DNA of 64,000 nucleotides from Octopus sinensis (lineage: Eukaryota), in NCBI RefSeq assembly GCF_006345805.1, contig NC_042997.1, positions 193,006,001 through 193,070,000 of the forward strand, given 5' to 3'. Both the position numbers and the translations under genes were made by a program. This document shows positions 1 to 64,000 of the stretch, piece by piece. The notes beneath the pieces were generated by a model that was not told where the DNA came from, did no database searches, and worked only from the letters and a program-made list of their open reading frames with translations. Position 1 is the stretch's first letter, and every line of letters begins with the position of its first letter.

Positions 1-477
1 CTGCTATCCAGGGGTGCCTCAGGGAAAATAACTTGACCAAAGCACAGCCATAGACATGACATATGTCCTCCTAAAATTGGAGCGACATGCATACTAATTT
101 GTGGACGTGCATAAAGTACATTCACGTACACACACACACACACACTGCATTTTATAGCTTCAGATAACAGAAGAGAGAGAGGTGAGGACGGAGGGAGGGA
201 GAAAGAAAGAGGAAAGAAGGAAGTCATGTAAAGAGCAGAGGGCAAGGAATAACAGCAAATCACTTTCGAAGTACACTCTACGCCTACAAAAGCGAAAGGA
301 CGTATCGGACGGATAGTATAGTGATAGGTACTGATAAGTTATATCTAAAAGAGAGAGAAAAGTGAAATGAGAACAGCTGGATTGACTTCGATAATAAATT
401 TGCATACATGAGCTTACCAATAATAAAAATAAATATAACAATATAATTTAAACACATATATGCACACACAGTGTGTG

Positions 478-590
<113 letters not shown>

Positions 591-769
591 AATATATTAT
601 ATATATATATATGGACTTACCGGCATCGATTAACATTTTAACTATATCAGCATAGTCATAGTACGCAGCTCGGATTAATGCCGTGTCTCCATTACCATTT
701 TTGATGTCCAGATCACAGTTTTCTTAAAATAAATAAACAAACAAATAAATAAATAATTTTTTTTGCTGT

Positions 770-2290
770 AAGCACAAGGCCTGAAATTTTGGGAGAGGGG
801 CGCTAGTCGATTACATCGACCCCAGTGCGTAACTGGTACTTAATTTATCGATCCCGAAAGGATGAAAGGCAAAGTCGACCTCGGTGGAATTTGAACTTAG
901 AACGTCTTAAAGATGGATTAAGTACCTATTTCTTTACTGCCCACAAGGGGCTAAACACAGAGGGGACAAACAAAGACAGACAAACGGATTAAGTCGTTTA
1001 TATCAACCCCAGTACGTAACTGGTACTTAATTTATCGATCCCGAAAGGATGAAAGGCAAAGTCGACCTCGGTGGAATTTGAACTTAGAACGTCTTAAAGA
1101 TGGATTAAGTACCTATTTCTTTACTGCCCACAAGGGGCTAAACACAGAGGGGACAAACAAAGACAGACAAACGGATTAAGTCGTTTATATCAACCCCAGT
1201 ACGTAACTGGTACTTAATTTATCGATCCCGAGAGGATGAAAGGCAAAGTCGACCTCGTGGAATTTGAACTCAGAACGTCTTAAAGATGGATTAAGTACCT
1301 ATTTCTTTACTGCCCACAAGGGGCTAAACACAGAGGGGACAAACAAAGACAGACAAACGGATTAAGTCGTTTATATCACCCCAGTACGTAACTGGTACTT
1401 AATTTATCGATCCCGAAAGGATGAAAGGCAAAGTCGACCTCGGTGGAATTTGAACTTAGAACGTCTTAAAGATGGATTAAGTACCTATTTCTTTACTGCC
1501 CACAAGGGGCTAAACACAGAGGGGACAACAAAGACAGACAAACGGATTAAGTCGTTTATATCAACCCCAGTACGTAACTGGTACTTAATTTATCGATCCC
1601 GAGAGGATGAAAGGCAAAGTCGACCTCGTGGAATTTGAACTCAGAACGTCTTAAAGATGGATTAAGTACCTATTTCTTTACTGCCCACAAGGGGCTAAAC
1701 ACAGAGGGGACAAACAAAGACAGACAAACGGATTAAGTCGTTTATATCAACCCCAGTACGTAACTGGTACTTAATTTATCGACCCCGAAAGGATGAAAGA
1801 CAAAGTCGACCTCGGTGGAATTTGAACTTAGAACGTCTTAAAGATGGATTAAGTACCTATTTCTTTACTGCCCACAAGGGGCTAAACACAGAGGGGACAA
1901 ACAAAGACAGACAAACGGATTAAGTCGTTTATATCAACCCCAGTACGTAACTGGTACTTAATTTATCGACCCCGAAAGGATGAAAGGCAAAGTCGACCTC
2001 GGTGGAATTTGAACTTAGAACGTCTTAAAGATGGATTAAGTACCTATTTCTTTACTGCCCACAAGGGGCTAAACACAGAGGGGACAAACAAAGACCGACA
2101 AACGGATTAAGTCGTTTATATCAACCCCAGTACGTAACTGGTACTTAATTTATCGACCCCGAAAGGATGAAAGGCAAAGTCGACCTCGGCGGAATTTGAA
2201 CTCAGAACGTAGCGGCAGACTAAATACGGCTACGCATTTCGCCCGGCGTGCTAACGTTCCTGCCAGCTCGCCGCCTTGATGGATTAAGTA
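770..2290 (-). repeat. Tandem array of 7 units of 185-187 bp derived from a CORE-type SINE (family A)
   Basis: Marker AACGTC(TTAAAGATGG) recurs at 901, 1088, 1274, 1460, 1645, 1832 and 2019, then AACGT at 2206. Each unit contains the SINE segment GGATGAAAGGCAAAGTCGACCTCGG..GGAATTTGAACT. Confidence 0.95.
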
Positions 2291-2369
2291 CCGTTAAGCA
2301 TTTCGCTCGGCGTGTTAACGAATCTGCCAGCTTGCCACCTTAATAATGATAATAATAATACGCCTTTCT

Positions 2370-2550
2370 ACTATAGGCACAAGACCTGAAATTTTGGGGA
2401 AGGAGACTAGTCGACTATATCGACCCCAGTGCGTAACTGGTACTTATTTCATCGACCCCGATAGGATGAAAGGCAAAGTCGACCTCAGCGGAATATTTGA
2501 ACTCAGAACATGCAGACAGACAAAACACCCTCAAGCATTTCGCCCGGCGA

Positions 2551-2618
<68 letters not shown>

Positions 2619-2970
2619 TCTTTCTACTGGAAGCACAACGCCTCAAATTTGGGGGGAAGGGATTAAGTCGATTACATCGACCCCAGTGCATAACTGGTAC
2701 TTATTTAATCGACTCCGAAAGGATGAAAGGCAAAGTCGACCTTGGCGGCATTTGAACTCAGAACGTAGTGGCAGACAAAATACCTATTTCTTTACTACCC
2801 ACAAGGGGCTAAACACAGAGAGGACAAACAAGGACAGAGAAACGGATTAAGTTGATTATATCGACTCCAGTGTGTAACTGGTACTTATTTAATCGACCCC
2901 GAAAGGATGAAAGGCCAAGTCGACCTCGGCGCGAAATACCGCTAAGCATTTCGCCCGGCGTGTTAACGAA
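2370..2970 (-). mobile_element. Family A (CORE-type, OR-like) SINE copies separated by (AAT)n
   Basis: Same GGATGAAAGGCAAAGTCGACCTCGGCGGAATTTGAACTCAGAACG core as other copies; (AAT)n at ~2552-2617 and ~2988-3033. Confidence 0.85.
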
Positions 2971-2987
2971 TCTGCCAGATTGCCAAC

Positions 2988-3035
<48 letters not shown>

Positions 3036-3144
3036 TTTATCTTCAGATAAATCCACCTGTTTTTCCTCTTCTCTTTCCCCTTCCTCGTGTAAATGCCATC
3101 CCCCGCACACACACACATACACACAGAATATCATAATATGCTTA

Positions 3145-3429
3145 TTATGTATACAGACCACAATCAATAAACAGCTCTACAATCTGTGCACAGCCTCTTT
3201 CCACGGCGTCATGAAGTGGTGTCAGTCCGTTGGTCCTTCTGGCGTTTGGGTTGGCTCCGGCTTTAAGGAGAAGAGTAGTGCTAGTTACTCGCGAATAAGT
3301 GGTTGCTATGTGGAGAGGGGATTTCCCTTCTTCATCTTTTATATCGACTGTTGAGCTGTGACGGTTTAAATAATTCTCCAAACTGATCACACAGTTTTGG
3401 TATACCCAGTCATGAAGGTCGGTCGGCAT
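3145..3429 (-). CDS. Ankyrin-repeat protein, first coding exon (or short single-exon ORF)
   Basis: ORF contains ankyrin repeats GKSPLHIAT..LLLKAGANPN and GLTPLHDAVERGCAQIVELFIDCG. In-frame stop lies just upstream of the ATG. Possible phase-1 donor G|GTCTGT after 3159. Confidence 0.85.
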   Translation of the reverse strand: MPTDLHDWVYQNCVISLENYLNRHSSTVDIKDEEGKSPLHIATTYSRVTSTTLLLKAGANPNARRTNGLTPLHDAVERGCAQIVELFIDCGLYT

Positions 3430-3565
3430 AGTTTATTTTACGTTCTAAATGTTTAAAGAAAAATACAAAAAAAAACAACATGCATACGATTAAATAAGCT
3501 GAAAGCTTTTCGTGTGAACATAAGGAAAACCAAAATTTACTTATACCATACGATATTATACAATA

Positions 3566-4311
3566 CCGTAAATCCTCGAGTATAATCCGCACTTTTTTCC
3601 CAAAATTTAAAGGTCAAAATCCCTAGTGCGTACTATATACGAGGTTAAAAATGAAAAATATTTTCTTAGCAATGCCCGAGTCTCTATTTGCAGTCCGGCA
3701 ATGTTTATTCAGACACATTTTGTGATGTCGGGCACGAAAATACATTAAGCTAAGCCCGAAAGCAATGAAGTCATAAAAGAATCATCCATAATTTGCAGTA
3801 AGCAACATTTATTAAAATAAAAGTATTCAGAACACAGAATAACACGTAGCAAAAACAATTTACAAACATATTTACATTCCCATATAACAGTTAAGAACAT
3901 CACCATTATTGTGTTAAGCATGCGCGGAAGTGTTTGTTCGTCTAGGTGCTGCTGGCTTAATTACGTCCGAAAATACCTTAAGCTAAGCCTGAGAGCAATG
4001 AAGTCATAAAAGAATCATCCATAACTTGCAATAAGCAACATTTATTAAACGTTATTACTGTTATTTCTTTATTTTCTGCAAACAAAATGCACAAAAAAGC
4101 TACACGTTTGCATTGTGTTATATGTACAATAATAATAAAGGACGTTATCGTATACATTTTTACAAACCAAGGACGTTATATAGACCTCCTTCACTCAAGT
4201 TTGAGAAGGGGTGCGCGTATTATACACAAGGTTTAGGTTTTTCAAAAATACAGCCCCCTCAAAATCCCCTACGTACTATACTCAAGGGCAGATATACTCG
4301 AGGATTTACGG
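3566..4311. mobile_element. Non-autonomous Tc1/mariner-superfamily (pogo-like) element
   Basis: TIRs CCGTAAATCCTCGAGTATA / TATACTCGAGGATTTACGG flanked by TA on both sides (3564-65, 4312-13). Internal ~75-bp direct repeat at ~3745 and ~3978. Confidence 0.85.
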
Positions 4312-4385
4312 TAATTAATTTTGAAAATAATGAAGGGTTTGTTAAAAAAAACTTTGTCATTATTAAGCTGGTGTCTGGAATACAA

Positions 4386-4675
4386 TGTATGTATGTATGT
4401 ATGTATGTATGTATGTATGTATGTATGCATGCATGTATGTATGTATGTATGTATGTATGTATGTATGTATGTATGTATGTATGTATGCATGTATGTATGT
4501 ATGTATGTATGTATGTATGTATGTGTGTGTGTGTATGTATGTATGTGTGTATGTATGTATGTGTGTGTGTATGTATGTATGTATGTATGTATGTATGTAT
4601 GTATGTACGTATGTGGGTGTGTATGTATGTATGTATGTATGTATGTATGTATGTATGTATGTATGTATGTATGTA

Positions 4676-4708
<33 letters not shown>

Positions 4709-4800
4709 ATGTATGTATGTATGTATGTATGTATGTATGTCTCTTCTATTTTTTAATTACTATAAATTTTCTACTGAGGAGAAAGCCGGTTTCCAAAAAT
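4386..4800 (-). repeat. (ATGT)n array plus conserved flank, probable retroelement 3' tail
   Basis: ~350 bp of ATGT followed by CTCTTCTATTTTTTAATTA..CTGAGGAGAAAGCCGGTTTCC; the same flank follows the arrays at 5243 and 9117. Confidence 0.8.
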
Positions 4801-4974
4801 AATAAAGACAAATTCGCATTTGGAACTTGAGAAAAGTCTTGCATATTTTACCTGTTCCACTCACAGATTGCACTTGTAATGTACGAATTTGCCGGTCGAT
4901 TTCTCTTTCTGAAAATCTCAGTTTCTCCAGATTCTCCTTTAAGCATTTACTAACAAAACCTTTTGCTCCAATGA

Positions 4975-5320
4975 TTGTATGTATGTTTTTATGTATGTAT
5001 GTATGTATGTATGTGTGTATGTATGTATGTATGTATGTATGTATGTATGTATGTATGTATGCATGTGTGTGTATGTATGTATGTATGTTTGTTTGTATGT
5101 ATGTATGTATGTATGTATGTATGTATGTATGTATGTATGTATGTATGTTTGTATGTATGTATGTATGTATGTATGTATGTATGTATGTATGTATGTATGT
5201 ACGTACGTATGTATGTATGTATGTACGTATGTATGTATGTATGTCTCGCCTATTTATTTTATTATTATAAATCTTTCACTGAGGAGAAAGCCGGTTTTCA
5301 GCAAAGATTCAAGGCTCCAT
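4975..5320 (-). repeat. (ATGT)n array plus the same conserved flank
   Basis: ATGT array, then CTCGCCTATTTATTTTATTATTATAAATCTTTCACTGAGGAGAAAGCCGGTTTTCAGCAAAGAT. Confidence 0.8.
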
Positions 5321-5419
5321 ATTTGGGATATAGTTAACACAGACAAATTGTAAACATAACAGGCTGGATATTATTGTTTGGGGCAGAGGGACAAAGGCAT
5401 GTACCATCATAGAGGTCAG

Positions 5420-5476
<57 letters not shown>

Positions 5477-5746
5477 TGTGTGTGTGTGTGCGTGCTCTCT
5501 TTCTCTTTTTAATTTAAAGTAAATTTTGACCGGCCGCCTACTTGGTAGCAAGGTTGTGAGGGAAAACATTTTGTTTTAACCATCATCCTTTAAATCATGA
5601 GAAGATATTGCAGATTTTTATGGTCCCAGATATCGGAACCATTTGTAGCGTATAACTTAAGGATTTGTCTTCTCTCCCCAAGATCCCATGTTCAGCTATA
5701 CTTTGCTCGAGGTGGGTATGTATGTATGTATGTATGTATGTATGTA

Positions 5747-5832
<86 letters not shown>

Positions 5833-6238
5833 TTACGTGCAAATACGTTTTGTTCAGAAACTTACGGAACGCGAGCGGCTTGCTCTTCTTAATGTTTGCA
5901 CCATAGTAATACCGAGCATATCCACATGGTTGTTGAAGTATTGCACAAGAATACGGCTGATAACTGTTAAATAGCAATTAGATTCGTCAGACAGTCGACA
6001 CTGTTCCAATGTACGAAGTAATATAACAACTGGTCAACGATATAAGCTTGGTTTTATAGCCACGATAGAAAAAAAACCCAGTGTAATCTTGCCGCTATCT
6101 TATTGCCAAGACCTTGACTATATTTTTTGTTTTATGTGCATGCACACGTATACATACACACATACAGTTTCAGACATACATATCCACCCATATACAAATA
6201 TATTTATGATTATATTCATGTATATCTCTAAGTATGTT

Positions 6239-6303
<65 letters not shown>

Positions 6304-6962
6304 CGTGTGTGTGTGTGTGTGTGTGTATGTGTGTGTGTGTGTGTGTGCATGTATGTACATGTGTGATTATGATAGAAACACGAGAATTGGTATTTTCAGA
6401 AGGTCATGGGAAACACCTGTGATATGGAAAGTAAAATTGTTTAACGAAGTTTTGGCGGGTGTGCGTTGAGGTGTTTCGCGGTGAAGGTTAGGAGAATAAA
6501 GGAAAAGGTATGAGAGATAGACAGATAGAAAAATAGATAGGTAGAGAAGTGTATGTGCGTGGTGGTGGTGGAGGGTATGCGAGACGTAGTTCAAAAAGCC
6601 AGAAGTCAACTAAGCGATAATGATCAACGCAGGAAACAATGTAGGCATATATTAGCAGAAATATTTTGCAAACCAGTTTAGTTTTTGCTGTTGAAAGCAG
6701 GTCGGTCAGTCCTGATTGAATAGAGCTATGATCGGAGGCATTCCGATAATGACCAACCTCTTTTCTTGAAGTATACCTTCTACTGTAGTCTTCCAGTCTT
6801 GAGATAGTTGCGCACAGCGTGAGAGAGATTTGGTTGCTAGTTCCAATAGGTCAGAGACCATGCCGAGGTTACCTTAGCCATAGAATTTCAAGAGTTTAAA
6901 TTATATTGACTAACGGTGTCGTACTGCAAGTTATAGAGACATCGTTTGTTAATTATTTTCCC

Positions 6963-7140
6963 TTTATTACCTCCGTCTTAGCGAAGGCGGAGGTATTTTT
7001 TCAGTCGTGTTTGTTTGTTTGTCCGTGGACAAGATATCTCAAGAACCGCCGGATGGATTCGGATGAAACTTTTAGGGATTTTGAGCTTCGTGACTGGCAC
7101 GAAATGATTAGATTTTGGGATCGATCCAGTATGCATAGGG
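6963..7140 (+). mobile_element. Helentron/HINE-like non-autonomous element fragment
   Basis: TTATTACCTCCG..CGGAGGTA subterminal inverted repeat, then (TTTG)n and GATATCTCAAGAAC..GGATGGATT..GATGAAACTT, the layout typical of HINE/DINE-1-like elements. Confidence 0.55.
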
Positions 7141-9033
7141 ATGGCGACATACAGCTTTGTCGTCGTGAAAAAAATAAGTACATCATTTTCATGTTACAGA
7201 TCTGTTTAGGGTTAGGCTTAACATGAAACCGATGCCCCTATTTTCTCACCGTATCAGATATCACAAGTGAAAGTGGTTGTAATGCAATTTGTTCGCAGGA
7301 TGTACAGCAGGGAATCTGGAGTGATGATGCTGATGCTAGTCTCCTAAGAATGATGTTCTGTTACAAGACCATGGACGTGGTGAAAATACTCCACTGAGCA
7401 ATGTCTTAAGCCGATATCTCAAATGGAGTATCTTACAATCAACCATTTAGATTACAACTCATGAGCCGATGATATCCGAGCAAAACCTTTGCAATCAAAG
7501 ATATGTAGCGGCAATTAGTTGTGACTATAAAGTTCTTGGTTGAGGTCGAGAGTCACCAATTGTAACGGTAGAAATTGAATTGTAAACAATATTATGATGA
7601 TGTCGTTGTCAGTAGTTGCGACGCTAAAAATTTTTTGTTATGACAGCATACTGTATGATGTGAAAGATGAACAATGCATGAAGTTTTAAGGAAATATTTA
7701 TTTACCGTTACGTTGAAAAATACCATATCTCGACGGGCAGGTTATGATAAATCCAAAAGCATGCGAAGTAAAGTTTGTGTTTGTGTCCTCTTCATTGTTT
7801 AGTAGTAGTAGTAATTAACAGATAGCGATAGAATGATGTTGTAAGAGAACAGAATTAGAGCTAGAGAGAATTGTAGGGTGTTGTCTCAAGTTGCTGACAG
7901 TAAACTTCATTTCTCCCTCTGACCAAGGTTCTAGTTGGTCAACCAAACTTCGTTCTCACTGAGTTGTTACCACAGTGACTAACTGATTTTTGCTTGGGGT
8001 GTGATTGCTTATATAACTATCCAGAAGGATAGATATATCATTGAGAACAATAGATTTAGTTGGTGGTCTTGTTATATCTCTATTCTAGCTTTTGGTGGAG
8101 TAGAAGAGGTTATAAGGGTCAAGTGGTGAAGACATTATTTCGGCATAACTAAAGGCATCTGGAAAATGCAAAACTGCTGTCAGAGAAGAACCATTGTTCC
8201 ATCGTGGGAGAAGTTTTGTTACAGTGTTAATTTAAATCCACTACAAGATCCACTACAGATAAATTAGAAAAGACAGGAACCTACTTCTAGTCTGGAAAAA
8301 CACTGCCCCTCCAACAAAAGATGTTTTCAGTCCTTTTGAAAAAATACTGCTGCACATAAAAATGTTGATTGAGCAAATATAACGAAAACGAATTTGAGTT
8401 GTTTTCCCACCTGCAAATGCATTGAATAAATAACACTGATTAAATACTTGTATGTTTATTCATACATCTTGCAAATATTTTGTTTCCTTGTCTCTTTATA
8501 CATGCTGCGGATGTTGTAGAGAGGTTGGGAGTACGCAGTTCCTAATACTGTTTTATTTTTAAAGGATGCGCACGCGTGCGTGCGTGAGTGTGTGAGAAAA
8601 TAGGGGAAGTAAGTTTATGCCGAGTGTAATGGCTGAATGGCTGGTTGTTTGCCGCGTGGAGGCAAACCCTCTGATGGACACCCCGATGGAGACGGAAGCG
8701 TAACAGATCAAAAGTACCATGGAGAAGGTTCACAGAAACCGGAACAGAAGTAGAACTTGGATTCTTGAAGTAAGAAAACGGCTCCTTAATTAAAAGACCT
8801 CACAGAATCATGCTATCTTGAACAACAGAAAATTGCAAGACCTTAAAACTTAAAAGGTAAATCGGTTGCTCAAGGGATGAGGAAAAGCAAAAGAACCCCA
8901 CCCCTTTTATTTATTTATTTATTTATTCATTTCTATATTTCTGATGAACTTTCTCTGCAACTTTTCTACTGATCTTGTGCCGGTCAAAACAGACGTTGAA
9001 ACTCCAATCAGGAAAACACACACATACACACAC

Positions 9034-9190
9034 ATGTATGCATGTATGTATGTATGTATGTATGTATGTATGTATGTATGTATGTATGTATGTATGTATG
9101 TATGTATGTATGTATGTCTCTTCTATTTTTTTAATTATTAGAAATCTTCTGCTGAGGAGGGAGCCGGTTTCCAACAAAGATACAAGGCAA
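9034..9190 (-). repeat. (ATGT)n array plus the same conserved flank (third copy)
   Basis: ATGT array, then CTCTTCTATTTTTTTAATTATTAGAAATCTTCTGCTGAGGAGGGAGCCGGTTTCCAACAAAGATACAAGGC. Confidence 0.8.
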
Positions 9191-9809
9191 CAACCCAAAG
9201 AAGGAGCATTGGATCTTACATACATACATACATATCAGAGAACGTGTCATCCAAGAAGACACGGTAGACGATGACAATCTAGAATAAAGTATAGATATAA
9301 ATCATTAACTATAAATAGTAAATGATATCCAATTCACTGTAAAAAATACTGATTTAATGCTTGGAAGTATGTGTATAACTTAGTAATAAATGGTTACTAT
9401 TTTGATGTTAGATAGGAACAGTATCGTCTGTCGTTCAAGTTCAAGGTATATTTTTACTAAAACTATTGTAATCTGTTTCACGTGTCGGTTGTTTAGTTCC
9501 ATGACCTTCATAACGCAAAAAGAAGAAATTTTATCCTGATTCTCATTTTCTATAGTTTATGTGTCATTACTGAGTGCTGGGTTGCATGTTTGTTTGTACC
9601 GAGAGTGTTTGCTTCTGTTGATCGAGCTAATGTTGAGTGATGATCGCGAATACAAATGACCGAGAATGAGTCGTCGCTGGGGGTGTTGCATTGACTGGTC
9701 AGAGATGATGACTGGTGGGGTTGATGAATAAAAAAGGGATTCTTTGGCTGTGTGAAGAAGTAATTGATAACACTCGCGAACATTTAGCATAAGGTTTTAT
9801 TATTCATTT

Positions 9810-10143
9810 CTTTATTACCCACAGTGGGGCTAGACATAGAGGGGACAGACAAGGACAGACAAAGGGATTAAGGCGATTACATCAATCGCAGTGCGTTACT
9901 GGTACTTATTTAATTGACCCCCGAAAGGATGAAAGGCAAAGTCGACCTCGTCGGAATTTGAACTCAGAACGTAGCGGCAGACGAAATACCTATTTCTTTA
10001 CTACCCACAAGGGGCTAAACACAGAGAGGACAAACAAGGACAGACAAACGGATTAAGTCGATTACATCGACCCCAGTGCGTAACTGGTACTTATTTAATC
10101 GACCCCGAGAGGATGAAAGGCAAAGTCGACCTCGGCGGAATTT
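9810..10143 (-). mobile_element. Two adjacent family A SINE segments
   Basis: CCCACAAGGGGCTAAACACAGAG..AAGTCGACCTCGGCGGAATTTG occurs twice. Confidence 0.85.
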
Positions 10144-10945
10144 GGAAGATCTGTCGCTGTTTGACCATGTCCCCAATGGAGCGTTCTTAAATTCCAGCCT
10201 ATAAGTATCTGCTAGCTCAAAGCGGCTTAGCAGTTCTAGGAAGCAAGCATTACCTTTTCTATCAGAACACGAGCCAACATAATCTACGCGTGCCTCGCAG
10301 AATGTATTATAGTCTCCTAGCACAACTACAGAATGTGATGTACCGAGAAACTTCTCCAGGTTCCGAAAATACTCACTTTGCCCGTTTTCAATGGGTGTAT
10401 AAATTGCAACCAGTCTGATAATCTTACCACGACTGAGCGTCAAATCCATGACGACCAGCCTACCTTCTGGATCTGAAAAAATTAACTTTTTCCCAGAAAC
10501 CCGATTTCTTTTTAACAGGACCAACACCCCACTCCCGTCAGTACTCTCGTAGCCATCAAATAGCAGGAGATCTTTTGGCCCCCTTAACCGGGTTTCCGTA
10601 GCAACAATGACATCCAAATTGCGCGACCTGATGTCATTAAGGAAGCGACCTTGCTTCCAGCTTGACCCCAGGCCACGCACATTCAAACAACTAACATGAA
10701 TGCAAGCCATCTACTTACCTTGGCATCAGTGGCTTTCGTCCTTGTCCTTTTCCTTTACCCGGGATCGTGGAGTGGTGTGACATCGGTCCTCGTACATGGA
10801 CTTATTGAAGGAGGGGATATCGGTGGGGTTTTTTTTTGGGGGGGGGTGAATAGTGGTGGAGAGGGGTAGTTTTAATTTCGTGTGCGTCTGTTGAGGGAGC
10901 TTTTTTCTTGTTCGAACCATATGGTTGGCAAGCAAGATACTTACC
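10144..10945 (-). mobile_element. Tx1/L1-clade LINE internal fragment: ORF1 C-terminus plus ORF2 apurinic endonuclease
   Basis: ORF 10015..10710 has APE motifs CLNVRGL, VATETR, RLVAIYTP, VVLGDYN; a preceding short ORF ends just before it. The C-terminal part of the listed ORF is read-through into a SINE. Confidence 0.85.
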
Positions 10946-11176
10946 ACAGAGCCACTTCTGCGTCTATATATACAAATTATAAAAATATTTTTTTTTAAAT
11001 ATACAGTGCAGTACTGTTTCTACTTCGCGGATTGTCACCTATAGCGGGGGCGGTGGATTGGACCGTAACATCCACGATAGTCGAGGGACCTTGGGCAACT
11101 GTCTTCTACTATAACCTTGGGTCGACCGAAACCTTGTGAGTGGATTTGGTAGACGGAAACTGAAAGAAACCCGTCG

Positions 11177-11254
<78 letters not shown>

Positions 11255-11445
11255 TGTGTTTGCTCCCCCAACATCGCTTGACAACTGATACTGATGTGTT
11301 TACGTCCCCGTAACTTAGCGGTTCGGCAAAAGAGACCGATAGAATAAGTACTAGACTTCCAAAGAATAAGTCCTGGGGTCGATTTGCCCGACTAAAGGCA
11401 TTGCTCCAGCATGGCCGCAGTCAAATGACTGAAACAAGCAAAAAA
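10945..11445 (+). mobile_element. Family B SINE (rearranged) with internal TA/TG microsatellite
   Basis: TGAGTGGATTTGGTAGACGGAAACTGAAAGAA..(TA)n(TG)n..TAAGTCCTGGGGTCGATTTG..CAGTCAAATGACTGAAACAAG. Confidence 0.8.
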
Positions 11446-12281
11446 AAAAAAGAATATTTATTTTATTATAAATGCAAAGCAACACCACGGAGGAGTCGAC
11501 GCAAGCTAAAATAATAAACCGCGATAGGTGAAGCTCGATATGGGATTATTGTATATCGAACCGGTCCGGAACTGGAACTTTATTCTTATCATGTTCAAAA
11601 GGCTGAAAGATAAAGTTGGTCTCGACGGGATTTGAACTCAGAATGTAAAGAGTAGAAACAAATACCGAAAGGTATTTTTGTACGACATCGTCGCCATTCT
11701 ACCAATCTACAATTAAAATTCGTTTGTTAATCAAATATAACTTAATACGTGGATATTATCTGAAGCTAAGTAGTCAGGTAATTTATGTCGAAATTTGAGT
11801 CTAACCAGCCTATAATTGTTTTAGCTTAAAGTGTCACACTTAAAATATCGAACTAACAACACTCCTGGTGCAAAAAAGAAAAAGGGAAAACAGGCGTTAA
11901 TTCCGAATGACTAATTAACAGTAAAGTAATAAACATCAGACAAAAATTTAAGTCATCCTATCATATATGTTGTTTGCTGAAACTTTATGACATTTTCTAT
12001 TATTTTTATTTTTCAAGCATTAAGGTCAAGACTGAGTCTAATTTAAATATAACTAAAACAAGCACCGTTTTTTTGTTATCTTTTTGTACAAGAAAATATC
12101 GGATTGCGTAAGCAATTTAATTACGTTCATATTACGGAAACCCATAAATATCAAAGAAATGTTATCTAGATGACCGAGTCAATAAGGCGCTGAGTAACCG
12201 TCTAAAGGATAGGCGATTTAATTTTATGTCCAAGGCAAGAGACTTAACTCTTATGGCCCGATACGTATGACACAAAACAGG

Positions 12282-12711
12282 GGATCTTTTCGGTTTGACC
12301 GGCAGTTTTTTAAAAATAATTTCCACGTAACTAAATACTTTTAAACTTCGTATACTGGTAGAATGTGTTTATAAAACATCATTTTTTCTTGGCTTTATTG
12401 AGAAAATTCTATAGTTTGTAAAACATTTGTTGTTTTTTCTTCTTCAATTTCTGCAATTTCAACCAATCAATGACGTCTATTGAGGTGAAAACATTCTGTG
12501 CCGTATGAATATGTCCCTCGTTTAAGAAACAGATTGGGATTATTTACATTTCTGAAGAAAAAAGATACCCTTCCCCCCACCCCTAACCCTAACTCTAACC
12601 CTAACCCTAAAACAGATTGAAATGCAATAGATCGATACTAAGGTCATAATTATGGGTGACAATTTCATATGACACCGCTAGAAAAGACTGTCGGTCAAAC
12701 CGAAAAGATCC
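12282..12711. mobile_element. Non-autonomous TIR DNA transposon with 8-bp TSD and internal telomere-like repeats
   Basis: TIRs GGATCTTTTCGGTTTGACCGGCAG / CTGTCGGTCAAACCGAAAAGATCC; TSD AAAACAGG at 12274-81 and 12712-19; (CCCTAA)-type repeats at ~12581-12608. Confidence 0.9.
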
Positions 12712-13459
12712 AAAACAGGTTCTATTGTAAGTGGCGAGACCACAGGAGAATATACGAGTGTTTCGTAGGCTGGTTGTGCAAAGCTTATCCTGATATATCA
12801 ACGTCTTTTATTCCAAAGTCTTGTCCAAAATTAGATTTGGCTCCAAAATGCATAACGTCAAAGAAACTGGAAGTGAGCATTGAAGCAATGGAGCTTAGAA
12901 TTTCGGAGAGACAGAATAAATATGTAAAGTATACTAGCCATCTTAATATGGCTAACCACTAGGGGTGGGGGGTGTTACTGTAGCTTTTTAGCCCCAGGAG
13001 ATCATCGTCTCCAGCTGGCTTTAGACACAATCCTGTACTCTTTAATGATATTCGCAAAGGGAGGTCATCCCCTCTCGAAAACCTAAGTGATATTCATGGA
13101 CTACAGTTTCGAGATTATTGTCTCTTGTCAACACACGCTAATCACGGGTTTTCGATAAGAAAGACCTGTTTGCGAATATCTATTTAATGTTTTTCCCAGT
13201 AACCTCTGTCACTAATTTCGAAAAACGGTCTGAAGGCAATAATAAATCTCTGAGCGAGATGTAAAATAAATATGGTTTATAAAAAAAAAATGAAAGAATT
13301 ATTACAATATTTCTAGAATATAGCGTAAAACATTAAAGCATTTTAGTTGTAAGTATCACCAAATATCTAAGGTTCTAAGGAATGTTTATAAATAATTTTA
13401 TAAGTAAACATGCAAACTGTGTTTTACCATATGGTCACATATACATTTATATTATATAA

Positions 13460-13848
13460 TAATAGGCACTCTGTCGGTTACGACGACGAGGGTTCCAGTT
13501 GATCCGATCAGCGGAATAGCCTGCTCGTGAAATTAACGTGCAACTGGCTGAGCACTCCATAGACACGTGCACCCTTAACGTAGTTTTCGGGGGAGATTCA
13601 GCGTGACACACAGTGTGTGACAAGGCTGGCCCTTTGAAATACAGGTACAACAGAAACAAGAAGAAAGAGTGAGAGAAAGTTGTGGTGAAAGAGTACAGCA
13701 GGATCCTCCACCATCCCCTGCCGCAGCCTCGTGAAGCTTTACGTGTTTTCGCTCAATAAACACTCACAACGCCCAGTCTGGGAATCGAAACCGCTATCCT
13801 ACGACCGCGAGTCCGCTGCCCTAACCACTGGGCCATTGCGCCTCCACA
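13460..13848 (-). mobile_element. Family C tRNA-derived SINE
   Basis: Minus strand begins GTGGAGGCGCAATGGCCCAGTGGTTAGGGCAGCGGACTCGCGG..GGTTTCGATTCCC (Pol III A and B boxes) and ends in a TAT tail. Confidence 0.85.
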
Positions 13849-14394
13849 TTTATATTATATATGACAATCTAAATAGTATGATGTAACGGTGTAACGCACT
13901 GACGGATTGAACATAACTTATGGAATTCAACCAACATTACTTTATCTTTATAGCAATTATATTATACGACAAACTTCGTCTTAGCATGTGGTTGGATGTG
14001 AGTACATGTTATTGACAATGCCCGAGAAGGCAGAAATACAATAAGCGCTCTCACTGACCACATTTGGGACAATTTTCATCTACCTCCGATATATATTGTG
14101 TATTGTGTTTTAAATACAGAAAATCCATGAGATATTATTCCAACGAACGGGAACATAAAACTCTGAGTAACAGTTTTTGTGATGTCTTTGCAGCTTTACC
14201 AATAAAGTATGTGTGTATGCTCGAAATGAGGAGTAGATGGACAGCCGACAACTGATAAAGGGTCGTTCTTTATATTACTTGTCCTGTTTACCATTTGTTT
14301 CCCTCGTTCCTTGCGTATTCAACTCATTATTTTCGTATATCATGTTGTTTACGGTTTGTGACGTCCTATACCCATATATGTGTATATATATATA

Positions 14395-14883
14395 CTAGCA
14401 GTATCGCCCGGCGTTGCTCGGGTTTGTAAGGGAAATAACTATATAAGCATTTTTAGAGAGTTACTTCCCTTATAAATTCGGGCTTTCTCAGCCATTTTTG
14501 TTTTGGTGTCTTCAAGCCATGAAGTCGTTGTTCTAAAAGAACGCTGGTCTCCTTCACAACGCATTACGACGTTGATTTCTTTACACTCCCTTCCCCACAG
14601 CTTCACGAGGGAGGGAGGGGGAGAAGCAAACAGGTGCAGCTGTGAGCGTGGACGCCAACTCCGCCGCCATCGACATACGATGCATTTTATGCATTAAAAT
14701 GGAATAAAAAATGATGTTAAATTATTTTTAAAATCGTAGACTCATCGTTGACGCGCGCTAATACTCAGACGGGCTCGATATGAATCACGACTATAAGATA
14801 CCCGAATTTGGTTAAACTGCACCGCAAAATGTGGGAGGAGTTAGGAATCTAAATCGAAGGGGACAGACACTCACACAACTAGA

Positions 14884-14890
<7 letters not shown>
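14395..14890 (-). mobile_element. Non-autonomous Helitron (family H1), minus copy
   Basis: Terminal CTAG at 14395-98 with CCCG/CGGG hairpin; long homology to the copy at 17551-18032; 5' end runs into (TA)n. Confidence 0.85.
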
Positions 14891-14978
<88 letters not shown>

Positions 14979-15308
14979 GTGTGCGTGTGTGTGCATGTAT
15001 GTACACACACACATACACACACACATATATATATATATCAGTCGATTTTAAAGTCAAAGGATTAAGGTTTAGAAAGTATGCGTTAACCGTAGTATCCAAA
15101 CCTTGTTTCAAGGTAAGTCGTGTGTCTGCAGAGCACATTCCCCATTTATGCATCATCAGCGATACTTTGCTTTCATCATTGGATCAACTTCCAGGAATTC
15201 CAGAGTGTGCGTAGTGTATATATTAAAGATTAATAGAGAAGAAGGAGTGTACCAAAAAGCAATTTATTATCACTTGCTTTTTGGTACATTCCATCTTCGC
15301 TACTAATC

Positions 15309-15398
<90 letters not shown>

Positions 15399-15447
15399 AA
15401 AATTATAAGTATATGAAAGAATGGAGTTGAACGACTAGTTAAAAATA

Positions 15448-15544
15448 TCCTTTATTCTCGACATAAGTTTCGAAGGCTGCATATTCCTAATTCCGAAGGA
15501 ATAAGGAGTACATTATGCAGATTTCTCATCAGGAAAATCAAGGA
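15448..15544 (-). ncRNA. Type I hammerhead ribozyme (left arm, mirror copy)
   Basis: Reverse complement is identical to the right-arm ribozyme across the core and stems. Confidence 0.8.
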
Positions 15545-15668
15545 ACTTATGTCGACATCAAAATGCACAAAAAATTTTTAGCTGACCGCTCTCAAGGAGC
15601 CCATCGCCATGGGCCCCTTGAGAGCGGTCAGCTAAAAGTTTTTTGTGCATTTTGATGTCGACATAAGT

Positions 15669-15765
15669 TCCTTGATTTTCCTGATGAGAAATCTGCATAA
15701 TGTACTCCTTATTCCTTCGGAATTAGGAATATGCAGCCTTCGAAACTTATGTCGAGAATAAAGGA
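15669..15765 (+). ncRNA. Type I hammerhead ribozyme (right arm)
   Basis: Stem I 15669-80 pairs with 15754-65 (11 of 12, one G-U). Core CUGAUGA at 15681-87; stem II closed by G-C with CUGCAUA/UAUGCAG; GAAA at 15742-45; minimal stem III C-UUAU-G; cleavage triplet GUC ending at 15753. Confidence 0.8.
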
Positions 15766-16027
15766 TATTTGTTAACTAGTCGTTCAACTCCATTCTTTCA
15801 TATACATATAATTTTAAAATAAACATACAAATTTCCGCACGAAGACACGTAGTCTATGCCCTAGGGACGTAGCTTCAACCGTGTTCTTTCTGATGTGAAT
15901 TTGCTACCCAGGTATCGGTTATCTTTCGAATTATCCTTAATAAGATAATTCATTCAATTACTCAAATATATATATATATATATATATTATATATTATATA
16001 TATATATATATATATAGATATATATAT

Positions 16028-16073
<46 letters not shown>

Positions 16074-17079
16074 ATTAATATGTATGTATTTATGTATGTA
16101 TACACACACACATATACACTACACGGTCGCCATTTATTGTTCATAGATGTTTTCCACTTTCCCTTTTTATTTTTTTTTTTACTCATGATCTGACTCTTTT
16201 CTAATTAGTTATTCGCAACAAACCTCACTTCTCTCCAGAAATTTATTTCTTTAATCTTCTTATCTGATTCGGTGCTATAGAGGAGAATTAGAAAATTTCG
16301 GTCTAACTGTAAATTTCAAAACAACCTGCTTAATTCACCTTTTAAATAATGTATTTGGTTTTTGTTTTGTTTTATTTCTCATTAGAAATGCAAGGTAATG
16401 ATAATAATTTCTTATATTGGTAAAGCACTAAGTTTAACAGACGAGATATAGCCAATTGGATTGATAGGGCTTTCGTTTTACCAACACCAAATGAGTGAAA
16501 GCCAGTAGACTTAATCTGTTACCCGATTTAGTTCTATATCCAGACCCTTAGATGTTTATTTAGTAAGGCCCTCTACAATCTAAACTTTCAGGCCAAGTCT
16601 TTGGTCAAAGGATAACTTCCTCTCGCCGATCTTGGATACCATGAAAAGGGTCATGGATGTTGTTCTCTCTCCTCCGACGAAGCCATTAAAAATATTAATT
16701 CTGGTTAAGATTTAACCTCAGAATGTGAGGTTGCCTCATGTATCTCATGTTATCTTTTCGTCTGAATAAAATCAATGACCATATCAAACACTAAAGGAGT
16801 GACAAAATATATCTTGGTTTTTATTCATTTTAAATTCTTATTTCACTTATTTATTTATTTATTTATTAAAAAATGATCCGATCTACCAATTTTCTTGGTA
16901 AACTGAATATCTGGCGGGGGTGAGGCACTATAGGTTTTAGGTTCATGGTGTTCTGAGCAAAAAGGATTCTGCGAATAAAGTTTTCTTAAAGTCAACAGAA
17001 ATTACGAGTAATATATTGTTTCACTTTTACCTCAGGTTCTTAAGCTGTTTTTAATAAATAAGCACATTTCTTGTACTTA

Positions 17080-17280
17080 AAACACAAGGCCTGAAATTTT
17101 GGGAGGGGGCGGGGAAAGTAGATTATATCGACCCTAGTGCTCGACTGGTACTTAATTTATCGACCTCGACAGTATAAAAGGCAAAGTCGACCTCGGCGGA
17201 ATTTGAACTCAGAACGTAATGACAGACGAAATGCTTATAAGCATTTTGTCCGCCGTGCTAACGTTTCTGCCAGATCACTG
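17080..17280 (-). mobile_element. Family A SINE
   Basis: AAAGGCAAAGTCGACCTCGGCGGAATTTGAACTCAGAACG core. Confidence 0.8.
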
Positions 17281-17550
17281 CTTTAAAATAAAACAAAATT
17301 TTAAAATAAGGTGGTTAGCTCGTATAATCGTTAGAACGTCGGAAAAATATATGGTTCTATTTGTTCCGACTCTTTACCTTTTGAGTTTAAAATCCCGTTG
17401 AAAACAACCTTTCCTTTGATTCCTCCAGAGTCGATTAAATAAAGTGGTCTCTTAAATTTTTTTTTAAGCCATCAAAATGTTCTCAAATTTTCTTCACTGA
17501 TACAGTTGTACATAACGATGACGAAAATGGCATTCATTTCTATCTAGAAA

Positions 17551-18032
17551 TCTTTATATATAAAAGTAAGGTTGTGTGTCTGTCTACTCCGATTTAGATT
17601 CCTAACTACTCCCACATTTTGCGGTGCAGTTTAACCAAAACCGGGTATCTTATAGTCGTGATTCATATCGAGCCCTTCTGGGTATTAGCGCGCGTCTACG
17701 ATGAGTCTACGATTTTAAAAATAATTTACCATCATTTTTTCCATTATAATGCATATTTTTTTAAAGGGAAGTAACTCTCTAAAAATGTCTACGATGAGTC
17801 AACGACTTTTAAAATAATTTACCATCATTTTTTCCATTTTAATGCATATTTTTTAAAGGGAAGTAACTCTCTAAAAATGTCTACGATGAGTCAACGATTT
17901 TTATAAAAATTTACCATCATATTTTTTCCATTTTTAATGCATTTTTTTGCTATTTTTTTGGCTATAACTCTCTAAAAATGCTTTATAGTTATTTCCCTTA
18001 CAAACCCGAGCAACGCCGGGCGATACTGCTAG
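17551..18032 (+). mobile_element. Non-autonomous Helitron (family H1), full length
   Basis: 5' A|TC at 17551; 3' CTAG|T at 18029-32; subterminal hairpin CCCG-AGCAACGC-CGGG; no TSD; three internal ~75-bp tandem repeats. Confidence 0.9.
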
Positions 18033-18457
18033 TTAATAATAAAGAAAATGTTACAAGCCTTTAAAGTTATATCATTATAGTCAACCGCAAGCTTCCTACA
18101 TACCGGATGTCGTAATTGTCTCTTTCCTTGATAATTGCATTCATCTTCCTCTTTCGACTTGTGATTCTATTTGTGTATTCCTAAGTGAAGGAATCGATCA
18201 CAGTCGGTTTATGTGTGAAGAAAACAGGAAAATATGTATGTACCTCGTGTAAATAATTGCTGTAATTAACATCCGTAGTGTTACTGAATCCTATTTTCTT
18301 CACACGAAGGATCTACTTCGTAACCCATTAAAGACTGGCGGTCCAATCTTGAAATGTCGAAATTGACGAAGCAATGTTTTCTAGACGGAAATATAATAAA
18401 AGTAGCATGTGCCTTCTCGAGATCATGACACACTGGAAAAAAACATTAGACAATCGC

Positions 18458-18842
18458 AGGAGTGGCTGTGTGGTAAGTAGCTTCTTTACCAACCACATGG
18501 TTCCAGGTTCAGTCCCACTGCGTGGCATCTTGGGCAAATGTCTTTTGCTATAGCCCCGGGCCGACCAATGCCTTGTGAGTGGATTTGGTAGACGGAAACT
18601 GAAAGAAGCCTGTCGTATATATGTATATATATATATATAAGTTTGTGTCTGTGTTTGTCCCCCTAGCATTGCTTGACAACCGATGCTGGTATGTTTACGT
18701 CCCCGTAACTTAGCGGTTCGGCAAAAGAGACCGATAGAATAAGTACTGGGCTTTCAAAGAATAAGTCCCGGGGTCGATCTGCTTGACTAAAGGCGGTGCT
18801 CCAGCATGGCCGCAGTCAAATGACTGAAACAAGTAAAAGAGT
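18458..18842 (+). mobile_element. Family B SINE, full length
   Basis: AGGAGTGGCTGTGTGGTAAGTAGC..GGTTCAGTCCC head; internal (TA)n; GAAACAAGTAAAAGAG tail. Confidence 0.9.
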
Positions 18843-18884
18843 AATCGATTCTAAAATTACGTAACTTTGAAGACATTCTTTTAT

Positions 18885-19081
18885 TAAGTTTCAGTCATTT
18901 GACTGCGGCGATGCTGGAGCACCGCCTTCAGTCGAGCAAATCGACCCCAGGACTTATTCTTTGTAAGCCCAGTACTTATTATATCGGTCTCTTTTGCCGA
19001 AAGGCTATGTCACGGGGACGTAAACACTCCAGCATCGGTTGTCAAGCGATGTTGGGGGGGGGGACAAACACAGACACACAA

Positions 19082-19137
<56 letters not shown>

Positions 19138-19315
19138 CACACACACACATATATATATATACGACGGACTTCTTTCAGTTTCCGTCTACCAAATCCACTC
19201 ACATGGCTTTGGTCGGCCCGAGGCTTTAGTAGAAGACACTTTCGCAAGGTGCCACGCAGTGGGACTGAATCCGGAACCATGTGGTTGGTAAGCAAGCTAC
19301 TTAGCACACAGCCAC
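18885..19315 (-). mobile_element. Family B SINE, inverted relative to the adjacent copy
   Basis: Reverse complement of family B with internal (CA)n. Confidence 0.9.
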
Positions 19316-19861
19316 ACAGAGAAAATTGATGTTATTTTCGTCATTGATAACGGACAAAGTCGACTGCTATTGAAGAGGCTGCAAGAAGCAACGAAAATTT
19401 AAGAAAAAAAAATAATAATAAGTAAATGATTGGAAATCGAATCCGGTGAGTGTGTTAATTAATAAGGCATAACAACACAATGACTCTTCCCAGACACAAC
19501 AAAATATAAAACTGTATCAATGTAAGAAAAAAAAACAAAAAAATGTAATACATTCTGGTGGTTGTTTGAAAAACTTCAACTGGCTAAAAAATTTTTTAAA
19601 GATCCAAGCACGGGGGCCGATGGTATCAAGAGCCCACTTCCTCTGAAAATTTGCCGGCGTTGTACTTTTATTTAGAAACCGTCATCGCTTTCGAAAGTGC
19701 TCTTTGTTACGTTTGATATTCCATACATTTTTTTTTTTTTTGTTACCAGACGACATTTGAAATGTCAAATATTAAACTATGTGCAAATATGAAAAAGAAA
19801 GTTAGGGAACAAATAAAACAAAATTAGGAAAGAAAGAGAAAGTATATTGTGAAATCTTATT

Positions 19862-20347
19862 CAACTCCTACACACTGTGTGTGTGTGTGTGTGCGTGTGC
19901 GTGTGTGTGTTTGTGTGTATGTATGTATTCACGTATGTATGTATGTATGTATGTATGTATGTATGTATGTATGTATGTATGTATGCATGTATGTATTTAT
20001 GTATGTATGTATTTATGTATGTATGTATGTATGTATGTATGTATGTATGTATGTATGTATGTATGTATTATGTATGTATGTATGCATGTATGTATGTATG
20101 TATGTATGTATGTATGTATGTATGCATGTATGTATGTATGGATGTATGTATGCATGCATGCGTGTGTATGTGTGTGTGTATGAATGCATGTATGTAAGTA
20201 TGTATGTATGTATGTATGTATGTATGTATGTATGTATGTATGCATGTGTGTGAATGAATGCATGTATGTATGTATGTATATGTATGTATGCATGTGTGTG
20301 AATGAATGTATGTATGTATGTATGTATGTATGTATGTATGTATGTAT
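19862..20347. repeat. (TG)n/(ATGT)n compound microsatellite
   Basis: Direct reading; source of the MYVC/HTYI pseudo-ORFs. Confidence 0.95.
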
Positions 20348-20650
20348 AGTGGAGGCACATGGCCTTGTGGTTAGAACAGCGAGTCCGCGGTCGAAGGATC
20401 GCGGGATCGAATCTCAGGCAGGGCGATGTGTGTGTTTATGAGCGAAACACCTAAGCTCCACGCGGTTCCGGCATAAGGTAATGGCAAAACTCAGCTGACT
20501 CTTTCGCCACAACTTCCACTCACTCTTTCCTCCTGCATCTTGCAGCTCACCTACGGCGGACCGACGTCCAGTCCGGGTGGGGAACCTATACGCCAATGAA
20601 ACCGGGAAACCGGCCCTTATGAGCCTGGCGTAGCTCAAGAAAGAACAAAC
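20348..20650 (+). mobile_element. Family C SINE
   Basis: GTGGAGGCACATGGCCTTGTGGTTAG..GGATCGAATCTC tRNA-like head. Confidence 0.8.
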
Positions 20651-21074
20651 ATGTAATGTATGCAAGCGTGTGTGTGTGTGTGTATGTATTTATGTATTAT
20701 ATTGTTATTTAAAATGGATCTCCGTTGGTTTCGATGTTAAGTATTTAATGTGGAAGTGACCGAGTATTCCTGACACGTAGGCCCTTAATATAACTTTCAG
20801 AGTCAGCCTCACACAATGTGACAAGGTCGATCCTTTCAATTACAGATGCAAAGAATCGACAGGTTTCAGCACAGTTTCCGTTTGTTCAATTTTATTCATG
20901 ATATTTGGTTTGAGGGGAAGTATTGTAAAAGACACTACCCCCATGACAAAATGCTGCGCGGTGCGATCGAAACCAGGACGTCGTGGATACGAAGCGGACC
21001 CCAAGATCATTCGGTTATGCTACATCTACTTTTCCTCACGTCCATCCATCCATACACAGACACACACACACACA

Positions 21075-21391
21075 CACATGCTGGTGGCACGTGAAAAAAC
21101 ATTCGAGCGAGGTCGTTGCCAGTGCCGCTGGACTGGCTCCTGTGCAGGTGGCACATAAAAAGCACCATTTGAGCGTAGCCGTTGCCGGTACCGCCTGACT
21201 GGCCCTCGTGTCGGTAGCACGTAAAAGCACCCACTATACTCTCGGGGTGGTTAGCGTTAGGAAGAGCATCCAGCTGTAGAAACTATGACTGATCAGATTG
21301 GAGTCTGGTGCAGCCATCTGGTTCGCCAGACGTCAGTCAAATCGTCCAACCCATGCCAGCATGGAAAGCGGACGTTAAACGATAATGATGA

Positions 21392-21395
<4 letters not shown>
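21075..21395 (+). mobile_element. Family D retroposon with (GAT)n tail
   Basis: Internal GTGGCAC(G/A)TAAAAAGCACC repeats; 3' end CCAACCCATGCCAGCATGGAAAGCGGACGTTAAACGAT(GAT)n. Confidence 0.8.
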
Positions 21396-21474
<79 letters not shown>

Positions 21475-21681
21475 GTATGTATATATAGGGAGAGTTTACG
21501 AAAAAATCAAAAGACGAAGATAGGTGGTGTACAAAACAAACAGATGTATTAGTATAACGCTCAGGAATAGAAAAGGTATTTTACGTTTCGAGCCTACGCT
21601 CGTCTACAGAAAGGGACACAGAAAAAAACAAGGAGAGAAACAAAGAGAGAAAAAAATGTGTAGTGGCTAACGATCTATGTG

Positions 21682-21742
<61 letters not shown>

Positions 21743-21758
21743 AGTTAGATAAAGCCGG

Positions 21759-21795
<37 letters not shown>

Positions 21796-22215
21796 ACGCA
21801 CACGCACACACACAACCATCCCCGATGAAGTCATAGGGTGATACACAAGCATTCAGCTATTAGTGCATCTTTTAGCTGAAGCACTTGTAAGCTAATGCAC
21901 TTTATGACATAACTTCTAATTCCCTTGTCATTTTAATTTGATACGTGTGTGTATCTATATACATACATACATCCATCCATACATAGTGCACATACACGCA
22001 CACACACATACACACACACACGTACACCCACCCACACTCGCATACATCAAACCCAACCTATCTGCTATCCAAATACAACGCCCCAGTCATTATGCAGCTC
22101 ATTTTGTAGATTAACGTATTTATTTTTCGTTAATGTAATTTGTTTTCCTTTTATTTCGGCAAAAAAAAAAGAAGAGAAATAATTATAATAAAATGTAGGT
22201 AGGTATTTCAAACTC

Positions 22216-22223
22216 TATAAATA
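22216..22223 (+). promoter_or_regulatory. TATA box of the Gly-rich Ly6 gene
   Basis: TATAAATA 61 bp upstream of the ATG at 22277. Confidence 0.6.
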
Positions 22224-22276
22224 CTGAATGAATGGATTTCTAGAGTCATAAGAAGTAATCCTGAAAAACGATCAAC

Positions 22277-22325
22277 ATGTACTCCCGGAGTGCAACGTTG
22301 GTTCTTGTCTTCATCTTCTGTGCAG
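22277..22325 (+). CDS. Gly-rich Ly6/three-finger protein, exon 1 (signal peptide)
   Basis: CAAC-ATG; encodes MYSRSATLVLVFIFCA+G; phase-1 donor G|GTAAAA matches the phase of exon 2 and completes signal peptide MYSRSATLVLVFIFCAAPAVWS. Confidence 0.8.
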
Positions 22326-22694
22326 GTAAAATACACTAATATAGTTCATGTTTGCCTTTTTATTTGCATTAATGATAATTTCTTTGTTAATTGTAATTTC
22401 TTATTTTTAATTCGCTTATTTAAATATGTACAGCCACCGATATTTTGTGTCTGACGTAATGAAACGACTCCATTTTGTTGAGTGACAGGCGTTAGAACTG
22501 GCTGAAATTAGAGGCCATGTGAAATTCTTTTATTATAATTTTAAGAGGAGAATTTGATCTCACCTCTTCGTGTTGTTGAAATATTCTTTAATAATATATA
22601 CGTTGGCCAACTCGGTAGGGTGGCGGACAGAATGATTGGGAGTATTTAGTTTTACTTCTTTAGGTTCAGGTTTCGAATCCTACAAAAGTCAAAG

Positions 22695-23102
22695 GGATCT
22701 TTTCGGTTTGAACGGCAGTTTTTTTTCTAGCGGTGTCATATGAAATTGTCACCCATAATTATGACCCTAGTATCGATCTATTGCATTTCAATCTGTTTTA
22801 GGGTTACGGGGAAGAGTATCTCTTTTTCTTCAGAAATGTAAATAAACCCAATCTGTTTCTTAAACGAGGCACATATTCATACGACACAGAATGTTTTCAC
22901 CTCAATAGACGTCATTGATTGGTTGAAATTGCAGAAATTGAAGAACAACAACAACAAATATCTTACAAACTATAGAATTTTCTCAATAAAGCCAAGAAAA
23001 AAAGATGTTTTATAAACACATTCTACCAGTATACGAAGTTTAAAAGTGTTTAGTTACGTGGAAATTATTTAAAAAAAACTGCCGTTCAAACCGAAAAGAT
23101 CC
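22695..23102. mobile_element. Second copy of the GGATCTTTTCGG TIR element, opposite orientation, in intron 1 of the Ly6 gene
   Basis: Same TIRs; internal sequence is the reverse complement of 12282-12711; no TSD recognisable. Confidence 0.85.
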
Positions 23103-23289
23103 GGTTGTAATAATCGAGAACGCGCCTCTTTTTCTGGATGGGAAACTATGTACCTATATCAGAAAACTATAATATACTGTTACTAACATCATGAGGTTGT
23201 TCTTACTGTTGATTACACAACGTTTCCACTGTCTGAAGTGGAAATGAAGTCAGCGAATTTATGTATCTTGAAAATTTTACTCATTTACT

Positions 23290-23697
23290 TGCGTCAGTCA
23301 TTTGACTGCGGCCATGCTGGAGCACCGCCTTTAGTCGAGCAAATTTACCCCCAGAACTTATTCTTTGGAAGCCTAGTACTTATTCTATCGGTCTCTCTTG
23401 CCGAACCGCTAAGTTACGGGGACGTAAACACACTACCATCGGTTGTCAAGTAATGTTGGGGGGACAAACACAGATACACAAACATATACACACATATACA
23501 TATATATATATGTATATATAAATATACATATATACGACAGGATTCTTTCAGTTTCCGTCTACCAAATCCACTCACAAGGATTTGGTCGGCTCGAGGCTAT
23601 AGTAGAAGACACTTGCCCAAGGTGCCGTGCAGTGGGACTGAACCTGGAACCATGTGGTTGGTAAGCAAGCTACTTACCACACAGCCACTCCTGCGCC
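23290..23697 (-). mobile_element. Family B SINE
   Basis: Matches the reverse complement of family B. Confidence 0.9.
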
Positions 23698-24099
23698 TTG
23701 GGTATGCTCAAAATGCACACCTACTCGTTTCCTACCCGCGAGTGCCTCACCCGTGGAGGACGTGGCGATAACACCTACCGGCGGTGCGGCAGCGCATCCG
23801 AGAGGATCTCCCAGGAAAATTCTAAAGTAGAGGCCCACAATCTCTTCCACGACCCTTAGAATAGTGTCATAAATGTTTCTTCTTATACTTGATAGTATTT
23901 ACAGCCAGGCAGACAAAGACCCACTGACCAAGAAGTTAGATTCGTAAAATCAGTTGAGCTTTGTGATACATAGTTACGTCTCTTCACGTTCTGCGTTTAA
24001 ATCTCTGACAATACTAATTAGTTTCATTGTCCTCACATCTCTGACAACATCAATTAATCCAATTGCCCTCACATCCATTATGATATGCAAACAGTCGTA

Positions 24100-24330
24100 G
24101 ATATCTTGATGTTTATCACCTTCGGTTACTTTCTCTTCTCAATGATCGTCAGTACAGTTTCAACAGTCGTATCTACTGGAAACTTACACTTCTACATCAC
24201 ACTGCGCTCTCATATATCCTCATGGCTAATTATTCGGCTACTTGAGTTATATCTATTATCCCTGGTATACCTCAGGGTTCTGTTATGTATTTCACGCTCT
24301 TCTTTCTCTACATGAATGACCTCACTCTTA
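24100..24330 (+). pseudogene. Degraded LINE reverse-transcriptase fragment (CR1/Jockey-like)
   Basis: Translates as ..PGIPQGSVM.. and ..LFFLYMNDL, matching the GVPQGS..LYINDL RT motif. Confidence 0.55.
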
Positions 24331-24548
24331 CTTCTAAGCTGACTCTTATACAAAGACTATTACACGTTAAGGCACCTTAATGGCTAAACTTTACAATAAT
24401 GTCAACCAATGGCAACCTCAAAGATCAATCTTTTCCTTTTATTCTATTTCAGTTGATGCAATAATTACCCGTTAAGTACTGGGTATAATTTGATTGTACC
24501 GTTTCTCAAACTTTGAGGCCTTGTGCCTCATCAATCATCAGCCAAGTG

Positions 24549-25030
24549 CCCTTGCTACGACCAGGGGTCAGCTAGCCAAGATTCTCCATTTCCCTCTCTG
24601 CTGTGCTGCATGCATACACCCATCCAGGCTCTTGTTTCCAGTCCATTCTTTGACGTCGGCGTCTACAAATATCTTTGACGACTTTATGTCTTATGTTCTC
24701 TTCTCTTGAATACTTCCTGTCAGGATGGTCTTGGGAAATAACTCGTGGCACAATCTACGTCCAAATATGATGGGTTTATGGACTTGATTTTCGACACTAG
24801 GCATCTTCGAACTTCCATTTTTTCTAGTACTGCAGCGTTTGTTACTTTGTTTTCCAACTTATTCTGTCCAAACTGCGAGACATCTACGTCTCAAAGACAT
24901 CCATTGCTCTGTGCATTGTCCAAGCTCGACACCAAAAATGTAGGTCGTTTATATAATGTGGACTCTACCAAAATGAACAAGATAGCGTTTATGCTTTTTC
25001 TTCCACCGATGTTATCGCAATCCTGACCTT
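24549..25030 (-). pseudogene. Degraded RTE-clade LINE 3' fragment
   Basis: Minus-strand remnants resemble the RTE C-terminus (KTILTG, VKEWTG, ..RGKWRI). Confidence 0.55.
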
Positions 25031-25719
25031 TCCTGTCGTCTGCCTCAAATACTCAGCTTCTTTTATTTCACTGCATCGTGCTGTTTTAATGCTGTTGCTA
25101 TTACCAAAATTTTCCTCGTCTTCCCCTACGTCAATACTTCTCGGCCTTTTGTAACTCAGCCCTCCTTCTTTAACTAGTGTAGGGTGTGCAGTGTGTGCAG
25201 ACCGCACAAATGGGTAATTCTGTACATGCATTTACTGTAGTCGAAGGTATGTTACGTTTAAGGAAGGGTGATCGATTTGGCTTCTTCACGGGACGGCCCT
25301 AAAATCCCAGCCTTTCACCGAAACGATGCTTTACCCCGTCTAAGATTTTTTTAAAGTAGAAATTTATTTTAATCAAACTGCCCAGTAGTTTATTATTCAT
25401 ATTTTTATATACTATTCCATGTAAATCCATAACTGACGGGAGCCTGAGAGCCGTGGGTTAGGGATCCGGATGAGCATTTACCTATTTAACGCGGTAGTTT
25501 GACAAAATCATTAGAACATCTGACAAAAAATGCTTCATAGTATTAGTTACAAATCTTACAAATCCTACCGATGTTGTTCTTATAACTGTTTCCTACCCGC
25601 TGAAATCAATACCAGTGATTATTCGTTGACAGATACATCTGGTAACAGAAAGATCAAACAAAGCAATAGTCTATTTACATGTCCTAGTATATAGGATAAA
25701 AAGATAATAGTAATAATGG

Positions 25720-26000
25720 TCTAGTGGTTAGGGCAACGGATAACCGGTCGAAAGATCGCGGTTTCGATTCCCGGACCGGGCGTTGTGTGTGTGTTTATTG
25801 AGCAAAAACACCTAAAAGCTCCACGATGCTCCGGAAGGGGGTGGTAGTGACCCCTGTTGTACTCTTTCGCCACAACTTTCTCTCACTCTCTCTTCCTATT
25901 TCTTGAGTAACGCTGCGATGGACTGGCGTCCCCTCCAGCTGGGGGGAACACATACGCCACAGAAACCGGGAAACCGGGCCCATGAGCCTAGCTAGGCTTG
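25720..26000 (+). mobile_element. Family C SINE
   Basis: ATGGTCTAGTGGTTAGGGCA..GGTTTCGATTCCCGGACCGGGCG head. Confidence 0.8.
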
Positions 26001-26224
26001 ATAAGAGCGACGTTTATCGTTTTTAATACAAATCAAGTAATGTTGATGAAGTATATTCTCCGAAACGTTAGGCTACTTCTTCCTCGCGGCTCTATTTGAA
26101 TTATTTGTATTACTTTTTTGTCCGCTAGTTCACTGTATTACCGTACAATATCATAGAGACTAGTGATTGTCCACCTTTTGTACTTCAGCGCTATTTTCTT
26201 TCAAATCATTCTCCAAAAGAACGT

Positions 26225-26630
26225 TACTCTCTCTCTTTACTCTTTTACTTGTTTCAGTCATTTGACTGTGGCCATGCTGGAGCACCGCCTTTAGTCGAGC
26301 AAATCGACCCCAGGACTTATTCTTTGGAAGCCTAGTACTTATTCAATCGGTCTCTTTTACCGAACCGTTAAGTAACGGGGACGTAAACACACCAGCATCG
26401 GTTGTCAAGCGATGTTGGGGGGACAAATACAGACACACAAAGATTTACACACTCACATATATATATACATATATACGACGGGCTTCTTTCAGTTTCCGTC
26501 TATCAAATCCACTCACAAGGCTTTCGTCGGCCCGAAGCTATAGTAAAAGACACTTGCCCAAGGTGCCATGCAGTGGGACTGAACCCGGAACCATGTGGCT
26601 GGTAAGCAAGCTACTTACCATACACAGCCA
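26225..26630 (-). mobile_element. Family B SINE ending ~70 bp upstream of Ly6 exon 2
   Basis: Matches the reverse complement of family B. Confidence 0.9.
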
Positions 26631-26700
26631 CCTGACCAGGTTAAGACAAAACCTCACTGATATAAATTAACATAAAATTTAAATTTTTTTAAAATTTCAG

Positions 26701-26973
26701 CGCCAGCGGTATGGAGTGGTTATGGAAGTTCAGGTCATAAAGGTGGCGGCGGTGGTGGCGGCAGCGGTGGCGGCGGCGGTGGCGGTGGCGGCGGTGGTAG
26801 TTGGTCAGGTGGTGGAGGAGGAAACAATCTCAAGTGTTACGACTGCCACAGTGGTTCCGCAAGTTATACTTACAAAGATTGTCCGGTCAATGGAAATTTG
26901 AACGGCCAGAACTTAGCAACTATCAACTGCGATGGTTTGTGTTTCTCAAGAACGAGCAAATGGGAGAAAGGTG
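26701..26973 (+). CDS. Gly-rich Ly6/three-finger protein, exon 2
   Basis: Acceptor TTTCAG|, donor |GTAAGT, 273 nt, phase 1-1. Encodes (A)PAVWSGYGSSGHKGGGG..SWSGGGGGNNLKCYDCHSGSASYTYKDCPVNGNLNGQNLATINCDGLCFSRTSKWEKG. Confidence 0.92.
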
Positions 26974-27044
26974 GTAAGTACATTTGAATTGAATATTTTG
27001 GCATTATCTCCCCTGGGAAAAAATGTGCATATACACACATTCAC

Positions 27045-27370
27045 ATGATCTCTCACTCTCTCTCTCTTTCTTTCTCTCTCTCTCTCTCTCTCCCTTTCTC
27101 TCTCTCCCTTTTCTCTCTCTCCCTTTTTCTCTCTCTCCTCTCCTCTCTCTCCCTCCCTACCTCCCTCACCCCGTCTCTCCCTTTCTCTCTCTCCTCCTCT
27201 CCCCTCTCTCGCCCTTTCTTTCTCTCCTATCTCTCTCTCTCCCCTTTCTCCCTCTCTTACTCACGTGCACAAACGCGCACATTCACACATGCACACACAT
27301 TCTCTCTCATTCGATGTCACTCTTCCCCCTCTCTCTCACACACATTTTTTCTCACTCTCTGTCTCTCTCT
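27045..27370. repeat. CT-rich low-complexity tract
   Basis: Direct reading. Confidence 0.9.
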
Positions 27371-27494
27371 TTAAAATTCAGTCTTAACTTTATCTAGAAG
27401 AGATTGTCTCCTCTACGATAGCTGACCACCAGGAGCATACCACACGTAAATATCACTGTACTTCTCCCGTAAAATTAAATACTGTGTGCCTCTT

Positions 27495-27718
27495 TATTTA
27501 CTCTTTTACTTGTTTCAGTCATTTGACTGTGGCCATGCTAGGGCACCGCCCTTAGTCGAGCAAATCGACCCCAGGACTTATTCTTTGTAAGCCCAGTACT
27601 TATTCTATCGGTCGATTTTGCCGAACCGCTAAGTTACGGGGGGCGTAAACACATCGGCATCGGTTGTCAAGCGATGTTGGGAGGACAAACACAGACACAA
27701 ATACATACATACATACAT

Positions 27719-27811
<93 letters not shown>

Positions 27812-27980
27812 TATATATATGTACGACGGGCTTCTTTCAGTTTCCGTCTACCAAATCCACTCACAAGGCTTTGGTCGACCCAAGTCTATAGTAGAAGACA
27901 CTTGTCCAAGGTGCACGCAGTGGGACTGAACCCAGAACAATGCAGTTCGTAAGCAAGCTACTTACCACACAGCCACTCCT
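27495..27980 (-). mobile_element. Family B SINE
   Basis: Matches the reverse complement of family B; expanded internal (CATA)/(TA) tract. Confidence 0.9.
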
Positions 27981-29390
27981 ATTTATTCATTCATTTTTTC
28001 CTTCATCCTCAGTTATCAGAACTTCAATTTTTCTCTGTTTTTTTCTTGTATGGAAGTGCTATAGTGATGGTGATGATGACGATGATGATAATGCATTCTA
28101 CAATGGATTTTCACATTGCAACTTAAAGATTCATACACAGTAGCCATTCTATTACCTTCAAGGGATAGTTGTGGTTGCTTAGCTCCAAGTTACCCTTTAT
28201 TTGGCGGACCTATGATCAAAAATTTTCTTCTACAACTACCCTATTTTCTTTAGGCCATAGCATCTAACATGTGTATTTTTTCTTTTTTTTTCTTTAAGAC
28301 AGTAGATTGTAATTTGAGGGAGATATGGTTTCCATTTCTAGTATGTCTAGTGCCCAGATAGAAGCCTCCTTATTACTTGTCTGACTAAGCGGCTTTTATG
28401 AAGATGGTATTATTCATAGTTTTTTTCAAAAACGTTTAATTCATACACCTCGAGTTATATCATGCTGACGATTACTAAAAAGAATGAAATAGTATTAGAT
28501 CTGATTACTAATGACTAGAAATTTTTAGAACTTTGTAATAAGTAAACAAGAAAAGTAAATATGCATCTTTTTCGTTGTTATTCCTTAATTTCAAATTCAA
28601 AATCTTAATCTTGTCAAATGTTATGAAGAAATGATTATCTCCCTTATTCTAACTGTCCGCTCGAGAACTCCGCGTATTTAATCCAATACGTTTCGTTATT
28701 GAAACTCAAATGATTATTATAGAGACAATTGTTGTTGTTCAATCCAAGGTCAGCGCTGATCGAGCAAACCCACGATCAAAGTCATTATAGCAATGACAAT
28801 TCTATGCGTTTTCTTTTTAAGTCGTAGTATATTTAGGATCATTCTTTTAACGTATCCTTTTGTTTTAAGTGGATACAGTGTATTTTGAAAGAAATTTGGC
28901 TACTATTTCTCGAATGACGAGCGACCGCATAAAGACTCGCTCATTAGCTCATTAAAAAAATTGACTGAGCTGACCTAAGATCTATAGGCATTTCATTCGT
29001 GACCATCCCGTCTTTTTAAGGTTACTTATGCCTAAATTAACCAATGTATCCTTTCAATTTTTAGAGACAACAGGGTGTGATTTGAAGGAGACATAACTGC
29101 TTATTATTGGCAGAGTGACTATTTAGAGGCTCTTCGTGATCCTGTCCGTGTTACGATAATAGCGTTTTTCATTGATCAGTTTTCAATCGAAATCCATAGA
29201 TTTTTACTTCATTGCTTTTTTTTCGTTTTTGTTCTTTCCTTCTTTGTCTAAGTCAGTTATAATCCCCTTCATATCTGGATGCTATATGGGAATGCAATAA
29301 GAATACTTCTGATTTAGTTATCACTGGTGGCGATTTTATAGAGTTGGAAGATGGATGCAAGAACAAGTAGTTTGCGTGAATATATAAATA

Positions 29391-29955
29391 TTGGGTTGTC
29401 TGGAAAGGTCGTGCCGATTTATAAAGGAAAGAAAAAGGTCAATAATACTTGCCATTACATTTTTAATCAACCAAATATGAACCATTTTGTTGCACAATGT
29501 GTCTCCATCTTTCCTTTAACTTGAAAATACCCTCTTCCCAGAATTGAGGTGGTTTCATAGCAAACAATTCATCAAGGTATCTTTTTACGTCATCCAAGGA
29601 ATTGAAATTTTTACCATTAAGACTATTCTGCAGAGACCTGAATAAGTGGAAATCTGAAGGAGTAATATCTGGTGAATATGGATGGTGGGGTAACACATCC
29701 CAACCGTGCTGCAGCAATTTTTGTCTGGTTCCCAAAGCATCAAGTGCCGAAAATGAACTTTCTTATCTTCCATTTTAAAGGGTTACAGAATTAACACAGG
29801 TTATGGGAACATAAATCTTCTTCCACGAAAAGATAGCTTAAACTGTGCTCTAAATGGAGGTGTAGTCAAATCCTATTTTATGGACTCGACCATGTTCTAA
29901 AATAAGTCGAAATGTAAGCTGCTATAAATCGGCACGAACTTTCCGGACAACCCAA
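29391..29955 (-). mobile_element. Internally deleted mariner element
   Basis: TIRs TTGGGTTGTCTGGAAAGGTCGTGCCGATTTATA / TATAAATCGGCACGAACTTTCCGGACAACCCAA; TA TSDs. Transposase N-terminus MEDKKVHFRHLML joined out of frame to the C-terminus carrying HPYSPDITPSDFHLF. Confidence 0.93.
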
Positions 29956-30676
29956 TACAAATATGGTTATTTATCGTTAAACAAAACAATGTGACGTCGT
30001 TACGACCAATGACTAGATAGAAATGTTTGCAGCAGATAAATAGTTCAACTGTTTGTGAGGATGTTGCTGTCTAGAGAATCACAGTAGTTGTGAGAGTCAT
30101 TTGTATAAGGTTAAGACGTGTGCCACCACTGGCAGCTAGCGGACAGCGAATTCTATTTATAGATAATGTTTCTGTCAAGGGAAAAAGGTGCCGAAAACAA
30201 AATTTTAATGACATCCCCCTTCTAGTCGAGATCCAAATGATCGGTTCTTTGCTGGCGTCATCAATAATTGAGCGAATCACGATCATTGCGATACAGTGAT
30301 TTTGTACCAGAGATTTGATCGGACAGATGTTTGCTGATGTCATCAAGCTCTAACAAAGTCCTGACCGTTCTAATACAGCGATCTGGATTCAATTTGTTGG
30401 TAGTGAATTAGTGTTTAGGACACTACTACAGGAATATTAAATCGCTCCCCAGAATTTTACTGCTACTTTTTTTTAGCGTTCCGTTCAGGATAAATGAGAG
30501 ACAAAGATGACATCAGTCGGTTTTGAACTCAGAACATAAAAAACCGTAAATAAACACCGCAGGTATTTTTTCCCAAGTTCTTACCATTCTGACTATCTAC
30601 CGACTGATATTTTAAAAATCTTTTCTCTCCACAATTTCTTTTATTTTATCATCCAGTTCATTCATTTTCTTTTCAG

Positions 30677-31371
30677 TTATCTACAGGGGATGTTCATCAG
30701 CTTTCCCCAACTTACCAAGTAACCTGAAACCTGGATGTATCGATTTTAAAGGTGAATCGTGGTGCATGTGTTCGAACGATCTTTGCAACACTGATGACAT
30801 GGGCAGCTACATACATGGTGGCGGCGGCGGAGGTGGAAGTGGCGGAGGCTCATGGGGCGGTGGTGGCGGTAAAGGTGGTAATGGTGGAGGAGGAAAAGGT
30901 GGAAATAATGGAGGTGGATCGTGGGGTGGTGGTGGTGATGGATCGTGGGGAGGTGGTGGATCGTGGGGTGGTGGTAGTGGTGGATCATGGGGTGGTAACG
31001 GAGGTGGTGGCAGTGGGTCAAAGGGTAGTCACGGAGGCGGTGGAAGTGGATCGTGGGGCGGAAACGGAGGTGGAGGAAGTGGGTCAAAGGGTGGTCATGG
31101 AGGCGGTGGATCGTGGGGTGGTGGCAGTGGGTCAAAGGGTAGTCACGGGGGCGGTGGAAGTGGATCTTGGGGTGGTAACGGAGGTGGTGATAGCGGATCA
31201 TGGGGTGGCGGAGGAAAAGGTGGAAATGGAGGAGGTGGCTCGTGGGGAGGTAGCGGTTCATGGGGTGGTGGAGGCAGCGGAAGCGGTGGAAGTAGTGGAG
31301 GCGGTGGAAGTAGTGGAGGCGGCGGAAGTAGTGGAGGCGGCGGAAGCATTGGTGGAAGTTACGGACGTTAA
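30677..31371 (+). CDS. Gly-rich Ly6/three-finger protein, exon 3
   Basis: Acceptor TTTTCTTTTCAG|; in frame with ORF 30766..31371. Encodes (V)IYRGCSSAFPNLPSNLKPGCIDFKGESWCMCSNDLCN, then Gly/Ser/Trp repeats to ..GGSYGR stop. Confidence 0.93.
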
Positions 31372-31483
31372 CGAAGATGACGTAAGCCATAACACGCCTT
31401 CAATCTCAAAGACTTCAGGAACTGTCTTCAGCTTTCTTCAATATTTTCTGCCTGAGAAACTCTTCTCTGGTCTTTCATCTGTT

Positions 31484-31489
31484 AATAAA
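31484..31489 (+). promoter_or_regulatory. Polyadenylation signal
   Basis: AATAAA ~113 nt after the stop codon at 31371. Confidence 0.6.
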
Positions 31490-31576
31490 ATTTCAAACTG
31501 ACTCCTGGTATCCTGTTTATCTTTACTCTTCTTATTCTTTTTGTTATATATCAATACACACACACACACACACACT

Positions 31577-31788
31577 CGCGGGGGTTGCTGAAAAGTTCCT
31601 GGGTTTGGGTAAAAGAAAGTACAGGAGGATCAGTCAATTATGAATTTATTCAACATGTTCCCCGTCAGATTCACACACTTGTTGCAGCAGTCTTTCTAAA
31701 TCCTGTGAAAGAACTCGGAAGGTTGGGCCACCGACTAGGCCTTTTGCGATATTCTTAAAGCCAGGAACTTTTCAATATTCCCTCGTAT
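31577..31788. mobile_element. Mariner-derived MITE
   Basis: Imperfect TIRs GGGGTTGCTGAAAAGTTCCTGGGTTT / AAAGCCAGGAACTTTTCAATATTCCCTCGTA. Confidence 0.7.
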
Positions 31789-31803
31789 CTATCTATCTAT
31801 CTA

Positions 31804-31840
<37 letters not shown>

Positions 31841-31887
31841 CTATATTATTATATATATATATATATATATTACACACATATATACAT

Positions 31888-31926
<39 letters not shown>

Positions 31927-31939
31927 CATACATACTACA

Positions 31940-31980
<41 letters not shown>

Positions 31981-32003
<23 letters not shown>

Positions 32004-34441
32004 ACATTGTGTACAGTGCTCAGGTGCACTACAACTCATCGAAAGTGTATATATAATCAGTTGTAGTTTCGACGGATTTCGGAAAGCATGAGGGCCTTAA
32101 AGGATGCAGTGTCATGGCAGTCAACAACTGACGCAGGCAGTTTATTCCATGCTTCAGCAACTCTGAGCGTGAAAAAATGTTTCCGAAAGTCATGGGAGCT
32201 GTGTTGTTTTCTGACTTTGTAGGCATGTCCACGTGTGTTAGACACATGGAGATCAAAAAGGTGTTCAGTGTTGTTATTGGTGAGGGGGTTGACAACTTTG
32301 TGGGTGTTTACCAAGTCCGTCGCCAGACGCCGGAGCTTCAGTGAATCATGCCCAGGGAAACAAGGCGCTCAGAATATGGTAGGTGTCTGATGGAGGGTAT
32401 GCGTTTGGTTGCACGTCTCTGAACAGATTCCAGGAGGTCAATGTTCTGAGCAAGATAGGGGTTCCAAACTGATGATGCGAATTCCAATGTGGTCGTACCA
32501 TAGCTGTATACAGTTTTAAATAGATGGCTGGAGAGCGGCTAACAAAAGTCTTGCTGAGTGATGCCAAGACACCCTCGGCCTTCTTGACAATTTTAGAGAT
32601 ATGCTTTGTCCAACGCAAATCACTGCTGACAGTGATGCCTAGGTCACGCTCGCAAAAGGATTTCCTGATATCAGTGTTGTGGAGGGAGTATGTGGACGCA
32701 GGGTTTTTTCTCCCAAAATGCATGGTGGTACACTTGTCCACAGCCAGTTTCAGTTGCCAGTCTGTGATCCATTGCTGCATTGTGTCCAGGTCTGATTGCA
32801 GGAAAGAGCTGTAGACAACAGGATCTGTCCTCTTGATTTCAAGGTACAGCTTGATGTCGTCTGCATATTTTAATACTGTGGCATTCTTTAAATTTGCATC
32901 TATGTCATTAATGTATGCCACAAACAAGAGGGGACCAAGGACAGATCCCTGTGGTACACCCGATGACATCTCATATGGTGTAGAATGCTGTCCTAGAACT
33001 GTGACTACCTCCTTTCGGTTGAGAATGAAGGATTTCAACCAGTTAAAAAGGTCATCCCTCACACCCATTGCAGAGAGTTTCACCATAAGCCTTTTGTGTG
33101 GCACAGAGTTGAAAGCCTTAGCAAAGTCAAGGTAGACAACATCCACCCATGAGCCACTGTCAGTGATCTGAGTAATGTCCTCAAGAACTCGACAAGCTGA
33201 TCACTGCAGCTGGAGTTAGGGACAAATCCATATTGTGAGGGTCGGATGAGACTGTGTGAGCTCCAGAAGTTCCAAAGTGTTTCTCTGACACACGATTCCA
33301 TCAGTTTTGCAATGCAGCTAGTGAGACTGACTGGGCGATAATTGACAGGTGATGTGCGGTCGCCCTTCTTGAACAGAGGAATGACACTGGCAGTTTTCCA
33401 CTGTTCCGGAGTAGCACCATTGTTGAGACAGTACTGGAAGAAAGTAGAGAGTTGGTGTAAAGGAAGTACCTGCCACGTTTGAGAAGCAGGTATGTAACTC
33501 CATCAAGACCAGGGGAGGCATAGTTGCGCTTATTTTGAAGGTGACGTCGCAGCATTGCAGGTGTAAATTCCATAGTTGTTATGGAATTTGCTGTTAGAGA
33601 TGGTGAAGATGGTACATTTTGACTTTCAACAGTGAATATGTTTGCATAGCACTCGGCAATGAGTTCTGCGCATTCCTTGGGGTCGTCAGTGATCTGGTTT
33701 GTGTGAGGGTTGCGAAGAGGGCCCACTGGAGAGTGAGGTCTCTGCTTCGAATGCACATATTTCCAGAAAACCTTGCTGTCAGGATTGGCTGCTATGCACT
33801 GTTCAAATTCAAGCACTGCTTTTTTTGTCACTTGCTTGAGATGGTTGGAAGATTTATTCCGCTTCTTCCTGTTGGTGTCTGATTTATGCAACTTGTATTC
33901 CTGTTCAGCAGTTCGACGTTCCTTCCTGGCAAGTCGGACCGCTGAAGTTTCCCAAATTGCACTTTTGGGGCGGTTCTTCTTTTTCTGTTTACATGGCACT
34001 GATGCTGCACATGCTGCCCATATTGAGTCCAGGATACCCTGGAGTATAGTATTCACATCTCCAGAGTTGTAGAATTCACGCCAGTTTGGGTGCTGTAGTT
34101 CAGTGTGGTACAGGTTCCAATCTGCTCTCTTCCAATCGAAGGAAGCAGTTTGGAGATGGTTCAGGTTTTTGTTGCCCGCAAGAGCCAGATTGGCGATGAT
34201 CATAGCATGATCAGAGTCACCTAGAGGTTCCTCCGTAGTGCAATTGATAACCGCTTCAGGAGTCGTGGTGAAGAGCAGGTCCAAGGTGTTGTCGCCTCTT
34301 GGAGAGGTGACTACTTGTGACCAGTTTGAGTCCAGTACAAGCTCAACAAAATCGTTTGCACTCTGTGGCCAATGGAAGGTTTCCCAATTGATTTCAGGAT
34401 GATTGAAATCGCCTGCAATGAAAACATAAGTGGCTGTTTTC
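31981..34441 (-). mobile_element. CR1-clade LINE, 5'-truncated ORF2 (EN end + RT) with frameshifts and (ATT)n tail
   Basis: Motifs IAGDFN, TLDLLFT, SDH, VYLDFAKAF, GVPQGSVLGPLLF, YADD, TRGH..K. Split across ORFs 33301..34284, 33080..33301, 32346..33146 and 32057..32314. Confidence 0.95.
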
Positions 34442-35802
34442 CTAGCTGGTGTACCCGGTAATTCCCGGGGGTAAAGATGTTCTATTTAAATGCCTCATTT
34501 AAACGCCTTATTACTCTGATATACAAATGCAATTTCGTTACAACTGCCACAAAAAGTGTATTTTCCGTCACGAAAAAGTACAAGAAACTGTCAGCTGGAG
34601 GAGGGAGAGATTGTCGGAGGTTGGCGAGAGAGAATTTCGGAGGTTGACAAGAGAGACTGTCGGAGGTTGGCGAGAGAGATTGTTGGAGATTGTCGAGAGA
34701 GCTTTTCAGAGGTTGTCAGAGATTGTTGGAGATTGTCGAGAGAGGTTGGCGGGAGAGGTTGTCGGAGATTGGTGAGAGAAGTTGTCGGAGGTTGGCAAGA
34801 GAGGTTGTCGGAGTGAGAGGAATCTTTGTTCCAATATTTCAGTCTTGCAGCGCTTCGTGATACACAACGTTTTTGGTTTTGCCGTTGGGTATATAGATGA
34901 ATAAATTTTCCGGATTTCAAACGCTAGAGCATCCGACATAGAATCTGTCCGTGAGAAAAAGCAGGATTGGGACACACCTATTAAATACGTTCTAGAATCA
35001 AAATTTATCTACTGTCATCGAAAATGTTTAACTGGAAAAATGCAGAATTATCGGAGTTATTGGCATTCAAAGTGTAATTAAATTTAATTGAAAACCCTGC
35101 ATGCATTGCCAGTATTTAGTTATTTGGAGATGTTGAAAAAATGTCTATTAATGCAATGTCTAAATTAATTATAGCAATATGTATATAACTGTTTAGATAT
35201 TGAAAAAGACGAAGAATAATTGTTTGATTTAGTAAATATCAAATATAATGAATCGGAGACTTACTTAAGATAGCTATTATCGCATTAGAGCAGCTTATGA
35301 AGTAGAAGTACCCACTCGTACTCTTACTCGTCGTGACATTTTAAATGTTAACTTTATCAAAGTTAATTTATTAAAGCTAATATATAAATATAGCATATAT
35401 AAACGAAAAAAAAATATATCTATGTATATAAATGTATGAATGAAGTCTTTAATATTTAAGATTCAAAACTTTGAGTAGTGAAATGCAGAATTAGGTCCGC
35501 TGATCGTGAGAATCAAATATTGATCGCTTCGCTAAAAACTGACAAGTGCAGGTGCTTTGGTTTATTTCCCTTGGGTGTTTAACTAAAATATATTAGTTAT
35601 ATATAGTAGATATAAGGATCCCTTCCAGGGGCCCTATTATCAATTTTTTTCAACAATCTAAGTATCTCACGGTGTTTCCAGACATGAGTTCTCCTCAAGT
35701 GTCAAGTTTCATCAAAATCGATAAAACTATGTAGGAGGAATTAGCTAACAGCTCCACAAAACAAACATACCCACAGACAGAATTTCCTACATATATAGTA
35801 GA
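34442..35802 (-). mobile_element. Non-autonomous Helitron (family H2) with internal ~21-bp minisatellite
   Basis: Minus 5' end A|TCTACTATATATG at 35802; 3' end CCCG-GGAATTAC-CGGG hairpin then CTAG at 34442-45; GAGAGATTGTCGGAGGTTGGC-like repeats at ~34605-34812. Confidence 0.75.
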
Positions 35803-35819
35803 TACATATTAAAAATGGG

Positions 35820-36330
35820 GAAGGCCGCTTTAGGTTTCCATCCATAAAAGGTATAGCTTTATGGCGTATTGTCAGATCTCAATAACCTATTGATCCATGA
35901 CCTCTCAAAAATATGGAGGGGGAAATGCCTCACTACTCAAAGGTAACAGTTGGGGATTATCTTCCTTTGCTACTGGCTATCGACTTCCGGTTGTGCCCTC
36001 GTCTTGTAGGCTCCCAAAAGCTAGCAGGAACCTCATAAAATGTAAACATGGCCCGAAAATCTCCGTTCTGGAGTTAAGGATGTTCCCTGGTTCGAGTGAG
36101 TCTTTTAGGATTCTCGCGCGTTCAGCTATGCATAACTTGCAACGCTTCGCCCCGATGATGTAGGGGCCTGCGTTTTCGCGGATTTTCCATGAGATCGAGT
36201 ATGGAATTCCATCGTCTCTTACTTGCCAGACGTGGCTGGCCAGTGACGTTACGTATCTCCTTTCAGAACTCTGAAGGAGGACCTGTAATTGGAGAGACAT
36301 TGCTTGAAAGAGTTCCCGGAACATCCAATG
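35820..36330 (-). mobile_element. Penelope-like element 3' fragment (GIY-YIG endonuclease C-terminus and terminal region)
   Basis: ORF 35977..36324: TSLASHVWQVRD..YSISWKI..Y..GAKRCKLCIAE..ILNSRTEIFGPCLH, the typical PLE endonuclease C-terminal pattern. Confidence 0.85.
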
Positions 36331-36799
36331 TATTAGTGGGCGTGTGCTGTTGGTGCTGTATCTGCTGATATTAATGTTGTTGGAGCTGAGACTGCTGGTG
36401 TTGGCGTCACTGGAAGTGGTGATAGGCCATCAGTAATGGTATCGCCACTGCCGGTTATGGTGAAGGCGCTGTTATTATTGTGATCTTCGTCATTGGTGGG
36501 AGAGTTGCCATTGCTGCTAGAGGTGTCATTAGCTGTGGTTCCGCTGATGTCTCTGTTAAGTCCACTGTCGCTGCAGCTGCTGTTGCCATTATTGTCGTTA
36601 TTTTTGACGGTTGCACTGGACCTATTGCTGCTGCTACAAGGGTTGTCAGGTCTGCTGCTGTGGACGTTAGGGGAGCATATTTGTAAAGCAAATATATTAA
36701 CCACAGAGCCATGCCTCTTGCTTATTAGTGGTGCCTAATGTACTGAGATAAGTTTTAAATTAGCTCATTTTCATTACGATAAATTTAATAGCTTCAAAT

Positions 36800-36980
36800 T
36801 TTGGCACAAGGCTAGCAATTTCTGGGGAGGGGATAAGTCAATTACATCGACCCCAGTGCTCAACAGGTACTTATTTTATCAACTCCGAAAGGATGAAAGG
36901 CAAAGTCGACCTAGGTGGAATTTGAACTCAGAATGTAAAGACAGACAAATTTCTGTGCTAATGATACTGCCAGCTTGCCA
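36800..36980 (-). mobile_element. Family A SINE
   Basis: GGATGAAAGGCAAAGTCGACCTAGGTGGAATTTGAACTCAGAATG. Confidence 0.8.
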
Positions 36981-38439
36981 CCTTATTGCGATAAATTTCT
37001 TACCAACAAAAACTGAAAGTTCAATCGAAATAGAAACATTTATTCATTTTCAAGTTCAGGGTTATCAAATCACATTCTTATATTAACAAATATAAACTGA
37101 CATAACCAGAAGATAAGAAAACTGGCAACATCCTTACAAAAATAATTCATCGTTTGACCTTTGAGAAACTGTCTCTATGGAACAAACTGAGTCAAGGTTT
37201 GAAAGGAAATCTTTCACATCAAGATCGTCAAATTAATGCTTTCAAGGTTATGCTATTTTAATCATTGCTGGTATACAATTAATTAATATCAGCTTCTTGT
37301 AGTATCATTTGAGTTGTAAGTAATTTTGATAAATTGGTGGTGAGACTGGTGAGTTTAATCTAGCTGAATAGCTCTACTGTGAAGTTTCCTTCATAGCCAA
37401 GCAGAAATGAGAAAACACTCGTTTCTTGTTGACGACTAACAGGGTTACAAAGTTAGATGATCCTTTGGAGATGGTTTATCAAAACTGAAACTATCTGTTC
37501 GGAAATTTATTCTTTTATTTGTTTCAGTCATTTGACTGCAGCCGTGCTGGAGCACTGCTTTTAGTCAAGCAAATCGACCTCCGGACTTATTCTTTGTAAG
37601 CCTAGTACTTATTCTATCGGTTTCTCTTGTCAAACCGCTAAGTGACGGGGACATAAACACACCAGCATCGGTTGTCAAGCAACGATAGGGTGAAAGTTGT
37701 ATTGTTGTGCGATGACAATCCATAAATAGAGGGAAATAGATACTCTTCAACTAGGCACCAAGTGACCACTTTTCTGCCAGTTTCTTTCCTTTTGTTCTTG
37801 ATTTTTGCACTTAGAAATTTATGAGAACCAACAGTTGCACTTAGTTAAGTTCTGTTGTTTAAGTTAACATTCTTGGGTTAAATAGGGTTCAGGCAGATAA
37901 GAGATGGAAAATCCTTTATCTAGTTTGACCTAATTTAGTTAGAAAAAACATAACCACAGTACCAAAAATTGGTTCTATCACCTTGGTCACTGACAAAACA
38001 CTACGCACTCCTGCTTCTTCCTCTCTACATATGCAAGCTCACACAGTCTTGTGTTTGTCAGCAGTTTTATAGAGGACGTAAAACTCTGCCGTCTTTCATT
38101 TTTTTTCTTCATGTCATCTTCACCCTGAAGAAGAATTGTATCCAAAACATTGGATACTCCATTACTTGTGATAATTTCACTCAACTCTTTGCTGCTTTTA
38201 AAATAGTAACCAATTTTATGGAGCTGTTGTTACTTACAGCATTGACTAACCCTGATCACACAGACCATTGATCAAAAGCAATCCAGCTGTGACCAGTTCA
38301 TCTTTTATTCATTTAGAACTACATTATTCAATGCATCCTTCTTTTCATTTCTTGTAGGCTGAGTGGTCATATTGACGCTTCCCTCTTGGCCTATTTAACA
38401 CTATATTGTATACTCCAGAATGGAATATTGAGCTGTCAT

Positions 38440-38900
38440 CATCATCACCATGGTTTAACATCTGCTTTCCATGCTAGCATGGGTTGGATGATTTGACTGA
38501 GGACTGGCAAACCAGATGGCTGCACCAGGCTCCAATCTGATCTGGCAAAGTTTCTACAGCTGGATGCCCTTCCTAACGCCAACCACTCCGAGAGTATAGT
38601 GGGTGCTTTTACGTGCCAGCGGTGCTGGTAACGGCCACGCTCAAATGGTGCTTTTTACGTGCCACCTGCACAGGAGCTTGTCCAGCGGCACTGGCAACGA
38701 CCTCGCTTGAATGTTTTTTCACATGCCACCAGCACAAGTGCCAGTAAGGCAACACAGGTAACGATCACGCTCGAATGGTGCTTTTTACGTGCCACCGACA
38801 TGGAAGCCAGTTTGTTGCTCTGGCAATGATCACACTCGGATGGTGCTCTTAGCACTCCACTAGCATGGATGCCAGTCATCGAATTTGATTTCAATTTTGA
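38440..38900 (-). mobile_element. Family D retroposon
   Basis: (CAT)n GTTTAACATCTGCTTTCCATGCTAGCATGGGTTGG start and internal GGTGCTTTTTACGTGCCACC repeats. Confidence 0.8.
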
Positions 38901-39189
38901 TTTCACTTGCCTCAACAAGGTCTTCGCAAAGCTTCCTTATTAGCCCACTGTCTGTATATCAGTCTCTCCTGGTTGATCTTTCACTCTCTCTGTCTGTTTC
39001 TGTACAGAGTTGTTTCTACCGTGTCATGCATATTACGTGAGTTCATGGCTGCTTCCTGCACCAGTTTCGCATAGCCCCAGCCCATCCAAAGTACCTTGGA
39101 TTGCAGAACAACCTGCAGTGCTTACCTTGGATCGTAGGGTGACCTGCTGTGCTTGAGGAGACCTATTGAATCAAGTACATCAATATCAA

Positions 39190-39520
39190 AATAAAAATCA
39201 AATGGAAATTGTAGTTATGATACCTGTGCCGGCGGCACGTAAAAAGCACCATCCAAACGTGGCTTCTGTGCCGGTGGCACATAAAAAGCACCAACCGATC
39301 GTGGCCATTGCCAGCCTTCCCTGGCACCTGTGCTGGTGGCACATAAAAAAACACCCACTACACTCACGGAGTGGTTGGCGTTAGGAAGGGCATCCAGTTG
39401 TAGGATCACTGCCAGATCAGATTGGAGCCTGACGCAGCCATCTGGTTCGCCAGTCCTCAGTCAAATCGTCCAACCCAAGCTAACATGGAAAACGGACGTT
39501 AAACGATGATGATGATGCAG
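39190..39520 (+). mobile_element. Family D retroposon
   Basis: Ends GGACGTTAAAC(GAT)n. Further copies at ~40830, 43085, 43720, 44915, 47245, 47360, 49310, 50312, 50938, 51978, 57281 and 57952. Confidence 0.8.
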
Positions 39521-39869
39521 CATGGACCATTTAAGTTAAATACCTTAGTGATGACGATTATTATGTAAACCACCAACCTATTAACTTTGTCATGCATGCT
39601 CTTACCATCTAAATATTTTAGTGATGGTTAAACAATTGAGCAAAAAGACTGAAATGGGACAACAGCAACAAACACAGTGGCTTGCAACCATGAGATAGCA
39701 ACAATGATAGAAACAGCAATAGCAACAGTGATAATCAAACAATAAAAAATAAGACTTCTTATAAGAAATTGTTTAAATTGTATTCAGAAAAGTACTATTT
39801 ATAGAAGAATTATATAAATATATAAATACAAAGAAAAAAAGTTTAAAATATTACAGCATTTACAACTCA

Positions 39870-40030
39870 TCAATCTTCAATCTTAACAAAAACTTTTGAT
39901 CTTGAAAATATTTTCACAGCTTCGTCAATCTCAGCAAGCTTGCTCTCCAGTTCTTGCCGTCTTTTCTGAGCTCGTACGGAATCGTTACTTAAAGGCAGTT
40001 TCTGTATTTTCTGCAGTAGGTCACGCTGGT
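39870..40030 (-). CDS. ENKD1: Enkurin domain-containing protein 1, last exon
   Basis: Acceptor TTGTTGCAG|; encodes (N)QRDLLQKIQKLPLSNDSVRAQKRRQELESKLAEIDEAVKIFSRSKVFVKIED*, resembling the recalled ENKD1 C-terminus (..EEAIKIFSRPKVFVK..). Confidence 0.93.
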
Positions 40031-40081
40031 CTGCAACAATAATAAAACAAAAAGGTAAAAAAAAAAAAATTAGTATGGCGC

Positions 40082-40810
40082 AGTAGTGGCTGTGTGGTAA
40101 GTAGCTTGCTTACCAACCACATGGTTCTGGGTTCAGTCCCACTGCATGGCACCTTGGGCAAGTGTCTTCTATTATGGCCTCGGGCCTACCAAAGCCTTAT
40201 GAGTGGATTCGATAGAAGGAAACTGAAAGAAGCTCGTCGTATATATGTATATATCACGTGATCACGTGACCGACCAGACCATCAGATGTTGCTACACATC
40301 GCTGGTCACAATGCATTCGCATTTGTTTTAGCCTTTGAATGATGCCACCCTGCTAGCTAAGCGAGCAGGCCAGCAGAAGAAAGAATGAGAGAAAGAGTGG
40401 CGAAAGAGTACAGCAAGGATCACCACCCCCTGCCGGAGCCTCGTGGAGCTTTTAGGTGTTTTCGCTCAATAAACACACACAACGCCCGATCTGGAAATCG
40501 AAACCGCGATCTAACGACCGCGAATCCGCTGCCCTAACCACTGGGCCATTGCACCTCCATATGTATATATATGTGTATGTGTGTGTATATTTTTGAGTGT
40601 CTGTGTTTGTCCCCCCCCACATCACTTAACAACCGATGCTGGTGTGTTTACATCCCCGTAACTTAGCAGTTCGGCAAAAGAGACCGATAGAATAAGTACT
40701 AGGCTTACAAAGAATAAGTCCTGGGGTCGAATTGCTCGACTAAAGGCGGTGTTCCAGCATGGCCACAGTCAAATGACTGAAACAAAGTAAAAGAGAGAGT
40801 AAAAGAGTAA
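40082..40810 (+). mobile_element. Family B SINE interrupted by a family C SINE (-, ~40256-40558)
   Basis: B head at 40082-40255 and B tail at 40560-40810; the C copy sits in the internal TA tract with ATATGTATATAT on both sides. Confidence 0.85.
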
Positions 40811-41124
40811 ATAGGCACCCAGCTCCCACTGCAGTCTTTGGAATAGTTGGCGTTAGGAAGAGCATCCAGCTGTAGAAACCATGCCAAATCATATTGAAAC
40901 CTGGTGCAGCTCCCCAGCTTACAAGTTTTCAGTCAAACTGTCCAAATTGTGCCAGCATGGAAAACAGATGTTAAATGATGATGATGACAACACCTCTGGA
41001 CATATTGCTACAAAATCATTCACCTGGTACAGGTTTCAAAGTGGTTGATAACAGAAAGAGCATGACATACACAACAACAAATGTGCCAGATGATGAAGGA
41101 GCACCACAAATGGCAATACTCTCT

Positions 41125-41520
41125 TTTACTCTTTTACTTGTTTCAGTCATTTGACTGTGGTCATGCTGGGGCACCGCCTTTAGTCGAGCAAATCGACCCC
41201 AGGACTTATTCATTGTAAGCCTAGTACTTATTCTATTGGCCTCTTTTGCTGAACCACTAAGTTACGGGGATGTAAACACACCACCATTCGTTGTCAAGTG
41301 ATGTTGGGGGTACAAACACAGACACACAAACATATACACATACATACATATATGCGACGGGCTTCTTTCAGTTTCCGTCTACCAAATCCACTCATAAGGC
41401 TTTGGTCAGCCCGAGGCTATAGTAGAAGACACTTGCCCAAGGTGCCACGCAGTGGGACTGAACCCAGAACCATGTGGTTGGTAAACAAGCTACTTACCAC
41501 ACAGCCACTCCTGCGCCTAC
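41125..41520 (-). mobile_element. Family B SINE in an ENKD1 intron
   Basis: Matches the reverse complement of family B; further copies at ~45135, 48330, 54235, 58725 and 60185. Confidence 0.85.
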
Positions 41521-41962
41521 TCGGTAATTTTTTTAACAAAATTGTTTCTAAAACCTGCACACAGTCAAAAACTTCATCTTTTTTATTTGGTGTAAGTGCT
41601 GCATCAAGATATTATACTTCTCAGCCAAACATAAATGCAGCTTTTTGATCCATTGGGATATGAGTATGCAGGTCCAACAAAGCTCTAGCTCAGTGTATCC
41701 CAAACTTTTTGGGCTGCTTGCCCACTTAACACCCAGGCCACATTCCTAGCACCCCCACCCCAACTAAGCATCACAAACATAGACCTCTTTCTGAAGCAAA
41801 TTCAAAGCAACTGTATTTCACAAAAATAACTTAACCTAATGAACCCATTCTTTTGTTTTTACACAAATCGCTACCCCATTATTGATCAGGGATAAGTCAA
41901 AGTTAAACAACAGTAAAAATTTTTCAGGGAAAAAAAACTGGTACAAAAACTTAAAGCCTTAC

Positions 41963-42099
41963 TTTTCTGGAGTAATTCCAAAGTTTCAACCCGTTCACTA
42001 TCAGGTAATACCTTGTGTCCTGGTGGAACTGTTGGGTCTGGTAAACTGGCAACCCTCTCTTCCTCATCTTTCACCCACTGTGCCTGTCGTTCTTTTAAA
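41963..42099 (-). CDS. ENKD1: ENKD1 exon
   Basis: TTTTAG| ... |GTAAGG, phase 2 to 1; (Y)LKERQAQWVKDEEERVASLPDPTVPPGHKVLPDSERVETLELLQK, containing the enkurin PDP..PPGH motif. Confidence 0.93.
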
Positions 42100-42270
42100 C
42101 TAAAATAGCAAATAAAACATAGAAATAAGTCAGACAATGGACAATAAAAGCATTTCAAATGTGAACAAATACTGAGAATAACAAAAAATTATGGAGATGT
42201 ACTTGCATAGCAAGTGACCTGATCTGAGATCATGTGCTGGAATGAAAACAATTGCAGCGTGGTAGGTGTA

Positions 42271-42441
42271 TATAAGCCATTTAAGAAACACACAAAAACC
42301 GTTAGATTCACTCCAACATTTAAATTCAATTTGCCAAAATATCTTTGTCACAGTCTCAAAGCGACGAAAATATTTTGGCAAATTAAATTTAAATGTTGAA
42401 GTGAATCTAACGGTTTTTGTGTGTTTCTTAAATGGCTTATA
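42271..42441. repeat. Hairpin (foldback) element: 72-bp arms, 27-nt spacer
   Basis: 42271-42342 versus 42370-42441, reverse-complementary with 2 mismatches. Confidence 0.95.
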
Positions 42442-44519
42442 AACAAAAAATTCATATGAATATTAAATGAAAAATTTGTTACTTAAATTTAGAAAATTTT
42501 AAGACAAATATAGCTGATGTTTTGCCCCCAGCTCAGCCTTATGTTCAAACACATTCCAGACATGACATTCATGCAGTTTCAGTACACCTAAAACCACATT
42601 ATTCAGTAGTTAGAATGCTATACAACTGCCTCAAAGCTCTCAAATGCACTTGACATTAGATATATAATGGTGTAACTTGATATAACAATATTTCATTTTT
42701 GGATTTGGTTTGCAAGATTTTTTATATGAGTTTGTGTGTTGAAGCATATTCTGTGGTGTCTGGGGAGAGTCATTTTCTTTTTGTGCCTTATAATCTAACA
42801 CACTCACTGATAAAATTTTTGTTGCGTCTTGCAACCTTTTCAATAGTCAAAACTATTGAAAAGGTTGCAAGAAGCAATGAAAAATTTTAGAACAATGAAA
42901 ATAAGAAAAAAGTGGAAATTTTACCAGTAAGATTATAAGGCACAAAAAGAAAATGTCTCTCCCCAGACACAACTTAATATAACAATATAGTTGTTTTATG
43001 AAACAAGTCTCAACTTATAATTATTTTAAAATTCAAATGTAATTTATTATTTTGCTAGTTCAAATTATTAGTGCCTTCCGCACTAGTGTGGGTGCCAGAT
43101 AAAAAAGTACCAGTTCTGATGCTGTGTAAAAGCACCCAATCCACTCTGCAAAAATTGGTTGGCATTAGGAATGGCATCCAGCTGTAGAAACCATGCCAAA
43201 ACAGACACTTGGAGCCTGGTGCAGCCCTCTGGCTTACCAGCTCCAGTCAAACTGTCCAATCCATGCCAGCAAAGAAGATGGATGCTAAATGATGATGATG
43301 ACCACATCATGGTTGCCTGGTTATTCTTTCATTCTTTTATTAGTTTCAGTCTTTGGACTGCAGCCATGCTGGAGCACTGCCTTCAAGGGTTTTAGCTGAA
43401 TGTAGTAATCCCAGTGCTTTGTCAGGTGCTGAGGTTATTGATTTCATAATGGACAAAGTTTACTTCGGTAAGAAAAGACATGGCTTTTGAATAGGAACAG
43501 ACTTGATCCAGTGTAATATGCAAAGGTCTGAATTTGTATAACCTTGTAACACATTCTAATTTTGGAAATAACTGGAAAACAGAGGGTAAAAGTTGATAAA
43601 ATCACCATCATCATTTAATGTCCCTGCACTGAGCTCCAATCTCTGCTTTGGCATAGTTTCCACAGGTGGTGATTTGCTGTGCTTGAGAAGACATGTGAAG
43701 CTAAGTGAAATTGTGGATGTGGCCAATGCTGGTGGCACATAAAAGGGAATCCGTATGAGTGACACATAGAAGGGCACTCATGCTGGTGACATGTAAAAGG
43801 TCACCCATACTGGTAACATGTAAAAGACATCCAGTACACTTTGTAAAGTGGTTGGTGTTAGGAAGGGCATCCAGCCATACGAACCAAGCCAAAACATGAC
43901 TGGAGCCTGGAGTAGCTCTCTGACTTACCAGCTCCAGTTAAACCACTCAACCCATACATGCATGGAAAATGGACATAAAATGATGATGATGATGATGGAC
44001 TCTCTTCTTTGTGCCAACCACTTCACAGAGGATATTAGGTGCTGTTTCCATGGCACCAGCACTCAAGAGATCAAGTACTCACAAGACAAGATCCCTTAAC
44101 TGAGTGGGGTATAGTATTGAGGGATATGTCAGTGTGTATGTGTGTAAGTCATATTAAATTCTGATATAATCGTAGGCATCTACACCATTTGAAAAATATC
44201 TGTAGAAAACTTCATTTAAAAATATTTGTTTTTCTGGAAGTAAACGGACCTGGATTTTCCAGGGCTGCCAAGAGTACACCAAACACCACCCGAGTGGGGT
44301 ATAGTATTGAGGGATATGGAAGGGATATTGAGGGGTATAGTATTGAAGGATATGATAGAAGGATGGGAGCGAGTGTCTTACTGAAGAGGTAAATAAATGG
44401 CTTCTCCATCTAGAGAGAGAGAGAGAGATGGAGAGATGTGAGGTCAAGGTACAAGGTGAGTATGAGAGAGAGACACAGGAGAGAGAAACAGAAATAAAAG
44501 AGAAAAGTATATTACTTAC

Positions 44520-44680
44520 TATTTAGGGATAACACCTTTTTTGTATTTGTTAAAATCTTCTTCTGTTTTCTTTTTAGCACTAAGTTCCCGCAGAGAACTT
44601 GGAGGTCGTACCTGTTGGTGATGTTTTGCTGCCCGACTATTCCGCTTGACAAAATCTACATCTTTTCTAAGTAGTTCTGT
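44520..44680 (-). CDS. ENKD1: ENKD1 exon
   Basis: AATAG| ... |GTAAGT, phase 0 to 2; TELLRKDVDFVKRNSRAAK..KKGVIPK(Y). Confidence 0.9.
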
Positions 44681-47600
44681 CTATTTGGTGACAAAAAAAA
44701 AAAAACTTTTTTGAAAACAATCTTCACAAAATAGAAAAATCAATTTCAAATTTTCCTGTTTTACTTAAACAACTCACTGTAATTGTATTGTTTTCTTAAT
44801 AAAGAAATTACATCTCCAGAGATTCTCTACGCAAGCATTTCCCATCAAGAGTTCCTGAGAACATTGTGTTTCATCAAAGATCACTAGGAGTTCTCTGAGA
44901 AACAATGATTTATATCATCATCATCGTTTAACATCCACTTTCCATGGGTTGGACGATTTTGACTGAGGGCTGGCGAACCAGATGGCTGCGCCAAGCTTCA
45001 ATCTGATCTGGCAGAGTTTCTACAGCTGGATGTCCTTCCTAATGCCAACCACTCCGAGAGTGTAGTGAGTGCTTTTACGTGCCACCGGCATGAGGGCCAG
45101 TTTGGCAGTACTGTAAAAGGTGTTTTTAGGCTAATTATACTCTTTTACTTGTTTCAGTCGTTTTGACTGTGGAAACAAATGACTGTGGACATGCTGGAGC
45201 ACCACCTTTAGTAAGCCTAGTACTTATTCTATTGGTCTCTTTGCCGAACTGCTTGGGGGGACAAACACAGACACACAAACACATATATATATATATACAT
45301 ATATACGATGGGCTTCTTTCAGTTTCCATCTACCAAATCCACTCAGAAGGCTTTGGTCGGCCTGAGGCTATAGTAGAAGACACTTGCCCAAAGTGCCACG
45401 CAGTGGGATTGAATCCGGAACCATGTGGTTTGTAAGCAAGCTACTTACCACACAGCCACTCCTGCGCCTATAAAATTATATTCATTTTTGAATATAATTC
45501 TATAACCAGAATTTTATTGTACACACATGGCATATTAAAACTACTTGCATCTTCAGACATTAAGAGAACCTGATAGAAAAATTACCTCTAAAGAGAGAAC
45601 TGTAGAGGAATTTGGTTTCAACAAGATCTTAGTTAAAATGAAATTTCTTAAACATCCTTTGTGACATTTGATGGATGTATGGTATTTTGAGCAAATGTTT
45701 TCTACTATAGCCATGGGCCAATCACAGCCTTGTAAGTGTGTTTGAGAGAAGGAAAATGAAAGAAGCCCATCACATATGTATATGTCTATGTATTTGAGTG
45801 AATGATTTCATATTTCTCCCATCCCCATGTGTGGCTCTGCTAATGATGTCATTTACTTACAGTCCACTAGAAAATCATATCTGAGCTTCTTGATGCGTTT
45901 TGATACATTGCAGAATCTTTGTAAACAAACAACTCGTTCCAATATCATTTGCTTCCAGTTTCCCATGGAAGCATGTCTGTGCTGTTTGTTATTTGTCTGG
46001 GAGATTGTTACCTCAACTGGAAATAGATAGGGACTGATAACAGGAAGAGCATCCAATTACAGATAACTGTGCCCCAATATACTCGTCTGACCCATGCAAG
46101 CATGGAAAAGTAGGCATTAAAATGATGATGAGGATGATAAGTTTCATATGATGTGCACTGCAGTATATCAACAATATTATGTAGCCTAAATAAGGATTGG
46201 GGCCTAAATCTAAAACCAACAATGATTTTGAATAATTAAAAACTATTGTTTAATCCTCTTCTGTTTAAACAGACCATATCTGGCCAGAAAATTCTACTTC
46301 CTTTATACACACAGAGCAACACTGGTAAATGGGATGTGAACTATTAAGCAGTCATCTAGGATTTATCAACTTAACAGGCTTTCCACTCTCTCAATATAAC
46401 ATCATACTATCGAAATTTGATTGATTACCCTGATCATGAGTTCACATTACCTCTCTGGTAAAAAATAACAAATGTTTGAGAATTTAATACATGATTTTGT
46501 TTTAGATGGTTTTTTTTCTCTTGTTTTGTTTTTTGCATAGCCTAAAAGCTTCAGAATTTCAAACCTCTCATAAATTAGTGAAAAAACAGGAAATTACTGA
46601 AGCTGTGTTATATACCAAATTAGTTAATAAAATGTTGATGTCTTCCTTGTTTATGAAGAGGAGCTGTTATGATGTATGTATGTAGCTTCACTGCAAGACA
46701 AAGAGAAAAAAACTATCTTTCATATCTGTTGGGACCACTATAATTCCACTCGGGACAACCTGTAAAGTGACTGATGAATGAGCACAAATGTGAGGATAAG
46801 GGATCCTTTAATTTTGTCAATCTTCTTTAGTGCTAGTGCCATCATAAATGCACCCAGTACACTTTGCTTAGTGTGTGTGGTGGTTGTGGAGTGTGTTGTG
46901 TGTGTGTGTGAGAGGGGGCAATGGAGAGACCCTTTTAGTCTTGCTGAAATTACGAGAATATCTCTCAAGTGCTGGGGGCCACAATATAATGCATCCAGTA
47001 TATGCTGTAAAGTGGTTGGTGATAGAAAAGGCATCTAGTTGTAGAAACCAAGTCACTGCAACCCTTACCTCAGAGAAATGAAACTTAGGAGTGAAATGTG
47101 ATACTCTGACTTGCTATGTGAGCTCTAACAACCTGTTCAATCTGTGCCAGCACGGAAAGCAAATGTACAATCATAGGATATTGATCATGAGTATCCTTCA
47201 TAAGAGGAGAAATAAAAGCATATCAACTTTGATTTAGGTTATATATCATCATCATTGTTTAACACCTGCCTTCTATACTGGCATAGGCTGGATGGTTTGA
47301 TGGGAGTTGGTCAGGCAGGAGCCTGCACCAGATTTCTGTATTTGTTTTGGCAGGGTTTTTACAAGCGCCGCCTTGACTGGCTTCTGTGCCGGTGGCACAT
47401 AAAAAGCACCAACCGATCGTGGATGCTGCCAGCTTCCCCTGGCACCTGTGCCGGTGGCACGTAAAAGCACCCACTACACTCATGGAGTGGTTGGCGTTAG
47501 GAAGGGCATCCAGCTGTAGAAACACTGCCAAATCTGACTGGAGCCTGGTGCAGCCCCCTGGTTTCTCAGACTCCGGTCAAACTGTCCAACCCATGCTAGC

Positions 47601-47840
47601 ACAGAAAACAGATGTTAAACGATGATGATGATGATGATGCCCTTCCTAACATCAACCACTCAGCAGAGTGAACTGAGTGCTTTTTACATGGTACAAGCAC
47701 AGGCAAGGTCAGTTTTGGTATGGTTTTTACAGCTGGATGCCCTTCCAAATGCCAACCACTTTACAGTGTGAACTATAAGAAAAAGAAATAGAAGGAAGGC
47801 AATTTTTAATTCTTAAAGTAATGTAAAAGTGCAAACCTAC

Positions 47841-47978
47841 TTCTTTCAGATCATCAGCAGAGGTCAGACTTAGTTTCTCAAATGAACCATCCACTGACTG
47901 GTTCTCACTTGGTAATCTAGTTGGAGGTCCCGATCGTGAATGAGCCCGCAAATAATTCCCAGGTGCTGATGGTTCATT
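47841..47978 (-). CDS. ENKD1: ENKD1 exon
   Basis: TTACAG| ... |GTAGGT, phase 0-0; NEPSAPGNYLRAHSRSGPP..DDLKE (LRAHSR motif). Confidence 0.9.
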
Positions 47979-48481
47979 CTGTAATACATATCAAAGCAAC
48001 AGGAATATTTACAAAAGGAAGAATTACAGAAAAATATAAGATTGAATATGGGAAAAAATTATTTGTTCAGCATTGTATAAAAAGCACATGATCCAGCCTT
48101 AATTTCTTTAAATTTGTTACTTGCACAGTCTTCATTTATTCATGCCATTTTTTTCGCTATGCATGTGGAAGGGAAGTAAGCCAGAGCAAGATGAGATAAG
48201 AAAGAGTAAGAGAAGTAGAGTGATAGGAGTGAGAGACAACTACATGATGGTTATTGGTAAGGAATTTGAGTAGTAGCATTCTTTTATTTGATGAGAGTTT
48301 TAGTAATTATATTGAGTTGATAAGCACAGGCATAGCTGTGTGGTTAAGAAGTTTGCTTCCAACCACATGGTTTCAGGTTCAAATCCAATGTGTGGTGCTT
48401 TAGATAAGAGTCTTTCTTTTGTTGTAGCCCCAAGCTACTTGTGAGTGGATTTGATAGATGGAAACTGAAAGAAGCTCATCA

Positions 48482-48512
<31 letters not shown>

Positions 48513-48734
48513 CTCCTTGTCTTGACATTGACATGATAGTTGTAAATGAGTGCCACTGTCATGGAAGTAGTATCAGTCACTTCCAATATTCCATGAAAAA
48601 ACATGTCTGGCTGTAAATAAATATTACCTTGTTTGAAAACAGGTAAGGTTTGACAACAACAAGAGCATCTGACTAGAAAATCCCCTTCAACAAACTTTGT
48701 CCAACCCATGCAATCATGGAAAAGTGAACATTTT

Positions 48735-48965
48735 TATTTCTTTATTGCCCACAAGGGGCTAAATATAGAGGGGACAAACAAGGACAGACAAAGGGATTAA
48801 GTCGATTACATCGACCCCAGTACGTAACTGGTACTTATTTAATCGACCCCAAAAGGATGAAAGGCAAAGTCGACCTCGGCAGAATTTGAACTCAGAACGT
48901 AACGGCAGACGAAATACCGCTAAGCATTTCTCCTGGCATGCTAATGCTTCTGCCAGCTTGCCGCC
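48735..48965 (-). mobile_element. Family A SINE
   Basis: Full core; further copies at ~60855 (+), 61695 (+) and 62120 (-). Confidence 0.85.
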
Positions 48966-49055
48966 CTCCAGTGAACATGGAAAAATTCCAGTGAACATTG
49001 GAAAAGTGAAGATGATGATGATGAGGAGGAGGCAGATAATATTTATTCTTCATAC

Positions 49056-49216
49056 CTGTGATTGTTCTCTAAACCTTGATGGAACATCCTGAAATTTTTT
49101 CGACTTCCACAACTCTTTGGGTGGTTCCTGACTTTCAAGTGTTTTTGACCTCACTAACTTTTGAATCTGATGAACTTTCTTCAGGTTTTCATTCATATAA
49201 TTTTTAGGTTTTGCCT
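49056..49216 (-). CDS. ENKD1: ENKD1 exon
   Basis: TTTGCAG| ... |GTATGA, phase 1 to 0; (E)AKPKNYMNENLKKVHQIQK..ELWKSKKFQDVPSRFREQSQ. Confidence 0.9.
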
Positions 49217-52200
49217 CTGCAAATAGAAATTTAAATTGAAATATCATTGGCTATTTTTGATGGGATGAGGTGCAGGTGAAGAGGAATAGTGTTAACTGAT
49301 AATCTGCACGTAAAAAGTACCATCCGTTCGTGGCTGTTGCCAGCCTCGCCTGGCCCCCGTGCCGGTGGCACGTAAAAAGCACCATCCGTCCGTGGCCGTT
49401 TGCCAGCTCCGTCTGGCACCTGTGCGGGTGGCACGTAAAAAGCACCCACTACACTCACGGAGTGGTTGGCGTTAGGAAGGGCATCCAGCTGTAGAAACAC
49501 GGAGTGGTTGGCGTTAGGAAGGGCATCCAGCTGTAGAAACACTGCCAGATCAGACTGGAGCCTGGTGCAGCCTTCTGACTTCACAGACCCCAGTTGAACT
49601 GTCCAACCCATGCTAGCATGGAAAGCGGATGCTAAATGATGATGATGATGTGCAGAAATTACAAGGTATCTTTATCATCTTTTCTTTCAATCACAGGACT
49701 GTGGCCATACTGGGACACCACTCTGAACGCGGAGTCATGTAGTTTGTTAGCAAGCTACTTACCACACAGCCACTCCTACGCCTATAAGATAAATCTCTTT
49801 GAATACAACACTAATCAAGCAGAGACAGATTTTCCTGACGCAGAAATTAAACTCAGCACTGCAAGCCATTTCATTAATTTTCCAGTGTAGCCATTTCCTA
49901 CTATTTTATACTATACAACTAATCTACTATGAAATAAGTAAATGAAGCCATTGAGAACTAAAACAATGCAAAGCTGCTGATATAATATGAAAGCCAAATC
50001 TAGTTGATTGATGTCATATGTGACTCATTCATCCATGGTCTATGAACAGAGAAGACTATAAATATATTAAATCTCATTTAAAAGACTCTATTGTATTTTC
50101 TCATTCATAACCAATGTTAATTATCTATAGCATTAACATATTTGGAATAGACAATTTGGAGACATAAATGAGATATTGTATCAGTTAATTATAATTATAA
50201 GATAATTCCTTTGAAAGAAGCACAATTAGGAGTGCTGAGCAAGACGATGATTTCTGTTTAACCCTTTAACATTCAGATTACATTACCAAATGTAATGCCT
50301 ATTTATTCACTCATCATCATCATCATCATTTAACGTCCACTTTCCATGCTAGCATGGGTTGGACGAATGACTGAGGGCTGGCGAACCAGATGGCTGCACC
50401 AGGCTTCAATCTTGATTAGGCAGAGCTTCTACAGCTGGATGTCCTTCTTAATGCCAACCACTCCGAGAGTGTAGTGGGTGCTTTTATGTGCCAGTCAGAC
50501 GGTACTGGCAACGACCTCGCTCGAATCTTTTTACACATGCCACTGGCAAAGGGGCCAGTAAGGCGATGCTGGTAACGATCACGCTCGAATGGTGTCTTTT
50601 ACATGCCACCGGCACAGAGGCTAGATAGCCGCTCTGGCAACGATTACGCTCAGATGGTGCTCTTTAAGGCAACGCTGGTAACGATCACAATCATGTATTA
50701 TCTTGTAGCTTTGACATCTCAGGGATGTGACTGTTTAGTTTTAAAATGACATTGCAGGATAGGTGTGAAAGACCAGATCTGCCCAATTTGAACATAAAGC
50801 ATGTAGAATATATGGACCTGATGTGGCTGGTTTAAATGATAAAGGGTTGTCTGCAACAGAGTTTTATGTGATACGACTGAATAGCAAAATGTTTCTCTTT
50901 CCATTTTGTTATTACTTCCTCTCACAGAGCAGTTATATCATCATCATCGTTTAACGTCCGTTTTCCATGCTAGCATGGGTTGGACGGTTCAACCAGGGTC
51001 TGGGAAACCAGGAGGCTGCACCAGGCTGCAGTCTGATCTGGCAGTGTTTCTACAGCTGGATGCCCTTCTTAACGCCAATCATTCCGTGAGTGTAGTGGGT
51101 GCTCATTACGTGCCACTGGCACAGGTGCCAGGGGAGGCTGGCAACGGCCACGACAGGATAAATACATAATGCACAAATATGCTGAATAAAAGTTGAACAA
51201 ATCTTTCTACTAGACATTTCAATTCCTGATTTTATATATTTGGTCTAGCCAATAAAGTCATACCCAAGACTGGGTATGACTTTAAACTGCTCGGTCCTCA
51301 TGGGTATAACTTCCAGCTGAATCCAGTACTTGGGCTCTGGTTCAGGAGTTTCAGTGTTTGGAGGAACGTGGAATCACCTGTTTGGATGAACAGACAAGCT
51401 GTCAACAACCAGGGTCAACTGTCCCAGTTATAAAACTATTGCTATCATCTCCATGATGTGTGCAGATGAAATATTTCAGCTTGTGAAAAACCAATGTGAC
51501 TAGAAGCCAGGCCAGACATTCCTGCCTCATTGCTAGGCCAGGACAGCTGATATGGATGAGTTGCATTGGTGTGAGCAAGTTATCTGACCAGACAATGATG
51601 AGTAAAGTCATAGCATGACATTAGAATGTCACAGGCAAACTGGACATCAAAGAAAAATTACCTTGAATTTCTTTAGTAGTGCAGCCCACCTGGTGACAAG
51701 TCATGCACCAAGCAACCTGCTTCTCAAAAAAGGCAGCCAATCCATTAGGGTATGCCTGTAAAGCCTAGTTTATTGAGGATTTTGCTAAGCTAGTCAGCTT
51801 GTAAGACCTGTATCACCAAATTTTCGGTTCCAAAGATAGTTCAGAAAAATGTTATTGATTTTGGGGACATATCTTTAAAGGTAAAATAACTTTCACACTA
51901 AAAATACTAAAATACTGAAATCATAAATTTGTGTCTATCTTTTTAATGTTTGTTAGAAAGGAAAACATTTTGATTAATACCACCTGACTGGCCCTCATGT
52001 CGGTGGCATATAAAAACACCCACTATACTCTTGGAGTGGTTGGTGTTAGGAAGGACATCCAGCTGTAGAAACTCTGCCAGATCAGACTGGAGCCTGGCAC
52101 AGCCATCTGTTTTGCCAGTCCTCAGTCAAATCGTCCAACCCATGCTAGCATGGAAAACGGACGTTAAATGATGATGATGATGATGATGAGTGACACACCT

Positions 52201-52805
52201 AATTACTGTTACTTCTTTATTAAATGACCGTTTTCCATGCTGACATGGGTTGGACAGTTCAACAGGAGTTGGCAAGCAAGAGGACTGCACCACACTCTAA
52301 TGTCTGCTTTAGTAAAATCCCCACAGTCGGTGTCCTTTGTGATAATGATGACGTCTATTAGGTGTCCACTTCTCTACGTAAGAGCATATGACAAGGGTAT
52401 ACTGGAACTGAATGGAGTCTGTAGAGCAGTGGTTTTCAACCGGGGTTCCGCCAGTACAGTCCTGGGTTCCGCAAGAAGTTACAAAACTGCTAAAATCAGC
52501 AGTAATTTTTAATTCTCTTGTGCAGATATGTGTGCATAAGACTATTAAATTATTGCACAGGGGTTCCTCGAGCCAGTGGAATGTTTCCTTGGGGTTCCGC
52601 TCCAGCAAAAAGTTTGAAAAGCACTGCTGTAGAGACACAACAACCACAACAGTACACTTCTTGATCTTACGCTCTAATTAGCTTTGATTGCCATCCAAAA
52701 CGAATGCCACAGTGATTGTAGGTTTTCAGACACATAACAGATGCAAACTACTGCAAAGAGAAGTAAGCTAGAACAAATGAAACAATAAGGAAGAAATTAT
52801 GTTAC

Positions 52806-52857
52806 CTTTTTTCTCAAATTTTGTGAATCCAATACCATTTTCATTTACATGAAGCAT
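52806..52857 (-). CDS. ENKD1: ENKD1 probable first coding exon (exon 52806-52903 including 5' UTR)
   Basis: MLHVNENGIGFTKFEKK+G, phase-1 donor |GTAACA matching the next exon. Total CDS 810 nt (269 aa). In-frame TGA at 52876-78 upstream of the ATG. Confidence 0.6.
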
Positions 52858-53100
52858 AATGTATGCAAAACTGTGTCAGTTCTCGTTTGATGCTTGTATC
52901 TTTCTAGAATAGAAACAGTGACAAAGTTAATTTAGCCATCGCTTTCATAATTAACTCGTTATTGATTTTTTATTAATTAGCCAACATACTGTTAGGAAAA
53001 GAGGAATGTCTAGAATAATGGATGGTCAGTGGCTTCAGTAAACAAAGCCAGTCCGCACAATAAATGTGTGAATGTATAACTTCCAAGTTGAAGCAAAAGA

Positions 53101-53808
53101 TAAGAGAGATGGTGAGTAGAGGTAAGAGACACAGTGAGGAGAGGTAAGAGACACAGTGAGTAGAGATAAGAGAGATGGTGAGTAGAGGTAAGAGAGGTGA
53201 TGAGTAGAGGTAAGAGAGGTGATGAGTTGAGGTAAGAGAGACAGTGAGTAGAGGTAAGACAGATGATGAGTAGAGGTAAGAGAGACAGTGACTAGAGGTA
53301 AGAGAGGTGATGAGTAGAGGTAAGAGAGACGGTGAGTAGAGGTAAGAGAGACGGTGAGTAGAGGTAAGAGAGACGGTGAGTAGAGGTAAGAGAGACGGTG
53401 AGTAGAGGTAAGAGAGACAGTGAGTAGAGGTAAGAGATACGGTGAGTAGAGGTAAGAGAGGTGATGAGTAGAGGTAAGAGAGGTGATGAGTTGAGGTAAG
53501 AGAGACAGTGAGTAGAGGTAAGACAGACGGTGAGTAGAGGTAAGACAGATGGTGAGTAGAGGTAAGAGAGGTGATGAGTAGAGGTAAGAGAGACGGTGAG
53601 TAGAGGTAAGAGACGGTGAGTAGAGGTAAGAGACGGTGAGTAGAGGTAAGAGACGGTGAGTAGAGGTAAGAGAGACGGTGAGTAGAGGTAAGAGAGATGG
53701 TAACTAGAGGTAAGAGAGGTGATGAGTAGAGGTAAGAGAGATAGCAAGTAGAGGTAAGAGAGACAGTGAGTAGAGGTAAGAGAGATGGTGAGTAGAGGTA
53801 AGAGAGAT
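53101..53808. repeat. Purine-rich minisatellite, ~21-24-bp unit GAGTAGAGGTAAGAGAGACGGT, about 30 copies
   Basis: Direct reading; length variants ..AGAGAGGTGAT and ..AGACGGT. Confidence 0.95.
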
Positions 53809-54427
53809 GATATTGTGGTTCACCTATCGCACACTCAGTACACTGTGGATTTTTCTGGCTAATATATGTAAATTTATATTGTGGACTCCTCAGTATATCA
53901 GGGTTTCTGTGGCTAAAGCTATTTATATTTTTTTAGATTCTTAATATTTCTGTGGGAGGTTTTGGAACGTAACACCCGTGATAGTCAAGGGATTGCTGTA
54001 TATGTGCGTGTGTATTTATTAGATAATAAAACGTATGGTATACCTGGTAGCTCACTGGTAAACTATGTTCACTTTCACAATGCTCGTTGTGTATTTGGTT
54101 AACGAGGGAAGATGGAAGATACAAGAACTTTTATTATTATTGATCTTCTGTATAAATGAAGTTATATCCTATAATTTGCTGCTTTTCTTTACATGAACTA
54201 AGAAGATACTGTGCGGAACTGTCGTTGCTTTAGCGAGTTACTCTTTTACTTGTTTCAGGCATTTGACTGCGGCCATGCTGGAGCACCGCCTTTTAGTCGA
54301 GCAAATCGACCCCAGGACTTATTCTTTGTAAGCCTAGTACTTATTCTATCGGTCTCTTTGCCAAACCGGTAAGTTACCAGGACATAAACACACTAGCATC
54401 GGTTGTCAAGCGATGTTGGGAGGACAA

Positions 54428-54466
<39 letters not shown>

Positions 54467-56825
54467 CAGCGGGCTTCTTCAGTTTCCATCAATCAAATCC
54501 ACTCACAAGGCTTTGGTCGGCCCGAAGCTATAGTAGAAGACATTTGCCCAATGTGCCATGCAGTGGGACTGAACTTGGAGGCATGTGGTTCGTAAGCAAG
54601 CTACTTACCACCCAAAGAGACACATCTACACCGACAGACACTCCTAAACCAGTTGCTAAGTATCCCATCCACGAGGGATCGAAACGATTGTAGTGACTGG
54701 TAAAAATTCTTGTATCTTCCATCTCTCTCATTAACCCAATACACACACACAATATTATGATAATGACTAACAGAAAACCGGTCGCAGAAAGTAGTGTTAC
54801 TTCTGGTGTAAATAATTTAAATTACGAAAACTTATTTAGTACTTATTTCTGTATTCAATAAATCAAGCATAATTATAAGACTTCATATTTAAAACTTCAG
54901 TTTGTGTGCCGTATTTCTTTTTTATTTCCCCACAGCCTAAATATTTTATATATTTTGCAGCACAACGTATGAGGACTAATTCTATAGGCTCGTATATTTA
55001 TATTTTCTCAAGTCTAAAAAAGACATACTCCCTTCTTTTCTAAACATGTCCATGCAAGAAATAGTTCGCATGCATGTTAGGATTGTTTGAGAATGTCTCT
55101 GCAGGTTTGAGTGTGAGTTATGAAGAGTTTGTCTTTGTTTTAAAAAAAAATACAAGCATATAAAAATGTTATGATGCTGAAAACAAAACAAAACGAAATA
55201 AAAATCCATCAAACAGTCGCTTCTGTAATTTAAGAAAAAAAAAAGTATTATCTGAAATGTTATGATACATAAAACTTTATATGCCATCATATAAAAGTAT
55301 TTTAAGTTCAAAGATGGGTTTAAGTGCCAGTTCTTTAATAACCACAATTCTATGGGAGCGTATGAACAAATTTCCAGTTGGGTATCGCATACAACATTTC
55401 CTTATGATACGATACCATTCTGGAGCAACGGCAATACAGAATCAAAGGTTCTGTCGAAAAACGCAATGTAACGTCTACAGCAGATATGAACTCCGGTTCT
55501 AAACCAACAGGTGGTCAAACATAACAATCTTTGGTCAGCTTGCTTCTGAGGTCCTTTATGTTGGTGGAGAGGACGTTTATTTTTCTGAGTTTTTTATTGT
55601 CTTGTCAACAGGGACCACACTAATCCCCTCGAAATCCATTGAAAGGCTCTCAGAAGGCACATCCTTACAGTTTATTTTTCAATTTGTTTATTCTATTTTA
55701 TTTTTCTTTCTTTTTTGGATAAAAGATTTTATAACAGAATAATATAGAAAGACAAAAGATAACGCCTTTAGTTGGAGAGGCTAGGAAGGTAAAGGAGGAA
55801 TATGAAATATTGTAATTGAATAAATTAAGGTAAATTAAGAGAGAATGTTTGAACGAATGATAATAATACAGCAAGCGGGGAGAAAAATTGGTAAATTTAT
55901 TCATTCATTTTGTAGAATCTAAATCTTAAGTTCGAAACATAAAAATAAAGAAGACTGTTTTAAAGAAAATAGTTGGGGTGGAAATCCACGCTTTAAATGA
56001 ATAGGGCCAGAAAATATGGTCAATTGACTGAACCTCTTCCTTAGTATTTGTTTTATCGACTCCTTAGGTGATCAAAGTCCAACCCTGTTAACATTCGATT
56101 TGATAACACAAACTATCACAACAGACTCTCTCTCTCTCTCTTTTTCTAAGCTTCTACACATGTATTGATTTATTTTTGCTTAAGCAAACGAACTTAAATG
56201 GGAATGGCTGGCTATATTTAACTTGAGTGAACCCCAGTATAATTCTGACATTTGTTGCAACAGTTGCAGACAGAATGCAAAGTCGACTCTGTCAGAATTT
56301 AGCCCCAAATCTGTGAGGCACAAAACTTTGATACTGCTAAGAACCTACAAAGTACAACGCAAATGCGCCAAATTTTCATGTAATCTAACTGATTCTAAAA
56401 GATCGCTAAGATGATATACACAATGAAAGAAAAATAGGAAACAAGCATAACATGTAGATATAGAAAAATTTAAAAGAGTTCAGTACTTAGTCTCTGGTGT
56501 GAGTGTCTTGTTCTGAGTCACAACTTCTTTTACTTTATTTCTTAATATTTCCCTTTTTCTTTTTTCGTCTCAGCTAAGGCACATCCCACCGACAGATGCG
56601 AAAGACATGTTGTTATGGCAGTGTTGTCACGATACGAACTTAATAAAACTTTTTCCGGTGTAACGGATTAATTTTTTTTTTTAAAGTAGTATAACAATTT
56701 TTACAATATTTAAACTACTATATGTATTTTCGTGTTTCGGTTTAAAAGCATATATTTTACTTTAAAAAATTATTTATGTTTCATAACTTTGATCTAATCA
56801 TTATTATTTTCTTGTACTTTTTCCC

Positions 56826-56839
56826 GTTGCTATAGAAAC
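56826..56839. promoter_or_regulatory. RFX X-box
   Basis: GTTGCTATAGAAAC fits GTHNYY-AT-RRNAAC; lies upstream of the cilia-associated gene ENKD1. Confidence 0.6.
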
Positions 56840-56849
56840 CGACTGCGGG

Positions 56850-56864
56850 ATGGCCTGTAAACAG
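56850..56864 (+). CDS. Candidate first micro-exon (MACKQ) of a divergent gene
   Basis: ATG 11 bp after the X-box; strong donor CAG|GTAATT, phase 0. Confidence 0.35.
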
Positions 56865-57889
56865 GTAATTCTGCCCAATTAATATTAATTGCTCTTAGGA
56901 TGTTATCGAGCTATCGGTTATATCTGGTATAGCTAATAACTTCTTTTCATTGCTATTTTGAATATCAGTGAGTATTAATTTTGCTCTGATTATTTGTTTC
57001 CATTTCATACACAGACAAATGTTATATGTTTTGTTAAAAGCACTCAGTTAAAATGGAATAGTTTTATATATTTATTTATGATACACTCCACCGTCTCTTA
57101 GAGTTTTTCTCTTCGCCTGCGATCTTTTTGGGCCCTTAGAATCGATCGCACGATAGCCACAGAATGAATCATCGACCTCCGATGAATACACACGCACGCG
57201 CACACAGGCACAGACACACACACACGAAGGTTTGGGTGTAACAAATAGAGCAGAGTTATCGATACATGTAGCAAGGTTTCATCATCATCATCATCATCAT
57301 CGTTTAACGTCCGCTTTCCATGCTAGCATGGGTTGGACGGTTCGACCGGGGTCTGGGAAGCCAAAAGGCTACACCAGGCTCCAGTCTGATCTGGCAGTGT
57401 TTCTACAGCTGGATGCCCTTCCTAACGCCAACCACTCCGTGAGTGTAGTGGCTGCTTTTTATGTGCCAGGCGTGGCTGGCAATGGCCACGATCGGTTGGT
57501 GCTTTTTACGTGCCACTGGCACGGAAACCAGTGAAGGTGGTGCTGGTATCGGCCACGTTCGGATGGTGCTTTTTACATGTCACCGGCACAGGTATCACAA
57601 CTACAATTTCCATTTGATTTTTTTGATGTTGATGGACTTGACTCAATAAGTCTCCTCAAGGGTCGAAACAGTGTTTCTTTACATGGAACCTTGCACAGGA
57701 GTCAGTGCAGTGGCACTGGCAACGACCTCGCTCGAATGTTTTGTTCACGTGCCAGTAAGGCGACGCTGGTAACGATCAGGCTCAAAAGGTGCTTATTTCT
57801 GAAATTGTTTTGCAAGACTCCTGAAATCGTAGTGTGATACTGATACATTTCGGGACAGTCACTTTATTCTTGCCAAATAAACACACACG

Positions 57890-57954
<65 letters not shown>

Positions 57955-59338
57955 TCATCATCATCATCCTCGTTTAACGTCCGCTTTCCATGCTAGCATG
58001 GGTTGGACGGTTCAACTGGGGCCTGGGGAGCCCGAAGGCTGCATCAGGCCAGTCAGATCTGGCAGTGTTTCTACAGCTGGATGCCCTTCCTAACGCCAAC
58101 CACTCCGAGAGTGTAGTGGGTGATTTTATGTGCCACCGACACAGGTGCCAGACGAGGCTTGCGAACGGCCACGCTCGGATGGTGTTTTTTATGTGCCACC
58201 GACACAAGTGCCAGACGAGGCTGGCAGATATATATATATTCGTTCTTCACTTATTATTGTTCTTATTTTATGTCCATTGTCTGGAAGTCTTTCGTCACAC
58301 ACCTGTGACCTCTTCAGCGACTCTCCATCCCACGTGGCTCCTCCTCCTGTTCTGTTTAGTCCATTCTGTCTTCCTATGATGTGTTTATTTATCTGCACAA
58401 GCGTTTGCGCGTGCGCGGACATGTATGTGTTGCTATGTGTTTTGTATGTGTTGTTTTGTGCATATGTATGAGTTTGCTTACCATACTGTTTGTTTCCATG
58501 CCCTTTATTTATTTATATATCTCTCTATCCCCCCCCCCCCGTTTTATCTCAGGCATGTGTATGTGTGTCGTTTGTTTGTGTCTATATGGGTTTATGTATT
58601 ATGCTGTTTGTATCTGTCTAATACCCCCACCCCATTCTGTCTTTAGTTGTCATGTTCCAGACAATGGACATAAAATAAGGACGATAATAAACAAGTGAAG
58701 AACAAATATATACTGCGCTATAGGTGCAGGAGTGGCTGTGTGGTAAGCAGCTTGCTTACGAACTACATGGTTCTGGGTTCATTCCCATTGTGTGGCACCT
58801 TGGGCAAGAGTCTTCTACTATAGCCTCGGGCCGACCAAAGCCTTGTGAGTGGATTTGGTAGACTGAAACTGAAGGAAGCACATCGTATATGTGTGTGTGT
58901 ATATAAATATATATATGTGTGTGTATGTTTGCGTGTCTGTGTTTGTCTCCCTAACATCGCTTGACAACCGATGGTGGTGTGTTTACGTCCCCGTAACTTA
59001 GCGGTTCAGCAAAAGACACCAATTATTAATTGGAGGAGATAGTGTTAGTTGAAGGCTACCAAACCTGCCATACACAGACAATTTCAGCTTTATATATAGA
59101 GAGACTATTATTACAGAATTGTAAGGAGGTGGGTAAATGAATCTTATTGCAGATATCATAAACATATCCCATGAATCTCTCCAACTAATCTTAAATGAAC
59201 TGCAGCTTCTTTTTGTTTTTGTTTTTTTGTTGTTTTTTTTCAGTTTCCTCATGTAATTTATTTTTATTGACATAATTGTCGGTTGTTTAAAAAAATGAAT
59301 GTTTCACACATTGGCAATTTCTCTTGTTTACTTTTCAG

Positions 59339-59386
59339 TTATTAAGATGTTCATCTCTCAAAGATAAAATTTTTTATATCCATTCA
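59339..59386 (+). CDS. Candidate second exon (LLRCSSLKDKIFYIHS) of the divergent gene
   Basis: Polypyrimidine acceptor CTTGTTTACTTTTCAG|, donor |GTATGG, 48 nt, phase 0-0. Confidence 0.35.
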
Positions 59387-59508
59387 GTATGGATTGCAAA
59401 TTAAATCAAATCTCTATGATAATTTTTCAGTCACTAGAGCATCCAAGCCATCAATAATGATGGCAGATGTTTTACTAAACTTTTTAAAATTTACAACATT
59501 TTGGTCTG

Positions 59509-59540
<32 letters not shown>

Positions 59541-59720
59541 GTCGTTGTTGTCATCATCATCATTGTCATCATCATCGCCATCGTCATCATCATCATTCTC
59601 ATCATCGTCATCGTTATCATTGTAATCATCATCATCATTGTCGTCGTCATCATCATTATTGTCACCATCATCATCATCATCATTGTCATTGTCATTGTCA
59701 TCATTATCATCATCATCATT
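59509..59720. repeat. Imperfect (CAT)n microsatellite
   Basis: Direct reading; source of the poly-I/H/D/M pseudo-ORFs. Confidence 0.95.
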
Positions 59721-59723
59721 GTT

Positions 59724-59950
59724 GTGGAGGTGCATGGCTTAATGGTTAGAGTGTTGGACTCATGGTCATAGGATTGTGGTTTCGATTCCTGGGCTGGGTG
59801 ACACGTGTTCTTGGGCAAAACACTTCGTTTCACGTTATTCTAGTCCACTCAGCTGGCAAAAATGAGTAACCCTGCAACTGACCAGCGTCCCATCCAGATG
59901 GGGAATTTTTTGCCATGGAAACCAAGAAAGCAGCCCTATGTGTCTATATG
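59724..59950 (+). mobile_element. Family C SINE (decayed)
   Basis: GTGGAGGTGCATGGCTTAATGGTTAG..GGTTTCGATTCCTGGG head. Confidence 0.7.
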
Positions 59951-60364
59951 ACTTGGGAAGGAACTTAAAACTTTAAAAAATGTTCATGCTCCATGCTGAT
60001 ATGGGTCGGATTTTGACATGGATCCACTGAGTCAAAGGACTGCATCATGCTTCAGTGTCTGCTTTGGCGTGGTTTCTGTGACTGGATATCCTGCCTAAAA
60101 ACCAACCACTTTACAGTGTGTACTGGGTCCTTTTTACATAACACCAGTGCTTTTGAGGTGACCATGTAGCTTGCAAGTCAACTAGGAGTGGCTGTGTGAC
60201 AAGTAGCTTGCTTACCAATCACATGGTTCTGGGTTCAGTTCCACTGGGTGGCACCTTGGGCACGTGTCTTCTACTATAGTCTTGGACTGACCAAAACCTT
60301 GTGAGTGGATTTGGTAGATGGAAACTGAAAGAAGCCCATTGTATATATATATATATATATATAC

Positions 60365-60494
<130 letters not shown>

Positions 60495-60501
60495 TATATA
60501 T

Positions 60502-60534
<33 letters not shown>

Positions 60535-62399
60535 TTGTGTGTCTGTGTTTGTCCCCCCGACATCGTTTGACAACCGATGCTGGCGTGTTTACGTCCTCGT
60601 TACTTAGCGGTTTGGCAAAACCGATAGAATAAGTACTAGGCTTACAAAGAATAAGTCCTGGAGTCAATTTGTTCAACTAAAGGCAGTGCTCCAGCATGGC
60701 CACAGTCAAATGACTGAAACAAAAGAGTAAAAGAGTAAACCCACAAAGAGGAGGTGCTGCATCTGTATTATGTTAGGATGGGGGTAGAGAAATTTGTTGT
60801 TGTAGAGGAGCTTCGTGGCTACTCACATTTAGTAGAAAGCAAGAGAATGAAGAAGGCGAGCTGGCAGAAACGTTAGCACGCCGGGCAAATTGCTTAGCGG
60901 TATTTCATCTGCCGTTACGTTCTGAGTTCAAATTCCGCCGAGGTCGACTTTGCCTTTCATCCTCTCGGGGTCAATTAAATAAGTACTAGTTACGCACTGG
61001 GGTTGATATTATCAACTTAATCCCTTTGTCTGTCCTTGTTTGTCCCCTCTATGTTTAGCCCCTTGTGGGCAATAAAGAAATAAGAAAGCAAGAGAATGAA
61101 TTAGAAGCATGTCCAAGGAGATAGGCAGTGGTGATGAGGTGTCCAGGTAACACCTCATGTAGCAGGAGCAGTAGTAAAGGAAGTGGGGGCGTATCAAGAG
61201 GGTATAAGGAAAAGGGAGAGGGAGATAGGCAATATCTGTAAAGATCGGTGAAGGATTAGCCCATATTAAGTTGTATTTGGTTTATTTACTCTTTTACTTG
61301 TTTCAGTCATTTGACTGTGGCCATGCTGGAGCAACTGAAATAAAGATTAACAAGATGCAAAATAGTGCTTGTTGTATTTATTTAACCATTGTATTTGGTT
61401 TATTTACAGCAATAAAGGTTAACTGGATGCTTACGTATTTTTGTTATCCCTATTTATATAACCATCTTCAAAATTTCAACAAATCACAAAATTAAAAACC
61501 TGGGTTAGAATGGGTTAAGGGGTACAATGTACATGAATTAAGGAGGCTACAGTGATGCTGGCCTCAGGGCAGTAATGATGATATCATTACCAGTTGGGCA
61601 GAGGAGAGATAATTTGGTGGTCTGGGAAGAGGATGATGGCCATTGTAACATGTGGTGGGGAGAACAATATAAATAGGTGAAGAATAAGTGAAGGTGGCGA
61701 GTTGGCAGAAACGTTAGCACACCGGGCGAAATGCGTAGCTGTATTTCGTCTGCGTTACGTTCTGAGTTCAAATTCCACCAAGGTTGACTTTGCCTTTCAT
61801 ACTTTCGGGGTCGATAAATTAAGTACCAGTTACGCACTGGGGTTGATGTAATCGACTTAATCCATTTGTCTGTCCTTGTTTGTCCCCTCTGTGTTTAGCC
61901 CCTTGTGGGTAGAAAACAAATAGGTGAAGAATGGCCAACAAGTGAGTGGGATGGTTTTGGGCAGCAAGAGAGAAAAATGGTATTGGGATAGTGGGAAGAA
62001 CTGTAGTAGTGGTGGAAGGAAGGGTGACTTGAGGGTGGAGGACTGATTGAGGTGCTCGCTCTCTCTCTCTCCTCTCTCTCTCTCTCTTTCATACACACAC
62101 ACATACACAAAATACATATATTTCTTTACTACCCACAAGGGGCTAAACAGCTAAACACAGAGGGGACAAACAAGGACAGACAAAGGGATTAAGTCAATTA
62201 TATCGACCCCAGTGCATAACTGGTACTTAATTTATCGACCCCGAAAGGATGAAAGGCAAAGTCGACCTCAGTGGAATTTGAACTCGGAATGTAACGACAG
62301 ATGAAATACAGCTATGCATTTCACCCGCCAAGCACTAAAAGCACAAGGGACTTAAACTCACTGAAATACCCAGGAGGCTCCCTTGTGGTAGTTGATAGT

Positions 62400-63495
62400 T
62401 TCTGCTATTTAGGTGACTGAATTAGTAACAATGGTGGATGCTCTGAAAGTATTGTTTCTAGAATAGGAAAAGAATGGAGGAAGTTCAGAGAGCTCCTACC
62501 TTTGTTGGTAACAAAAGAACTCTCTTTCAGAGTGAAAGGTAGATTGTATGATGCTTGTGTGAGAATGGCTATATTACATGGTACTTGTACTTGTGACGGC
62601 ATTCACCCAGGATGGGTTGAGCCGACTTCTTCTCTGTTCTTAACGGCATCACAAACCATGGCGGTCCATGCTCGTTGGTCCTGTGTGAGGTCACTGGAGA
62701 TAGCAAGCCATTCACGGTTCCATCTGCGCAGACCGACCACCTGCTGAGCTGAGAGTTCAGAGAAGTCCTCCTTTATTGTCATTGCCCAGGTTTTCAGCTG
62801 TCTGCACTTGCGTTTGCGCCAGTTGGGAAGTGGAGGTGGGAGGAGGACATCGCAAATCAGCTCACCCTCAGGACACCGGGCCGCATGACCGAACCACCTT
62901 AAGTGCCATTGTAGAAGCACTGAAGGGAGGGGCTGGAGATTCAGGTGATGACAAAGACCGGCTGTAGAAACCCAATCAATGCATTGGCAGCGAAGAATGC
63001 GGTGGTGACAGTCATTGTCAAACACCTCCAGCCTTCGCTGATCGAGTACCCTCATAGGCCATGTTTCTCAACCATAGAGGAGGATAATATGAACGACGGC
63101 CTGGTAGATTCGCCCTGGTAGTGAGAAATGGGCTCTGACTGCAGAGGACATGCATAGATTGGAGAGGAATGAAGGTAGTATGCTCCATTGGATTTGCAAC
63201 ATCAGTATGAATGACCAACAAAGCACAACTGTGTTGAGAGAAAAGCTGGACATAAGAGGGATTAAATGTGGCATGCGGGAGAGGAGATTGCATGTGATGC
63301 GTGAGTGAAGACAGCTGTATACAGAAGTGCCTGTCACTGAAAGTGGATGGTACCTGTGGAAGAGGGAGACCCAGGAAGACATGGGATGAAATGGTGAGGA
63401 CTGATCTTAAGATGTTGAGGTTCATGGAGGAAATGACAATGGACCAAGATGTTTGGCGATATGAGGTTCTAGAGAAGACCTGCCCACATCAGTGA
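62400..63495 (+). mobile_element. RTE-clade LINE 3' fragment interrupted by another RTE
   Basis: ..KGRLYDACVRMAILHG continues after the insertion as SEKWALTAEDMHRLERNEGSML.. and GTCGRGRPRKTWDEMV. Confidence 0.85.
62584..63115 (-). mobile_element. Nested RTE LINE 3' fragment of a different family
   Basis: ORF 62603..63055 (LEVFDNDC..LRWFGHAAR..RQLKTWAMTIKED); (CAAGTA)n tail; TGGTA repeated at 62579-83 and 63116-20. Confidence 0.85.
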
Positions 63496-64000
63496 AACTG
63501 AATGTTAGAAGAGTTGTGTCCAACCCACATGTAACAACAAACTTTTCACATAATCTACCCCAAGAAACCAAACAACATTTCCTCTTCATAAACTATGATT
63601 GTCTTCCAATCCTCTTTCCCGCCCTCACTGCCCTGGTCACTGTATCGCTGCGTTCCACATCCCCCACCCCCGTTTTTCTACCTAGATTTTCAACAGTTGC
63701 TGCAATCTCCAGTTCTTACTTGTGCCTTCTTGGCAACACCTCACCATATATATTACAACCTTTGTACTGCTCTCTGCGACATCTCCAGCTCTACGTCGAC
63801 GACAGTGAACAGGTGTGGTCACCATTTGTGAGGTGCGCTTTCCTGCAGCTCGTCATCATGGCCGAACTGCAGTCATGGATCAAAAAGAGGCTGAGGAAGG
63901 GTGAATGGCACCGCAAGTGTCATGTTGCTCTCGAGCAACTATGCAGTCCTGGGTCGACCTTTAGTGACAGCATCACCATGAAAGCATTCTATAGGGGATT

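Follow-up and report, generated by a model that had tools for sequence, protein, structure and literature searches.

An apparently unannotated octopus gene places a Ly6/Quiver-type LU domain between glycine-rich arms

Proteins of the Quiver family (Pfam PF17064, clan uPAR_Ly6_toxin), which include Drosophila Quiver/Sleepless, Boudin, Coiled and Retroactive, carry a signal peptide and a single ten-Cys LU domain with a CxxC opening, a CxCxxxxCN end and a three-finger beta fold. Squid suckerins, beak His-rich proteins, shematrins and KRMPs, abductin, and the glycine loops of keratin and loricrin are secreted, Gly-rich and built of repeats with aromatic residues; KRMPs combine a basic region that contains Cys with a Gly-rich one. 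Type II crustins, which join a Gly-rich region to a Cys-rich WAP domain, follow, like acanthoscurrins and ctenidins, an overall plan in which a disulfide-rich module accompanies a signal peptide and a cationic, Gly-rich region, and this plan recurs in the octopus protein described here. The protein also has the Quiver-type elements listed above, and its architecture, an LU domain between two Gly-rich arms, is unusual. Comparison of Octopus sinensis with Argonauta hians, together with profile matches and structure prediction, indicates that the locus is very probably a real and conserved protein-coding gene, maintained by selection in incirrate octopods, that specifies an LU fold.

The gene lies on the + strand of O. 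sinensis chromosome 1, within a 64,000-nt stretch (the window, in whose coordinates all positions are given). As the preliminary description had proposed, three exons joined in phase 1/1 yield 1017 nt encoding 338 aa plus a stop. The native protein has a predicted mass of 27.6 kDa. The splice borders are, in order, CAG/GTAAAA, TTTCAG/, GTG/GTAAGT and TTTCAG/ (slashes mark the junctions), all of them GT-AG. From N to C terminus, the layout is a signal peptide, a 35-aa Gly arm, a 97-aa ten-Cys domain and a 184-aa Gly/Ser/Trp arm; the Gly arms are thus as claimed, at slightly less than the roughly 40 and 190 aa first given for them. The coding part of exon 1 (22,277–22,325; MYSRSATLVLVFIFCA and then the first base of a split codon) encodes most of the predicted signal peptide and ends at the first donor. 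Exon 2 (26,701–26,973) completes the signal peptide with APAVWS (26,701–26,717), with cleavage predicted before GYG by the −3/−1 rule only. It continues with the N-terminal Gly arm (26,718–26,822; GYGSSGHKGGGGGGGSGG to SWSGGGGG, 74% Gly) and the first half of the LU domain (26,823–26,973; NNLKCYDC to SKWEKG, Cys 1–5), up to the GTG/GTAAGT donor. The coding part of exon 3 (30,677–31,371) supplies the second half of the domain (30,677–30,816; VIYRGC to WCMCSNDLCNTDDMGSYIH, Cys 6–10 and an invariant Asn), the C-terminal arm (30,817–31,368; ending GGSYGR) and the stop codon TAA (31,369–31,371). Both flanking signals named earlier are present as putative elements read from the sequence, a TATA box (TATAAATA, 22,216–22,223) 61 nt 5′ of the ATG and a polyadenylation signal AATAAA (31,484–31,489) 113 nt 3′ of the stop.

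Exon 1 is the weakest part of this model and is a candidate chosen on sequence features. The 20 kb preceding exon 2 contain 529 phase-1 ATG..GT candidates, of which this was the best nonrepeat choice (hydropathy 2.97, donor match 7/9). In Argonauta, no counterpart was found in the 10 kb upstream. Because exon 2 lacks an in-frame ATG, an upstream exon is needed, and the candidate exon 1, well formed and preceded by the putative TATA box, could supply the start. LINE and SINE-like repeats crowd the region around the gene, and across the Gly-rich stretch the GGN repeats leave several reading frames open, among them a second one on the + strand and one on the − strand.

The ten-Cys domain appears only once exons 2 and 3 are spliced. 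It contains exactly 10 Cys, the count originally given, the 11th Cys of the protein lying in the signal peptide. The domain alone matches Pfam QVR with an E-value of 1e-6 and 30.1 bits (cut-off 27.3), and 33 of 40 aligned homologue segments also match QVR. Across all 40 segments, the ten Cys and a single Asn vary little or not at all. An AlphaFold2 model of the domain reached a pLDDT of 94.8 and a pTM of 0.85, and its top 44 Foldseek matches in the PDB are all three-finger/LU folds, including snake short-chain toxins, C4.4A, uPAR, TGF-beta/activin receptor ectodomains, Lynx1 and GPIHBP1. The Foldseek E-values are modest (best 5e-3; TM 0.44 query-normalised, up to 0.65 target-normalised), which reflects loops longer than those of LU domains with solved structures. 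Family profile and predicted fold thus agree with the proposed Ly6/Quiver three-finger identity, and by these sequence and model criteria it is an LU domain of the invertebrate Ly6/Quiver type. A single-sequence AlphaFold2 run on the full-length protein gave a pLDDT of 33.9 even across the LU domain, too low to be informative; the composition of the low-complexity Gly arms points to disorder.

In the Argonauta hians orthologue, the exon 2 and exon 3 junctions are kept, a counterpart of the N-terminal Gly arm is present, both arms remain in frame and the protein ends at the same ...GSYGR stop. The exon 2 acceptor occupies the same position in the two species (ggcag/CACCA versus ttcag/CGCCA), as does the exon 2 donor, and the phase-1 acceptor before V-I-Y-R-G-C is found at the same place in Argonauta, in a chromosome 2 paralogue and in one mollusc contig. 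Exons 2 and 3 are thereby backed by a second species. The introns have diverged past detection, with no Octopus–Argonauta similarity by blastn, and microsynteny is lost: DEPDC5 adjoins the gene in Argonauta and lies 38 Mb away in O. sinensis. Within the domain, pN is 0.145 and pS is 0.845 (synonymous sites saturated), values that indicate strong purifying selection. In the arms, dN/dS is about 0.15–0.22, with the N arm at about 0.15.

The closest nonoctopod relatives are uncharacterised secreted molluscan proteins with 40–49% identity, from Haliotis (XP_067661634.1, XP_046543381.1), Gigantopelta (XP_041370842.1, XP_041368499.1) and Liolophura (XP_064616775.1). In a domain tree, Octopus and Argonauta pair with 100/99 support, nested in a molluscan clade in which the domain sits at the extreme C terminus, behind Thr/Ser/Pro-rich mucin-like or other low-complexity regions; weak CPG4-like (chondroitin proteoglycan 4) regions below the Pfam cut-off also precede it. 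Most of these relatives end 0–13 residues past the domain (e.g., CNTDDMSGYV*), one exception being Liolophura, which has an acidic tail there. Because its relatives end straight after the domain, the C arm appears to have been added in octopods. The chromosome 2 paralogue LOC118762295 (O. sinensis XP_036356687.1, O. vulgaris CAI9718112.1, O. bimaculoides XP_014779742.1) has a splice donor just past the domain, whereas the chromosome 1 gene has none at this point. The C arm instead joins the domain in frame and without a break inside exon 3, and it is unique within the O. sinensis genome.

The C arm of Octopus has a pI of about 10.1, 11 GSWGG motifs and 3 SKG motifs; that of Argonauta has a pI of 10.75 and 14 GSWGG. 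Every one of the 11 Ser-Trp pairs in the Octopus C arm, a number also recorded before, falls within GSWGG, and this context surrounds Trp in 25/25 copies across the two species (11/11 and 14/14). The copies vary by synonymous codons only, in both species, a pattern that speaks for constraint on the arms. Concerted evolution, instead of functional selection, could lie behind part of the uniformity of the repeats. Charge density in the arms is low. No hydrophobic stretch was found anywhere in the C arm, where the maximal 15-aa Kyte–Doolittle mean is −0.18, compared with 1.32 in the GPI-type paralogue. The protein therefore has no GPI-type hydrophobic tail, as had been stated, although many LU proteins have one. 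Its hydrophobic N terminus, the lack of a hydrophobic C arm and the polyadenylation signal 113 nt past the stop together suggest a product that is secreted rather than anchored.

The suggestion that this gene is hidden also stands. No Octopus protein bearing its domain was found in a collection of 15 billion proteins, the existing Argonauta protein model is truncated, the full-length protein scores 25.7 bits against QVR, under the 27.3 cut-off, and a QVR genome scan misses the locus because exons split the domain. The gene is apparently unannotated in Octopus.

The explanation we consider best, at somewhat less than an even chance for the whole, is a secreted LU protein of a matrix, coat or secretion whose arms act as stickers and spacers. 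The protein would be released to the extracellular space as a matrix, surface-coat or secretion component, with the rigid LU module binding a protein or glycan partner at a single specific site. The arms, weakly cationic, would serve as flexible sticker-and-spacer chains. Numerous weak contacts, whether aromatic, cation-pi or sugar-stacking, would arise from the evenly spaced Trp of GSWGG and Lys of SKG, and these contacts could let the protein cross-link, coat or condense. GGN-type repeat expansion may have displaced an ancestral stop just past the domain and so given rise to the C arm. The mechanistic part is tentative, at most as probable as the explanation as a whole. The clade shared with mucin-like and weakly CPG4-like proteins would favor a matrix context. 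The preliminary description went further, to self-assembly, chitin binding and a place in sucker, beak, egg coat or skin; we found no literature on a biomaterial, self-assembly, chitin-binding or sucker, beak, egg coat or skin role of this protein, and this reading is plausible but unsupported. The observation is confirmed in nearly every detail and its interpretation is partly supported.

The layout, which parallels that of crustins, would also suit a secreted immune effector or antimicrobial, in which a cationic Gly/Trp tail acts on microbial surfaces and the Cys domain adds recognition or stability. A C-terminal Gly followed by a basic residue is a classical amidation signal, and by analogy with type II crustins and acanthoscurrins, the Tyr-Gly-Arg of the ...GSYGR terminus kept in both species might be trimmed and amidated; the basic pI of both C arms (10.1 and 10.75) and their 11–14 Trp fit such a role. 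However, 184–219 residues bear a net charge of no more than about +5 to +7, there are neither amphipathic segments nor dibasic processing sites, homology with antimicrobial families was not detected, and the closest relatives resemble mucin or matrix proteins rather than peptides. We regard this role as unlikely. Those same relatives, with their Thr/Ser/Pro-rich stretches and CPG4 matches upstream of the C-terminal domain, raise the prospect of a proteoglycan or mucin-type core, whose Ser-Gly and Gly-Ser-Gly sites (18 SG and 11 GSG in the mature Octopus protein; 32 and 18 in the Argonauta C arm) would carry glycosaminoglycans or O-glycans. The material properties would then come from the glycans, not the peptide chain, with the LU domain serving as a terminal cap for binding. 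This is quite improbable, given that the acidic residues usual beside glycosaminoglycan-attachment Ser-Gly are nearly absent (two D/E in the Octopus arm, none in that of Argonauta), that the strict Trp-centered conservation of GSWGG is left unexplained and that the CPG4 matches fall under the cut-off.

Alternatively, the LU domain alone could be functional, the protein being a diffusible modulator of receptors or ion channels similar to SLURP or secreted Quiver–Lynx proteins and the Gly arms tolerated spacers or solubility tags. The QVR match and a fold like those of Lynx1 and three-finger toxins agree with this, and receptor modulation by secreted LU proteins is established (review, PMC13719153), which provides a precedent. 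Yet the arms make up ~70% of the mature protein and have stayed in frame in two lineages despite synonymous saturation, with dN/dS of 0.15–0.22 and an invariant GSWGG, which is unexpected for neutral spacers; moreover, its nearest relatives are not small neuromodulators but long proteins of mucin-like character. A modulator is accordingly rather unlikely. That there is no functional gene at all, only a decaying LU exon pair beside a chance-open GGN microsatellite with a spurious link to exon 1, is highly improbable. The multiple open frames (one on the − strand), the dense LINE and SINE-like repeats, and the lack of any Octopus protein model or transcript among those searched for would agree with such decay, but the domain is under strong purifying selection with all ten Cys intact, and frame, motif and stop are kept in Argonauta. 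Furthermore, the passage from domain to arm lies within a single exon, and the upstream exon that exon 2 needs exists in well-formed shape with a TATA box.

Several features set this gene apart from each of the closest known systems. Unlike Quiver family members, the octopus protein lacks a GPI-signal tail, has a domain of about 97 aa with loops longer than in solved LU domains, falls under the Pfam cut-off at full length, and carries 35-aa and 184-aa Gly-rich arms that no described member has. The paralogue LOC118762295 has the same LU type and a phase-1 intron at the same place, before V-I-F/Y-R-G-C, at an identity of only about 32–38%; it lacks Gly arms and splices out right after CN..SM to exons that specify a stalk of ~110 aa and a hydrophobic tail of the GPI type. 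The molluscan proteins with a C-terminal QVR-like domain resemble the octopus protein in their ...CNTxDM... ending, the absence of a GPI tail and the attachment of variable low-complexity regions. Those regions, however, are usually N-terminal and Thr/Ser/Pro-rich or acidic, whereas the octopus arms are Gly/Ser/Trp-rich, and GSWGG repeats occur in none of the relatives named above. The arms had been called silk/keratin-like, which holds for composition and not for descent: no sequence homology to Gly-rich structural proteins (suckerins, shematrins/KRMPs and others) was detected. Compared with these, the octopus aromatic is Trp fixed in GSWGG rather than Tyr, Phe or His, and the protein contains an LU domain and no Ala/Thr/His beta-sheet modules. 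Relative to crustins and Gly-rich antimicrobial peptides, its disulfide-rich module is LU instead of WAP, and its Gly arm, which is far longer, lies mostly on the C-terminal side.

Reading of the sequence at 22000-22500, 26600-27100, and 30550-31700, followed by scripted splicing, reproduced the three-exon GT-AG model of a preliminary description, with its 1017-nt, 338-aa reading frame, phase-1 introns, TATA box, and AATAAA. The coding part of exon 1 (22277-22325, +) ends at the donor CAG/GTAAAA, exon 2 (26701-26973, +) lies between the acceptor TTTCAG/ and the donor GTG/GTAAGT, and exon 3 (30677-31371, +) begins after a further TTTCAG/ acceptor and closes with the stop codon TAA, so that the spliced ORF of 1017 nt encodes 338 residues plus TAA with introns in phase 1/1. 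A putative TATA box, TATAAATA, is located at 22216-22223 (+), 61 nt 5′ of the exon 1 ATG, and the AATAAA polyadenylation signal occupies 31484-31489 (+), 113 nt 3′ of the stop. The predicted product consists of a signal-like segment MYSRSATLVLVFIFCAAPAVWS, a 35-aa Gly-rich N arm, a ten-Cys segment of 97 aa, and a 184-aa C arm; predicted tryptic peptides include GVIYR, DCPVNGNLNGQNLATINCDGLCFSR, and GSHGGGGSGSWGGNGGGGSGSK.

Exon 2 contains no in-frame ATG 5′ of the domain, and an upstream coding exon is therefore required. A scan of the 20 kb preceding exon 2 gave 529 phase-1 ATG...GT candidates, among which the selected exon 1 has the best splice-donor match (7/9), together with the top hydropathy of the non-repeat candidates. 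The encoded MYSRSATLVLVFIFCAAPAVWS is laid out like a signal peptide, showing n-, h-, and c-regions as well as V at −3 and S at −1, features that hang on this sequence-predicted exon, which is probably real. Neither blastn nor a signal-exon scan, extended 5 or 10 kb upstream, found a counterpart of exon 1 in Argonauta hians, where a retroelement fills the upstream region and probably explains why exon 1 was not reached. That element appears as a pol ORF pair, the first ORF reverse transcriptase/RNase H-like and the second integrase-like, directly 5′ of Argonauta exon 2, at 2175-4291 (+) of L008 (about 7175-9291 of L009, both handles denoting the Argonauta locus). This LTR-type retroelement probably sits inside intron 1.

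The ten-Cys segment had been read in the preliminary description as a Ly6/Quiver three-finger domain, to be checked with HMMER and AlphaFold, and both analyses bear this out. The excised domain passes the Pfam Quiver (QVR) profile at 30.1 bits (cut-off 27.3; E 1e-6), and the full-length product scores 25.7 bits, under the cut-off; besides QVR, the Pfam scan returned only a weaker second match, DUF7622. The Cys pattern, LKCYDC...C...C...C...C...C...WCMCSNDLCN, opens with an N-terminal CxxC and closes with a C-terminal CxC(x4)CN. Of 40 aligned sequences, 33 of which match QVR individually, all retain C5, C8, C20, C36, C40, C56, C82, C87, and N88, and at least 90% retain C71 and C80. An AlphaFold2 model of the domain built from this alignment has six strands, with a pLDDT of 94.8 and a pTM of 0.85, and the first 44 Foldseek matches in the PDB are all three-finger (Ly6/uPAR, LU) proteins (best E 5.3e-3; probability 0.98-1.0). 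They include short-chain snake toxins, C4.4A, uPAR, the ectodomains of TGF-beta/activin/BMP receptors, Lynx1, GPIHBP1, and TEX101. TM-scores reach 0.65, normalized to the target; the Foldseek scores are modest because the domain is longer than solved LU domains. A sequence-profile search with the domain matched no PDB chain, so that fold comparison alone links it to solved structures; full-length single-sequence AlphaFold2 prediction was uninformative (pLDDT 33.9). The three-finger assignment stands because profile, Cys framework, model, and Foldseek agree. By framework, profile, and modeled fold, the domain belongs to the LU/QVR superfamily, and we hold these statements on gene and fold with high confidence.

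The best HMMER match, P0001, is a partial 144-aa protein model from A. hians (GAB1599296.1) with 71% identity over the domain. In a three-frame reading of the Argonauta locus, exon 2 encodes APSVWCGYGNSGHHGGGSGGG...NTVSCYDC...SKWEKG, and exon 3 runs from VIYRGC...CNTDDMGNYIH straight into ~219 residues of GGSWGG/GGSKGG repeats, closing with GGGGGSYGR and a stop. The exon 2 acceptor, exon 2 donor, and exon 3 acceptor occupy homologous nucleotide positions in the two species, with no change of phase. Intron 2 measures ~0.7 kb in Argonauta versus 3.7 kb in Octopus, and blastn detected no similarity between the introns. Over the domain, Nei-Gojobori estimates were pN 0.145 and pS 0.845, the latter saturated; dN/dS was ~0.15 in the N arm and ~0.22 in the C arm, subject to the caveat that attaches to aligning repeats. 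A chance ORF in a microsatellite was rejected on the strength of this cross-species constraint. In Argonauta, DEPDC5 follows the orthologue at a distance of ~3.4 kb downstream, the two genes being convergent (L009, BAAFZT010000006.1, 15198-21167, −); the O. sinensis DEPDC5 shares a chromosome with the gene described here but lies 38 Mb off (C1:154998143-155011993, chromosome 1), and microsynteny therefore gives no support.

The arms, which make up ~70% of the mature length, are of low complexity with regularly spaced GSWGG and SKG motifs. The N arm is 74% Gly; the C arm is 64% Gly, 19% Ser, and 6% Trp (11 Trp), with one Tyr and a pI of ~10.1, and ends in ...GGSIGGSYGR. Tandem Repeats Finder resolved imperfect periods of 66 nt and 114 nt in the C arm. 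All 11 arm tryptophans of Octopus and all 14 of Argonauta lie within GSWGG, and these 25 copies vary at synonymous positions only (Gly GGA/GGC/GGT; Ser TCG/TCA/TCT/TCC). Variation of this kind is characteristic of a translated sequence under constraint rather than of a neutral microsatellite. A search of the O. sinensis genome turned up no further GSWGG-arm gene, and the C arm is single copy.

Hydropathy analysis agrees with the earlier view of a secreted protein without a hydrophobic C terminus. On the Kyte-Doolittle scale, the highest 15-aa window of the C arm is −0.18 and the last 25 residues average −0.52, versus 1.32 for the tail of the sole recognizable genomic paralogue, LOC118762295 (L003; C2:90264521-90264673, on chromosome 2). 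Both O. vulgaris and O. bimaculoides retain this paralogue, which shares the intron position; one UniRef entry calls it an activin-receptor-domain protein. It splices out directly after ...CNRASM (ATGG/gtaagt) to exons for a stalk and a hydrophobic GPI-type tail. At the corresponding point the present gene has ATGGGCAGC, with no donor, and reads through into the Gly arm. The hydropathy scan detected no hydrophobic GPI-attachment signal at the C terminus, and a GPI-anchored Quiver-like neuromodulator was rejected for want of that signal. Since the C arm is not hydrophobic, no donor follows the domain, and the polyadenylation signal lies 113 nt past the stop, the predicted product is best read as secreted and not GPI-anchored.

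An exhaustive HMMER search over 1.84 billion representatives returned 64 proteins; those looked up by source are mostly uncharacterized molluscan proteins, from Argonauta, Octopus, Patella, Haliotis, Gigantopelta, Liolophura, Batillaria, and Bradybaena, with one from the annelid Owenia. A maximum-likelihood tree of 74 domain segments, whose 98 columns leave the deep forks weak, splits in two. In one clade, tandem domains precede xELDAHL and a hydrophobic tail; the second, of 41 rows (support 81/81), contains the Octopus and Argonauta pair (100/99). In this second clade the domain forms the extreme C terminus, and the N-terminal parts are Thr/Ser/Pro-rich or carry sub-threshold CPG4-like regions. 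Most of its members have 0-13 residues after the domain, versus 184 in Octopus and 219 in Argonauta. The Octopus domain ends in CNTDDMGSYIH, compared with CNTDDMSGYV-stop, CNTQDM, and CNTMQM, among others, in relatives; the first of these endings closes a Logan contig (SRR26493808), presumably from a mollusc, where the Octopus gene continues ...CNTDDMGSYIHGGGG... The simplest reading of these sequences is that octopods lengthened the C terminus by repeat expansion past the ancestral stop, which would make the gene a candidate case of a new protein region born in this way.

The exact 338-aa product is absent from a collection of 15 billion proteins and from the gene-position index, and searches restricted to lengths of 186-591 aa and of 53-170 aa turned up no Octopus entry with the domain; models of LOC118762295 from O. 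sinensis, O. vulgaris, and O. bimaculoides are present in the same collection. Word-indexed homology searches with regions 1-155 and 58-154 of the full-length product returned nothing, the first being swamped by Gly-rich words, and the domain-only search returned only the Argonauta partial model, which breaks off once it has passed its first GGGSW. Scanned in six frames with QVR, the 2.72-Gb, 13,516-contig O. sinensis assembly yielded two unrelated loci only, and this one was missed because each exon holds only half the domain. Thus, no protein model was found among the Octopus entries searched, and the gene is hidden in the sense of the preliminary description. It exemplifies how a low-complexity gene whose sole recognizable domain is intron-split can be missed or truncated by annotation pipelines.

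The window spans C1:193,006,001-193,070,000 of that assembly, and much of it around the gene is repetitive. Non-LTR retrotransposon fragments lie at 32346-34485 (−), where an RVT_1 (E 6e-26) and Exo_endo_phos_2 ORF pair is found ~1 kb downstream of the polyadenylation signal, and at 10015-10710 (−), a second endonuclease fragment at ~10 kb. A SINE-like dispersed repeat, translated as ...STPGLILCKPSTYSIGLFC...GCQAMLGGQTQT... and followed by a microsatellite, occurs at 11035-11420 (−), 18328-18753 (−), 18845-19331 (+), 23454-23771 (+), 26266-26670 (+), 41253-41648 (+), 45130-45435 (+), and 60212-60676 (−); two copies are within intron 1, one of them ending ~30 nt 5′ of the exon 2 acceptor. Two more dispersed families, recognizable as ...GIKSITSTPVRNWYLFNRPRKDERQSRP... 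and ...HASMGWTV...CTRLQSDLAVFLQLDALPNANHS..., have copies in a first group at 2319-3136 (+), 36739-37086 (+), 48769-49092 (+), and 61547-61894 (−) and in a second at 47259-47576 (−), 49231-49671 (−), 57157-57534 (+), and 57978-58379 (+). A stretch reading ...LDALPSANP... at Argonauta L008 7756-8187 is possibly related to them. A minisatellite-like array at 52973-53932 (−), with a unit of roughly LSYLYSPSLLPLLTVSLTSTH, keeps three frames open and has no Pfam match. Compound (TATG/CATA)n and (CA)n microsatellites at 4035-5353 and 19806-20435 keep four to six frames open over >1 kb and yield numerous spurious ORFs that read like YVCMYVCM or HTYIHTYI. The open frame at 41886-42188 (−) is nonrepetitive and exon-like (...KERQAQWVKDEEERVASLPDPTVPPGHKVLPDSERVETLELLQKSKALS...); Pfam returned nothing for it at E≤0.01, and it may represent an exon belonging to a neighboring gene.

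We propose, tentatively, that the product would be an extracellular matrix, coat, or secretion protein in which the LU module docks to one specific partner. The flexible, weakly cationic arms would supply multivalent Trp contacts, whether aromatic, cation-pi, or by stacking on sugar rings such as those of chitin, and these contacts could bring about cross-linking, coating, or condensation. This mechanism, plausible but somewhat short of probable, incorporates the secretory-type N terminus, LU fold, absence of an anchor signal, constrained arms, and mucin-like or matrix-like relatives described here. A bolder version, in which GSWGG arms are a new tryptophan-based sticker-and-spacer material domain, made in octopods when GGN repeats displaced the stop of an LU protein and giving a self-assembling or coacervating cuticle, adhesive, mucus, or egg-coat protein with its own docking module, is in our view unlikely. 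If true, it would define a new kind of cephalopod biomaterial, separate from suckerins, reflectins, and beak proteins.

Less probably, the cationic Gly/Trp arms would suit an antimicrobial or immune effector, a role with which the crustin-like layout and the conserved C-terminal Tyr-Gly-Arg, resembling an amidation signal, are also consistent. The many Ser-Gly sites might instead serve a glycosylated proteoglycan core, but the flanking acidic residues are nearly absent. Were the product a diffusible receptor modulator, its arms would be passive spacers, and the constraint on them contradicts this. Cross-species conservation likewise contradicts a non-functional locus; neutral drift nevertheless remains a weak rival because GGN repeats also hold other frames open. 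The gene offers a defined candidate sequence for extracellular assembly, adhesion, or defense in octopods.

Among known systems, the suckerins of squid sucker-ring teeth alternate Gly/Tyr-rich with Ala/Thr/His-rich beta-sheet modules and have no Cys domain. Compared with that description, the C arm (G 64%, S 19%, W 6%, one Tyr) lacks Ala-rich modules, and the product has an LU domain. The product resembles suckerins, beak proteins, shematrins/KRMPs, abductin, and keratin glycine loops in composition only; the arms initially called silk/keratin-like are indeed Gly-rich, but homology to suckerin or keratin was rejected. Type II crustins carry a WAP (four-disulfide core) domain after Gly-rich and Cys-rich regions, whereas Pfam detects no WAP match here, and the classical Ly6 subgroup (Quiver/Sleepless, Lynx1, and CD59 type) has a GPI signal that this gene lacks. 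With the 41-row molluscan clade it shares tree placement and a CNTxDM-type ending but differs in that its domain is not terminal. Full-text literature searches on the GSWGG motif, on Gly-rich octopus proteins, and on LU proteins in octopus and in shell or eggcase matrices found nothing relevant. A 2026 invertebrate survey counts about 83 LU proteins per mollusc genome, states their functions as unknown, and lists nonstandard architectures that also contain GPCR, C1q, fibrinogen, Ig, and MAM domains; it makes no mention of Gly-rich arms (PMC13719153). Against this molluscan LU background, the gene is set apart by a product that is predicted to be unanchored and ~70% low-complexity, with arms under purifying selection and a motif that holds 25 of 25 arm tryptophans in two octopod lineages.
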